A DNA stretch of 64,000 nt from Amphiscolops sp. MND2022. Its lineage: Eukaryota. Within the stretch, counting starts at the first letter, position 1; each line of letters opens with the position of its first letter. The notes beneath the pieces are model-generated. The model saw nothing but the letters and a program-made list of their open reading frames with translations. It was not told where the DNA came from and did no database searches. Below are positions 1 to 64,000 of this stretch, in pieces. The translations under genes and the position numbers were made by a program. The stretch covers positions 31,374,001 through 31,438,000 of the forward strand of contig OZ076409.1 in the NCBI GenBank assembly GCA_964187785.1, read 5' to 3'.

Positions 1-891
1 TTGGTTCCCGCCAATAGCGATGATGTCACTTTCTTAGAAGCGTTAACTCCAAACCTTCACTTCGGGTGAATTGGCATTTCCTTCTTTCGAATCTCCTGGA
101 GCTAGAAGGAAACGATCATGGACGTCGATACAAGCGAGCCATCACACGCCATTTCGATATGGCAACGATAGTTGTTCGAGTACGTTTCGACCCTGAATAC
201 GCGTCGAAGGTAGAATTCGCCCTGTGGTGAGCTGAAGACTAGAGATTTAGTCAGGATTTCAGATACACCCAGCCCGGGTAACTACTTTTTAGTTCGAAGC
301 CAGGTCCTTCTCTTCGATAAAGACTTTCGCCCGCTCAGTGACTCTGAAAACGAAATCAGGAGCATTTACCAGACCAATTATTAGTCAAGTATCGTGTTCG
401 ACGCCACGCCTTGTATTGAAAGTTGATTCTGGCCACTAGTGAAATGTTTGTTTTCCGTGGTCTACCGGTACCAGACCGGCCGGGGAGAGCAGGGTGTGTT
501 GGTTTGAATCCCTTCTTGAGCCAAAACGCTTTCAATAACCTTTCGCAACCCCGACTTTTGATCCGTTTGTTAATTTCATCTAAATATTTTTATTGTTTGC
601 AATAAACCTTAATCATGTAATCTAAACGATACTTTCCGCCGTGCTTGTTTTGTATGTAGTCTTGTCTTCGTTGTATTGCATACTGTTCACATTGAACATT
701 TACTTTTTGAATTTTCAGTCTACATCAATAGTCTTATACGTTACCTTCTACCTAACGAGTCAAATGAAGTCTTCTTTTTAACATCGCTGTTTCCGATGGG
801 AACAAGCTTCTGGACCGCACATAGAGCTCACTAGTGATGTAATTTCAGCACACTGTTTACGTTGAACATTTACATTCCGAAGAGACGACTC

Positions 892-1333
892 TTTTTTAGT
901 CGGCGCCTTTTCCCTAATGAAAAAAGCCGGACTATTACAGTGGGTAGTTTTTTTTCAGCTGATAATCTCACTCTGAATGGTCCACTTTTCTTACAATTTC
1001 TTACAATTCTTAGCTTACGAAGTAGTATTTTTATATCATTTAAGAAACTCAACGGGGCCAAAGAGTACTTTCGGCTCTGTGAGACTTTTTATTCGAAATT
1101 TTTTTTCACCGAGTGGTCCCACCTTCAAGTTTTTGATATTTTTGGACAGAATTGATTTTGAAAAATCCCAAATGGTCCCCCCTTTCAGTTTTTTTTCGGC
1201 ATTGTGAGACTTTTTTTTGGAAAAAAATTCCATAAAAGGGTCCCCAATTCACTAATACTTTGACATTTTGAAGTCCTTTTGGTATTTTTGAGCCTTAGAT
1301 ATGGCGCCGACTCGGGCCTATCCCTGCTTGTTT
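892..1333 (+). mobile_element. Helentron-like non-autonomous element (HINE/DINE-1 architecture)
   Basis: 5' TTTTTTAGTCGGCGC ... 3' GCGCCGACT subterminal IR, then a GC-rich degenerate hairpin and CTTGTTT end. Confidence 0.65.
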
Positions 1334-1619
1334 GGTCTATTCATTTGATGTGAAAATGCTTGATTTAGAGTTTTTTTTTCTTCTCTCTATCAGATATCAT
1401 GGATCTTCGTCATCAATTGAGTGCCATGTGTATCATCATGTTGGGGGGAGAAGACACACACCCGTGGTCTGCAACGAAAGTAGGGAACCCCATACCAGCC
1501 ACTATACCAGTAGACCAGTAACAAAAAAACAACCAACAAACTACTTAAACCAGCCACTATGCAGTCGACCGGTGGACTTTATTTATAGCTGCTTTGATAT
1601 AAAGGTAAAACAAATTAGG

Positions 1620-1765
1620 CTATATGTAATAAATTTCTTCGAACGCATCTCTGTCGCTCACAGTTCCTAGAACACAGGCCGCATTGCCGATCTGAAGAGC
1701 CATTGAAATTCGTTGTTTCAAAAAGCTGCCAGCTCGTTGATCGTCGTGCGAACGAATGTAATTTG
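1620..1765 (-). pseudogene. 3' end of a CRE-like (RLE endonuclease) non-LTR retrotransposon ORF
   Basis: AGSFLKQRISMALQIGNAACVLGT resembles the QRxSxAxQxGNA C-terminal motif of CRE-type elements; absent from the sister duplicate copy. Confidence 0.6.
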
Positions 1766-3541
1766 ATTTAGAGTAAAACTGGCGTATTTCCTCTTCGCTC
1801 ACTGTGAATTCTGTTCCACATTGTTGATATGACAAAAACAGATGCAGTCATTTCAAATGTTGAAAATCTTACAAACATCTCTGTCGGTTTTATCTTTACA
1901 ACTGGTTGAAGCTTCAGTCCTTCTATTTTCAAAATTATTCTGCGACTGCTCTTTCTTTGTCCCCATGTTAAAACGTGGCTTCTGTTCATTTTCCTGTGAC
2001 GTGTAAAAAATTGGTCCTAAGCAGTGAACGCCTTTTTGATAAGATCTTGAGCGGTCGTAGACCGACAGATGAAGTCCCATTAACTGAATTTTGTCTGGTC
2101 GACGTTTTAACGCACCTCCTTTGGTTCCCGCCAATAGCGATGATGTCACTTTCTTAGAAGCGTTAACTCCAAACCTTCACTTCGGGTGAATTGGCATTTC
2201 CTTCTTTCGAATCTCCTGGAGCTAGAAGGAAACGATCATGGACGTCGATACAAGCGAGCCATCACATACGCCATTTCGATATGGCAACGATAGTTGTTCG
2301 AATACGTTTCGACCCTGAATACGCGTCGAAGGTAGAATTCGCCCTGTGGTGAGCTGAAGACTAGAGATTTAGTCAGGATTTCAGATACACCCAGCCCGGG
2401 TAACTACTTTTTAGTTCGAAGCCAGGTCCTTCTCTTCGATAAAGACTTTCGCCCGCTCAGTGACTCTGAAAACGAAATCAGGAGCATTTACCAGACCAAT
2501 TATTAGTCAAGTATCGTGTTCGACGCCACGCCTTGTATTGAAAGTTGATTCTGGCCACTAGTGAAATGTTTGTTTTCCGTGGTCTACCGGTACCAGACCG
2601 GCCGGGGAGAGCAGGGTGTGTTGGTTTGAATCCCTTCTTGAGCCAAAACGCTTTCAATAACCTTTCGCAACCCCGACTTTTGATCCGTTTGTTAATTTCA
2701 TCTAAATATTTTTATTGTTTGCAATCAACCTTAATCATGTAATCTAAACGATACTTGCCGCCGTGCTGGTTTTGTTTGTAGTCTTGTCTTCGTTGTATTG
2801 CATACTGTTTACATTGAACATTTACTTTTTGAATATTCAGTCTACATCAATAGTCTTATACGTTACTTTCTATCTAACGAGTCAAAAGAAGTCTGCTTTT
2901 TAACATCGCTGTTTTCGCTGGGAACAAGCTTCTGGACCACTCACTAATGATATTATCCAAGTCAACGTGAAAATTTTAAGCAGCGCTATGGTTAGAATAC
3001 GACTCATTTTTTGGTCAATTCATTTGATGTGTCATACAGGGTAAATCTGGCATATTTCCTCTTCGCTCTTTGTGAATTCTGTTCCACATTGTTGGTATGC
3101 CCAAAACAGCGCAGTCAATTCTAATGTCGAAAAATTTGCCATAAAGATTTTTGTCAGGTCAATCTCTGCAACTGGTTGAAGCTTCAGTCCTAGCATTCTC
3201 ATGATAATTGTGCGACTGCTCTTTCCTTATGTCCTCATGTTAAAACTTGTTTATAGTTCATTTTTAAGTGACGTGTAAAAAATTTCAGTGGTTTTTTTGT
3301 ATAACTTGAATAACGCAAAACATTATTCCATATGGCAATCATAGCCAACTGCAGTTTTTGTATCAAATCTCGTAAATTACATCAAATCTCGTAAATTACG
3401 TAATCACGTAAATTTCGATGGAACCTTTGGTCAGCTCGAAGGATTGTTGTTTCGTTAAGAAATCATTTTTATCAGGTGTCAGAAGCGACTGAATTTCAGG
3501 TGTTTGTCTGTGATATATTTTTGAGAAGCAGCATCATAACG

Positions 3542-3730
3542 ATGGTCTCTGAAATGGATAAACGATTGCTAGGGCTAATACAGGGTTTGGACCTGAATAA
3601 CTACCCATTTGATGATGATTCAACTATTCCTGCTGACAAACTGGAGAAGTTGAAATCTTGTCATTGGCTCAACCTCAAGCGGAATGGATTGCGAAAAGTA
3701 CCAGCGGCTGTTTGTAATCTCATGGAACTT
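3542..3730 (+). CDS. FLII: FLII coding exon 1 (LRR)
   Basis: ATG at 3542, MVSEMDKRLLGLIQGLDLNNY...VCNLMEL, donor gtaagt at 3731, phase 0. Confidence 0.88.
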
Positions 3731-6700
3731 GTAAGTGCTTTTTAAATCGTATTACTCTGAGATGGGAAAATACCCTGCTACGTATCCGATTTAATTGGCA
3801 AATGAAGCTATTATTCAACTACAGTGGTGATCAACAAAAAATTCATCTCGAGGCGAGTTTTAATTTTAATTCACAGGAGAACGGATCAGCAGCGTTACAC
3901 TGAAATCAATATCAGTTCAGCTTTTACTGGCGTGAAAAATTTAGCTTGAACTTTCCAACTAAAACTCAAGACCAGCAAATGGTATCTGAATTTTAAAGAT
4001 TAGAACATGTAGCGATTTTTTGTGTTTAAAATGTGTAGATCCCATTTGTGTGGAGTCCATTTGAAAACTTCAACTTTTAGTCTTTGAACGTAATTGGTTG
4101 TGTTGTAGGAATTTCTCTCGTTAGCATACAATAAGATCACCGAACTCAACGGAGAGGTGGGAGGATTGGCGGAAAGTTTGAGTGTGTTGGACTTGAGATG
4201 GAACAGACTGCACAATACATTGTGCTCCAATGACCATTTGGCCACTCTGTCCAATCTCACTATCCTCGACTTGAGTCATAACCCTCTAATGAGTGTGCCT
4301 TCTTCTCTGGAGCAACTAAAACAGCTCCAGTTTCTGTCTCTCAAAAACACCAAGTCAGTTCTTAACCCATCCTATTGCATCTTTTGAATAACTGCAACAA
4401 TTATTATAAACTTCAACATGTTGTACGAATACTTCAACTCATCTAATTAATACAATTATATTTTAAACTCTGCTTTCTGTAATGGTTTCGATTGACTGAA
4501 TTAAATTATTTTTGTTATTATCATTAATATACTATTTTGGCAAATTGTTAAAATGACATTACGTTCTTTTTCGATGTAGAAATAAATTATTTCTGTTGCA
4601 GGGTAACAACGATGCCGTGCTCTCTCTTCATTTCGCTCACTAACTTGAATCATTTGGATGTGAGTGACAATGATCTTGAAACGCTTCCGGTCCAGCTCCG
4701 ACGTTTGGTCAATTTGAAGACTCTGGTGCTGAGCCATAACCCAAACCTTGTCACCTGTCCTTTAAAGTAAGATTACGTGTACTTCAAGTATCATTTGTTT
4801 CAATCTATTTTGATACATTAGGTGATAATGGGCACCCATTTAATTACGTTTGCCTTTTCAAGTCTTGCCCACGTTCTAGGCAGTTGTCATCGATGCACAA
4901 TTTGGAAGTACTCCACCTGAGAAATACTGGAAGAAATCTGGAAAATATTCCTGACGATATATCAAAATTACTTCACCTGAGCGGTGAGATACTTCATTTG
5001 CTTGTTTTTATTGGCACCAGGAAAGTTCTATTAGATGAAAATGTTTGTTTCAGATATTGATTTGGGCGAAAACAACTTAACGAAAGTTCCCAATTGCATC
5101 ATCGCTTGTCCATCTTTGAAACGACTCAACATAAGCGATAACGACATCGAAACATTTCCAAAGTCAATAGGTTTGATTTCCCAACTTCTCTCCTGCAAAT
5201 TTTTGAACTATTGTACGTGATTGATTGGTTTTAGATATGTGGGTGCATTTGGAGACAATCTGCTTGTCGAGAAATAAAGTTTCCGCTCTACCAGTAAGAG
5301 TACTACTCTCATTGCCAATCCTCAAAGCTTAAATATATGTAATTTCAAACCTCAAAGGTAATGTTTGGAAAGCTTAAACTCGTTAGTGAAAATCAGAACT
5401 CATGCGAAATTGGGGAAAAGACATCACTCGCTGAAATTCTTTGTGCAAGCTTCCATTGGAAAAGTTTCTGGCGTTCTTTTCACAATAACATTGGACATAC
5501 TTTTTGACGACATCACTAACAAGTAGTTCTTTTTAAGCCTTTTCACGTTTTAAATTTCGAAATGTTTGACATTTTCCGCCATTATAACTTCGGCAAGGTT
5601 CATTGCACCTTAAGATAACTGGTTGAGACTTTGCCAACAAAAGTTACCTTTGCCATCCAAATGTCTAAAATATGCGTAGAAAATCGTTCGTACGAAATTG
5701 AGGACGAAATTACTGTCGAAGTTATATCACATGAGCTGTGTAGCGGTTTGATGTCTTAATGGTTTGGAACAATGATACTGAAATGAAAATGATTTCAGTC
5801 TGAATTTGGCAAGCTGATAAATTTGCGGAATTTGTACATGGACAGTAATGAACTTACACTGCAAACCCTCCTTGAAGCCAACTTGGGTCGTCTCTCTAAT
5901 TTGGAAGTTTTCTCGGCTGCGTTCAACCAATTGCAATCTATCCCTGAGGGCCTTTGCAGATGCACCAAGCTGAAAAAGATTAACTTGATGTTCAACAAGC
6001 TTGTCAACCTACCGGAGTCCATACATTTTCTCTCTTTGCAGGTATGAACTTTGTTTAACTTTTCGGTCATGTCATATTATGTTATGGACTATTATATAGA
6101 AGGCTATCAAAAATGTACGCACAGCATTTTATTCTCGATCAAGCGCTGAAACCGAGACGCCATGTTTAAAGTTCATTCTGACAGCTTTTGAACAGATCAA
6201 TCACAGTGGAATAACCAATTTATTGCCACTGATTTTATGAAATTATTTTTCGCTGTTGGCGATGCCTTTCATGAAGCCCAATGTTACTCAATTGAAAGTC
6301 TAAAATTTCGTACTGTTTCCAAATATTGAAAGGCGCCCAATCTACATTTGTTTTTGAAATAGAAATCTTACCAAAGGTTAGTTGACTTTCCTGTTTTGCG
6401 GGAGAGCAAAAGTTTGTTGAAAAGGAATATTTTCTTTGAAAGCACTTTTTTGTTGAGTGAAAGAAAAGAGTGATGAAAATGTGAACACATCAAATCAATC
6501 GAGAAACATGAAGTTGTCAATGAATGAGATATGGCTAATTTTATGTATCGATGCTATGGAAATAAAGAAACATGTTCATGAACTGAAAATTTCGTTCAAT
6601 CATTCGAATGGGTGCGATATCAAATATTGTTTATCATATTTATCATCAATAATGAAGTCATCACATGTTAAATCAATATTTGTAAACAACATTTTTCTGG

Positions 6701-9700
6701 AACATTTTGTCTATTCGTCAGCCATATTTTTGAACAATTTACTTCTTTTGCAAAGTGTTATTCTAAATTCACTTTCATTTGTTTCCTCAAAACATACTGA
6801 TTTCAATTGGCTCTATAAAACACGAGTATTGAAAGAACTGTACTTCACCTCGTAACATTTGGTGCCGTGAACTCATTAATTTCAAAGAGCCAATATCCCC
6901 TTTGACTATCCAATCTTTGCTTTGCGAACGTTCTACTGATTCACCGCACATCCTATTCAACAGTGCCTTCAAATCGAAGCACCAGAGGCAGTGACGGCAC
7001 TACAAAGACCGATAACAATACCTTAGGCGACGATGTTGCCAAATTGAAACTATCCCGCTGCAGTCATCCAGGGGCGACTACAAACTCTTGAAGCGCATAG
7101 ACGAACTGCTTCAAATGGCCCAAGACGACACCCACAACATCATTACGGTTCAACAGCTTTGTGGTTGCTACGAAAGGTTACTTGACAAAATCGCCCTTTT
7201 GACCAGAATGGGTCAACAACTGATTGATCTCCTGTCTGACGATGAATACAGAGACGAAGAAGGCTCTTGTTCGGGCCTCATGGAAGAGCTCAAAAACAAA
7301 CTAGCTGAGGTCAAATATGTGGTCGAACGTCCTACCAAATTATCCCATGTCTCTGGTTCCGTTGTTCGTGTTGAACTACCCAAACTAGATTTGCCACATT
7401 CGATGGTAAGTAGACTGAATGGACATCATTTTGGGACCGTTTCCGACATCAGTAGACGCAGACTTTTCCCTATCTGGTTCTAAAAACTCGAAAATTTATC
7501 TCGAAAATTCCCTCAAAGGTGAAACGTTCAAGGTTATCTTTTCTCTATCAATAATGATGACAATTATCCTACAGCACGTGGGTTCGTCCGTGAGAGGTAT
7601 GCGAACAAGCAATGTTTTGTCCGGGCTCGCTTCCAAGCACTTTACAATTACCCAACTGTGAAGACCGATCATTCCACAGCCTTACGCAAGCTCCACACAG
7701 CCATACTCGAGCACACGTCTGCTTTATTCAACTTGGGCGTCACAGATGATCATCTCATTGTTTCTCTGTGCCGAAAAGTTGGATACAGAAACGCGGAAGC
7801 AGTGCGTGATTCAACAAGCCGGAAACGGCAAAAGTCGGCGCTTTATATAAGACTCAAAATTGTAAAACGGGGACCCTTTGGGCCTTGTGAAACTCCAGTT
7901 AATTGCAAATTATGAAAAAAAATGAAGGGGGGCCTCCGAGAGATTTTTAAAAATTTCCAAAAAAATTTAAAATAGCATTTTTGAACAGTGTCAGAGTTCC
8001 GAAAAATGCAAAAGGGTGGACCCTTCGGTGTTTCTTGACATCCATTGTTTTGCAAAATATGGAAACAAACGAAGGGGAGACCCTTTGGTGGAATCCAAAA
8101 AAGTTCAAAAAGTCGCACTCTGCCAAAAAAAATCGCGTGAAAACCACCAAAAGGGTGGTCCTATGTTTTCGAGGTTCTGGACGTCGATGTTTTTGTTTTG
8201 GACGAGGTTCTGACGTTTGGAGTATGTTTCGGACGTTCGTAATTCAAGTTGATGGTGTTGAACAAATGAACAGAAAAGTGGACCGATTGCGTTGAACTGA
8301 GGAAAAAAACTAGCCACTTTAAGTCGTGCATTTTCTTCGAAAACGCCGACTAAAAACCGGCATATAGCAGTATTGCAGATCCACGAACATTGTCAGACCT
8401 GGTAGCCTTTCTGGTCGCACGTGTGAGAGAATTAGAAGCAAGGCCTACCAAGCCGGGTCAGGAGGTAACTTAGAAGGTATTATCCAGGCAACAGAGTTCA
8501 GATCACAATCAGTCGTATCTGGGAGCAACGGTTCAAGGTTGCATCCTTTGCCAGGCTTCGTATCACTGTCTTTCCAAACTTCCAGCTTTCCACGACGTTT
8601 CCGTGGTGATCGCTACTGCAAGGCGAAATAACTTGCTGTATGCTTCAAATGTCTCTCAACGGGGCATCGACCAAAAGCATGTACGAGCAAAAAGACATGG
8701 AGGATGTGTCAAAGAAAACGTCACATGCTTCTCCACAAGGATATACAACGGGTGAAACACACCAATGTTGCTGGGGTTTCCAAAGTTAGTTGAGGCCTGC
8801 TCAGTACCCTCCAAATCAAGGTCTACGACAAGCTCAACAACTGGATCAGTGTCTGTGCACGTTCGGATTTAGAGTCAACGTCATGACCACCCATATGGTT
8901 AAACAAGCCAGGAACGGCCCAAGTCGGCGCCATATCCAAGGCTCAAAAATAGCAAAAGGACTTCAAAGTGTCAAGTATTGTCTTTTACAGTACCTGCATG
9001 AGGAAAAAATTGAAAAAATATTTTTTCGATGTTTTTTTCAAAATTTTGTTGGTCTCCGATAAGTCGCATAGTGCCGAAAAATGTAGAAGGGGACCTCAAA
9101 AAGCCTAATTAACCTCTATCTCAAGTGCCATTAGAAGTAGTGTGGCATTTAGTGTTAGTTCAAGTCAGCTTATAAAGCTTATGAAGAAGTTTTTGAACCT
9201 GTTACTGTTATGCAATTGGAAGCTACTAAAAACCAGCAACAATTATCTGAAAAACAAATACAAGCGCTACGTGATTCTTCTCAAACAACAGTACAAGCAA
9301 TAGAAAATCAAACACAGGCTATTCGGGAATCGAATAACGCTTTGAATAGAAATTTACAAAAATCTATTGAAGAATATGATGATATTACTAACCGTAATAA
9401 TCAACTTATTACTAACTTAGTTAATTCAAACCAAGTTGATTCTAGTATCGTTAAGACAGTTTCTAATTTGCTTAATGACAAAAACAAAAGTCAATTTAGT
9501 TTAGAACCCATGAATCTAAATTTATTCACAATTAATCCCCATAACCCACAACAAGTACTAATCAAAGGTTCAACAATGACTTTCGAGAATGGTAACACGT
9601 ACAATTTAAATGATCCAGATCTTTCATATTTTATAACCTATACACAGCTTGATAAAGAAATACAAAACGAGAATCTAATTTATAATTTTTTAAACGATAT

Positions 9701-12700
9701 GAAATATGATCTAAATTATGGAGATAAAAAATCAAGTAGATATAATATAATTAAGTATTTATTTCAACCTCAATTAGGGAGTGGAATAAAATTTGTTTTC
9801 CTTCCATCTGATCCAGATGAGCTTGTAGATCAATTAAAACTACTTTATTTTGAAAAAGTAGGAGGAAATGATAATCCTATGCTTAGTGAACAAATCATAG
9901 CAATTGCAGATAAACTTTTACAATACCAATGTATTACAACAAATCAACATCAAAACCTTATAAGCACATTTACTGAAAAGGATCAGTTTGTGAAGAAAAG
10001 ACCTGGTATTGCGGATTAGATTCATTACATATCATGTATTTTTTACCATTTTTATCTTCTAACCTATTTATTATTGAATAGTTGTATTTTTCTTTCCATG
10101 CTTCTCTGCATAAACTTTTAAATTCGTCATAAGACATATCAAAACCAGCAATATCTCTGTATATATGTTCTACATCTTTCAATGTTTGTTGAAATAAAAT
10201 TATGATATTACTATTGTTTCTAATTGTTCTTTTAGGTAAATCAAAATATGGCTGTGATAAATAATAAACATCCAGATCATTATGTCTTCCTCTAGTAAAA
10301 AATGGATCTATTAATTTCTGTGAAGTGTCCAAAAAATCATCAAATACAACACAACAACTTTGAAAATCTTGAATACTTTTGTCTTCTAGATCTTCTTCTA
10401 CTTTGACTTGTTCTATTTTTATATCGGAGGCCAGCAAAGCTGTGTTGCTGTATTGCTCAGGACTCCTTGTAATAATATGAATTTTCCTTGTATTATCATC
10501 CAATCGAATTAATTGTAATTTGTTTAATAACAAATGGGTCTTTCCACAAAATGATGGGCCAACTATCAATGTCCTACTACAATTATTATCAATTTGATTT
10601 TCATTATCATCATCAGTTTGATTATTATTTAAATAATATACATCTTCTAATAATTTAATACATCTTTTTAAATGTTTTGATAAATAAGTTTTATTGAATT
10701 CCTTATTACAGAATTCACATTTTACTTTTTTATTGAAACATTCTATACATGTACTATATATTTTACCATTTTTATATTTGTAAAAATCTGTTTTCAATAC
10801 ATTACATTCTTTACATCTTTTTTTATTCTCACAATCGGAGCAGACAGATTTTTCATTACTTTTTCCACAAATTATACACTTCATTTATCTAGTAAAAAAT
10901 CACTAAATCACTAAGCAAATTCACTAAGAGCATGATGTTGTAAGTGTAACTTATTTGCTTAGTGACAAAAAAATGCTCTTAGTGAATTTGCTTAGTGATA
11001 TTACTAAGAAATCAAACCCATTTTTTAGCTAATTATTTCATTTTAAACTATTTGCGATGCCAGCTTTGCCGTAACTAATTGCTTGTTCCATTATTATATT
11101 CTGAAATTCCTGTTTAAGTGAGTCTGAAATAAGTGGTTGTTGCATTCTATCGATGTAATTGTCTATTTTAGATTCATTTACTTTAATTTTATTTTGTTTA
11201 CAATAATATACATAATAATAAGCTACATTAAAAGGTGTTATTTCAATTGTTTGATCTGACATCTCTTCTAAAAAGACCTTGAGTTTGTTGTATTCTTCAC
11301 CTGTAAAGAAATAACTTTCATATTTTACATAATCTTCCGGACTCCATTTATGTTTAGTTGTATCATATACTACTTGGTAGTTGTGGTTGAGTATTTTATA
11401 CTTTTGTGATCTAATTCAATTACACCAAATTCTAACTGACTACGATGTTGTTTCCACCTTAATTCTTTGATTGAATAAGTTTGTATTATGGTTTCGAAGA
11501 AACTATCTGGATTGTTAATTGTTATAAAGATCTTAAAACAATTTTCTCTCACAACTGGGAGAACATCCTTTGCATAATGTGCAAGATAAATAACTTGTAT
11601 ATTATGTTGTCTTCCAAACCGGAATAAGTCTTCTACTTTTGTTTTAAGGTTTTTATATGCACCTGCATCATCCAGTATTACCGTTTTATTAGCAAGTGAT
11701 TCAATTTCTATTTTTTCTAATTGAAATAAAGGTATATAATTCTCTTGACGGAATTCAGTTTCATCTCTACCGAATACTATAAAATCGCTGTTAGTTTGAT
11801 CTAAATAATACTTCAGGAAACTAGTCTTACCTGATCCACCAGTACCATACACCAAAAAATGGCAATTAGTATTTGTGATTGGTTTGACTTGTGGCTCGTC
11901 TTTTGGTTGATCAGTTTAATGGGATTTTTTAAATCCCTTGAATTGTTTTAGTTTTTGGTATAATTTTTCGTAATGTCTAGGTCTAATATAATACCAATAA
12001 ATATATAAAACTGTAATAAAAATTACACATAATAAACCTGTATAAAATTTTTTATTCATTTATTAGGAAATAAATGAGTGAAAAGAAGAAAGAAATTGCT
12101 AAAGAAATATTCTCTCCTGTAATTAAGAAGTTTCAAAGAATTCAAATACAAACTCACTATAAAGATGAGTGTTGGAGTATTGATCTGATAGACAGGTCTA
12201 GCTTGTCAAAATATAATAACTAGAAGTTTATTTTTACAATTTTTGACAATCACACTAAATATGCATAGGCGATCCCCATCAAAGATAAAACTGGAAAAAG
12301 TACAACAACTGCATTTAAAAGTCTTATTGAAAAAGCAAAAAGAAAACCTGATAAAATTTGGTCAGATAGAGGTAAAGAGTTTTATAATGAAACATTTTTG
12401 GATTTCCTAAAAGAACAAAACATTCATATTTATTCAACTCATTCAGATTTAAAAGCTGTTTTTGTTGAACGTTTCAATAGAACACTTTTGGACTTAATCA
12501 AAGAACCAATGTACATTGAAGGTAAAGGTAACTGGTTGAATCATTTTGATGCTGCTGTGGAAAAATATAATAATCATGTTCATGGAACTATTAAGATGAC
12601 ACCTTTTGAAATGTCAACTAATCAAAAACTAATACCTAACAATACCGAAGGCGCTCTGCGTAATAATTTTAAAAACAAACAACCCAAGTTTCATGTGGGA

Positions 12701-15700
12701 GACTATGTAAGAGTTCCTGATAAACGCAATTTCTATAGTAAAGGTTATACAACAAATTGGAATAGAGAACTTTTTAAAATACATAAAATTAATCCAACTA
12801 ACCCAGTTACTCATGGTTTAGTAGATGAAAACAACGAACAAATAGAAGGAAAATATTATGAACAAGAACTTTTTAAGAAGTATATTCAACTTTAAATCTA
12901 ACAACAAAACGTTAGAAAGTATGAATATTTTCCATCGTTATGAGTAATTTTATTTAAATAAATAATGTCAATACATAAATTTGGTTATAGTGCCGAGAGC
13001 CTACAAAAAGATAAGATTGAGAATCTTGAAAAAGAATTGGAATCACAAACCAAATTATTCGACTTAAAACTGAATGATATGCAAAGCACCATAAATGGTA
13101 TGACTGATAACCTACAAAATACCGAAGGCGCCTTGCGTGTACAAGAAATTAATTTTGATGATGGTGAAACCAAGGTAGTAGTCAATGCAAAGTTATTCTT
13201 AGACATAAACAAAATTATAGAAGACTTGAAAATCAACCTGAAATACTTAGAACAAGATGTTAAAAATAAATTTTTAGAAAAGAAAAAAGAAATAATTTTG
13301 GATGCTGCCAAGTTAGTGGAAGAACAACAAACCATTTTACGTAATCATTTTGAGAGAAACCTTATTTCGGAATTGGAAAAATGTAAAAATTAAACCATCA
13401 TAGATGTTATACAACTATTGTACAACAAAGGATTGTTTGACTCATTTGAAAACAAAGACCAAATCTTTAATGAGTACTCATATTTTAGTGATGAATACTT
13501 GTTGGAAAAATACGGAAAAGAAATAAAGACATCAGATGGTGTGTATTATTTATCAGACTTAGACTATTCAACGAGAGAAGATATCGTGAAGTGCTTGAAA
13601 AGAGATGAATACAACGATATAGTTGACCTTAAATATAGAATGAAACTAACCGATACTGAGATTAATTTTATACTTTTTGAAAAATGAATACTTGTAATAA
13701 AATTGTAAAATTTAAACTAAATACTTTATAAAATTAAGTTTTTATTTAAAATTAAATGAGTGAAAAATTGTAGCCATGTTTACAACAAGATCAGAATCTT
13801 GATCTTAGATTAAAAGAAATGAATAGTTTTAATAATTCAATTCAAAATATTAAAGATATTCAAAATTTTTATAATCATGAAGCTAAAAAGTATTTTAAAA
13901 AATGTAAAATATACAAGCTTATAAATTGTTTAATTCAATCTATCGATGGAGTTTCAGTACTAGCAGTATCATCAACATGTGTCACGTTGAGTGTCACAGG
14001 AGTTGGACTTGTTGTTGTACCTATAGCAAGTGGTATAGGTGCAGGTTTATGTATAGTCAGTAAAATTGCTGATGAGTACCTGAAAAGAAAAGAACAACAC
14101 AATATTAAAAAATATACTCTTGCTGGTAGAACACTACACGACTACCAAAAACTACATTCAAAATGTTTAGAAGACAATAAAATCGATCTGAATAAATACA
14201 ACAAAGTAAAACAAACTTACGATACATATGAAACAAATAAAACTAAACTAAATTCTGAGTTTACTTTTTTAGGTTAACCCTTTTTAGTAAAAATAAAATA
14301 AGTATAAATTTTAAATCATGATTTTTTTATAAAATAAATGGAGTTATTTTCATTGAAAAATAAATATGCTATGGATAAACCTATTCATAAAATTGATTTT
14401 ATTAAATACTCACCTAGTAGTTTAGCTACAATTAATAATAGTAATTCAAATATTTCCATAATTTTCCCAAGAGAAGATGCATATATATGTTTACAAAACT
14501 CATACATATCATTAGAATTTGAAGTTCTCAAAAATGATGATAAAAGATATGCAGATGGTGATCAAATAAGCTTGGTCAACTTTGGACCCGTTGCTTTATT
14601 TAGTGAAGCTAAACTTGTAACATCATCCGGCAAACATCTAGAGAAAGTTGATGACCTACACCCGGTATGTTTAATGCATAAACTTTTAACAAGTACCCAA
14701 CAAAAAAGTCAATTGATGTACGGATTTGAAGAATCACAAGCAACTAGAAGACAAGAACTAACAACAAACAAAACAGAAAAAGGAACCTTTTTTGTTAGAA
14801 TAAAATTAACTAATATATTTGGATTTGCTGATCAAGAAAAAATAACTTATGGATTGGGTTACAGTCTCACGTTAAAACGTAATAATAATACTGATAGTAT
14901 CATCAGGGACAATGGTGTAGATGCTGCAAAAATAAATATAAAAGACATCTCCTGGTATATTCCACACTACACACCATCAATGGAAAACCAACAACTCGTG
15001 ATGGATCAAATATTAGACAAAGATCCAACTGAATTATATTACATGGAACGGATTGTATTTAGAAAAGATGTTGACACGAATAATAATTGGACATTTGAAT
15101 TAGGCAGCAGTGGAGAATCGACACCAAGTTTTATAATTGTTTGATTTCAAGCTAGAAATAAAGTTGATTCACAAACACATGATACTGCAATATTTGATCG
15201 TTTACCTGTTTCAAATGCAGTTTGTAAAATAGGATCAGAAAAATATCCCGACGATGGAATAGAATGTGATTATGATAGAGACAAATATGATCAAGCATAC
15301 AGTGAAATTGAAAACTTTTATTTGTTAAAAAGTGAAACTAACCTACTCAATTCATTTATTGATTTGCATAAATTCAGGACAAATTATAATTTCTATGTAT
15401 TTGATTTATCCAAACAAAAAGATAATATTGCGAGTCAACCTATTAGATTAGAATTTAAATTTAATGCTGCCATTGATGTAGCAGATTATATAGCTTATGC
15501 CCTAGTCCTAACACCCAAGCTGATAAGTATCAGTAGTGATGGACAAAGGCATTTTGATTTATTATAAATAAATATAATTTAATTATATAAATTTAAAAAA
15601 ATATAATAATACAGCTTTGCTGATATGATAAATAAATTTATAAAATAATATATTTATTTTTATAAAATGATAATAATTATAAAATGATATAATAAATAAA

Positions 15701-18700
15701 TTAATAAAATAATTTATTTGTTTTTATAAAACATGTGCTCGATCACTTATCAACTTCACAAGTTGTTGATGGTTGAGTGCTTGTTTCCAATACCAAACAC
15801 TCCAATATATTTCTTCATCTGTTTTCTTGCTACCGTCAACATTTATAGTTGAATCTTTATAATACAAACCAATTAATTTCAAACAATATATACAAGGACA
15901 ATCACCTTTCTGGGTGTGTTTATCCCATGGTAAACTTTGTATTGGATTTATATACAAACGTTTATCGTCAAAAGGATTCAAACACAACTTAGGTTGTTTT
16001 TCAACTGTAAGGTTGTGTAAATTAGATCTAATTGATATATTTGTAGAACTTGATGTTTCTGAATTAAACAATGAATTCTGATATTCTTCACATTTGGGAG
16101 CTTTTTGTATTCCTTTTTGTTTCGCTTTTTGAATGTTATTATTATTATTATAACTAAAAGAATATGACTTTGATCGCAATGCTGTGAAGGTATCTAACAC
16201 CAAAACTGGACTTGTTTCAATTTTCATTTTTCCTATAACTTTTTTGTTAATAGGATTATATAATTCTTTAGATTTATCTAATTCACTGAAATCAAATTCA
16301 TCTTTGTTTTCTTGTAAAAAGTTTATTAGTTCTTGGTGGTTAGCATTAAAACTAAGAATGAAAGAATCAGTATCCATGTAGTGTAGTTGTACTTTGTTTT
16401 GCCAATATGGTTCTAAAGTATGATAATAAAATTCATACATTAATAGTTTACTTAATTCTAACACAGAGAACCCCAAATAAATTGGTTTATCAAAGACTGT
16501 TTTTTTTCTTTATCAAACTTGTACACACTAAACTTAGAATAATGATCCATGATTCCTTTGAAACTTAACTTGGATTGTCTTTTTATTATTTGATCTATTT
16601 GAGAATGATCAATGAATTCTAGATTGGTTCTATCTCTTGCATTTTCCATTGTCTTACCAAAAAAAGCATTGTTCATTAATTTGTACAGGTCTTTTTCAAA
16701 GTTTGTTTTTGCTTTGGTGCGTTTCTGAGTATTAGGATCAATGTATTTTGCTAACCATGCACTTTGCTTGAACCGGTAGATTGTATGTATCTTCGTTACT
16801 TTCATCCCTTGGTTAAGATAAAACTTAAACATCCTATAATGTATCATATATTTCGATTTATTGGTTACATCACACATAAGTTTTGATGTTGGTTTGTAAT
16901 TAGGTTGATTTACATTATTCATATAAGCTGAGAATAAGTCTGGATCTGCTTTTGTTTGATACGGACAAAAAGGAGTTTTTTCTTTAATTTCAACAGGATA
17001 TTCTAAATCACATTCTATAAAGTAACCAAATTCATTATTGTCTTGGCAATGAGTCAAATCTTCTACTGTTTGTTCTAGTATATACTCTTCTGGTAGTTGT
17101 AGTTTTTCGAATTCAATTGTAGGAAGGTATTGACTCATTGCCCATCCATATAGATTATTTGCATCAATGTATAAGATTTGTTTATTTTCATCAGATTGCA
17201 CATGCCTATTACCCATAACACTTGAAATTCCTCCACGTATATTGTTTTCTAAAAGTAATAATAATTCTTTACATTTAATATAATCTAATTTAATATTAGT
17301 TAACTTTAAACCTGCTTTCCATGTATAACCAGGTAGCGAATAGGAGTATAAAGGATTAATTTTATATTCTCGTGTAGAACTTTCCACAAAGTTTTCAAAT
17401 ACATCAGTTAATTGAAGAACATCCATTTTTAAATATAACATTGTTAATTCTCTTCCATTTTTAATTTCATTTTTATCAATTAATTCTTGGGTTCTTTTTA
17501 TATCATCATCTGATGGATAAGATTGTGTTAATGTTTACCAATAATCTTCTTTGGTTAGATTAAGTGGTTTGTCAAAATTATCCAAGTTAAAATATTCATA
17601 TGGATAAGCTAACTTCTTCTTAAATAATTTATCTATAAATCCATTTTCATCCATTATTGGTAAGCTGTCTAAACTCTTAACTAATTTATCTAAACTACTA
17701 CTTAGAAAACGGTATGAATCTAAAAATCTCAAACAACCTACTTGAATTGATACATAATTTTCCATTGACTTTGGGATTATTTTTGGTTCATACCCCTTTT
17801 CGAAAGCTTGTATTAAGAGTTCTTGAAATATAAGATGACAATCATACCCAGAAAAGTTATGGAAAAATATAGGAACAAAACTTGATTACCTTTGCTGGCT
17901 TTGTATGTTACATATATTATGAGCTGCTCCTCTGTATTTTCCTGTTAGATGATCATGATCTCTAACCTTAGTATCATCGAGTGGATTTTCACAAAGCCAA
18001 CACTCTTCTGCTTGTTCAAATTGTACTTCTTCTTCTTGACTCATTTCTAATTCTAAATTTGTTTTAAACTATTTTGATGCAATTTTTTCTAAAGTAAACA
18101 TTTTATTTACAAACCATTTAGTACAGCTTTGCTGCCCTCCGGTACAATCTGTTCCAAATTATGAATAATACTTGCTTTCAAATGGTGCAATTATATAATA
18201 TCCTACTGCAATTGGAATTTGTTTAAATAATACTTTGGGGTCTTTTTGAGGTTGATTAATACATTCAAAATCTGCATATACTCTTCTTGGTACAGGAACT
18301 TTCATATAATAATCTTCGAACTTTAACTGATTCTTCCAACTGAATGTGATATTGGTTGGTTGTTGATTTATACATCTTTCTACGTGGTTGTTTAGAACAT
18401 CGTTTGAATAAAATGCAGTAAAACATCTACAAACATGTTTCATGTGTGAATCTTTATTCAATAAACAATGTAACTTTGTAATTAAACAATAGTGATTTTT
18501 ATATAACATTAAATCAATTTGTGGTTGTTTGTAATTTTCGTTAATATAAATTGGTGTTAAAACATTTCCAGTGAGTTCAAATACATTTATACCATGACCT
18601 CTGATATTCAATTTATTAAGGTTTTCAAATTTGGGAATGTCTTTGACTTTCATAGGGAATTCCAATCCTTTTAGGTTGAGTTTATTCTCATGCATTAAAT

Positions 18701-21700
18701 ATTTTGATATTCTATCTTTATGATCCTCAACAGGATATAAATATGCTAGGATACACCATAAAAAACAATATTGATCGTTATTTTTTTAAATTTATATTTG
18801 ATTTACTATCCTTATATTTTCCTGGTAACTCAATGTATGAAGATGCTTGAATATCTCTAACTATATATTTCTAATATAACTTCTTCTACTTCTTGAAATT
18901 GAAAACCTGATCCTTCTAATTGTTCATCTATTTTCTGCATGAATTTGTTATGAATTTCTTGTTGCGTACTATTGTTATATATTAAATCTGATTTTATCCA
19001 CCTTTTAAATACTTCTTCTCCATTGACTATTTTTGAAAATTTAGCTAGATAACTCAATTGATATTTATATCGGGGAAAATAATTTTTACTAAGTAATTCA
19101 TTTGTTATGTTCAAGATTTTCAGTTGGATTTTTCAATTTCATGTATGTATTTTCACTCATAATTATATTTACTCCATTACCGAAATCTGTAATACAGCTT
19201 CGCTGGCTTTGCATACCGTTTTGTTGACGGTTTTGTAAATGAATTTCACTTTGGAAATGTCTTGTTTTATCTGTTATATATTTACCACATTCTTCACACC
19301 ATACTTTTTTATTTTTATGTTCATCTGAATTTGAATGAGAACTTTTATCTGAGATATTCATATATAAATTACATGAGTTACAATAATATTGCCCCAATTT
19401 TTCTTGATGTTTTACTGATTTATAATGAGAGGATTTGAAAACTTTTTTATAATATAAACCACAATTATTACAATATTCCATTTCTATTTATTAAAGAAAA
19501 AATAGTTTAATTAAAAATTTTTCAATAAATATTTTTCAAAAATTAGTGAAAAATATTTTGAATTTCTTACCTGTGGGTTCAAGGTGCGAAAATTTGTCAG
19601 AGAGAAAAGTTGTTCATACCGGAGGTGCTTTGTATATTCTGGATGTCTACATTTTTATTCCCCTGACTTTTTACGTTAGAACAAACCAGTCTTGAGAAAA
19701 ATGGAAAAAAACCATTTTTCACACCTGTTTTCTCACCTGGTAATTAGTGGGTTGATTTTAGAAAAAACCCGCAGATACAAAATGTGTGTAACCTTTGATT
19801 ATCTACAAGTTTTGTTTCTGGCGTTTTTCTCTAGAATGATTTCCCATTGAGATATTAAACAAAATATGAATTCCCATGTATTAAGATTAGAAACCAAAAT
19901 TCAAACCAAAACCAAAACTCAAATAATTTCAGAAATTATCAGAATTTCCGATTTGGTTTGAATGCTTTGATCTACTTTCATGTGTTTGTCAACTAAGTGA
20001 CACTTCACTGCAATTCAATTTCATGCCACATGGTTCTCGAGTGTGAAATGTCAATTTGTCTTCACTGCACACTTCACTGCAAAAATGAATTGAATTGCAC
20101 ATGTTACACTTTTCATTTCTTCCATTTTCTGTACACAATTTTACATTACACTTATTACTACTGTAGAGGTTAGTGAATTTTTCTTTTATAACAAAAATTT
20201 CACTGGAACAATTTGTTATTTGATTTTTATTTTGTTAATTTTTTAGTTGCGAAAAAAGGTTAATTTTTAATGATTTACCTTGAAAATGTTATTTTTTAAC
20301 AGTTAGTTGTGAAAAAAACGTTAATTTTAGATACAGCTTCGCTGGCGTTTTGCGTGATTTACCTTGAAAATATGTTATTTTTTAATAATTTTTATTACGG
20401 AAAAAAACGTTAATTTTAGATGATTTTGGTTTTTTTGATGTTATTTTTTATTTTTTTCTATGGGCGTATTTCGGGAAATAGCCTACTACTGCCATTAGAA
20501 GTAGTGTGGCATTTAGTGTTAGTTCAAGTCAGCTTATAAAGCTTATGAAATCTCTCACTTTGTTGGTCTTAAAAAATAAAAGTCACTACTATAGTCTGCG
20601 TTTTTCTACGAAAAAGCGCCGACTAAAAAGTGGGTCTAAAGCAATTCCGTACAGCTGTGACCTACACCGATAGCGCGCACGAATATGCCTCGCCCCTCCG
20701 CAGCTGCCACCGTGTACCTCTACTGTCCTTACAAGGAGCAGCAACTCACTGCGACCGCTCAGGTCCTCATAACGATCACTTATGATCTTCCATCTCATCC
20801 TATAGATCCTTCAAGACTCAACCAACTGGATGGGTTGCAAATGGCTGACCTGATGTTTCACACTCCTGGTCCGATTAATCTCCTTATTGGTATTGATCTT
20901 TATGAATCAATTGTTCTTTCTAACAAGATTCACCCTTAACCCAAGATTTATGCTCGGATTCTCAGCGGTACACTCAACCCCAAGCTGTTTCGATCAGGCT
21001 ACTTATCTACAACCTTCAACTCTCGCTCTGAGCAATTACTTCACATGGCTCTACTCAACCTCAACTGATGTTTCCTCTGTCGATCAGCTTCTGACTCGCT
21101 CCTGGGAAATTGAGGATGTCTCTGGTTTTGAGTCCAAGCAATTCACCCCTGAAGAGCAGCAATATGATGACTTTTCCACTCAGATGACGTCTAGGACAGC
21201 TGAGCTGATGGGCACTACGAAGTTGAATTTCAACTCAGAATTACTTTTCAACTCAGATGCACCTCCAATTGGTGAAAGCTTCAATCAGGCGACGGGAAGC
21301 TTTCTGGCGCTGGAGACGACTCCAGTCTACCGATAGCAAACAAGACTACACTGACTACATCAAGGGGTACAAGGATGCTGCTCACATGGAACGGGACCCA
21401 ACTGAAGATCTCGATAAACCACATCATCACGTTTTCTACCTTCCCACCACAATGTGATGAGGGATAGCTCAACTCACAAGGTCAACATCAAGCTGGTTTT
21501 TGATGGCTCCGCGAAGTCCTCATCTGGCTGGTCATTTTTCTCAAAATAACTTACCTGACATTTTGCTTAGGTTTGAATTTCACTCAATAGCTCTTTCTGC
21601 TGATGTGAAAAAGATGTACCTTCGAGTGGGTTTGACGATTGCTAGCAGGGACTAACATCAACTTCTCTGGCGCGATCATTCTGGCCAATTGATTGAAGTT

Positions 21701-24700
21701 TGATGCATGACTTGGGTCACCTTTGCCTTTCCATCTTCTGCCCATCATGCAGTCAAAGCTCTACGCTCGGTCGCCAACGATCATCATCGCCCATCAGCAA
21801 GCACAGTGATCCTGCGTGATTTTGTGGTAGATGACATGATCTCTGAGACATCCTCAGTCGAAGAAGCTGTTGAACTTCGAGAAGCTCTGCTGCGAACTCT
21901 GGAATCAGCTGGCTTCTGCCTCCGCAAGTGGTCTACCAATATCTCCGCAGCCATTCAGCACCTACCTGCTGACCTCCAGGAAGCATCAAAAGCGTACGAA
22001 TTCAACGAAGTTCTTTCCAAACGAAGTATTCTATGGCTCCCTCTACAAAATGTTTTCACCTTCGCCTCGAGCTTTCCAGTGCAGTCCTAGCCGCCAAGGT
22101 GATGCACTCGACCACCCTGGCTCTCACGAAGCTCAACATTAAATATCTCTTGTGTGATGGTCTGAGCAGGCTCAACAATTGTTGTCTTGGTTAGCGAGTT
22201 ATCCAGGATTTTGGGGTTTTTTTGTTGCTAACGCGTGTCTCATTCAGGAACAGATACCTCCATCGCACTGGAAGCATGTCCCTTCAGAGAAAGACCCTGT
22301 CGGTTGTGGCAACAGTTCTTCTGGATTGCAGCTTGTGGTGAAAGGGTCCGATCTGGCTGGCCTGTAATCAGTCACATTGGCCTCAACAACCTTCGATCCC
22401 AGCAGGTACCCCTCCGGAGCGACGCAAGCCTGCTTTAGGCACTTTCACGCACAAAGTTGAAGTCATCTACCGGTCATTGAAATTGAGCGTTTCTTAACAT
22501 TTGGACAGACTCCAGAGCATTGGCGTATGTGCTACGTTTCCTCGACAACTTCTGTGGTTTGGAGTTAAAACGAGGTCCATTCAACAATCGGAGCTCCTAA
22601 CACGATTCAAGCCCCTAGCTTTACACTAACCAAACGGAGTATTTTGACACAGCGTGATCTATTGCAAGCGTGCAAGCGCCAATACAGTGGTCGACTATAG
22701 AGATGGCAAACTCAGCTGTAGTTGATGGCATTTTTATTCGAAAAGCGCATCAAAGTCTCATGTGGGTCCCCAAGCGACTCAGTACGAGCTCAGACGCCAT
22801 TACTGGATTCTGGTCCTCGCAACTTACGAGTGATTCGGCAGTGCACTACCTATCGACGCTTTTTGGCTAGAGCTGAGGTTCCTCGGATGGCCGACCTACC
22901 TACAGAACGGGTTACACCAAGTCGTTCCATTACAAAAACTGGTTTAGATTTTGCTACACTTTTGATTATCGAAAGTTCCATGTCAAAGGCCACTCAAAAG
23001 ACATATGTTCTTTTTTGTGTTTCTCATTTAAAGCCATTCATATTGTGCTTGTTTCAGCACTCACTGCGTCTGCATGCATAGCTGGTCTCAAGCGCTGTGT
23101 CTCGACGAGCACTTCATAGTACCATCTACTCAGACAACGGCACGAACTTCATTGGTGCTCGAAATGAACTGACGGTACTACAGGATCTTCTCAGCCTTGG
23201 CAGCGATTCCTTTCTAACTTCCTATGCCTCAAGCCGTGGTGTCGAATGGGTCGCAGTACCGCCGAGAGCACAACACTTTGGCTGTCTCTGGGAAGCTGCA
23301 GTTAAGAGTTGCAAATTTTTCTGCGACATGCAATTGGTTGACAGGTTCTATTATTCGAGGGACTCTACACAGTACTCACAATGGTGGAGACAAACCTCAA
23401 TTTTTGTCCTATGTCTTCTGATGCCAACGACTTAGCTGCCTTGACCCGTAGTCATTTTCTAATTGGTTTTTCACTCCAATCTTTTCCTTCTTCCAAGAAT
23501 ACCCAGAAGCGTCCTGCTGAGCCTACCCTTCAAGCACGCTGGAAACTGGGTCAGTCAATCGATGATAGCTTTTGGGAGCGCTGGTGCAAGCATTATCTGT
23601 TCAACTTACAATAACGCATAAAGTGAAGAATTTTTCCGAACCCCTCGAAGTCTCTGTCCTGGTATTATCAAAAGACAGGATTCCGCCATCAATTGTCACG
23701 TGGACGCGTTCTGGACGTTTACTCCGGTAATGATGGAGTTCCACGAGTAGCTCGAATCAAGACTCCAAGCGGAATCTACAATCGCCCAGTCACCAAACTA
23801 ATCAGACTGCTACTCAATGATGAAGATTTGGCAAAGTCTGATCAATGAAGCTGTTCATCCAAAGTCTGGTTTCGTCATGACGTCTAGCCCTTTTTCATTC
23901 GCAGTATAGCTTCAATTCCTAAGCCTGGTAATTTTCAAGCGCGCACACGACAGCATCTGTCCCTATACCACCCCTCATATTTTCTTCATTAACCTGGTCT
24001 TTTTCCAAGATGGAAAGTTTCTGGAAAACTAACTTCGTCATACCCTGTATTCCTATCTTCGCTTTCCCTTTACACTGCTTCTGCGCCTTCGTTTACTTCA
24101 CTGTATCAGCGCACAGGTTTTTGATACTTTTCAGTCTCATTTAATCTATTAGGTCTCACGCCAACGGTAACCAGAAGAGGAACAAAAACCTTTTTAAGGT
24201 AACTTTTCATTAGCTTCACCCGGTGTCGTTGGTTCTACAAAATCTTTTTGGTAGCTTCATTCTATTTTGCATTGCTGACTTGCTGAACCCATGGGTTGTT
24301 GGGCTATCAAACTCGTCGTCTTTCTCGCTCTGGCTGTCCGTCTTCACCCTGTTCGAAAGCGCTTGTCTTCTGGACATCTCGGTTGTGTCGTCATCAACAG
24401 TCATTATCGAGGACTGCTCAGTTGACACAACACAATGCCCACACCCGGGAGGCAAGTGTATGACCTCGCCAGGCCTCTGTACGGAGCACATGTCACCTCG
24501 TGGAAGACGAGGCTTTACCTCTCCAGCCCAAATGATGATGCCGTTTCGTTTTCTGAGCAGACTTTGAAGATTCCGCTGTCCGCTTGCCACAAACCACAGT
24601 TTCCGTCCATGCTGTAGTTGCGACTATTCTGCTCTGGCACGAGGCGCAGATCAGCATGTCATTGGCTAAATGGCTACCCACTATTCCACATCAACTGCTC

Positions 24701-27700
24701 GTCAATAAGCTGGCATAGGGTTTTCTTGGCGCAGTCAATGTCGAAAGTAATATCGCGCAAAGTCTCAAAATCTACATCGCTAGTTCTGGGGTAACCAGCT
24801 TTCAAGTACACAGTACCCTGCAGGCACTCCCTGTCTTGATTAGCGTTGACGAACTAGAACAAACCTTCTATTGTTGACTGTCTATGTACCTAATGTCTGG
24901 GCTGCCAATCAACGCGGTTGCCTCGCTGTAGCTTCAACTTCTGCCACAGTACACCTACGGAGACAATTTACACCCTCAGCTTCACTGAATGCATTTTCCA
25001 GGACTGCAAATGCCTCAGAAATGTGGAAAATCCCTTGACTTTTCAAGGACATTTCAATCTGGAATATTTCATACTCTACAAAGTATACTGTGCATCACTG
25101 GTCCTAGGCCATGTTTAAAGTTCATTCTGACAACTTTTGGACAGATCAGTCACAGTGGGTTAACCAATTTATTGTCACTGATTTTATGAAATTATTTCTC
25201 GCTATTAGCGATGCCTTTTATGAAGCCCAATGTTACTCAATTGAAAGTCTAAAATTTCGTACTGTTTCCGAATATTGAAAAGCGTTTGTTTTTGAAATAG
25301 AAATTTTACGAAAGGTTAGTCAATGAATGATTTATGGCTAATTTTATGTATCGATGCTATGGAAATAAAGAAACATGTTCATGAACTGAAAATTTCGTTC
25401 AATCATTCGAATGTGTGCGATATCAAATATTGTTTAAATGAAGTCATCACATGTTAAATCAATATTTGTAAACATTTTTCTAGAACTTTCTGTCTATTCG
25501 TCAGCCATATTTGTGAACAATTTGCTTCTTTTGCAAAGCACTGTTCTAAATTCACTTTCATTTGTTTTCTCAAAACACATACTGATTTCATTCGTCTCTT
25601 TGAACCACGAGTGTTGAAAAAATTTTATTTCACTTCGTAACAGGTTAGTTGAACTTTCCTGTTGTGCGGTAGAGCAAAAATTTGTTGAAAAAAGTTAATT
25701 TTGAAAGGACTGCTTTTTGTTGGGTGACTGAAAAAAGTGATGAAAACGTGAACACAAATCGAGCGGGAAACTTAAAGATGTCAATGAATGAGATATGGCG
25801 AATTTTATATATCACAGCTATGAAATTGAAAGAAACATTAGGTTCTCAATATTCCAATTTTGAATACTGATCGTCCCAGTCCGACAATGTGTCAGTTATA
25901 AATTACATACCCTCTTTGTACACAAAAGTCTCTGAAAGATATTTGAAACGGAAATTGATGAGGATAATTGGCGACAACAGATATTTGACGATCTTGACTG
26001 TCGAATGTTAAACTGAGTTTTATGTGTTTTGAAGTGAATATTTGATTTACTTAAACGTTTCGCACCGTTTTGACATTGTTGAATTGTGTAAATTTGCGCA
26101 CTGTATTGACTAATTTTCAATGAAAAAAGGTTATAATCAAACTAAGGAATGCACAACCACAAAAAACAGCGGATTAAACTCATTTTCAGGATTCTGAAAA
26201 TTTTTTCGACTACTTATGCAATCGTACCTTTTTCACCCGACCTTTCAATGAAAATTTCAAATTCTCAAAAACTGTTCTTATGATTTTTGAGTCCGACAAT
26301 GTGTCAGTAATAAATTATATACCCTCTTTGTACACAAAAGTCTCTGGAAGATATTTGAAACGGAAATTGATGAGGATAATTGGCGACAACAGATATTTGA
26401 CGATCTTAACTGTCGAATGTTAAACTGAGTTTTGTGTGTTTTGAAGTGAATATTTGATTTACTTAAACGTTTCGCACCGTTTTGACATTGTTGAATTGTG
26501 TAAATTTGCGCACTGTATTGACTAATTTTCAATGAAAAAAGGTTATAATCAAACTAAGGAATGCACAACTGCAAAAAACAGCGGATTAAACTCATTTTCA
26601 GGAGTCTGAAAATTTTTTCGACTACTTATGCAATCGTACCTTTTTCTCCCGACCTTTCAATGAAAATTTCAAATTCTCAAAAACTGTCCTTATGATTTTT
26701 GAGTCCGACAATGTGTCAGTAATAAATTATATACCCTCTTTGTACACAGTCTCTGGAAGATATTTGAAACGGAAATTGATGAGGATAATTGGCGACAACA
26801 GATATTTGACGATCTTAACTGTCGAATGTTAAACTGAGTTTTATGTGTTTTGAAGTGAATATTTGATTTTCTTGAACGTTTCCGCCTCGTTTTGGCATGG
26901 TTGATTTGCCTAGATTTCCGCACTGTATTGACTAAATTTCAATTAAAAAAGGTAATCAAACTAAGGAGTACACAACCGCAGAAAGCAGCGGATTAAACTC
27001 CTTTTCAGGAGTCTGAAATTTTTTTCGACTACTTATGTAATTCTACCTTTTTCTCCTGACAGTTCAATGAAAATTGCAAATTCTCCAAAACTGTCCCTAC
27101 GATTTTTTAAAAATAAAATATGGCACAGTCATTTTTCACCCAAAGGTACTCCTGTGTGTGCAATGGCATCAAAATCATACGACTCGCCGCGGTTTCAATA
27201 CTATCCGAATTTTGGAGGTGGAAGTTCGAAAAATTTGCGCTGTATCCGATTTTTTGCGTTATATCCAAACTTTGTTGCGTTTTACGGAGGAGCAAGCGAA
27301 GGTTCGGGAACAAGCAGTTCCATTTATACCACCATGCTATATCCGTACTGTTGACGTTATATCCGAAGTATTTTGCGTTTTACTGAGGAGGAGGCGTAGG
27401 ATCGAAAAATCGCTCGCCTTTGTATCAGGACGCTGTATACGAATTTCTTGAGCGTTTTCCGAGCACGAAACGCACCCTTTGGGTGTTTTGAAACTGTGAA
27501 CTGAGCCTTTTATAAAAATGTCCCGAGCATATTTTAAAAACTTTGCGCTTTTTGAGCCTTAGGTATAGCGCCGACTTTAGACATTTCCCGTTTTGTATCA
27601 TTCAGTGTCTTTAACTCATTTTAGCTCTCTAAAACATTACTTGTATATGTTGCGAAATGTTCATTTTTTTCGGAAGTAGATTTTCTTTCAATTACTAAAT

Positions 27701-30700
27701 CCATCTACTTCAAGACAGTCTCCAATAGAACTTAGCCTAGCTATCAAAATTTGTCGATGTTTTCCAATTGAAAAATGATTGTTTGTACAGCTGATATCAC
27801 ACACATTGGAAACGTCAGTTTTTGCGAAAGTTGATAGTCATTATAATGATGTTGCTGAAGTGAATGTGAAAATTAATCAAAGTTCAAATTTGCTGCTTTT
27901 GAAAAAAAATAAAGAATGCAAAGTCAGCTGGTCATGATGATATCTTTCAGGAGTTTCTTAAGTATGCACCTAAGAAACTGGTTGTTGTGATAACGTAGTT
28001 CTTTTATGCAATTCTTGATAGAGGAAAAGAGCCCGTTTATTGGGCACTTTCAGTGTACTGCTCAATCTTTAAAAAAGGTGATAGAAAAGATATAAATAAC
28101 TACAGAGGAATATCTCTTGCAAATTGTCTAGGTAAATTGTTTACCTCTCTTCTAGCGAAGAGAATTCAAAAAGACCTAGAAAGCAGACGAGCGTTCGGAA
28201 TAGAACAAGGAGTTAGGGAAAGTATGGGGTGCACTGATCACGCTTTTGTCCTTTATACGATAGTCTCATTCTACTTAGCCCAAGGAAAAAGGCCGTTGTC
28301 ACATTCATTGACTGAGAAAGCGTTCGATCGTGAGCTTCATATACGGCTTCATATACGATTAATGGGAAAGTCCTGTCGGTCATAAAGAACCTTTATGAAA
28401 AACAAAAGCGTGTGTAAACGTTGATGGGTCTCTTACTGATGTTTTTGAATGCCGAATAGAGGTAGGCAAGGTGATAATCTATCACCTCTACTCTTCATTG
28501 TTTTTTTTGAAAGACGTCCAAGCCATTGTCTCTTCGAAGTTCACTGGCCTTCAACCTGATGTTTTAGTTCAAATTGTACAATGTATTTCGAAGCTTTTGT
28601 ACTTCTGTATGCGGATGATACACTGCTGTTAACCGAAACAGAGTGACATGCAGAAAGCAGTTGAGGCGACCTTGCAATACTGCAAGCAGAATAGAATGTG
28701 TATGAATATTGATAAAATAAAGTATATGATTTTTTTAGGGGTAAAGTACGGAAAACCGTTCCCATCCTTGCTGATGGTAAAGCACTTGAGCGTGTTGACA
28801 CATTCTGCTACTTGTGATTTGTCTTTCGGTTTAACTATACGTTTCAAACTGCTATGAAATATAACATTGATAAGATTGGTTCTACCGATCTTGATCTATG
28901 GGTGCGAAGTGTGGGGTTTCGAGTTTTCCATAGGAAGTTTCTGCGGCGTGTTTTACGTGTACGGAAGAGTGTCCCAAAAGGTATGATATATGGTGAACTA
29001 GGACGGCAAGAACCTAAATTTGTCATCTGGCTTAGAATGGCTCACTTCTGGAGAAATGTCAATATGCAACATAATTCATTTTCTTGTATACTGTTCCAGT
29101 GGATGAATAACAATAATCAGATAACAGCGTGGCACCAAAAAATAAGGCTAATTTTGATCAACTGTGGTTATAATGCTGATGCAGAATTCAAGAAGTATGT
29201 GAAAGACAGATGCAATGAACTTGCATTTCAATCGTGGCAAGTTATGGTACAACATAACTCGCTCTGTGACAACTACCGACCGTATAAACATCGATTGGAA
29301 CTTGAAACTTACTTGAACTTATTGAAGGGTCCAGCGATATGGAGAATAGTTGACTTCAGATGTGCTTTGTCAGCACACCCCGAAATTGTAATGAGATATC
29401 TAGGACTTCCGGCAGACGAATGTACTCTATGTGGGCTGCCAGGAACTCCAGATGATTACCATCTACTTTTTTGTGTAAAAAGTTTGAAAATAGACATAAG
29501 ATCCTTTTACCAGGACTTCATCACTCATTCCCGAATGTTATCAAGTATGACCAGCTGATGAATACCAATAATATAAAGCTCTTGAAAAGTCTTTCTGTTT
29601 TATGTGGTGCTATCTATGACATGCTTCTACACACTACTACTGAAACAATGTTTAGTTCTTATATTTTGTAAGCCTGCGGGCAACAATTAATAATAGAATC
29701 TTCTGCTTCTTCTTGCGAGATTTTAATAAAAAAATATTGGAGAATACTGGTTCCTCTTGATGATTACGCGAGTTTGAACCGCCTCGTTACTTTTTGGCTT
29801 ACATAGTGAGAAGTGTGAACAACAATACTCTGCTAACCAAAGAGAGTTTCTAAAGCAGAATGAACTAACAAAGCATTTGCCTTTACTTTTCGAATGTCAG
29901 GGCAAACTGGCAAAATTTACATTGAAAGATGCAAGGTTACTCCTTTGCTAAGATTGACGAAAAAGAAAAGATGACCTCAACTAAAATTTTCTCAACTATC
30001 AACGTCATTTTATTCTTCACCAAAGTTGGCTGAATATCGAGGTTTTGCTGTAGCTTTAACCGCTCTGTGAATCTCTGAAACCGTGGTCGAGGTACATGAA
30101 ATGGCTAAATTTTCGATTCGTTTAGCATTTATTGTAACCGGTTCAAAGGATTGTTTCAAACTAATTGGTGCAGTTTATTTTTTCCTTATGGTTGTGACAT
30201 CATATCAACACCATGACCTTCAAACCCACCGCAACATACGGCATTAGACAGAGAGACGTATTTACCAACAAACTCTAATTACTGTCAATTTATGTTGTAC
30301 TACATACATACCATTATTATAGTTTGAGATACTGCTGAATAGTCACTATAAAGATATTAGTCTATTTTCTAGCCTACCCATCTGTTTTTACATTAGAGAT
30401 TGAGAATACAACATGGCGCAGTAACAAGACTTATTTTACCGTAAAACCAAAATTTTAACCGACCAACTACCAATGACAACAACTAAAAACAACATACTAC
30501 TACCATATCTCGAAGATACCGGATTGGACGGGAAAAGGTTATACACACCCAAAGAATGGACCGAACGATTGCGACACTATATAAAACGAATCCACAACAT
30601 CGACATAAAACCGGCACTATCCGGAGAAACAATGCCAACAAGTAACGAATGGACAACAAAAGAACCTGAAATACGACAGGATTTCATCTGGGGAGCAGGA

Positions 30701-33700
30701 CCTTCGGCAATAGAAACAATCACTAAAGGGGAATTCAACACGGACCCCGACACCATCAACACAGAAAAACTTATCCAACTATTCAAAGACTATTATATGC
30801 CAAAACGAAACACCTACCACAGCCGAGGGGATTTCTTCTGGGCAAAACAAGAAGAAAATGAAACACCGGAAGAACACTGGCGGAAACTAGTATCATTGGA
30901 AAAGAACTGCGATTTCAAAGATATTAAACAAGAAGACCTATTAATATCAAAGTTTATCACCAGCATCACCGACAAAAAACTACGGGAAAAACTTATACGC
31001 GAAAAAACACTTGACCTAAAAACAACAATGGACCTGGTAACCCAAGACAGCTACGAAAAACGGCATCGACAATCAACGATACCACCAGCACTGGCGAAAG
31101 AAAAAGAAATAAAAGAAGAACCAATACAGAAAATACAACCACAAAACAAACAAAACCCCCAGAGAAATACCGGCGAAACATCAAAAACCAACAACTGCGG
31201 ATTCTGCGGACAAAAGAATTGGTCACCACTACACAAATGCCCGGCAAAAACGGTAGAATGCAATAACTGCCACAAAATGGGACACTTCGCAAGAGTATGC
31301 CGCAGCAAAAACAACAATACAAGAAAACAAAAGATCAATTATCTCGAAGAAACATACAATGAAGAAGACGAAAGCGAACCGGAAGAAATACAACAAATCA
31401 CACAAATTAACAGAGTATTACCGGATGAAAACGACAATTACGGGATCAAATTGAAAGTTAACGGTAGATACCAAAACTTCACCATCGACACCGGCTCTCC
31501 GGTCACAATAATGCCAAACAACCCAAAATTATACAACCCAAGAGATATCAAACCGCTCAAAGAAAGATACCAGGACGTGAACAAAAACGAAATCAAATTC
31601 CTCGGGAAAATATGGGCAGACATCGAACACAATGGAAAAACCACAAAACTACCGATATTAATCACACAAAGAGACGACATTACACCCCTATTAGGTGTAA
31701 ACTGGCTAAAACGACTACCAATTACCATTAACAAAATTTCATTGGACGAACCTACCAACCAATCAGAAAATATTTACACAAAATTCAACAAGCTATTCGA
31801 AAGCAACCATACAATCAAGAATATAGAAGTAAAGATTCAAATCAAACCAGGATGCTACCCCATACAACAAAAAGCGCGACCGGTACCATACCACCTACAG
31901 AAAGACGTGAAAAACGAACTAGACCGATTAATAAAATCCGGACACCTTGAAAGACTAGAAACAATCGAAGAAGATTGTTTCGTATCACCCGTAGTAATTA
32001 CGGTGAAAAAGGACAAAACCGTGAAAATTGCACTAGATGCACGAAAACTCAACGAAAGCTGTATAAAGAAAAGACCACACATGCCAAACATGGAGGAACT
32101 ATTAAACCAAATATCCGCCGAATTATCCAAGAATGACCACGACCCAATTTGGATATCCGTAATAGACCTCGATTACGCATACGGACAAATGAAACTAGCA
32201 CCAGAAACCAGCAGACACTGCAATTTCGCAATGACAGGCGAAACAATCAATGGATATTACCGATTCCTAAAGGGATTCTACGGTCCAGCAGATATACCAA
32301 CCATCTTTCAAGAGAAGATAGATAGAACTCTGGGACACCAAACACCAGTCTGGCTAGACGACATTATAGTCGTCACACGCGGAACAAAAGAAGAACACAC
32401 CCGAAAACTATATTCGGTACTGACCAAACTGGAAGACGAAGGATATCGGGCAAGCAAGAAAAAATCGAAGTTTTACCAAAAAGAGACGATATGGCTTGGA
32501 CACACGATATCACAAGACGGAATTAGACCAAACAAAGAGAAAACAGACGCAATAAACAAGCTAGAACCACCAACAAACACCAAGACATTAAAGTCATTCC
32601 TCGGAGCAATACAGTATTTTGCAAAATTCATACCGAACCTATCCGAAAAAACAGATAACATGAGACAACTACTCAAGAAGGGAACAAAGTGGGAATGGAC
32701 CACCGAACGAAATTCGGACTTCAACAAAATAGAAAACGAACTAACAACACTGCCCTGCCTTGCACATTACAACGGAAATAAAGAAAATATTGTAACGACC
32801 GACGCCTGCAAAACCGGCTTAGGGATAGCGCTATGGCAAAAACAAGGGAATGGAGAATTAAAACCAATAGCGTACGCCAGCCGCTACCTAAATGATGCAG
32901 AAAAGAAATATTCCATCGGCGAATTAGAGTTACTAGCCGTCGTTTGGGGTTTAGAAAGGTTCCGATTTTATCTGTACGGAAAACAAGTCCAACTATTTTC
33001 GGACCACCAAGCACTAGAACCTCTTTTAAAACGGAACAAAATGAATAAACAATACAGTGCACGGCTAACGAGATGGCTAGACAGACTAAACCACTTCGAC
33101 ATCTGTCTAAAACATACCGCCGGAAAAGAAATCAAATTCACCGATTTTATTAGCCGAAATCCAACCGAAAATCCAGAACCGGAAGAAAATTACGAAGAAG
33201 AATTTGTCATTAACGCCATCGCGCAACTAATTACGGTAAACGCCCGCATAGGACGGATTTTCAACCAATCAAATCTAATGAACACGGATAATGAAACAAA
33301 CATGCTTGGTACGCGCTCGCTAATTGACACGCGGCGTCGACAAACAAACAATAGCCATACCCACTTCAATTACCGCATAGAACAGCACTCCGCTGAAATT
33401 GATAATTCAGAAATGAATAACAACGACAACAACGCACGCTTCTTCCGAATGGACGGCCAATTACGTTACCATTGGGGAGCAGATGATGAAATTATGAACA
33501 TCATCAACAGAAGAGAAAAATCACCCGAAACTACGAATCTAGTAAAGAGAAGAATCGAACTCGCAAGGCCAGGCGCAATGAGGCCACAATGGAACAAGAA
33601 CTTGGGTAGAGAAATCTACATACCAAGAAGACCGGAGGAAGACGAGAGGAGAGAGATAAAGCGCATCGACATACAACTGAAAAGAAAAGAAAGGGAATCC

Positions 33701-36700
33701 CACATTGGCGGAGGCTATTTCCAAAACTTCGGAGATGAAATACCACAAAGGCAGCCACAAGAACAACAACAACCAACCAACAACGAGACAAATAGAGATA
33801 CGGAATCTACCACCTCCAACAACTCCGAAGACGCGGTGGCGACACACGAGCCCGGAGCCTATCCAGCAATACCGGTCCAAGAGTATAGAGACGGACCAAT
33901 AGAGGAAATTGCTGTTCACTATGTGAGAATCAACCGCATAGTTGAACAAAAAGCAAAAAGGAACAAACAACAAGAGGACAACATCAGATCAGCCGAGCTG
34001 GATTTTATGCTGGATCTGGAGACCCTAATCAAAGAAACGGTTGCCGACCCAGACCTCATCGAACTCAATTGCTGCATAGAGGACAATAACATGGAGCAGA
34101 TCCCACAGAACTACAAAACAGTGGCCAAAAAACTAACACACCGGTGGGGCATCATAATGGTCGACGACCGCATCATAATACCGAAGTCATTACGATACGC
34201 AGCCCTAAACGCCCTACATTTTGGACACCCCGGCATCAACAAGATGTGCAACGATGCGGCCATATTCTGGTGGCCGAACATGCGGGAAGATATTGAGAAA
34301 AAGTCGAAGACATGCTCAGCCTGCCTGAATGCCGGTAAGAATCTAAAATTCCAATTACCAACGACCGAGAAAACTAAGATCGAACCACCGGAAAAACCGG
34401 GAGAAGAGATTCAAATAGATTTCACCGGAAATCTACATAACAAGAAACTAACCTCCCACCCTTTTATACTAGTTGCGGTCGACAAAAACAGCCGCTGGCC
34501 GGTGGCAAAAATATGCAAAAATACAAACCACGAAACCGTAATTTCATTCCTGAATGAATACATAAATGTATACGGCGTACCAAAACGAATAAAATCAGAC
34601 AGAGGCGGCGCGTTTATATCCAAAGAATATAAAGAGTTTTGCAGGTCGCAAAACATTGACCGTAACTACGGCACAGCCAACCTACATACTGGCACCGGAT
34701 TGGTCGAACGAACCATCCAATCACTGAAGAACCTAATATTAGCCAACCTTGAAGATGACCAAAACTTACGCGAAAGCGTAAATAGAGCACTATACGTCCT
34801 ACGTTTCACGGTACACTCAGAAACTAAGAAAACCCCCTTTGAATCCCACTTTGGACGCGAACCGAGAACTAAACTACTAAACCTGAAAAACTCTGTTTTA
34901 GTGGACTCCAAAGACCTCTCAGTCTATATCACCCGGAATTCAACCGGAGAAATAACCGACCACCTGGTCATGTCAAAGAAAAAGACGGTGGAGCCCAAGT
35001 TCAGACGGGGCATGACATTCTCACAGACAAAGAAACCGACTAGTTCGGTAAGTACAAACAAATTCCAATATCCTTTCAAATTTTACGAAAAAAACTACAA
35101 GAAAGGATCACTGGAAAGCAAATTCAAAAAAAAAATCCAAACGGCCGTATCAGGAACCAAACATACGGTCACTACCGACAAGAACAAAATACTACACCGA
35201 AAACTAATCTCTAACCCACTACCTTTTCAGCAAGCAACTACAGCACCGATGAAACGAATGAACACCCGCAATAACACAGCTGACCAACCAACATGCTCAA
35301 AAACACTGGATACAACAAACAACAACGGAGCCCCTTGTATCTACAGCCGAAAAGAACCACCCAAACCCACAAGCCACGAAAGAAGTGAAGACTGGATAAA
35401 AAGAAGGGACCCACCAAGAAACAATAAAGGGCAATTTACATCCCCCAATAAAAACATGGAAACCGATCTGAACCTGAGCATCATATCGGATGACGAATTT
35501 GATTGTTATAACAAATCAGAAGGGAAGCCAATTCAGACAAACCCAGACGACGAACTGCAACTGCTCCCAAAAGAAAACAATTTAACCCCGGAACAAGGTA
35601 GATATAAAAAGAAAAACCAAACAAAACCGAAAGAACCGGTCAGAAGATCAAATAGATTACCCTTTGCAAAACAAACCGAAAAATTAGGCGGAGTACCGTA
35701 CCACACAAATAATAATCAGAAAAAATTAACCTATAATGACAATTTATTACAGGAAACAACAACGGAGACAACGGAGAGAAATGAAGAAGGAAACAACCGT
35801 CCAATGCGGAAAGACGAAGAAGAAATCCGTACAATACGGCCATACAAGATGCCACAACAAACTTTCACCGGACCACTCCGGAGGAGGGGGAATGTGACAT
35901 CATATCAACACCATGACCTTCAAACCCACCGCAACATACGGCATTAGACAGACAGACGTATTTACCAACAAACTCTAATTACTGTCAATTTATGTTGTAC
36001 TACATACATACCATTATTATAGTTTGAGATACTGCTGAATAGTCACTATAAAGATATTAGTCTATTTTCTAGCCTACCCATCTGTTTTTACATTAGAGAT
36101 TGAGAATACAACAATGGTAATGTCGACCTTAATTGAGAATCATAACGTCGAAAATTTGAGAATTTTTCAGCCATGAATCGATTTTCTCATCGAACACTCT
36201 CATTTCTGTGATAAAAAAAGATTAATAAAATTAATTTCAAAAATTTGTAGGATTTGAATGTGAGCGAGAACCCGAATTTGACAATGCCTCCAAAGCCTGC
36301 TACGGATGGCATGATTGATCCAAAAGCAGCTATCTTTTATAACATCGATTTCACAGTGGAAGGACAGCTGGCGAAACTGCGTGGGGAGCAGAAAGGCACC
36401 AGCGAGAGTGGAGGTGGCGATATGAGTCATTCTTCGTCAATGGACAACATGGGGGCTGTCAGTGGAACGTTGCGGAGACAGGGTGCGTTTTAAAAATATA
36501 TATTCTAATGTAAAATTGGGTTTAGTAAAGTGTATACTTCCTGTGCACAGGGTTTTGTCCTTCAAACGGTTGTAGTTTTTCAATAGTGGCTCGTTTTGTT
36601 TAAAATTTCATTTTGGTCATCTGTAAGTTTAGGTCGACCTATTGGACTTTGTATCAGAAACAGAACCCCTATTTGGTATTTTTCAAAAGCTTTCTCATTT

Positions 36701-39700
36701 ATATTAAATTATTTTGATATTTTTTTCCAATGAAGGCATGCTTTGAAACGATGCGTCTTTAAACTCTGTTGTAACGCAATTTTAAAACAAGGTCAATATC
36801 CAAGTGTTTGAAACCACCGGTTTCGTATTGAAATGAATGAAGAGAGTTATCAGCTTTGGTACCAACTCCAGCTGCATTGGAGTGTTTTTTTTCTGACCTG
36901 GAACATGTGCATTCTGAAATTTGGAAAAAAACTTGATCCTGAATCGTTCGAAAAGTGGAATTTTGTATTTGATTGGTGAATTTGATTCCAAATTCTAATA
37001 AGTTTTTGTTCTGGGAATTTGAAATCAAGTTTTTTTTAAATTTTAAATTTTTAACAACCCTGTTTTTCATTGCAAGTGACACTCGACATTTTTTGTCCGT
37101 TTGATGCTTGAAAACCAATGGCAAAAACCAAATCCAATCACTTCAAAAGCTGTCACCAATTCAAAATTGTTGTCAGCTAGAGAAATTTGTTTTTAGTGGC
37201 GCGAATAACGTCTAAGGAATAATGTCAAAGTTTTTTTTTTGAATAACTTTTAATATATGTTTTAACGTTTTAACATATGAGCATGACATGGCTTGGCTTT
37301 AGACGTTATTCCTGTTTTGCATTTAAACGGTATTCCGGCTCATTTTTTTCATAGTTTTCAATGTTTTTTTCTACGACCGATATTGGAAAATTAAAAACGG
37401 CGTTTATAGACATCTTAACTGACATTTGAGCTTCTTCCGAATTTTTCAAAAGTCAGGAAAACTTATACACCCCGTGCCTTTTTCCCCGACCTTTCAACGA
37501 AAATTTCAAGTTCTTAAAAACTGTCCATACGATTCGAACGAAGTTTTTTTTAGTCATTCTACATCATATTAGGGCCTATATGTAGATTGACATCAAAATA
37601 TCTTGTACTCGGATCTGAGAAATTTAGCCAAAAATGGGCAAATGACCATAAATTACGAAATTTGTTTTTCAATATTTTTATCCAATTCCGACTCCTTTAC
37701 CACACATGCGGCTCTAATTGTGATTTAAAATCAAAATCTATAGAAAGTTCATTTATTCGGAGATTCCTCACAGTCTTTTGATCCTAATGTTTTCAAATTG
37801 ACAAAAAACTAGCCTGTGAGGTCTGCTTCATCGATTTGAGAAAGGTTTTTTTTATTCGCTGAATCAGTAAATTCTGCTACGTAAAATTATGGGTTTCCTT
37901 CACGTATCACCAACCATATTGCTCATGTTGTCGAAAGCTAAATTCTTTGGTTTGATGTACAATGTGAGACACTTGTATACTTTAGGATGTTTGTTGATGT
38001 TTTCTTCATATGCAAGTTGTTCTATTATGTTTATTTCCGCGATAGCTGGAATATTATTGAAATCCGCAAGATTTCTACTTTTTTTCAGTACAATTCTTGT
38101 GATACTGAAAAATTCAGCTATTTTGTTCGGCAGTGACTATATAGGTGAGAATTAAATTTCTCAAGCTGTCGACGACAATTCAATTCTCGTGCGATGGAAC
38201 GAGCGAGTGGTAATTCTGCATTCGTACGTCGACATCGTTGAGATGAAGCGAGCGAATGTTCGTAATTATGCTTTCGTACGTCAAGTCATTGAGATGAAAC
38301 GAATGAGTGTTAAATATTCGTTCGCCGAGAGCATGCGAAACATCATCTACCCTTAGTAGTTATGTTTGCTTTATTCCAATATTGAAAGGCGGTATAAACT
38401 GGTACAGTGATCAATTGTGTGCTAAACATTGATTAACAGGAGTGTATTGGTTTTCCAGATATGATTCTCATTACAGTGCATAGACAAGCTTTTTCTGGCC
38501 ATTTTGCGGAAAGCACGACAAGAATTTGCGGAATCCATGACACGCTTACAGAATTCCAATCTCTTTGATGTTTGCGGAATCTAACATAATCTAATAGGCT
38601 ATTAATAATGAAAGATTGAAGCTGAAATAATAGTGAGCCCGGAGGAGCCTATTTTCTAATATGATCTGGTAGTATATGGCAGTGCAGCAAAAGAAAACAT
38701 CGATTTGATTGAAAAAGTTCAACGGCGAATTATTCGTGCTTTTTTTAAAAAAAATTTACTGAAAGCTTATCAACTCTTCTGATTAGGTACAAAATTCTCA
38801 CAGCATCTAAACTTTATTCATGTGATCTGTATCGTCTTTTTGCATCTTAGAGGGAACTCCCCGCTTAATATTCTCACTTAGCTAGTAATCCTCGCACGTA
38901 TGAAACTAGCAGAAAACAGCATGGCCTGAACCCATCGTTATACTGTAGAACGGTAACAAAAAAGAAATCAATTGAGTTAGTTACAATTGGTTGAAAACTT
39001 TTGACCTCATACCTTGGCATCACCAACTTAGTTACAATTGGTTGAAAACTTTTGACCTCATACCTTGGCATCACCAACTTAAGCTCCAATCAATTAAGCT
39101 CCGACTCGAAAAATAGCTGCTTTAGTTATGTGGCTGGATGCACTCAAATGAAAGAACATTTTTGTCTTCTAAGAAATGTTTTTTGAAAATATCCGGTATG
39201 ATGCACTTTTTTATACATAATTTTAAGTAGCCCTTATTGAATTAGAAAGACTCGCTAATTGGTATTTTTCTGGGCAGGGGCTCGAAGAGCCGAGTAGGCT
39301 CACTCCTTGTCCAAATTGAATGTTTATTTATTTGAATTGAAATATCATGTTCGTATTTATACAACATTCAATTAAATGAAAGTTTCTTCCCTTTTCTCTT
39401 GATTTAGAATTTGTTTTGAATTTGTTTTTGGTCTACCAGAAACTGTAATAGATGGGCACTTTACCCTAATACGTGTTTTACAATGGCTATAATAGTTGTT
39501 TCAAGAAAATAGGTGATTTTCATTCGAAAATCGAAAAAGTTCCTCAATACATAACAGCATCCTCGGGTAGTCTGGGGCAAATATTTAGCACTAAGTTTCA
39601 CAAAACAAATTTCGTTGTGTATACTGTGGCTGTTTACTTTGATCTATGAATTCAGTCTAGCATTTTTGGTTGAAGGTTCCACTGCGGGATCAGCAAACAG

Positions 39701-42700
39701 CAGAAAGCAGAGAATTCAAAAACGCAAAGAGGAAGAAGCGGAAAGATCAGACGCTGCTGTGCTTCTTACGGCTATGAGGAAACAAGCTGAAGAATCAAAG
39801 AATGCGGACGTAGAGCAAACTAATGAACTTGTCGCGGGGTTCGACGAAACTGTCACTAAGTGCGTGTACACCGCCATGTTTATCATTTTTAGAAGTCGGA
39901 AAAAAAATCGACTACTTATGCAATGCGTAGTGTAGTATGTGCATATGTGGCACACCTAAAGTGAGTTCATTCACCCGAGAACTGTCCTATTTGAGTCAAA
40001 TAACTTGTGAAGTCATCCGACTATATGAACTAATTATCTACTCAAATAAAAGAACCTGTCAATCTTATCAGACTACGCGTCGGCGAAACTAATTATCTAC
40101 TTAAATAAAAGAACCTGTCAATCGTATCAGACTACCCGTCGGCGAAAGTAATTATCTACTCAAATAAAAACGTCAGTCTTATCAGACTATTCATCAGTGA
40201 ACGTAATTATCTACTCAATGTAGAGTAACAACATTTTTTCTCAGACAATCTGTCAGCTAATTTAATCATCCACGAAAAATAAAAACAATAACTCTGTCAA
40301 GTTTCTCGAGAAGCTTCTCATCCAGGATAAATATCTGGAGATGTTAAAGAACATTGACCGTGTTTGAGTATAATAGCATTCTGTCAAGTAGTCTCATTAT
40401 CTATTAGCGTTGTGGGACTGTTAGTTTTCCCAGACAATCAGTCAGCTAATGTAATTTCTTATGAAAGGGATTATCATGAACCCTCTCAACTTTCACAGTG
40501 GGTTTCCATGGAGTAATTATCTAGAGATTCTAAAGAACATTGATCCTTTTCAAACTAATGCTATTTTATACAAAAATCTTATCTATTTGTTTTGGTATTC
40601 TGTCAGTTTTCCCGGACATCATGTCAACTAGAGTAATTTTCGATGAAAGAAGAGAAAACTTCTCAGAGCTTGAAAAAATGTTTTCCTGTTGGTACATGTA
40701 CATACAAAACGAATTAGATAAATAAATGTTAAATATCTGCTGAAACATGAATATAAAATTGGATTAGAGTAGAAAAAATTAAATATCTAAAGGTTTAGTA
40801 TGGATTCCAACCTCTAGCACTTTTCTTTTGGGTTAGAAACTCGAAAGTCCTCTTTTCTTAAGTTCATAAGTGCATATTTCTCTCTGGTCTACTCTGAATG
40901 CCCTGTTTGTAGATATTTCTTCCTTTGCCTGCAATACACTCCTCATTTTCATCATTGGGTTGTCGTTCTTCAAAGTACTTTTATTGATTCCTTTACAACT
41001 GATCGTGACTGTTTCCGATTTCTCATCATAGCAACAGTATGTTTTCGAACACAAAGCAATCATTTCAGTGCATCTGAATTCTTCCTGGAAAAGACCCGGT
41101 GTTCTTTAATCATGTTTCTTGTGGACTACCCAACAGTTTCGAGGGAAGAAGTTGAAAGGTCCATCGGCTTTGAATTCTCTATCACTGTCATTCGATCGGC
41201 ACGTATGTCAGAACAGCTCCATCTCGGGTTTGATAATATCCTCGATATTTTCTTCAGTTATTGCCATATATAGACTGTCAGTGTCCATCTCAATTAATTC
41301 AAACTTGGAGTCATCGCAAAACACTTTGAAAACGTTGTAGTATAACACCAACATGATTAATTTGGCATTATGAAGATTGCAAAATCCGACAATGATGGGT
41401 TTCTTGTGCTCGCTCTTCCCATCTCACCTTCGAAAAACATACAATTGTTAACCAAACGGTCCACTTCTGATCCGAGAACAAACTTTGTTTTTGTATGTCT
41501 GGATCGATCAATAATCTGATGACCATATGATGAATTAGCTATCAGTTTCATAGTTTCTGCCACCACAGAAGAATCTTTGTTTTCATCTCCTTTTCTTCGG
41601 GCTTCAACCACTGGAGAAACAAATCCTTCGAATGTCTTTTGAGGCTTGTACTGCAGAAACCAATGAATTTTCTTGACAATTAATCCTTTCTCGAGATAAA
41701 ACTTCCGGAGAGGAGTAAAAATTGGACCACGTTCTAATTTGAAACTCGAAATCAGCATTCTCGTGGGTTTTTTCAAAAGAGTATTAATCTGACCGAAGCA
41801 TTTCATATAGTTTCCAAAATCACCCTTGGAAATTTCACAATTTTTGAAAATTGGAGGAAAATCAGCAAAGTCTTTTCTCATTTCAACAGGAACTTCCAGG
41901 GTACAATCCTCAACCACAAAGAGTTGCTCTTTTCGAATTCTTCGTAGAAATCCTTCTTCTGATAAAGGAGGAATGAATGGATGATTTTTCTTCATAAAAT
42001 TTTTAGCTCCCTGCTGGTTTGACTTGACCATTTTCCACCAATGACGCTCCCAAATTTCAACAATGTTCAGACCCTGACTTTTTAGAAATCGTTTCCGAAT
42101 ATAACCCGCGAAGGACTACTGGAAGTTATAGGGAACATTGTACCCATCGACATTCAAATCGAGTCGCACGGAACCAAATTTTACATAAGATTTCGACTGC
42201 AACCGCAAGATTTGTTCAAATGTTTGGGCAGAATGCCAGATTTCTTGGATTTAATTTCTCAAGTGCTGTTGAAAGTCATTTTTTCAATCTTTGTTCTATC
42301 TCCGGTATATTAGACATTTCAAAAATTCCTGGCTGTAAGAAGTTAGAGACCCGAACATTCTGCATCTGCTGCTAATCTTCTGACAATTTGTGATTTATCG
42401 ATTTACAGTCGAAATCTTACATGTAAAATTTGGTTTCGTGCGACTCGATTTGAATGTCGATGGGTACAATGTTCCCTATAACTTCCAGTAGTCCTTCGCG
42501 GGTTATATTCGGGAACGATTTCTAAAAAGTCAGGGTCTGAACATTGTTGAAATTTGGGAGTCTCATTGGTGGAAAATGGTCAAGTCAAACAAGCAGGGAG
42601 CTAAAAATTTTATGAAGAAAAATCATCCATTCATTCCTCCTTTATCAGAAGAAGGATTTCTACGAAGAATTCGAAAAGAGCAACTCTTTGTGGTTGAAGA

Positions 42701-45700
42701 TTGTACCCTGGAAGTTCCTGTTGAAATGCGAAAAGACATTGCTGATTTTCCTCCAATTTTCAAAAATTGTGAAATTTCCAGGGATGATATTGGAAACTAT
42801 ATGAAATGCTTCGGTCAAATTAATATTCTTTTGAGAATGCTGATTTCGAGTTTCAAATTAGAACATGGTCCAATTTTTACTCCTCTCCGGAAGTTTTACC
42901 TCGAGAAAGGATTAATTGTCAAGAAAATTCATTGGTTTCTGCAGTACAAGCCTCAAAAGACATTCGAAGGATTTGTTTCTCCAGTGGTTGGAGCCCGAAG
43001 AAAAGGAGATGAAAACAAAGATTCTTCCGTGGTGGCAGAAACTATGAAACTGATAGCTAATTCATCATATGGTCATCAGATTATTGATCGATCCAGACAT
43101 ACAAACACAAAGTTTGTTCTCGGATCAGAAGTGGACCGTTTGGTTAACAATTGTATGTTTTTCGAAGGTGAGATGGGAAGAGCGAGCACAAGAAACGCAT
43201 CATTGTCGGATTTTGCAATCTTCATAATGCCAAATTAATCATGTTGGTGTTATACTACAACGTTTTCAAAGTGTTTTGCGATGACTCCAAGTTTGAATTA
43301 ATTGAGATGGACACTGACAGTCTATATATGGCAATAACTGAAGAAAATATCGAGGATATTATCAAACCCGAGATGGAGCTGTTCTGACATACGTGCCGAT
43401 CGAATGACTGCAGTGATAGAGAATTCAAAGCCGATGGACCTTTCAACTTCTTCCCTCGAAACTGTTGGGTAGTCCACAAGAAACATGATTAAAGAACACC
43501 GGGTCTTTTCCAGGAAGAATTCAGATGCACTGAAATGATTGCTTTGTGTTCGAAAACATACTGTTGCTATGATGAGAAATCGGAAACAGTCACGATCAGT
43601 TGTAAAGAAATCAATAAAAGTACTCTGAAGAACGACAACCCAATGATGAAAATGAGGAGTGTATTGCAGGCAAAGGAAGAAATATCTACAAACAGGGCAT
43701 TCAGAGTAGACCAGAGAGAAATATGTACTTATGAACATAGAAATGAGGACTTTCGTGTTTCTATCCCAAAAGAAAAGTGCCAGAGGATGGAATCCATACT
43801 AAACCTTTAGATATTCAATTTTTTCTACTCTAATCCAATTTTATATTCATGTTCCAGCAGATATTTAACATTTATTTATCAAATTCGTTTTGTATGTACA
43901 TGTACCAACAGGAAAACATTTTTTCAAGCTCTGAGAAGTTTTCTCTTCTTTCATCGAAAATTACTCTAGTTGACATGATGTCTGGGAAAACTGACAGAAT
44001 ACCAAAACTCAAATAGATAAGATTTTTGTATAAAATAGAATTAGTTTGAAAAGGATCAATGTTCTTTAACATCTCTAGATAATTACTCCATGGAAACCCA
44101 CTGTGAAAGTTGAGAGGGTTCATGATAATCCCTTTCATAAAAAATTACATTAGCTGACTGATTGTCTGGGAAAACTAACCGTCCCAGAACTCTAATAGAT
44201 AATGAGACTACTTGACAGGATGCTATTATATTCAAACAAGGTCAATGTTCTTTAACATCTCCAGATATTTATCCGGGATGAGAAGCTTCTCGAGAAACTT
44301 GACAGAGATATTGTTTTTATTTTTCGTGGAAATCCTTCTTCTGATAAAGGAGGAATGAATGGATGATTTTTCTTCATAAAATTTTTTAGCTCCCTGCTTG
44401 TTTGACTTGACCATTTTCCACCAATGACTCTCCCAAAATTCAACAATAATCAGACCCTGACTTTTTAGAAATCGTCTCCGGATATAACCCGCGAAGGACT
44501 ACTGGAAGTTATAGGGAACATTGTACCCATCGACATTCAAATCGAGTCGCACGGAATCAAATTTTACATGTAAGATTTCGACAGTAAATCGATAAATCAC
44601 AAATTGTCAGAAGATTAGCAGCAGATGCAGAATGTTCGGGTCTCTAACTTCTTACAGCCAGGAATTTTTGAAATGTCTAATATACCGGAGATAGAACAAA
44701 GATTGAAAAAATGACTTTCAACAGCACTTGAGAAATTAAATCCAAGAAATCTGGCATTCTGCCCAAACATTTGAACAAATCTTGCGGTTGCAGTCGAAAT
44801 CTTATGTAAAGTTTGGTTCCGTGCGACTCGATTTGAATGTCGATGGGTACAATGTTCCCTATAACTTCCAGTAGTCCTTCGCGGGTTATATTCGGAAACG
44901 ATTTCTAAAAAGTCAGGGTCTGAACATTGTTGAAATTTGGGAGTGTCATTGGTGGAAAATAGTCAAGTCAAACCAGCAGGGAGCTAAAAATTTTATGAAG
45001 AAAAATCATCCATTGATTCCTCCTTTATCAGAAGAAGGATTTCTACGAAGAATTCGAAAAGAGCAACTCTTTGTGGTTGAAGATTGTACCCTGGAAGTTC
45101 CTGTTGAAATGCGAAAAGACATTGCTGATTTTCCTCCAATTTTCAAAAATTGTGAAATTTCCAGGGATGATATTGGAAACTATATGAAATGCTTCGGTCA
45201 GATTAATAATCTTTTGAGAATGCTGATTTCGAGTTTCAAATTAGAACATGGTCCAATTTTTACTCCTCTCCGGAAGTTTTATCTCGAGAAAGGATTAATT
45301 GTCAAGAAAATTCATTGGTTTCTGCAGTACAAGCCTCAAAAGACATTCGAAGGATTTGTTTCTCCAGTGGTTGAAGCCCGAAGCAAAGGAGATGAAAACA
45401 AAGATTCTTCCGTGGTGGCAGAAACTATGAAACTGATAGCTAATTCACCATATGGTCATCAGATTATTGATCGATCCAGACATACAAACACAAAGTTTGT
45501 TCTCGGATCAGATGTGGACCGTTTGGTTAACAATTGTATGTTTTGAAGATTCCACCATTTACCCAAAGACATTTTCGAAGTTGAGACGCGAAGACTTAAG
45601 ATCGAGCACAAGGAACTTATCCTTGTCGGATTTTTCATTTTTCACTTTGCCAAATTAATCATGTTGGTGTTATACTACAACTTTTTCAAAGTGTTTTGCG

Positions 45701-48700
45701 ATCACTCCAAGTTTGAATTCAGATTGACACTGACAGTCTGTATATGGCAATAACCGAAAAAATATCGAGGATATTATCAAACCCCAGATGAAGCTGTTGT
45801 GACAAACGTGCCGAGCGAATGACAGTGATAGAGAATTCAAAGCCGGTGGGCCTTTCAACTTCTTCCCTCGAAGCTGTTGCGTAGTCCACAGGAAACATGA
45901 TCAAAGAACACCCGGTCTTTTCAAGGAAGAATTCAGATGCACTGAAATGATTGCTTTGTGTTCGAAAACACTGTTGCTATGATGAGAAATCGGAAACAGT
46001 CACGATCAGTTGTAAAGGAATCAATAAAAGTACTCTGAAGAACGACAACCCAATGATGAAAATGAGGAGTGTATTGCAGGCAAAGGAAGAAAAATCTACA
46101 AACAGGGCATTCAGAGTAGACCAGAGAGAAATATGTACTTATGAACATAGAAATGAGGACTTTCGTGTTTCTATCCCAAAAGAAAAGTGCCAGAGGATGG
46201 AATCCATACTAAACCTTTAGATATTCAATTTTTTCTACTCTAATCCAATTTTATATTGATGTTCCAGCAGATATTTAACATTTATTTATCTAATTCGTTT
46301 TGTATGTACATGTACCAACAGGAAAACATTTTTTCAAGCTCTGAGAAGTTTTCTCTTCTTTCATCGAAAATTACTCTAAAACTGACAGAATACCAAAACT
46401 CAAATAGATAACAAGATTTTTGTATAAAATAGCATTAGTTTGAAAAGGATCAATGTTCTTTAACATCTCTAGATAATTACTCCATGGAAACCCACTGTGA
46501 AAGTTGAGAGGGTTCATGATAATCCCTTTCATAAGAAATTACATTAGCTGACTGATTGTCTGGGAAAACTAACCGTCCCAGAACTCTAATAGATAATGAG
46601 ACTACATGACAGGATGCTATTATATTCAAACAAGGTCAATGTTCTTTAACATCTCCAGATATTTATCCTGGATGAGAAGCTTCTCGAGAAACTTGACAGA
46701 GTTATTGTTTTTATTTTTTTGTGGATGATTAAATTAGCTGTTAGATTGTCTGAGAAAAAATGTTGTTACTCCACATTGAGTAGATAATTACTTTCACTGA
46801 TGAATAGTCTGATAAGATTGACGTTTTTATTTGAGTAGATAATTACTTTCGCCGACGGGTAGTCTGATAAGATTGACAGGTTCTTTTATTTGACTAGATT
46901 GATGCTTTCGCCGACAGGTAGTCTGATAAGATTGACAGGTTCTTTCATTTGAATAGATAATTAGTTCATATAGTCGGATGACCTTTACATGTTATTTGAC
47001 TCAAATATGACAGTTCGCGGGTGAATGAACTCCTCAGTTTAGGTATGCCACATCTGCATATACTACACTACTGCAATGGTACCTTTTTTCTTCCGATCTT
47101 TCAGTGAAAGTTCCAAATTTCTCAAACTGTCCGTACGATTTTGATAAAATTGGCACAGTCATTCTACACCCAAAGGTGCTCCTGTGGCAGCAAGTTCGAA
47201 TGACGGATCTGAGAAAGATAGTCAGAATTAGTCCAAAAATGACGAAAAAGTGCCATTTTTGGACTTTGATTTTCTCGAAACTGTCCATACAATTCGAACG
47301 AAATTTTTACAGTCATTCTACACCATTTTAGGGTCCTGTATGTGCAATGGTATCAAAATCGTATGGCTGGGATCGGAGAAACATAGCCTAGATTAGTCAA
47401 AAAGTTACCAAATGACAAAGTACGTAATTTGATTTTCAATATTTTGATCCGTTTCCGACTCCTTCATCGCACATGACTCTGGTTAAACTAGAAAATTGAA
47501 TTTTGCCTTCGTGTCCACTCTCTAATTCGTCAAGTTGCAAGCACCTATGGATTGAATTATTTTTGTGCGCTGTTGTTTTTAGCTATTTTTAGATCCATCC
47601 ATTGAATGTTGTTCCTTACAGTACTGCCTATTGATTCACTATTTACCATTGACTGGTTGGTTTAGACCAAAGAAATGGAACCAAAACTTGAAAGGCCCCA
47701 TGATGGACTTCACCAAGTACTTTGAAGCTGATATCGGAGAAGTGGAGGGTGTTCACATCTGGTACATTTCCAACTTCTGTCCTGTCATGCTCGGTAAGTC
47801 ATATGCCCCTCTATGAGAAACCAGAACCATAGATTAATAAATTGACTCGTTCGTTTTCAAATAATTAACACTCCTTCAAAATGAACAATCTATCGTATGA
47901 ATTTGGATTAAAGTAGGTGGCTGTAATGATGATAATTCTTGTGGCCGTTTCATGCCAAGTTTTTTTAGATGAGACAGAGAATGGGAAGTTCTACCAAAAA
48001 GACTGTTACATCATTTTACAGGTACAGTTGTTTGAATGGTAGCATTGCACAGGATCTGGTTGAATTGGGATACATTGCACTTCTTTGTTTAGAACCTTTG
48101 GAATGGATCTGAGTTTCTCCACAACATCTATTTCTGGATTGGTAAAGATGCTGAAGTTAGTTCATTTAAGACTCCCTCATTTGATGATGGAATTTCTTGC
48201 TTGCGCACTTTGCGAAACAACCAGACTCATGGTTTGAAACTCCTAAGCTTCAGTTTTTCAGCAAATGCTTTGTTTTTGACAGCAAGACAAGCAAACGTGT
48301 TGTGCCATTCATGCTGTCAATTTGCGCAACATGACAGGAGCCTCTTGTCGAACTGTGCGTGAAGATCAGGACGAGGAGAGCGAGGAATTCCTCACTGTAT
48401 TCGCATCTACTTTCGAAATTCTAGACGGCGGCTATGGGGAGAGTGGATTCCATCACTTCGAGCAGCAAGCTGCAAATCAGTATCTCTATTGTCTTAACAC
48501 TCAATCCAACAGAATTGGAATGCACCTGGTACGTTTTTTTCTTTCAATCACTGACATCTTAACAGCTTCCCCATTTACAATAGAGCTCTAAAGTGAAGCA
48601 ATGTCAACTTTAGAAGTCAACTTTCACTGAAACTTTTCTATCATTGAAGTTACTTCCCACCGGCAAATTTTAGGGGTGAGTCATGTCAGGACAAATCAAC

Positions 48701-51700
48701 ATGCTCAGGAGACTTAAAGGCACATATGATTATTATTATTTCTGCGATAGCAGGAAGAATATAAGTAGTAATAGCAGGTAGGGGGTGTTAAATGATGATT
48801 TGGGCTCCCAACCGAAATTATTCTATGTCAGAACCCTATCTCACTTTTACTGCCCACAACCAAAATTATTCTAAGTCAGAAAATTATCTCACATTTAGGG
48901 CTCCCAACCGAAGTCAGAAAATAAATCATTTTGGTCATACTGAGCGGACTGTATGCCAATTGTCATGAATGTTTACTGATGCAAATTAATGATGATAAAC
49001 TTTCGAGCACAGCGACGTATACCCATTTTAAACTTGAACTGAAAGAAAGCAATTTTATTCATGTGTTAATGCACTTCCATATAATTCACCATGAAATTCT
49101 AACCTTTCGTCCTCTGACATTAGCAGCAATGGGAATATAAGTAATTTTCTGAAAACGAGAGATTTCTGATTCCTGAAACATACATCTAGAAATTGTGCTT
49201 TCTGCATGGAACTTTCCCATGGCACCTTCCAAAGGAATTTCCATGTTTATCGTCGTTGATACTTGTGTTAAGAGAAATCGTCATTATAACTCGAATTCGT
49301 TTCCGGAACAGTTAACACGCGATATGACTTCAGTGTTTTGCGAAATACCGAGTAATTATTGGCTGCTCTTGTTCTCAACTGAAGAATCCGAAATCTACTG
49401 TGATGTCTACGAGAAGGGCAATTACTCAAGTTCACCGAGGAGTCTTCTCAAATTACAGGAAATACTCTCCATATCTCACAAATGCCATTTCATTGCAAGA
49501 TTCGCAAGAGGCCAGTAATGTTTCACTGGACTAGTTTTGTGACGCCATGCCTATAAATTGTCATCATCTTCTGATGTACCTCCCACAATGCACTAACGCA
49601 GAAACAATATTCAAGCAAACCAATTCACAAATTTTGTCCAACGAACAATTGGCAAATGTCGACTTCTCACAGTTTCGTATCCAGCGAACTTCCTGAACGT
49701 ACTATTTTGCCCTAGATCTCTCTTCGTAGGAAGCGAGAGAGTGGAGAACCTGATGACTCGGAAAACTGAAATTTGGGTTGCAGTTTCAAGTGCATTTGGG
49801 AACTTGACTGGCACAATTCCTTGGGTGACTGTCCGATAATGAAAAGGCTTTTTACATATTCCAAAAGCTTGTGGAACGAAAAAAAAGATAGATGGTTCCT
49901 TTCAAGGATACTGTGATGTCTTACATCGAACTTTTATAAGGAGGTATCGGACGACTTTGTCTATCTGAACAAAGTAGAACATTGGATTTTGATTTGGGAG
50001 TCTCAAATGCTCAATGGATCTGCTTTGAATGTCTGAACCGTTTATTGCAACTGCACGAAGCGATCGACAACACACCAGCCCTCAACTTTTTCCCTTGAAA
50101 TGAAAATAATCGATATTTCATTTCTGTAAATTTTCAATTTGAAATCAGTTGGCTTTTTTAATAATTCAAACTTAGAAAAATCGACGTTTTCTGCGAGACA
50201 AGTTTGTGAAAAATTTATAGCAGTTAACTACTGCTTTTCTAAAAACAGCACCACCAAAAACGACTCCTTGAGAGTTTGTAGTTATATAGACGAGAATGTT
50301 GATTTGAAGGGAGTTAATGCTAAAGCACTTTTCGGAGGCAAGACAGGGCCAGGCGATAAAAAGTTGGATAGTTATCTAAGGTTTTCCAAAGTTTTGTGCC
50401 GCTTGCAATTTTCCATGATATGATGCTCATGGGTACATGCGCAGCTTCAAGTAAGTTGGCCTAGGTTACGTCTACACTCTCGGAAAGGCTCAATTTTCCA
50501 CAAGAGTGTGCTTCTAGGACATTTCTCAGGTATATCATTTTGGTTATCATATTGTTCCATCGAGAGCGATTCGATGCATTTCCATTTTAACAATCATATG
50601 TAGTCTGAATAATATTCTGTTCAGTTGCATTCTGAAGTGGAGAGATTTTAATTTGAATCAAAAGTACGCCATGTTATGAGCGGCCTTGATTTGAGCCATA
50701 CTAGTGGCTAACACAGTAACTTGTCGTTCAACAATCGAGGCGATCAAGAGAATCAAATTGATCACGGAAATTGATTAGTTCCGAACCTTGAAAGAATAAT
50801 ATTCGACCAAACAGAGAACAAAAACCACCCTACACTTGGTTGTAATTCCCCAGTGGAAAGGTCTTTGGTGTTGGTCTTTTGACAAGATTCATACTTCTTG
50901 CAGTTTTCAAGTTCTGTGTTCTTTTCCTTACTCTTTGTGAAAACGACAACAATGTCTCATCCGGGTTTCTAGCGATGAAAATCTTCATTGTTTCATTTCT
51001 GTGGTGGGACCAGCTGGTTCTGGCAAGAAACAATTGATTGAAAGTATGATTTGCAACCAGGATAAAATTTTTATCGCCCTGACTTGGACAAAATACTGTA
51101 CTTTTATAAACATTATCAGCAACCGTATAGACAACTTGAAGCTGATTGCCTTCCCAACAAAGTTGAGTTGCAATTGATTCAAGGCTTGGAGTGGAATGCG
51201 GCTGCGCGATGAGAAATCTCGAAGCAACGTACTCTGGTCGTTATAGACGACCTGTATGACGAAGCTGGAAGTTTTTGGACCTAGATGCCACTGCAGGAGA
51301 ATCTTTTCCAACAATCCAAAAACCAAAAGACGGTTGATTTGAATGTGGCTCAAATAGTTCTTTTCAATAGTCCAAGAGATTCTGAACAAATTGGAATTAT
51401 GGGACGTCAACTGGGCGAGCGTTCTACTCTATTAAAGATCCGTAAAAGAGCGACTCAAGAAGTATTTGGTAATTTAGTGATATTTGAATGTGAAGAGCAG
51501 CAGGAACCTCAGATACTGCTCACATTGCTCTGGCGACGAATCACCCCGTTTTTATTGCGCGAGAGGCGAACTTTTTATCAATGATGAATTTACAAAATTA
51601 CTACAAAAAGTTGCAAAAAAACTGTTTTCCTGGCACTTGGGATAGTGAATCTAGAGAAAGTTTGTTCGAAACGTCGAGTTGCCTTGAAACGAAAACGCCA

Positions 51701-54700
51701 AGTATTGGGCTCAGAGAGGTATGCGTCTGTTGAAATTGATTTTGCCCTTCGTACTAATTCATTTGGAAACCTTCCATGGAATCGAACAGTACCCTAAATT
51801 CAATCACTCCTGAAGAGTACATTTAGAAGAGTCCACTTACGAAGAGTAAAATACAAAAGAATTCGCCATACGCACGTGAGAGGCAACAACAATTTTACTT
51901 TCAAAGTTTGGCGAACCTTCTCAAATTAATTTTAATCCCATTGAAGATAAAACTTCAAAACTATCAATACAGCCAAGGAGTTACCACAAGCCTATAGTTG
52001 CACAGTTGAACTTGAATTCACTATACCATTCGAGAGACTCAAGCACATCGAACAACGTGGAGACAAAATAATCGAACAAAAACATATCTGATCAAGGTTT
52101 GTCAAATTTACTAGAATCTGGCGTGACAAGTGGAAAGTTGAATGGTCGAGACAAATTTTTAAAAAGATTGAAGATTCCGACCGAACTACGACTGCCGAAA
52201 CCAATCAAACTAATAATTAAGATCAGCAAGACACGGGAGTAAGTGTTGAAGAGTTTCCCCCAGCAATGCAAGTCAATACGAAACAATTGCCAAAAATTCT
52301 CACCTTGGTTGAAGTTCTCAGAATTCCACAATTTCTGTTGGCAAACACTTACGCGAGGCACACTACCAATCAAAATCAGCATCAAATTCGCTTAGCGAGC
52401 GGAGCGTCTCCCCCCAAAAAAGTAAAAACTCGAGACAGGGTAACAGCAGTCAGTGGTTGACAAATTTTTAGAATGAAAAGGTGGTTTTGTGGATCTTGTA
52501 AAACTCCTCTGGGTAGAGCATCCAAATCATCTCCCTCACTTTGGTGTCATATCTGCGGTTGTTTACATTTCAAATGCAGCGACCTCGAGAACAGCAGGGA
52601 AGTTAACAACTTTTTGTGCTATAAGTGTGATCGAAGCAGAATTCTACTCAATGACGAAACTGATCGAGATTATGCTACTTCCTTCACGAAAATTCAGGAA
52701 ATTTATAGAAATCCTCGGAGCAAAGAGGCTTTCTTTAAGCAGACGCAACTTGGTAACAACATCCCACTGCTCTCCAAAAATTGTAGATCGATACCTAAAT
52801 TCGAGCGAAACGTACACAAACTTCAAACTAACCAGTAAACGTTTCTTGCGGTAGAAAGTTGTCAGTTTAGGCTAGATTAAATTTGGTCAATTGATGCAGA
52901 AACTCGCAGCTAACAACAGCGGAATCAAGTATCTGTTTGTGGCAGTGGACGCCCTAAGCCGTTATTTATGGGAAGAGCCTTTCAAAGTTATAACATCTCA
53001 AGCTTGTGAGGAAGCTCTGATGACGATCATTGCCAAGAACGGAAAACCATCAGTGCCCAAAATATGCAGTGCAAAGCATCAGCCTGAGACGATATGGGTA
53101 GACAAGGGGCATTTTTCTGGAGAGTTTGCCAGTTTTTGTCTGTCAAAACATTTTGTAATTTGTTCCAGCAAAAGCAAAACAAAGTCTGCTCTGACGGAAA
53201 GGTTTCGATCTCTTGAATACTTGATCTTCCAGTACATATACTTACATTGATGAAATTGATCAGTTTGTATCAATCATCAACTGTCGCGTGAACCGCATGA
53301 CAACGTTGGCTTCCGATTCAATATCTAATAAAGACGTGCCCTACTCAGTATCGCTTTGTCACATCAATATTCTGCGGCAACCAAAATTCGATATTGGTCA
53401 TCAAGTTCGAATTCAACGCAAATTTTTACATTTCATCGGGGCTAAAAATTTCACTTGCAAGAGTTGTTCACTTGCAACCCTCCCACTTACACTGTCAAGG
53501 ATAGAAATAACTAAAGTACTCAGGGCAAGTTTTATCAACTCGAACTCGTAAAGTTTGTGGTAGCATCCTAATCTGAAACGAAATGGAGACATGAACGGAG
53601 CAAGCAGCCGAGGCGCCAATTGTTTACAATGCTAATTTTCATGACGCTGTTACCAATAGCAATTTCCTTGCCTGGCGATTGGCAAGTGCCACTGGTTGAA
53701 ATTGTTTGGTCGGCAATGATGTAAAATGATACTGTTGGAGAGTTTACAGTCTCGAAAAAAGTGGCGGCATTGCCAGTTGAAAAAAATCCGAGGCATCATC
53801 AACACGGTTTGATTTCGATGGCGGCCCCTTCTGCATTACCCAATTACCAAATTACAGTGAACCTGTAACGCTTTATCTCAAGCCCGGTTGTTACCCATTG
53901 GTGGACTCAATAATGAAAGCCATCATGAAAGCTGCTGTGGGCAAGAAAGAAAGCAAATTGAGTGAGAATCCCGGACGAATGACTCTATGCTGTCTTGGAA
54001 AACTGATACTGTAACTATAAGGTTGAATGTCAAGTCGAGCGGCGTTGATGAAAACGAGGCATTTAAAACTATGACAGATAATTAAAAACATTTTGGTCAC
54101 CGATGTAGTCATCGATTGTCAATCACAAAATCGTCACGAAAATGAAGCTCCTTGCCGAACTTCTTCAGGAATTGCCGGCCGAAGTGTGAAACAAGTCGGA
54201 TGTTGGCCCGTCGATCTGAATACCGGTAGTCAGACAATCTTTCTCTATTGTGATCTTGTACAAAACGAGCCGCTGGGCAACACGGAGACGGCAATCCTGA
54301 GATCCATCATCCCGAGAGTGAGTATCACTTTGGCGCAAACTACGAGTGAGGTGAACCACAAGAGCTTCACGAACTTGCAGTTAAACCGAAATGGCAAACT
54401 CCATTTTCAGTCCATCAGTCGAACTCTCGCCATTGACATCGGCTAAAAGCTGAGCCGCCTTTTTGAGCCGCGGACGCACCAATATTAAACCGCGTCATTC
54501 GGTCTTCAACTTCTGAAAGGTTCAGTTTGTTGTCATTTTCAAAATTGGCCTGCTTTCACAATGGATGCTCACTATGATTCACAAATTAAATCAGTCGGTT
54601 TTGACAGGTAAAAAAGAAGCCCAATCGAAAACTTTCAGGTAGTGTCGCGAGAAAGACTGTTGCAAAAAGAATGAGTAAAAGCTTGCCGGCGGGCGTCGCA

Positions 54701-57700
54701 CTTCGCCCGGGCGGCGGCGAGCGGAAACCCGAGGCGGCGAATGAAAGCGTGGGCGGCGGCAAACGGCCAGGGACATGATTAGTCAATAGGAAACGAAATA
54801 GTTCGATCAGCATTTCACGGAATACAGCCGCCAAAAGGAGTTGGTCCAATATTTTGTCTGAAATTTCCATTCCAATTACAAACTCAGCAAGCTGACGTCC
54901 GTCAACAATTTATTTGTTGGCAGTACAGCCGCCTTTGCGAGGCCTGTGACACAGTGCGTTGGACTTTTCGCGAAGCCAGGTGTTATGATCAACTTTGAAG
55001 GCGCCTACGATCAAGAAGTTTTTCCACGCGTGGTTTGCCGTGGACCTCAATCGGACTTCTTTGTTGCCGCGGAAGCAAAAAGCCTAACCATGTGATTTTG
55101 ACGTTTTCTCGAACCACACATTTCACACTTTTCTCACGTGCCGAACTTTACAGCTGAATGAAAAATGAGTTCTCAGCAGTTATTGTCACTTGCATTCTCA
55201 TTTTGCGGAAACTGAACTTTCCAACTGACACAGATAACAAAGACTCATTGGCCGAATGCCAGAGTTATCACTATTTAACCGAATTCCGTGGAAAAGAGCG
55301 AATGTTCAACAAGCTCGCGGCCAGCTTTGCAAAAACCAAAGAGTGCAAAGTTCAGCTCTGTGGTGCTCTTCACCTTGACTTTTTGGGACTTTGACCCAAC
55401 GCAGACTATAGCACTGGGATTTTTTAAGACCAACGACGTGACCAATGACGATTTAAAACCAACGACGTGACCAATGACGATTTAAGACCAATGACAATTT
55501 AATAAGCTTTATAAGCTGAAGCTGTTGCTTCCACTAACTGACACACTATGTAACTTCTACTGCCACTTGGTATAGAGGTCAATTAAGATTTTTTCTTAAG
55601 GTCTGCCAAACAGAAGGACGCGGCTTCGAGTCTCACCCTTGACCAAATGTTTTTTGTGCATGTTATTTCGGCTTTTTGAGACTTTTTTCGCAAATTTTTA
55701 AATGTCTCCTAAGGCCTTTCTTCAATTTCTTATATTTTGCAACAGAATGGAAATTCACAAAATTACAAAGGCCCCCCTTTCACATTTTTCGGCACTATGC
55801 GACTTACCGCGAACTTCAAAATAACTTTCGAAAATTTTTTTTCTCTTTCGGGTACTGTGGAGGAGAATACTTGACACTTTGAACTGTTGATTTTTTCAAT
55901 CATAGATATGGCGCCGACTTGGGCCGTTCCCGGCTTTTTACTTCCAGTTGCAACTCTACATGCGTCCATATCGATTTCCAAACAACACTCTTCTCCATTT
56001 GTAAAGCACTGATGAGGAGGCCCAGATTTTTTTACTGTAAAATGCTTCCAGTTGTTAAAAAAGCCTCTCTCTTAAGTTTAAGCAAAAGTTTCATCATTCA
56101 AGCTGGACAAAATTGTTCCATAATGAAGAATCTTTTTGGGACAGAGCCCATTCGGCGTCTTTGTGCATGGTAAGAAATCCTTTTCCGGAGTACTCCACTC
56201 ACTGAAACTCATTCGCCTATCAAACGTTCAACTTGCAGCGGGTTGAATTTGAGCTGGGAAATGGGGTTCTGCTCGTAGGAACTCCCCTGGCACAAACAAT
56301 GTGAGGTTTATTGACAATACGATAACAGCTCTCAGCTTCAAGGGGAAAACAACGGAATCAAAAGTGAGGAATACGAGGACACCCATTTTTTCCTTGTCTT
56401 TGACTTCAACAGAGGCTAGCGAAAATTTTACACTTTCCCGGACTCACCGGTTCCACCCGAAGTCACTATAGATTCAGCATTAACAAGAAAAACAGGCACT
56501 ACGATGGATAGTGCAATTCTAAAACACATGATTCTCCGCAAATCCATACTGAGCGTAGCCTTTGCGGTAATTTGGTCAGCAGACAATTTGAATTTGCAAC
56601 CAGTAACTACTGAACTGACCACAAACTTTCTTGCGAGTGAACGATTGGTTTGGTTTCAAATTGTAAATACTTCACCCCGAAATTCACATAGGTCGAACTG
56701 GTTGCTTCTCGGCGCTACTATAGCGCAGGAACAAAAGAAAATGCAGGTGTTCGTCTGGCACTGTTTGGTTCAAGCAGCGTCTGTCTACTCAACGATTTTC
56801 AATCGCCTGAATCTTTTGCATGGAAAAATGGGATATCGACAAGTTGCACTCAAACTTCAAAATGCTAGTTCCAGAATGAGTGGTCTGTATTGTATTTTCG
56901 ATTCACTATATAGCAAAGGAACCCTACGAATTGTCTCAAAGAGTTGAAAACCCGAAATAATGTAGTGAAATTGAAATAATCCATTTCATAAGTGATGAAT
57001 ACAAAACTTTATTCAGATATACTGTTTTTAGTATAAATAAACTTTCATAGGAACCTTCTTCTCACTTAGATACGAATAAGTCACGCAATGTGTGGGTCGT
57101 TTTTATCGCTTCTGAGAGGATAGTCTACAATGTGTATTTTACAACGACTTTGATTGTCAAATTTTCTCGAGGGAAGCTGCTCATTGGCTTCAATACAATC
57201 GTAGCCACTTGAATCTTGGGCCTCGTGGTTGACAAACGGTGGTCAAAATCTCACAGTCGGTAGATTCGTCTATTGTCGGACCAGCGGAACCTGCTAGAAT
57301 TTTTTGAAAGTTTTGCAATTGGGCCAAATTATGAAATTGAGAAAACTATCCTCAGAGAGAGATGAAGGTGTTTTGTAATGACCATAGGCGATAGAATTGA
57401 TTCCATCATCCAGGATGTTCCGCGTGTCGTCACAGGAGCTGAGAGCTATTTTGTGCACTGAGTTTTACCACAATTTGATGATTGAAGGAACGAAGTTGAG
57501 TCATTCTCTTAGTGATATTCTTTTTCGATAGAAAGCCTTGTTTGAGAATATCGTTGTGAAGAGTCTTTTCAATCATTTTGGAGACGCCCTTTGCACACTG
57601 CATTTTACCTCCAATAGAATATATACTATAAAATTTGGACGTCAAATTTTGCCACGCGAATAATTTTGCTCTGCAGTTCATTTGTCATTGTCAAGGGTTT

Positions 57701-60700
57701 GTTCGTAGGATCATACAAAAAAAGGAAAAGTAGCCACGAACGTGAATGAAATTAGACTGCAACATTTTGCCGAACTGTCAAGACTCTGAGGCATGAATTG
57801 TAAGCTGTCGTGAAACGAGAAATCTGAGCGAATGATAGTGACACTACGATTCCGTTTGTCTCTGAAACTCCCAACGGGTACGGGCATACTAACAGAAGTG
57901 TAGGTTTCCTTGGTCTTAGATTTGCGGAGGTTTTTCGCCTGGTTTAGTTGTAGGTTTTTAAAAATTTGGTGCGAATCATATCGAGAGAAATTGTGAAAGA
58001 GTTGGGAGAGAGTTTGTTGATCTTGCTCTGAGAACGCATTTTTAATGTACAACCATAAAGATTTCACCGGTTGAATGGCAATGATTCCGCGTTGAAGTAC
58101 ACTTTTTTCAAATCTCCAGATAAATGACTTTCCCGCGATTCTGAAAATCGGAGCCAGCGAAAAGTTTGCTTCTCATGATAACACCACACTGTCCATTCAC
58201 GCACAATATAAGGTAATTTTTCGATGCCATTCTGGCCCTGAGAAAAGGAATTTGTGACAAACCCATCATATTTGAAACCCAGAGAAAATTAAATTTAAAA
58301 CGAGAAAATTGAACCACTCATCTTTCATGTCAATTAGAACGGCTCCATGGGTACTGTCGTTCAATTTCACGCGTTTTGAATGTTTCGTCGGAGCTCGATT
58401 CCGACTGTGGCACATTGATCGCCTTCAAATCATCGCTCACCGTAAAATGACATTTCACAAATTCAGCAACTCGGTCTCGCCCGGGCAATAAAATTTCCAG
58501 AGAGGCATTGATATCACAAAACTTCAAATGCCTTTGCTTGTTTTGTTTTGCTACCGCCTGGTAACAATTGCGGCAAAAATGGCTCTTCGGGCCCGCTTCT
58601 CCTTTTTTGGGAGATCGTGTTAAATGGTAAATTCTTCTTCAGGCAATAGTGACTACGCTTTCACAAATTCAGCAACTCGGTCTCGCCCGGGCAATAAAAT
58701 TTCCAGAGAGGCATTGATTTCACAAAACTTCAAATGCCTTTGCTTGTTTTGTTTTGCTACCGGCTGGTAACAATAATTGCGGCAAAAACGGCTCTTCGGG
58801 CCCGCTTCTCCTTTTTTGGGAGATCGTGTTAAATGGTAAATTCTTCTTCAGGCAATAGTGACTACGCTTTCCATTGACAAGTCCTCAGCGACTTCACTTC
58901 CCGTTCCTTCAGTTGTAAATGTTGATGCGTTTGTTATCCTCAAGTTGGTAAACGTTGATCGAGCACTTATTTCTCATTTCAAATAAGCTTATTCCTGAAA
59001 GAGGCATCGGCATTTGCTTAGCGTCGAAATGCAGTTTTTCAATGTTTTTCAAATGATTCTTCAGTCTGATTGGAGATTCAACAAAAGACACCCCGGGAAC
59101 GGCGCAAGTCGGCGCCATATCTAATGCTCAAAATTAGCAAAATGACTAAAGTGTCACGTATTCTTTTCTACAGTACCCGAATGAGAAAAAGAACATCCGA
59201 AATTTTTCGAAAGTTTTTTGACGTCTCCGGTAAGTCGCATAGTGCCGATAACTCTGAAAGGGGGTCTTTGTAATTTTTTGAATGTCCATTCTGTTGCAAA
59301 ATATAAGAAATTGAAGAAGGGCCTTGGGAGACATTTCAAAATTTGTGAAAATGTCTCACAAAGCCGAGACTCGAACCCGCGTCCTTCTGTTTAGCAGACC
59401 TCAAAAAATCTTAATTAACCTCTATGACAAGTGGCAGTAAAAGTTACATAGTGTGTCAGTTAGTGGAAGCAACAGATTCAGCTTATAAAGCTTATAAAAT
59501 CTGTCACTTCGTTGTTCTTTGAAAAGCCAGTGCTTTACTATGAAGAGCGCCGACTGAAAATAACGCTGCTGCATCGCAATACAGAAAGCAAAAGCTATCA
59601 TTTTTCTTGACGATATCAGTAGGCTTCGTTTGAGATTTCGAAGGATTGGTCGAGTCTCAATTGGTGCCAGGTGAGGTTACAAAGCTGTTCTAATTCCCAT
59701 TCGGGAGAGTTTCTCGACAACCCAGCCTGAACCGCCAGTGGCAAACATTCAGCTGAGACATTAGCGTATCAACATGGCCCACGAATTCATCCATAGTCAT
59801 TTCAACTGACACCCTTACCATACTTGAATTGTAGTAAGCTTGAGTTGTTTCATCTAGGAAAGGCTTTCATGAGGCCAACGTCGGTTGAGAAGCCAATTCT
59901 AACGCTTCTCGCAACTTGCAGTTTTGAATTAATGAAAGCCAGTAATTCGTTCTTGAACGACACCAGGCAATTGAACGGATCATGGAACCCCGAATCTTCC
60001 ATTTTCAGTCGATGGATTTGAATGCAAGAATTGAACGCCTGAGTGGTAAACTCTACCGTTGCTGACGCCGACTGGGAAGTTGGTGCAGGTTGACTGTTTC
60101 CTCATGTTCGTTCGAGTTGTTAGTGAACCAAAGATAGTTGGACAAACTGAACATCGATGGCTTTCTTTCATATTATGCTGCGAGCGTAAATGCATCAGCA
60201 AAATTTCAGTTTGGGTGAATGCTATAAAAGAGGCCTCATTGGAATGAGTGATTTGGTGACGTTATTGGTATTGAGGTGTTTCGTTCTGAGATGATTAGTC
60301 AGGGCCCGTTGTGATACAAGAATTGCTCCGCATTTACGGCATGAATATATTTTAGACGAATGCCTTGTCTAGAATAGTTATCATAGTCTCATTCCACTCT
60401 TTTCATGGGCATGAATTTTCGAAATGGTGAACTAAACAAAGACACCTTTGATTGTGAACTGAATCAATAGTCAAACTTTTCATCTGGAATGAGACTGTGA
60501 TCCATGTTTTTTTCTTGGAATTTCATCCTGTTTTTTTTAAGTTTCAGGAATAAATCAGGAAAAAAGGTTTTCATTTTTCAATCAGAATAAAGTGTTTCAT
60601 TGAATTCTCAACCAATGTTCCAATTCTATTCAATTTTGTTCTTTTGGCTAATGTTTATAACAACTTTCGTGGATTGTCAGCAATCGGCAAAATTAGTTAA

Positions 60701-62730
60701 GATCGATTGAAGTTGAATCTCCTTCACCATTGCTGAAATGTATTGATTTCTGGATGCACGTTAACATGGATGACAAATGGCATACATTCAATTCAGTTCA
60801 GTTCCGTTAAAATGAACTTCAATCTTTCTGATTTCGAATAAACTTAGTTGGGAGCCCTAATAAAAGTGAGCTAATTTTCTGACTTAGAATATAATAGAAG
60901 TTTTCTTCATTCATTTCACTTGGCGATTGTACCCAAAATTGAAAAAGGTTATTTTTTACAGCGCTTTGAATTTCATTTGTGATACAGTCAATCGAAATAA
61001 TTTGACTTGTGACAGTTGTCAGAGAGGCCAACTTGTCAACGTATTCCAATATTGTTTCTCGAAATGATGTCAATGAATTTGTCACATATAGAATATATTT
61101 TTTTCAACTTTTGATCCAATACATTCAAAAAGTTTTATGAATTTTCCCCTTGATTTTTCTCTTTTTCAAGTTTCGACATTGGTTGTTTGTGGTTCGTTCG
61201 AGTTTGATGATGATTCCAGGAATTTCCCCAGTATATAATCTTGATCACTTCTCGAAGTTTTGTTGAACTTGATAACTTGTGATCAGATGATAAATGCAGG
61301 TGGAGGGAAGTAACTGTTACTCGTGGGTTCCCTACTTTGCCTTCTAAAATTTTATAAGCTCATAAACTTGAGAAAATCGTTATTGAATTCTCGAAAAAAA
61401 ACGATAGTATCGTGTTTCAACTTTCGTAGGAATTGCGACCAGTTGGACAATTGGGACAATAAGAATTGGGACAATTTGTTTACATGCTGTTTGTCGCCAA
61501 ACATTATCCTATAATGATTGGAACGAATAGTCTATACCTCATTCAGTGTCACTCGGATGATTAATCTGTTTGTATGTCACTGATTTGGTGAATAGGAACC
61601 CGGGCCTCTTCGTTTTACCTTGCTATTGATATCCCTTGCTTCAGTATCTCTTGCTATTGATAACTTGATATCACTTTGATAATTAACAATGCTATAGTCT
61701 TGTTTCAATTTATCTCGCCCGGCTTTCCGCTGTTTTGCTGGTTCAGTGTCTGATTTTGTGAGCCAACTCTCTGTTCGACGAGCAAGTCTTTTTGCTTTAT
61801 TGTCGTTTTTCTAGTTTTATGGTAAAATTGTCATCGTAGCGATTGAATGTTTAGCCCTTGCAAGACGAACTTCTTTTGAGAAGTCTTTGTTAACGATTGG
61901 CTTTTCATTAAATAAAAAATATATTTCAGAGTTAGAGGTTTACTTGAGCTCTTATGAATTCGCGCCAATGGTACAGAGATTTTGAGAATGGTCATGTATA
62001 TTTGTGTGTACTATCAATGTAGCGAAAAATCGCCTTGTTGAGACATGATGGATCTTTTTGCGGGAAGTCGCAAAAGCTTTGGAAAGTAGAAATTCAATTG
62101 GCGAAAAATCGCTTACTGAAGTTCCAGTCAAAAATATTTTGGAAAGGTGGAGTTGAACCCAGTATCTCTGGATCCGCGCTACTTATTTCTTCTGGATATG
62201 GGTAGTGTGCTGTTCGTTTGGGTTGGCAACAGTACTCCGAAGACGCAGCTGAGCAAAGCCAAGCTGTTGGCCGGCAAAATAAACAAGAACGAGAGGAAGG
62301 GCCAGGCTAGAGTATTTGTTGTCAGACAAGGTGCAGAACCTAGTCCCTTTTGGCGAGGATTGCTGGTGGAAAACCCCGAAACGTTAGCGCTCAATTTTAT
62401 CTGATGCTTTTTGGAACATTCAATAACCCCTATATCTGTCATGATATGGACATGATTTGTATATTCGCCTTTATTTGCAAAAAAGCATTCTCTGTTTTTA
62501 TAGGTTCTCTTGCAAACCCGAAGAGTGGTTGAATTTGTCTGCAATCAAGAAACCCAACATCTACAACGTCATCATTAAACAAGCGGACAAGGATAAATTT
62601 TTCGAGCTGTCTTCAGGTTAGATGAAACTAATTTTTGTGTACAAAATCTACATGCCATTTTCAGTTGTTGAAACGTCGAATTTGCTGAGCCAGACTTTTG
62701 TTACAAAAAGCGCCGCTCAAGCGTCAGAGG
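3542..62730 (+). CDS. FLII: Flightless-I homologue (N-terminal LRRs + gelsolin repeats), multi-exon, 3' part beyond the window
   Basis: Sixteen GT-AG exons join in phase. They are colinear with FLII as I recall it: GLDL..[101 protein letters not shown]. Confidence 0.95.
4109..4353 (+). CDS. FLII: FLII exon 2 (LRR)
   Basis: tgtag|EFLSLAYNKITELNGE...LTILDLSHNPL...LSLKNT|gtcagt. Confidence 0.9.
4602..4766 (+). CDS. FLII: FLII exon 3 (LRR)
   Basis: ttgcag|VTTMPCSLFISLTNLNHLDVSDNDLETLPVQLRRLVNLKTLVLSHNP..|gtaaga. Confidence 0.9.
4880..4983 (+). CDS. FLII: FLII exon 4 (LRR)
   Basis: ttctag|QLSSMHNLEVLHLRNTGRNLENIPDDISKLLHLS|gtgaga. Confidence 0.9.
5054..5170 (+). CDS. FLII: FLII exon 5 (LRR)
   Basis: tttcag|DIDLGENNLTKVPNCIIACPSLKRLNISDNDIETFPKSI|gtttga. 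Confidence 0.9.
5235..5293 (+). CDS. FLII: FLII exon 6 (LRR)
   Basis: ttttag|DMWVHLETICLSRNKVSALP|gtaaga. Confidence 0.88.
5799..6041 (+). CDS. FLII: FLII exon 7 (LRR)
   Basis: tttcag|SEFGKLINLRNLYMDSNEL...[14 protein letters not shown]|gtatga. Confidence 0.92.
6163..6857 (+). repeat. Direct repeat copy 1, candidate 5' LTR of the BEL/Pao element
   Basis: TGTT...AACA ends; homologous to 25112-25642; homology stops exactly at AACA before a PBS-like motif. No TSD found. Confidence 0.45.
6860..6874 (+). promoter_or_regulatory. PBS-like site (tRNA-His-like)
   Basis: aaca-tt-TGGTGCCGTGAACTC, close to the complement of the tRNA-His 3' end (TGGTGCCGTGACTC). Confidence 0.55.
7813..8356 (-). mobile_element. 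Helentron-like HINE inserted in BEL gag
   Basis: AACAAGCCGGAAACGGC-AAAAGTCGGCG ... CGCCGACTAAAAA termini. Confidence 0.65.
9210..10019 (+). CDS. Polinton/adintovirus conserved protein (coiled-coil N-terminus, C-terminal FLPSDPDELVDQLKLL..GND motif), 5'-truncated
   Basis: 269-aa ORF; the DPxEL motif is one I associate with Polinton accessory proteins. Confidence 0.65.
   Translation: MQLEATKNQQQLSEKQIQALRDSSQTTVQAIENQTQAIRESNNALNRNLQKSIEEYDDITNRNNQLITNLVNSNQVDSSIVKTVSNLLNDKNKSQFSLEPMNLNLFTINPHNPQQVLIKGSTMTFENGNTYNLNDPDLSYFITYTQLDKEIQNENLIYNFLNDMKYDLNYGDKKSSRYNIIKYLFQPQLGSGIKFVFLPSDPDELVDQLKLLYFEKVGGNDNPMLSEQIIAIADKLLQYQCITTNQHQNLISTFTEKDQFVKKRPGIAD
9970..10884 (-). CDS. A32/FtsK-type packaging ATPase with N-terminal Cys-rich zinc-binding region
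   Basis: Walker A GPSFCGKT, Walker B VVFDD, FTRGRH, YYLSQ, IRNN; intact 304 aa. Confidence 0.9.
   Translation of the reverse strand: MKCIICGKSNEKSVCSDCENKKRCKECNVLKTDFYKYKNGKIYSTCIECFNKKVKCEFCNKEFNKTYLSKHLKRCIKLLEDVYYLNNNQTDDDNENQIDNNCSRTLIVGPSFCGKTHLLLNKLQLIRLDDNTRKIHIITRSPEQYSNTALLASDIKIEQVKVEEDLEDKSIQDFQSCCVVFDDFLDTSQKLIDPFFTRGRHNDLDVYYLSQPYFDLPKRTIRNNSNIIILFQQTLKDVEHIYRDIAGFDMSYDEFKSLCREAWKEKYNYSIINRLEDKNGKKYMICNESNPQYQVFSSQTDPFQ
11038..12059 (-). pseudogene. Second A32-like ATPase with an N-terminal hydrophobic anchor
   Basis: MNKKFYTGLLCVIFITVLYIYWYYIRP.. in frame (one TAA) with GTGGSGKT, VILDD, FRFGRQHNIQVIYLAH; a frameshift near 11400 links it to ORF 11038-11262. Confidence 0.8.
12074..12946 (+). 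pseudogene. Polinton rve (DDE) integrase
   Basis: WSIDLID, IWSDRGKEFYN, VERFNRTL, KFHVGDYVRV, KGYTTNW, GKYYEQEL; two in-frame stops and a 3' frameshift. Confidence 0.92.
12965..13393 (+). CDS. Polinton coiled-coil hypothetical protein
   Basis: 142-aa ORF, K/E/L-rich, tightly packed in the viral gene block. Confidence 0.6.
   Translation: MSIHKFGYSAESLQKDKIENLEKELESQTKLFDLKLNDMQSTINGMTDNLQNTEGALRVQEINFDDGETKVVVNAKLFLDINKIIEDLKINLKYLEQDVKNKFLEKKKEIILDAAKLVEEQQTILRNHFERNLISELEKCKN
13418..13687 (+). CDS. Polinton hypothetical protein (start uncertain)
   Basis: 89-aa ORF in the gene block. Confidence 0.45.
   Translation: MYNKGLFDSFENKDQIFNEYSYFSDEYLLEKYGKEIKTSDGVYYLSDLDYSTREDIVKCLKRDEYNDIVDLKYRMKLTDTEINFILFEK
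13756..14277 (+). pseudogene. Polinton membrane protein with a Gly-rich hydrophobic hairpin
   Basis: TAAATG start in frame with ORF 13819-14277 through one TAG; segment VSVLAVSSTCVTLSVTGVGLVVVPIASGIGAGLCIV. Confidence 0.65.
14338..15567 (+). pseudogene. Probable double jelly-roll major capsid protein, one premature stop
   Basis: ORFs 14338-15144 and 15322-15567 share one frame with a single TGA (~409 codons); beta-strand-rich pattern, FYVFDLSKQ..IRLEFKF C-terminus typical of Polinton MCPs. Confidence 0.8.
15724..19481 (-). pseudogene. Protein-primed family B DNA polymerase (pPolB) with N-terminal zinc fingers and an EndoVII-like insert
   Basis: YADFEC, VRDHDHLTGKYRGAAH, FHNFSGYD, FLDSYRFL, YIDANNLYGWAM, KLMNNAFFGKTMEN, YMDTDS; several frameshifts and stops. 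Confidence 0.95.
19482..20490. repeat. Right terminal non-coding (TIR) region of Polinton 1 with internal sub-repeats
   Basis: No ORFs; repeated aaaaaaacgttaattttagat / ttaccttgaaaat units at 20245-20430; ends in CTACTACT. Confidence 0.7.
24216..24960 (-). pseudogene. Intronless JmjC-domain (2OG/Fe(II) oxygenase) pseudogene
   Basis: LMWNSG*PFSQ*HAD (HxD), frameshift, QLQHGRKLWFV (GxKxW), VQRPGEVIHLPPGCGHCVVS (distal His). Confidence 0.8.
25112..25642 (+). repeat. Direct repeat copy 2, candidate 3' LTR of the BEL/Pao element
   Basis: Homologous to 6163-6857 with internal deletions; TGTT...AACA; no clear PPT. Confidence 0.45.
25878..27120. repeat. Tandem array of three ~412-bp units
   Basis: agtccgacaatgtgtcag recurs at ~25878, ~26291 and ~26702; near-identical shadow ORFs. 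Confidence 0.9.
27850..29700 (+). mobile_element. 5'-truncated degenerate LINE (APE-type non-LTR) ORF2 relic
   Basis: KSAGHDDI, IFKKGDRKDINNYRGISL, QGDNLSPLLF, LLYADD, C-terminal CTLC..DDYH. Confidence 0.88.
30193..30413 (+). repeat. Gypsy 5' LTR
   Basis: TGTGACATC...ATACAACA; one substitution seen relative to the 3' LTR. Confidence 0.97.
30414..30425 (+). promoter_or_regulatory. Gypsy primer-binding site
   Basis: TGGCGCAGT directly after the LTR (possibly tRNA-Ser; identity uncertain). Confidence 0.7.
30473..35947 (+). CDS. Gypsy Gag-Pol polyprotein (1824 aa)
   Basis: CCHC knuckle CNNCHKMGHFARVC, protease IDTGS, RT WLDD, RNase H TDAC/ELELLA/SDH, integrase HFGH..CSAC and D-D-E (QIDF, SDRG, VER); PR-RT-RH-INT order. 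Confidence 0.98.
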   Translation: MTTTKNNILLPYLEDTGLDGKRLYTPKEWTERLRHYIKRIHNIDIKPALSGETMPTSNEWTTKEPEIRQDFIWGAGPSAIETITKGEFNTDPDTINTEKLIQLFKDYYMPKRNTYHSRGDFFWAKQEENETPEEHWRKLVSLEKNCDFKDIKQEDLLISKFITSITDKKLREKLIREKTLDLKTTMDLVTQDSYEKRHRQSTIPPALAKEKEIKEEPIQKIQPQNKQNPQRNTGETSKTNNCGFCGQKNWSPLHKCPAKTVECNNCHKMGHFARVCRSKNNNTRKQKINYLEETYNEEDESEPEEIQQITQINRVLPDENDNYGIKLKVNGRYQNFTIDTGSPVTIMPNNPKLYNPRDIKPLKERYQDVNKNEIKFLGKIWADIEHNGKTTKLPILITQRDDITPLLGVNWLKRLPITINKISLDEPTNQSENIYTKFNKLFESNHTIKNIEVKIQIKPGCYPIQQKARPVPYHLQKDVKNELDRLIKSGHLERLETIEEDCFVSPVVITVKKDKTVKIALDARKLNESCIKKRPHMPNMEELLNQISAELSKNDHDPIWISVIDLDYAYGQMKLAPETSRHCNFAMTGETINGYYRFLKGFYGPADIPTIFQEKIDRTLGHQTPVWLDDIIVVTRGTKEEHTRKLYSVLTKLEDEGYRASKKKSKFYQKETIWLGHTISQDGIRPNKEKTDAINKLEPPTNTKTLKSFLGAIQYFAKFIPNLSEKTDNMRQLLKKGTKWEWTTERNSDFNKIENELTTLPCLAHYNGNKENIVTTDACKTGLGIALWQKQGNGELKPIAYASRYLNDAEKKYSIGELELLAVVWGLERFRFYLYGKQVQLFSDHQALEPLLKRNKMNKQYSARLTRWLDRLNHFDICLKHTAGKEIKFTDFISRNPTENPEPEENYEEEFVINAIAQLITVNARIGRIFNQSNLMNTDNETNMLGTRSLIDTRRRQTNNSHTHFNYRIEQHSAEIDNSEMNNNDNNARFFRMDGQLRYHWGADDEIMNIINRREKSPETTNLVKRRIELARPGAMRPQWNKNLGREIYIPRRPEEDERREIKRIDIQLKRKERESHIGGGYFQNFGDEIPQRQPQEQQQPTNNETNRDTESTTSNNSEDAVATHEPGAYPAIPVQEYRDGPIEEIAVHYVRINRIVEQKAKRNKQQEDNIRSAELDFMLDLETLIKETVADPDLIELNCCIEDNNMEQIPQNYKTVAKKLTHRWGIIMVDDRIIIPKSLRYAALNALHFGHPGINKMCNDAAIFWWPNMREDIEKKSKTCSACLNAGKNLKFQLPTTEKTKIEPPEKPGEEIQIDFTGNLHNKKLTSHPFILVAVDKNSRWPVAKICKNTNHETVISFLNEYINVYGVPKRIKSDRGGAFISKEYKEFCRSQNIDRNYGTANLHTGTGLVERTIQSLKNLILANLEDDQNLRESVNRALYVLRFTVHSETKKTPFESHFGREPRTKLLNLKNSVLVDSKDLSVYITRNSTGEITDHLVMSKKKTVEPKFRRGMTFSQTKKPTSSVSTNKFQYPFKFYEKNYKKGSLESKFKKKIQTAVSGTKHTVTTDKNKILHRKLISNPLPFQQATTAPMKRMNTRNNTADQPTCSKTLDTTNNNGAPCIYSRKEPPKPTSHERSEDWIKRRDPPRNNKGQFTSPNKNMETDLNLSIISDDEFDCYNKSEGKPIQTNPDDELQLLPKENNLTPEQGRYKKKNQTKPKEPVRRSNRLPFAKQTEKLGGVPYHTNNNQKKLTYNDNLLQETTTETTERNEEGNNRPMRKDEEEIRTIRPYKMPQQTFTGPLRRRGNVTSYQHHDLQTHRNIRH
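35879..35892 (+). promoter_or_regulatory. Polypurine tract
   Basis: GGAGGAGGGGGAA immediately before the 3' LTR. Confidence 0.9.
35893..36113 (+). repeat. Gypsy 3' LTR
   Basis: Copy of 30193-30413, followed by TSD ATGGT. Confidence 0.97.
36251..36482 (+). CDS. FLII: FLII exon 8 (end of LRR, linker)
   Basis: ttgtag|[17 protein letters not shown]...[12 protein letters not shown]...|gtgcgt; in phase with exon 7 across a 30,209-bp intron. Confidence 0.9.
38400..39345 (+). mobile_element. Degenerate 3' fragment of a CR1/L2-like LINE
   Basis: LVVYGSAAKENIDLIEKVQRRIIRAFF at ~38660-38745; internal 51-bp tandem duplication at ~38977-39080. Confidence 0.6.
39676..39859 (+). CDS. FLII: FLII exon 9 (linker)
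   Basis: tgaag|GSTAGSANSRKQRIQKRKEEEAERSDAAVLLTAMRKQA...|gtgcgt; phases fit both neighbours. Confidence 0.8.
40790..42100 (-). pseudogene. pPolB C-terminal fragment, copy 1
   Basis: IVEIWE.HWW, DFPPIFKN, KLIANSSYGHQI, EMDTDSLY, MIALCSKTYCCYD. Confidence 0.9.
42510..43810 (+). pseudogene. pPolB C-terminal fragment, copy 2
   Basis: Same motifs as copy 1, inverted orientation. Confidence 0.9.
44890..46220 (+). pseudogene. pPolB C-terminal fragment, copy 3
   Basis: Same motifs; retains a segment after NNCMF that is missing from copies 1 and 2. Confidence 0.9.
47666..47793 (+). CDS. FLII: FLII exon 10 (start of gelsolin repeat 1)
   Basis: tttag|PKKWNQNLKGPMMDFTKYFEADIGEVEGVHIWYISNFCPVML|gtaagt. 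Confidence 0.9.
47969..48021 (+). CDS. FLII: FLII exon 11
   Basis: tttttag|[18 protein letters not shown]|gtacag (gelsolin G-F--DCY motif). Confidence 0.9.
48093..48155 (+). CDS. FLII: FLII exon 12
   Basis: gtttag|NLWNGSEFLHNIYFWIGKDAE|gttagt. Confidence 0.88.
48283..48528 (+). CDS. FLII: FLII exon 13
   Basis: tgacag|[37 protein letters not shown]...GMHL|gtacgt. Confidence 0.92.
50960..51600 (+). pseudogene. Polinton packaging ATPase relic
   Basis: VVGPAGSGK, LVVIDDLYDEA, NLFQQSKNQKTVDLNVAQIVLFNSPRD..LG. Confidence 0.85.
52473..53570 (+). pseudogene. Polinton rve integrase relic preceded by a PHD-like finger
   Basis: CGSC..WCHIC.CLHFKC..FLCYKC, then IYRNP, NSGIKYLFVAVDALSRY, IWVDKG..GEF, KSALTERF, PKFDIG. 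Confidence 0.8.
53600..54500 (+). pseudogene. Polinton minor capsid (penton-like) relic
   Basis: LPGDWQVPLVEIVW; IFLYCDLVQNEPLGNTETAILRSI; FQSI. Confidence 0.75.
54900..56500 (+). pseudogene. Polinton major capsid relic, interrupted by a HINE
   Basis: VQLCGALHLDF; IIQAGQN..NLFGTEPIRRL; lies between penton and protease. Confidence 0.6.
55400..55939 (+). mobile_element. Helentron-like HINE (5' end eroded)
   Basis: 3' end GCGCCGACTTGG-GCCG-TTCC-CGGC-TTTTT; inverted close relative of 59085-59560. Confidence 0.65.
56504..56947 (+). pseudogene. Adenain-like cysteine protease relic
   Basis: IWSADNL, QIVNTSP...(H>N)WLL, LQNASSRM(C>S)GLYCIF; catalytic residues appear mutated. Confidence 0.75.
57020..60385 (-). 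pseudogene. pPolB relic with N-terminal C2H2 fingers
   Basis: CRKC..LTNHLRTKH, CSINVYQL, FHNFSRYDSH, DSLQFMPQSLD, AKGVSK, ILDDGINSIAYGH; ~207-bp tandem duplication at 58453-58871. Confidence 0.75.
59085..59560 (-). mobile_element. Helentron-like HINE in the Polinton 3 pPolB
   Basis: CCGGGAACGGCGCAAGTCGGCGC ... GCGCCGACTGAAAA. Confidence 0.65.
62147..62382 (+). CDS. FLII: FLII exon 14 (gelsolin repeat 2)
   Basis: gaaag|[27 protein letters not shown]...[10 protein letters not shown]...QGAEPSPFW..|gttagc. Confidence 0.9.
62504..62616 (+). CDS. FLII: FLII exon 15
   Basis: ttatag|FSCKPEEWLNLSAIKKPNIYNVII...FELSS|gttaga; phase fits. Confidence 0.75.
62665..62730 (+). CDS. FLII: FLII exon 16 (probable)
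   Basis: tttcag|VVETSNLLSQTFVTKSAAQASE|gtcagt; phase-compatible, weak sequence support. Confidence 0.55.
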
Positions 62731-63339
62731 GTCAGTCACGAGCACAGCAATTATAAGCACGTGTTTTGGTAAAATCTTATTCACTGCTCAGGAGACTCAG
62801 TGTCCTGTCTGATCTTAGACATAGGCATTTCGTAAACGTCTTCACTTCTTTTTCCTTCGCAGCTAGGATGAACTCTGCTCGACTTCCTTACTTTCGATTC
62901 GATGTTTCATCAACATACGTTTTTCCGTGTCGGCATTGCCTTTTTCGCCGTTTATGTAGCAGGACAAAATCTTTATTCCCAATTCGTCCTTACGGGTTAC
63001 ATGTCCGAAGAATTTCATTTGTCTACTTTCAATAGTTTATATAAGCATACGAGTTTTTGTGTTTTGTTCAGTATAAGTTCACACACAAAGTTAGTTTTGT
63101 GGGCGGTGTACGAGATGCGTTCCATTCTTCGGCACATGGGTACATATTTACACCGAAATGGCAATTTTTTTTAAAATTAAATTCGGGAGCAGCCCAATTC
63201 AGCGCCCCGCTCAAGGTTCACAACAATCAAAATTAAGTATGCAAAGAGACACTATTGTGAGAATGTTATCGAATTTACAGTGCTGGACAATATCCGAAGG
63301 CACAGCATGCGAATAAGAACGCTTTTTCCCCATTGGAAA

Positions 63340-63760
63340 CTTCAAAAACGGGATTTTTTAGAGGAGTCGAAAAAAATTTTCGACTACTTATGCAATCGTG
63401 TCGTTTTTTTCTCCCGAACTTTTCATGAAAATTTCACAAATTTCTCAAAAACTGTCCGTACGATTTTCATGAAATTTTGCACAGTCATTCTACACCCAAA
63501 GGGGCCCGTGCGTGCTCAAAGACATCAAAATCGTATGACCGGAATGTGAGAAACGTAGCCAAAATTAGCCCAAAAACAGCCATTTTTCGACTTTTTTCGA
63601 TTTTCTCAAAAACTGTCCATACGATTCAAACGAAATTTTTACAGTCATTCTACACCATATTAGAGTCATATATGTGCAATGGCATCAAAATCGTATGGCT
63701 GGGATGCGAGAAACATAGCCAAAATTAGCCCAAAAATGGTCAAAAAAGACAGCGATTTTT
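63340..63760. repeat. Dispersed repeat family with ~165-bp internal tandem units
   Basis: cgactacttatgcaatcg..aaaactgtcc(a/g)tacgatt..cagtcattctacacc also occurs at ~26200-27200, ~37440-37720 and ~47073-47480. Confidence 0.75.
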
Positions 63761-64000
63761 GTACTTCAAATTTCGCCCAAATTTTCAAAGATACAGTCAA
63801 AATGGGTAAATTCTGCCCAAATTCGTGCCAATGAAACCATTTGGTCCTTTTGCCGCTGTTTCAGTGTTCCAGCATTCTCCGTTGAAAAATGACTAGACTT
63901 CAGATATTCAAAAAAAAACTTTTTCAACTCCAATTTTTTTCCAACTTCAAGACTCCCACCAAAGTTAAGAAACTTTCACACAACTAGGATTAGAAGTGGA

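What the first reader, a model, noticed from the sequence alone, without database searches (positions are those of the whole stretch)
24216..24960. Intronless antisense JmjC oxygenase possibly carried by a BEL/Pao retrotransposon
Seen: about 370 bp after the BEL pol stop there is a decayed minus-strand frame with the JmjC signature (HAD, GRKLW, QRPGEVIHLPPGCGHCV). No LTR or PPT is evident between pol and this frame, its composition resembles the BEL body, and it lies inside the direct repeats 6163-6857 / 25112-25642. Known: JmjC domains are Fe(II)/2OG demethylases or hydroxylases, and are not a standard BEL/Pao domain to my knowledge. Inference: an LTR element carrying a chromatin- or nucleic-acid-modifying enzyme, potentially an anti-silencing cargo.
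Basis: partly seen in the sequence, partly recalled or inferred. Interest (0 to 1): 0.75.

Follow-up and report, generated by a model that had tools for sequence, protein, structure and literature searches.

The report
BEL retrotransposon carries antisense JmjC gene
A lineage of animal BEL/Pao jumping genes carries, besides its usual genes, its own backwards-facing gene for an iron-dependent enzyme of the histone-demethylase (JmjC) class, which may help the element undo the silencing imposed by its host, although the enzyme's target is not yet known.

Summary
Confirmed and extended. The window holds one decayed BEL/Pao element (LTRs 6163-6857 and 25112-25642, split by nested insertions). This copy is dead (4 stops, 3 frameshifts) and decayed at the same rate as pol. 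It is standing cargo of the family, not a one-off capture. Intact 299-aa relatives (70% identical) and intact 1744-aa Gag-Pol relatives sit on public contigs of identical length: 4 of 4 contigs of 7-7.7 kb, and 6 of 6 pol contigs in a second subfamily. The HxD..H triad and 2OG lysine are conserved down to about 20-30% identity. A confident model has the JmjC fold (Z 14) but ties between PHF2/KDM2/7 and JMJD5/FIH. There is no reader domain, and the tail is basic and NLS-like. Best mechanism: a nuclear oxygenase made from a probably spliced antisense RNA, acting against chromatin silencing; substrate untested. My literature searches found no JmjC-bearing LTR element.

The parts
6163..6857 (+). 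5' LTR of the BEL/Pao element (TG...CA)
   Evidence: the read-through of relative P0033 across LTR end and PBS (RNIWCRD) matches the window (RNIWCRE)
6858..6870 (+). Primer-binding site TTTGGTGCCGTGA (tRNA-His type, assignment recalled)
   Evidence: sequence directly after the LTR
6993..8880 (+). decayed gag and start of protease, interrupted by a small insertion at about 7814-8360
   Evidence: DUF1759 hit; collinear with P0028 residues 33-452; start of span
8903..20625 (.). nested insertion splitting the polyprotein: a small repeat element holding an AT-rich Polinton-like block (9186-20490)
   Evidence: P0028 residue 452 ends at 8880 and residue 463 resumes at 20627; A32 ATPase, rve, DJR capsid, pPolB hits; approximate ends
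20627..23848 (+). decayed pol (protease, RT, RNase H, integrase), 74.5% identical to intact P0028; 8 stops, 23 frameshifts
   Evidence: P0028 has Peptidase_A17, DUF1759, DUF5641, Integrase_H2C2
23849..24215 (.). 367-nt spacer where the sense pol and antisense JmjC units converge; ATTAAA at 24145-24140 on the minus strand is a possible poly(A) signal
   Evidence: the signal is a weak inference
24216..25052 (-). JmjC oxygenase gene, broken in this copy (stops near 24854, 24674, 24659, 24624; frameshifts near 24913, 24878, 24645); HxD at 24658, K motif at 24608, distal His near 24437
   Evidence: 70% identical to intact 299-aa P0001 over 276 codons; fold
25059..25061 (-). splice-acceptor-like CAG, 6 nt before the JmjC start codon
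   Evidence: same signal 6-8 nt before the ATG in 7 of 7 distant copies; background 1.8-3.3% of ATGs
25098..25111 (+). GC-rich pre-LTR motif at the PPT position (not a purine run)
   Evidence: matches the reverse-complemented back-translation of the P0071/P0072 N-terminal read-through; 4 plus-strand matches in 64 kb
25112..25642 (+). 3' LTR (TG...CA), 59 nt from the JmjC ATG; lacks block 6376-6515 of the 5' LTR
25643..25838 (+). displaced LTR block (82% to 6375-6573) directly after the 3' LTR; no target-site duplication recoverable

Best explanation
A lineage of BEL/Pao retrotransposons carries a third, accessory gene between integrase and the 3' LTR, on the opposite strand. It encodes a stand-alone Fe(II)/2-oxoglutarate JmjC oxygenase of about 300 aa with a basic, NLS-like tail and no reader domain. 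SHOWN: position and orientation in the window; intact relatives; catalytic residues; fold. STRONGLY INFERRED (about 0.92): it is a fixed, selected part of the family. INFERRED: it is transcribed from an antisense promoter in or near the 3' LTR and spliced or trans-spliced onto the acceptor just before the ATG; facing backwards keeps that splice signal out of the genomic RNA. MOST LIKELY FUNCTION (about 0.45-0.5): the protein enters the nucleus and removes repressive histone lysine methylation (H3K9/H3K27 type), loosening silencing of the element and its relatives in trans. The window copy is a dead member whose JmjC decayed along with pol after insertion.
For: Family-level linkage: intact JmjC proteins lie on contigs of 7688, 7282, 7019 and 6997 nt, and intact 1744-aa Gag-Pol on contigs of exactly those lengths. 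The two ORFs leave only 862-1553 nt spare. In a second subfamily 6 of 6 pol contigs match a JmjC contig. Co-divergence: among the four 7-kb elements JmjC and pol distances agree (rho 0.99, 6 non-independent pairs); between subfamilies JmjC differs by 24.5% and pol by 14.7%. Selection: intact frames persist between P0001 and P0071 at 52% identity, the core is better conserved than the N-terminal part (60% vs 42%), and the H-D-H triad is intact in 19 of 24 rows that span it. Break load in the window is similar: JmjC 7 in 0.83 kb, pol 31 in 3.16 kb. Fold: pLDDT 76, pTM 0.76; PHF2 Z 14.2, KDM2A 13.1, ceKDM7A 12.8; top Foldseek hit KDM7A; best PDB profile hit ceKDM7A (E 0.011). Basic tail in 15 of 15 full-ended rows examined (8-13 K/R in the last 30 residues). 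Precedent: reader-less KDM4-like JmjC genes in endogenised giant viruses, proposed to counter H3K9me3 (PMC11244446, passages).
Against: No DNA of any close relative could be read, so adjacency rests on equal contig lengths, and orientation on the window plus one back-translation. In the second subfamily JmjC and pol distances do not correlate (rho -0.10, 15 pairs, fragmentary rows), and 2 of its 8 JmjC contigs had no pol match. JMJD5 (Z 14.1) and FIH (13.5) tie with the demethylases. The Tyr of the KDM7 2OG pocket is Ser here, at the position where JMJD6 has Asn. No PHD, zinc finger or other targeting module is present. Seven distant relatives with DNA show no BEL pol in their short flanks, so the wider JmjC family is not shown to be retrotransposon-bound. 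No TSD in the window.
Confidence: 0.5

Rival explanations
1. Selected cargo, but a protein or RNA hydroxylase (JMJD5/JMJD6/FIH/TYW5-like). It would modify a host restriction, splicing or translation factor, a tRNA, or the element's own RNA or Gag, rather than histones.
For: Z 14.1 to JMJD5, 13.5 to FIH, 12.5 to TYW5, 12.0 to JMJD6. Stand-alone small size like these enzymes; Ser rather than Tyr in the 2OG pocket. The orchid Gypsy precedent acts on RNA (PMC9289625, abstract). A basic tail could bind RNA.
Against: The model's N-terminal part aligns over more residues with PHF2/KDM2/KDM7 (217-232 aligned) than with JMJD5 (193). Top Foldseek and profile hits are KDM7. All these margins are small.
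Confidence: 0.28
2. Selected cargo acting mainly without catalysis, or through its antisense transcription: a nuclear regulator of LTR activity, like HTLV-1 HBZ, maize Grande's antisense protein or fission-yeast Epe1.
For: Same position and orientation as Retand/Grande antisense ORFs, proposed to be regulatory (PMC11963269, passages). Convergent units 367 nt apart. JmjC proteins can act non-enzymatically (PMC7192584, search listing only).
Against: The metal triad and 2OG lysine are kept down to about 20-30% identity (H146 27 of 28, D148 27 of 28, K165 26 of 28, H221 22 of 25), which argues for catalysis.
Confidence: 0.12
3. Passenger: a host or other-transposon JmjC exon was transduced once and is simply carried along.
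For: Splice signals flank the ORF in distant relatives (acceptor 7 of 7, donor-like GT right after the stop 5 of 7), as for a captured exon. Those relatives lack BEL pol nearby. Many copies are broken.
Against: Frames are intact and core-biased conservation holds across subfamilies 23-48% diverged; a neutral ORF would not survive this. Broken copies are expected of old insertions, where pol is equally broken.
Confidence: 0.07
4. The JmjC belongs to a separate element inserted in this one copy, or the two LTRs belong to different insertions.
For: No TSD, a rearranged 3' end, and two other nested insertions in the same element.
Against: 10 independent contig-length matches; gag and pol are collinear with one intact polyprotein; no extra termini flank the JmjC.
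Confidence: 0.03

Closest known systems
BEL/Pao LTR retrotransposons (Belpaoviridae)
   Same: LTRs, PBS, single gag-pol with DUF1759, Peptidase_A17 and DUF5641; about 7 kb.
   Different: Described extra genes are env-like (PMC3118150, passages; 0 hits for JmjC or antisense). Here the extra gene is an antisense JmjC oxygenase.
Phalaenopsis Ty3/Gypsy elements with an AlkB-type m6A demethylase (PMC9289625)
   Same: LTR element that fixed a 2OG/Fe(II) oxygenase as an extra ORF, read as counter-defence.
   Different: Plant Ogre/Tat gypsy of 25 kb, AlkB family, RNA substrate shown. Here animal-type BEL, JmjC family, antisense, substrate unknown.
KDM4-like JmjC genes of endogenised giant viruses in Amoebidium (PMC11244446)
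   Same: Reader-less JmjC carried by a genomic parasite and proposed to counter H3K9 methylation.
   Different: DNA virus, multi-exon genes clearly derived from KDM4. Here a retroelement and a divergent family with no assignable host parent (9-14% structural identity; KDM4A Z 10.3, below PHF2/JMJD5).
Antisense accessory ORFs of Retand/Grande/RIRE2 and HTLV-1 HBZ (PMC11963269)
   Same: Antisense ORF between pol and 3' LTR kept in most family members; Grande's product is nuclear and has its own promoter (the latter from a cited title).
   Different: Those encode TRP28 or bZIP-type non-enzymes; this one has an enzyme active site.
KDM2/KDM7/PHF8/PHF2 demethylases and JMJD5/JMJD6/FIH hydroxylases
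   Same: DSBH fold, HxD..H triad, S/T and K 2OG ligands.
   Different: No PHD, CXXC or JmjN domain; sequence identity about 10-14%; not assignable to either group.
VANC anti-silencing proteins of Arabidopsis VANDAL transposons (PMC5735166, search listing only)
   Same: Transposon-encoded factor against host silencing (the proposed role here).
   Different: DNA transposon and sequence-specific DNA-binding protein, not a JmjC enzyme.

Membership tests
BEL/Pao LTR retrotransposon | Paired LTRs with TG...CA ends | tested here: met
   6163-6857 and 25112-25642, 92.6% identical
BEL/Pao LTR retrotransposon | PBS next to the 5' LTR | tested here: met
   TTTGGTGCCGTGA at 6858; tRNA-His assignment recalled, not tested
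BEL/Pao LTR retrotransposon | gag-PR-RT-RH-INT order with Pao-specific domains | tested here: met
   collinear with P0028, which has DUF1759, Asp protease, Peptidase_A17, Integrase_H2C2, DUF5641 above cut-off
BEL/Pao LTR retrotransposon | Target-site duplication | tested here: not met
   flanks differ; the 3' end is followed by a displaced LTR block. This bears on this copy's integrity, not on the family.
BEL/Pao LTR retrotransposon | Polypurine tract before the 3' LTR | tested here: inconclusive
   GC-rich, not purine-rich; 6 nt shorter than the motif inferred for the P0071 subfamily
BEL/Pao LTR retrotransposon | RT phylogeny within Belpaoviridae and its clades | not tested
   no reference RT set at hand; nearest named protein is a bee polyprotein at 39%
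JmjC 2OG oxygenase | HxD/E...H iron triad | tested here: met
   H146, D148, H221 of P0001; intact in 19 of 24 spanning rows; all three codons present in the window
JmjC 2OG oxygenase | 2OG-binding S/T and K | tested here: met
   S/T at 143 in 28 of 29 rows; K165 in 26 of 28; aligned to ceKDM7A and JMJD6
JmjC 2OG oxygenase | Double-stranded beta-helix fold of JmjC type | tested here: met
   model of P0001; the top 10 of 48161 chains are JmjC proteins, Z 11.9-14.2, rmsd 3.4-5.0, 193-232 aligned
JmjC 2OG oxygenase | Pfam PF02373 gathering score (24 bits) | tested here: inconclusive
   P0001 20.7 and window fragment 14.7 are below; 7 of 16 distant relatives (P0055-P0070) pass, 24.6-31.1
JmjC 2OG oxygenase | Fe/2OG-dependent catalysis | not testable with these tools
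   needs an enzyme assay
KDM2/KDM7/PHF8 histone demethylases | PHD or CXXC reader domain | tested here: not met
   no such Pfam hit or room for one in 299 aa
KDM2/KDM7/PHF8 histone demethylases | Tyr in the 2OG pocket (Y-H-x-L-K-G-E-K motif) | tested here: not met
   Ser 19, Ala 5, Cys 2, other 2 of 28 rows; no Tyr
KDM2/KDM7/PHF8 histone demethylases | Closer in structure to this group than to hydroxylases | tested here: inconclusive
   PHF2 Z 14.2 against JMJD5 14.1 and FIH 13.5
Antisense accessory ORF of LTR elements (Retand/Grande type) | Antisense, between pol and 3' LTR, present in most copies | tested here: met
   window layout; 10 of 10 long-enough pol contigs length-matched
Antisense accessory ORF of LTR elements (Retand/Grande type) | TRP28 (PF04195) domain | tested here: not met
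   no hit
Antisense accessory ORF of LTR elements (Retand/Grande type) | Own antisense transcript | not testable with these tools
   no sequencing run could be listed

The most novel reading that the evidence does not exclude
Animal retrotransposons carry their own chromatin eraser. A previously unrecognised family of small, reader-less JmjC enzymes has been fixed as a spliced antisense gene in a BEL/Pao lineage (13 rows in one well-supported clade, at least three subfamilies) and circulates as multi-copy mobile genes in other genomes. It demethylates repressive histone marks and so derepresses transposons in trans. With the unchecked fungal chromovirus cases, this would be repeated, independent recruitment of JmjC enzymes as anti-silencing tools by LTR elements.
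Probability: 0.4. Interest if true: 0.88.

Novelty: new variant of a known kind. Interest (0 to 1): 0.72.

Why it matters
Hosts silence transposons with histone methylation, and few counter-measures encoded by the elements are known: VANC in plants, an RNA demethylase in orchid Gypsy elements, KDM4-like genes in giant viruses. A JmjC enzyme fixed in a recently active animal-type LTR family would be an enzymatic counter-defence in a group thought to have only gag, pol and sometimes env. Young intact copies exist (97-100% alike), so the question of how retrotransposons escape chromatin silencing in animals can be tested with one small protein and a peptide panel. Even if the substrate is not a histone, it would name a host restriction step that the element has been selected to modify.

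Tried and rejected
No whole genome is held for this window, so copies in the host could not be counted. No sequencing run was listed: 'none listed', not evidence on expression. Locus searches with the close-family alignment found no relative in metagenome or viral contigs, and a motif scan of viral contigs found 0. The motif scan of metagenome contigs gave 13 loci: 7 true distant relatives (L001, L008-L013) and 6 without a relevant match (L002-L007). The first structure prediction on 13 close sequences failed (pLDDT 32) and was discarded; the 30-sequence one worked. The close-family profile hit nothing in PDB sequences. ESM Atlas gave JmjC-type clusters at 0.90-0.94, none a close relative; a lead only. 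A scan for an antisense splice donor in the LTRs gave only weak candidates. Earlier-findings look-ups by sequence, place and BEL words gave nothing on this element. Rejected: chance resemblance; assembly error as the cause of the breaks (an intact 1840-aa gypsy ORF with 99.5% LTRs lies 5 kb away); a TET/AlkB-type enzyme (AlkB-like chains rank far lower, ALKBH7 Z 8.9). CpG depletion in the element is slight (o/e 0.73-0.98; 2 of 27 LTR transitions at CpG), a weak hint that DNA methylation is not the main silencing route in this host.
Full report
OBSERVATION. The open fragment 24219-24623 alone gives only sub-threshold Pfam hits (JmjC E 0.04). A search of 5.8 billion proteins returned 7 relatives among 23 candidates, the best an intact 299-aa protein, P0001 (E 7e-51). 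Laid on the window, P0001 covers 25052 to 24219 at 70% identity over 276 codons, with 4 stops and 3 frameshifts. The gene therefore begins 59 nt from the 3' LTR and ends 367 nt from the pol stop.

ANATOMY OF THE ELEMENT. The direct repeats are LTRs: 6163-6857 and 25112-25642, TG...CA, 92.6% identical (K2P 0.078), the first followed by a PBS. The closest intact polyprotein, P0028 (1744 aa; DUF1759, protease, Peptidase_A17, integrase, DUF5641), is collinear with the window: residues 33-452 at 7082-8880 and 463-1744 at 20627-23845. The gap is an 11.7-kb nested insertion with Polinton-like genes. Pol is 74.5% identical to P0028 with 8 stops and 23 frameshifts in 1053 codons: about 9.8 breaks per kb, against 8.4 in JmjC, so both probably decayed together after insertion. 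An intact 1840-aa gypsy ORF nearby shows that the breaks are not assembly noise. Against a clean picture: there is no TSD, the 3' LTR end is rearranged, and there is no purine-rich PPT.

IS IT FAMILY CARGO? No genome or reads were available, so I used the contig lengths reported for cluster members. The P0001 cluster has 10 members; four lie on contigs of 7688, 7282, 7019 and 6997 nt, the other six on contigs under 2 kb. The P0028 cluster has 8 members; four lie on contigs of exactly those four lengths, the others on 5786, 772, 750 and 735 nt, too short to hold both genes. The two ORFs fill all but 862-1553 nt of each contig. In a second subfamily (pol 84% to P0028; JmjC about 75% to P0001) all 6 distinct pol contigs (192-845 kb) match a JmjC contig; 2 of 8 JmjC contigs had no pol match. 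Among the four short elements pol and JmjC distances agree (rho 0.99, 6 non-independent pairs). In the fragmentary second group they do not (rho -0.10, 15 pairs). Between groups JmjC differs by 24.5% and pol by 14.7%. A third subfamily (P0071/P0072, 52% and 43%) was not matched to a pol. Its N-terminal read-through, back-translated and reversed, gives a motif found in the window at 25099, just before the LTR (4 plus-strand matches in 64 kb), followed by a TG start 52 nt from the ATG. This suggests the same antisense, LTR-adjacent position. Equal contig length is indirect evidence; on the large contigs it shows co-location, not adjacency.

THE PROTEIN. A profile search of 1.84 billion representatives gave 28 hits, 16 of them distant. 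All 10 clusters looked up were unnamed ENA or Logan proteins, several multi-copy. In a 30-row alignment H146 is kept in 27 of 28 rows, D148 in 27 of 28, K165 in 26 of 28 and H221 in 22 of 25; the triad is whole in 19 of 24 spanning rows. The core is better conserved than the N-terminal part in every comparison with enough overlap. AlphaFold2 on this alignment gives pLDDT 76 and pTM 0.76, with a disordered tail. The ten best structural matches are JmjC proteins: PHF2 Z 14.2 (rmsd 4.3, 220 aligned), JMJD5 14.1 (3.4, 193), FIH 13.5, KDM2A 13.1, ceKDM7A 12.8; Foldseek ranks KDM7A first. These are ties, so the subfamily and substrate are open. There is no reader domain, and the Tyr of the KDM7 2OG pocket is mostly Ser. 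All 15 full-ended rows examined end in a K/R-rich tail. In a tree of 30 rows the window fragment groups with the BEL-linked proteins (7 rows, 100/99), inside a 13-row clade (99/100) apart from the distant relatives; no host JmjC outgroup was available.

EXPRESSION, INFERRED. A motif scan of metagenome contigs gave 13 loci, 7 of them distant relatives from one assembly. All 7, and the window, have a pyrimidine-preceded CAG 6-8 nt before the ATG. The varying distance shows it is not coding, and only 1.8-3.3% of ATGs in the window have such a site. The seven are related to each other, so they are not independent. This looks like a splice or trans-splice acceptor: the coding region is intronless but the mRNA probably has a spliced leader. 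An antisense position would protect such a signal from removal out of the genomic RNA (inference). Five of the 7 have a donor-like GT right after the stop; the window does not match that pattern. None of the 7 shows BEL pol: tblastn on all 13 loci and Pfam on frames of 5 of the 7 found none, though flanks are short (under 0.1 to 1.45 kb downstream). The wider family is thus multi-copy and mobile-looking but not shown to ride BEL elements.

MECHANISM. Most likely: an antisense promoter in or near the 3' LTR drives a spliced mRNA; the protein is imported through its basic tail and, as an active Fe/2OG enzyme, removes repressive histone methylation, easing silencing of the element family in trans. 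The cargo status is near certain (about 0.92) and catalysis likely; a histone substrate is about even against a hydroxylase role on a host protein or RNA, or a non-catalytic regulatory role. Slight CpG depletion weakly favours histone-based over DNA-methylation silencing in this host.

COMPARISON WITH PRINT. Nine full-text searches listed no paper describing a JmjC-bearing LTR retrotransposon. The library lacks most subscription papers, and Repbase was not searchable. Seen as passages: PMC3118150 (BEL/Pao survey; extra gene named is env), PMC11963269 (antisense ORFs in plant Retand/Grande), PMC11244446 (reader-less KDM4-like genes in endogenised giant viruses), PMC6431247, PMC2938197 and PMC3597677 (no JmjC in transposons in their main texts). 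PMC9289625 was seen as abstract and passages (AlkB in orchid Gypsy). VANC and Epe1 papers were seen only in a search listing. Supplements of PMC9289625 and PMC3597677, which list captured domains, were not read and could bear on novelty. Unchecked notes of this scan describe fungal chromoviruses with a zinc-finger-JmjC gene between pol and LTR; if right, that is an independent capture. The tRNA-His, flightless-I and Helentron labels are recalled, not tested.

VERDICT. A real, conserved antisense JmjC accessory gene of a BEL/Pao lineage, seen here in a dead copy. It is a new variant of a known kind (LTR element with an accessory ORF), surprising in its enzyme class and directly testable. Interest 0.72.

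Noticed in passing
window 9186-20490: AT-rich (GC 0.28) Polinton-like block with A32 ATPase, integrase, double-jelly-roll capsid and pPolB hits. It is bounded by a perfect 60-bp direct repeat (9126-9185 / 20490-20549) instead of inverted repeats, inside a small repeat element that splits the BEL polyprotein.
   Followed up: partly
window 7814-8360 and 8903-20625: Two insertions of one small repeat family in the BEL element; both start and end with the same short motifs that are partly inverted copies of each other (Helentron/DINE-like by recall). Relatives at 1254-1333, 55492-55933 and 59093-59506.
   Followed up: no
window 25643-25838: The block missing from the 3' LTR (6376-6515 of the 5' LTR) follows directly after the 3' LTR end, at lower identity (82%): a permuted LTR, perhaps from recombination with another copy.
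   Followed up: partly
window 30193-36113: Young intact gypsy-like element: 221-bp LTRs 99.5% identical, 5-bp target-site duplication, one 1840-aa ORF, strong A-rich skew.
   Followed up: partly
window 3400-6045: Spliced host LRR gene on the plus strand ending just before the 5' LTR; resembles flightless-I by recall; PDB hits are generic LRR proteins. No further LRR exons were seen downstream.
   Followed up: partly
window 39927-47071: Large nested inverted and direct duplications (93-99% identical) with pPolB-like fragments; possibly a rearranged second Polinton.
   Followed up: no
L001, L008-L013: Seven copies of a distant JmjC subfamily in one assembly, 65-86% alike in DNA, several broken. 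Each has an acceptor-like CAG before the ATG, most have a donor-like GT right after the stop, and homology ends there. Carrier unknown.
   Followed up: partly
P0056 and P0065 clusters: Other distant JmjC relatives are also multi-copy (5 and 10 members), on contigs of 9.6-14 kb and up to 7.5 kb, the size of whole elements; their neighbours could not be read.
   Followed up: no
P0001, P0002, P0049, P0071 C-terminal tail: A short acidic plus Ser/Thr motif followed by a K/R cluster is conserved in the otherwise disordered tail (51-75% identity to P0001), a candidate interaction or import signal.
   Followed up: no

Follow-up and report, generated by a model that had tools for sequence, protein, structure and literature searches.

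A mirror-image Polinton remnant with mosaic, unequally diverged arms in an intron of a flightless-1 homolog

The 7.1-kb element at positions 39926-47072 of our window (the whole stretch of 64,000 nucleotides that was analysed, from contig OZ076409.1 of Amphiscolops sp. MND2022) is a mirror-image remnant of a virus-like Polinton transposon, which confirms the observation of an earlier note on this DNA. It is bounded by Polinton/Maverick ends. Its four arm copies are neutrally diverged, unequally related and mosaic, and they differ in age. We consider it rather probable that this gene-dead remnant was built in stages, from helper integration through a 4.75-kb palindrome to later rewriting by host replication and repair.

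Anatomy, gene content and insertion site

The element is limited to three components: the C-terminal third of a dead pPolB, a non-pPolB piece of 310 bp and an end region of 850 bp. The left end region (39926-40781, minus strand) carries a 59-bp array of 3.3 units at 40031-40218 and degenerate repeats of about 190 bp, which were mapped on the right-hand copy, the left-hand ones being visible in self-BLAST. It is followed by copy 1, a broken C-terminal third of pPolB (40782-42097, minus strand) aligning to residues 970-1420 of P0005, and by the inner end of the left arm (42098-42214, minus strand), which has no pPolB match and matches residues 49-86 of P0183. The fold-back point probably lies near 42214/42215. 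The first copy of a 200-bp non-pPolB loop (42203-42402, plus strand), delimited by self-BLAST, leads to the mosaic copy 2 (42403-44330, plus strand), which consists of an arm start, a pPolB fragment (42510-43815) and a partial end region. Beyond it lie copy 3, a short inverted inner arm (44331-44587, minus strand), and the second, inverted copy of the loop (44588-44787, minus strand), identical to the first at 200/200 positions. The inner part of copy 4 (44788-46225, plus strand) comprises an arm start and a pPolB fragment (44893-46225), and the right end region (46226-47072, plus strand), which terminates in ACTACT, has its own 59-bp array of 3.3 units (46776-46963) and degenerate repeats of about 186-190 bp. 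The end region, the 850 bp that follow the stop of pPolB, is a putative TIR of the parent and, if so, would be its natural end beside pPolB; in the two near-complete relatives that were found, the 3' end of pPolB points inward.

Self-BLAST reproduced the order of components given in the earlier note, together with the inverted repeat of about 2.7 kb that it had placed between 39926-~42665 and ~44328-47072: 39927-42670 aligns in reverse complement with 47071-44319 over 2792 columns (92.9% identity, 87 gap positions). Moreover, 40269-42202 is inverted relative to 44330-42403 (96.7%), and direct repeats connect 42403-44324 with 44788-46718 (93.5%) and 41937-42197 with 44319-44582 (95.1%). One terminus is repeated in inverted orientation around a loop, a feature of the copy-back type. 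Some details of the previous description needed correction. The inverted repeat is present, but its arms, described as reverse complements, are 3-8% different and have indels of 12, 19 and 30 bp. The pPolB fragments are likewise present, but the element is not made only of TIR and pPolB pieces, as neither the 200-bp loop nor the initial ~110 bp of each arm is pPolB. The Polinton terminus is complete at the right end, with the full (ACT)2 motif, while the left end retains 5/6 positions, its terminal base being changed to C. The end motif was found nowhere else in the 64-kb window beyond these two ends.

The Polinton origin proposed earlier is borne out by the identity of the pPolB fragment, 74% to P0001 and, in the copy-1 fragments, 48-57% to L004. 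The homologues carry PF03175, and the pPolB origin is therefore clear, though the gene is incomplete. A Pfam search by itself was insufficient to identify the fragments (best E 0.024), and their identity comes from the homologue alignments instead. Only the C-terminal ~450 of 1420 residues are retained, with stops and frameshifts, and the element lacks the whole protein-primed family B polymerase gene of an autonomous Polinton. It has inverted ends with an (AGT)2//(ACT)2-type motif and a 6-bp target-site duplication, as in non-autonomous Polinton/Maverick derivatives. A stop codon aligned with residue 1277 of P0005 is found in 3/3 long copies, across the deepest split of 8.4%; the polymerase was therefore already dead in the common template, which implies a helper, in accordance with the non-autonomy and integration in trans claimed before. 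Six-frame peptides of the element matched only pPolB of the full relatives L004 and L005, which carry integrase, ATPase and protease genes; in this comparison, no match to a retroviral-type integrase, packaging ATPase, protease or capsid was found in 39926-47072. The pN/pS ratio was 0.72 between copies 1 and 2 (7 synonymous and 20 nonsynonymous changes) and 1.11 between copies 1 and 4 (10 and 44), neither different from neutral, and divergence under selection in separate active lineages was rejected.

The open frame of the loop had no match in the protein atlas at 0.9 or above. The 199-aa terminal ORF of L004, and any of 157 peptides of L004, L005, L006, L008, P0179 and P0180, were considered as its source and rejected, giving matches at noise level only; P0184, the second of 2 hits and a repetitive protein without convincing match, was rejected too. 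Two other Polinton-type elements in the window showed no convincing DNA match to the end region or the loop (best outside E 0.045), and therefore neither is an evident parent. A 26-letter pattern of the end had 0 matches in metagenome contigs. A 17-letter pattern matched 3 viral contigs that have nothing else in common with the element, and these matches were attributed to chance. In viral contigs, protein-based locus scans picked out 2 and 6 candidate stretches, of which 0 were confirmed.

The hexamer reported in the earlier note, GCAATG, borders the element on either side, at 39920-39925 on the left and 47073-47078 on the right (plus strand). When the flanks were aligned to empty copies of the host repeat (n = 4, chosen from within the window), left and right flanks overlapped at exactly the six columns of the hexamer in 4/4 copies, and the hexamer position was single in all these paralogues; the duplication was therefore made by the insertion. 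This true 6-bp duplication supports integration as a unit, which had also been claimed. The element sits in an intron of a flightless-1 homolog, between two consecutive, collinear exons at 39678-39866 (plus strand; residues 452-514 of P0181) and 47664-47798 (plus strand; residues 512-557).

Divergence layers and mosaic copies

The arms fall into layers of different depth. The outer ends differ at 26/342 sites and a 0.44-kb patch at 33/394, together forming a layer of 7.6-8.4%. The inner arms differ at 34/1229 sites (2.8%), the two rightward copies 2 and 4 at 16/1231 (1.3%), and copies 1 and 2 within the converted patch at 1/401 (0.2%). In a Fisher test whose segment borders were chosen after inspecting the data, the outer ends showed higher divergence than the inner arms, an excess that is weaker without the 59-bp array (14/237, p = 0.026). 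Copy 1 is the odd one out at 27 sites, as compared with 9 and 6 for the others (p = 1e-4).

Copy 2 combines copy-4-like and copy-1-like sequence, and 0/1000 permutations reached the observed statistic for this mosaic. Its converted tract (43130-43511, plus strand; outer bounds 43106-43625) differs at 1/401 sites from copy 1 and at 33/394 from copy 4. Deletions are shared in conflicting pairs: those of 12 bp and 1 bp are common to copies 2 and 4 and absent from copy 1, while those of 30 bp and 7 bp are common to copies 1 and 2 and absent from copy 4. Near the loop, a 2-bp indel and one substitution unite copy 4 with copy 1 and, separately, copies 2 and 3.

With regard to the junctions, the template switch suggested earlier at a TTCGT(G/A)GA microhomology near 44328 is supported at junction 2 (44323-44330, unstranded), where end region meets reversed pPolB in an 8-bp microhomeology with 7/8 matching bases (chance about 0.006). 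Copy 3, which lies beside it, carries 7 substitutions of its own at 248 compared sites, where 1.5 would be expected (p about 0.001). Copy 4 shifts from copy-1-like to copy-2-like between 44975 and 45080, as read from 2 informative sites only; at a third site, alignment column 159, either copy 4 goes with copy 2 or the state is private to copy 1. From those two sites, junction 1 may be a homologous switch within this interval.

A probable staged history and its alternatives

In the staged history that we favor, a deletion derivative composed of a piece of another gene, the C-terminal third of the broken pPolB and the 850-bp end would first have been integrated in trans by a helper integrase, its outer ends having since drifted apart by about 8%. 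Over their inner 2 kb, the two arms last had a common template at about 2.8%; the fold-back may have been made in place or an older palindrome may have been overwritten, the two being about equally probable. At about 1.3%, a fork stalled on the right arm may have switched by homology, at a point ~190-300 bp away from the loop, onto the inverted left arm, copied the loop followed by 260 bp of right-arm sequence, and returned to the end region by the 7/8 microhomology with a gain of 2.4 kb, that is, two template switches in DUP-TRP/INV-DUP geometry. Finally, copy 2 came to match copy 1 over a tract of 0.4-0.5 kb, probably through repair of a mismatched bubble within the hairpin. For the internal partial end and the second loop, a later rearrangement of a palindrome whose arms had already diverged is the better explanation. 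Only two observations, the divergence of the ends and the change in the terminal base, would place this rewriting on the chromosome. Against the staged history, two other parts of the tract proposed to include copy 3, namely the copy-1-like stretch of copy 4 and the loop, carry no excess changes (0/200 in the loop), and the patch requires two events at one interval. The small number of informative sites at junction 1 and the choice of segment borders after inspection also weigh against it.

Alternatively, the 7.1-kb form could have been built off the chromosome from already diverged members of a non-autonomous palindromic family, by template switching in helper-driven replication, and integrated as is. 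Several donors would fit the mosaic ancestry and the divergent copy 3, and the target-site duplication is perfect, but one would expect the two ends of a fresh panhandle template to match, and here they differ at 26/342 sites and in the terminal base. Moreover, the sister relation of copies 2 and 4 and the identity of the loops are both explained by a local duplication without an outside donor, and we regard off-chromosome assembly as unlikely.

A variant of the staged history, to which we give slightly less credence still, derives the 2.4 kb from a plain tandem duplication at the microhomology, by a jump back to 41940, after which the second loop would have been inverted separately by a crossover between its short arms. 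It arrives at the same final order with the same microhomology, and the 70 bp that separate it from the staged history contain 0 informative sites; however, it needs two events, limits the crossover to about 70 bp and does not itself explain the private changes of copy 3.

In its strict form, the model of the earlier note would make the whole 7.1 kb one copy-back product of an active parent, a defective-interfering genome that arose in one episode of replication, was integrated in trans and has only decayed since. The one-end palindromic anatomy, the microhomology at the internal jump and the clean duplication agree with this. On the other hand, a single episode predicts four equally related copies, and therefore it does not fit the unequal copies (27, 9 and 6 odd sites), the mosaic copy 2 and the more diverged outer ends; derived deletions are also common to conflicting pairs of copies. 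In addition, the copies agree in having the stop codon and in lacking the initial two thirds of pPolB, and the template was therefore already a dead derivative. We judge this explanation, which is largely contradicted, improbable, and the label defective-interfering, which implies replication and interference, is not supported for this locus. An assembly artefact from fold-back chimeric reads or mis-joined repeats is very improbable: long inverted repeats are difficult to assemble, but a fold-back read would not produce arm differences of 3-8%, phylogenetically structured and with indels up to 30 bp. Moreover, the flanks form two halves of one host repeat, with consecutive exons on either side.

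Returning to the staged history, its 4.75-kb precursor could have belonged to a mobile family of palindromic gene-dead Polinton satellites, one-end snap-back genomes copied and integrated by helpers, whose arms are hotspots of conversion and inverted triplication; we hold this only tentatively. If so, the locus would be a dated record of a satellite remodelled through four time layers. The arms of elements of this kind can be rewritten after insertion, and therefore neither arm identity nor TIR divergence simply dates the insertion or proves a copy-back origin. All this concerns a single decayed locus.

Comparison with known systems

Literature searches turned up no description of a palindromic or non-autonomous Polinton in the titles and abstract openings that they covered, and a precedent may have been published. 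Our element shares with Polinton/Maverick elements (P0001/P0005 and L004/L005) the pPolB relation, the type of end motif and the 6-bp duplication, but differs in its 7.1-kb size, its truncated and broken pPolB and the lack of integrase, ATPase, protease and capsid matches. Its pPolB 3' end points toward the terminus, whereas it points inward in the near-complete relatives L004/L005. Palindromic one-end derivatives of protein-primed replicons, such as hairpin or palindromic plasmids of yeast pGKL1, palindromic amplicons of phi29 and copy-back DI genomes, likewise repeat one end in inverted orientation; they are free replicons with identical arms, whereas the arms here are diverged and mosaic. 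If palindromic one-end derivatives move as families, they would be a Polinton counterpart of defective viral genomes, and their fold-back junctions and arm identity would directly record Polinton replication. Such replication, with panhandle and protein priming, is proposed rather than shown, according to a second-hand statement in PMC4046053.

Vertebrate Mavericks have an (AGT)2//(ACT)2-type end and a 6-bp duplication, and outward-pointing modules among them are described for the cane toad only (PMC8097293). Butterfly polintons have gene-bearing TIRs of ~2 kb with duplicated hexon and adenain (bioRxiv 10.1101/2025.02.07.637071); they resemble our element in having coding sequence inside the inverted repeats, but they are full-length and recently active and ours is a dead remnant. 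In Galileo of Drosophila mojavensis, extended TIRs and chimeric copies arise with internal sequence recruited by repair from the other end, and expansion of Polinton inverted repeats is mentioned as previously reported (PMC3573991). The likeness lies in internal sequence drawn into the inverted repeat and in conversion between copies; in contrast, Galileo is a cut-and-paste element of the P superfamily, and ours is nearly all arm with a second nested inversion.

The proposed geometry is that of DUP-TRP/INV-DUP rearrangements (BIR at inverted repeats plus MMBIR), which have two junctions, one in inverted repeats, as junction 1 here may be, and one at microhomology. In human loci with repeats 10-318 kb apart, junction 2 is reported to show microhomology and an increase in point mutation (PMC4352052 and PMC11293582), and both features were found at our junction 2 (7/8 bases; private changes at 7 of the 248 sites compared in copy 3). 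Our element differs in being kilobase-scale, within one invertebrate transposon, with its own arms as the inverted repeats. It would be a compact natural example of inverted-triplication geometry within a transposon.

Insertion site and architecture of the element

The element at 39926-47072 is bordered by GCAATG on both sides (39920-39925 and 47073-47078), and its flanks are the two halves of one host repeat. In four of four aligned empty copies of this repeat, the left and right flanks overlap by exactly six columns, so that the 6-bp duplication claimed in an earlier note on this DNA was made by insertion. With regard to the Polinton termini also claimed there, the right end carries (ACT)2, the end motif given for Mavericks (PMC8097293), while the first base of the left end is altered. 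The insertion lies between consecutive exons of a flightless-1 homolog (residues 452-514 and 512-557 of the flightless-1 protein P0181), to which the closest labelled protein comes from Convolutriloba macropyga, an acoel, making the host a probable relative of that species. This gene covers 3548-62612 of the window, about 59 kb, with several large mobile elements within introns. A 412-bp unit repeated three times in tandem at 25878-27107 contains the host repeat that the element split.

Self-comparison of the window reproduced the repeat order and orientation mapped earlier. Numbering the arm copies from left to right, copy 1 (39926-42202, minus strand) is followed by a 200-bp loop (42203-42402), copy 2 (42403-44330, plus strand, ending within the end region), copy 3 (an inverted inner arm of 260 bp), a second, inverted loop (44588-44787) identical to the first at 200/200 positions, and copy 4 (44788-47072), the rightmost. 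The outer inverted match spans 2792 columns at 92.9% identity, and a 4.75-kb palindrome remains once the extra 2.4 kb is subtracted. A perfect 10-bp palindrome at 42414-42423 and 44563-44572 is a near-palindrome completed by a 2-bp insertion common to copies 2 and 3, which is suggestive of quasi-palindrome correction.

Coding content, relatives and neighboring elements

Of 857 candidates, 108 are homologues of the longest frame, with identity of up to 74%, and PF03175 is present in the full-length ones. Each long arm encodes only residues 970-1420 of P0005, a pPolB homologue of 1420 residues. A scan for relative loci confirmed 6 from 427 candidate stretches, including two near-complete Mavericks (L004 and L005) with genes for integrase, ATPase and protease. 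When the element was translated in six frames, its peptides matched pPolB and nothing else in these two. In both, the 3' end of pPolB points inward, whereas in our element 850 bp separate it from the terminus. Among vertebrates, modules that point outward are described for one case (PMC8097293), so the arm is at most a candidate for a natural parental end. In another relative, L006, whose contig holds one end only, an ACTACT-type motif lies at 1630-1650, ~140 bp past the pPolB stop; this might be a right terminus, making L006 a relative with outward-pointing pPolB.

Neither the loop nor the initial 110 bp of each arm belongs to pPolB. A search of 1.84 billion proteins gave two matches, one of which, P0183, aligns first to the arm start and next to the loop, in the same order as at copies 2 and 3, with ~31 extra bases in between, 12 of them retained only on the copy 1/4 side. 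The simplest reading of this protein record, as distinct from its DNA, is that loop-to-copy-2 would be the native order and the fold-back would lie near 42214; alternatively, the P0183 relative is itself a hairpin.

Other mobile elements occur in the window. An AT-rich (about 27% GC) Polinton/adintovirus-type element at ~9186-20489 has integrase- and pPolB-like ORFs and, by eye, ATPase- and capsid-like ones; it has an ACTACT motif at its right end, its left end is apparently absent, and it is bordered by exact duplicates of a 60-bp segment (9126-9185 and 20490-20549). Pieces of a decayed Maverick at ~50100-58200 follow the order of the five L004 genes that they match, and no convincing DNA was found in common between it and the ends of the studied element. 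An LTR retrotransposon-like element at 30193-36113, judged by eye to be of Ty3/gypsy type, has an open frame of 1840 aa and is likely very recent, because its 221-bp terminal repeats are 99.5% identical.

Unequal ages of the arms and a possible history

The arm copies are not of one age. Outside a patch at alignment columns 770-1210, the odd copy out is copy 1 at 27 sites, against 9 for copy 2 and 6 for copy 4 (p = 1e-4), and copies 2 and 4 have 12-bp and 1-bp deletions in common. Taken as the product of a single step, the copy-back genome proposed earlier is not supported by copies so unequal in age. Within the patch, one site in 401 separates copies 1 and 2, which also share deletions of 30 bp and 7 bp; copy 4 is different at 33/394. 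In a two-breakpoint mosaic test on 65 informative sites, none of 1000 permutations reached the observed value. The outer ends differ more than the inner arms (26/342 against 34/1229 sites, p = 1.6e-4; with the 59-bp array left out, 14/237 and p = 0.026; borders picked after inspection), and are of equal depth with the patch (p = 0.79). The differences are neutral (pN/pS 0.72 for copies 1/2 and 1.11 for copies 1/4). Copies 1 and 4 agree with the outgroup at about equal numbers of codons in the patch (8 and 7), so both have decayed there. One stop codon in the patch occupies the same position in all three long copies (3/3), so this stop likely predates the deepest split. Since the copies share it and the truncation, their common template was dead by about outer-end depth and, given the clean 6-bp duplication, we infer integration by a helper integrase.

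In the history we propose, synthesis along the right arm would switch templates through homology with the inverted left arm, continue across the loop and for 260 bp along the right arm, and return at 44323-44330, where the microhomology noted earlier near ~44328 is found at 7/8 bases (chance about 0.006). Copy 4 is the product expected from that switch: close to the loop it is joined as copy 1 is and agrees with that copy at two informative sites (a third is equivocal), and past about 45080 it groups with copy 2. Private changes number 7 in the 248 sites of copy 3, where 1.5 would be expected, though the loop, copied in the same proposed tract, has none. The copy 1/2 tract looks like recent arm-to-arm conversion, for arms of this kind can pair as a hairpin; copy 3, the loop and inner copy 4 fold in this way, which follows from the repeat and is not independent evidence. 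The patch, as old as the outer ends, is compatible with an old arm as well as with a donor at another genomic site.

The palindrome may have formed in place after insertion, in the way suggested for the extended TIRs of Galileo (PMC3573991), which fits the older outer ends, or may already have been present at insertion. That the palindromic precursor was a mobile family is possible but somewhat doubtful. If, in place of the two switches, a tandem duplication had preceded a flip of the loop, the final order would be identical; we consider this improbable. The element is real; an assembly artefact is unlikely, since the differences between the arms are structured and the flanking sequences collinear.

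Comparison with known systems

The element works like a non-autonomous Polinton derivative, which its ends and target duplication match, and is not an autonomous Polinton; it departs from a copy-back genome in that one step does not account for it. Judged by titles and abstract starts, we found no description of a palindromic one-end Polinton in the literature. Palindromic one-end derivatives have precedents in a yeast plasmid and in phi29. TIRs of 2 kb that contain genes have been reported in Polintons (bioRxiv 10.1101/2025.02.07.637071). In C. elegans, Polinton TIRs are a cause of rearrangements (PMC11414722). The two-step model of DUP-TRP/INV-DUP rearrangements has two junctions, with point mutation raised near the second (PMC4352052, PMC11293582), and our element is similar to it in the microhomology junction and the excess of changes in copy 3, and may also resemble it in a candidate homology switch.
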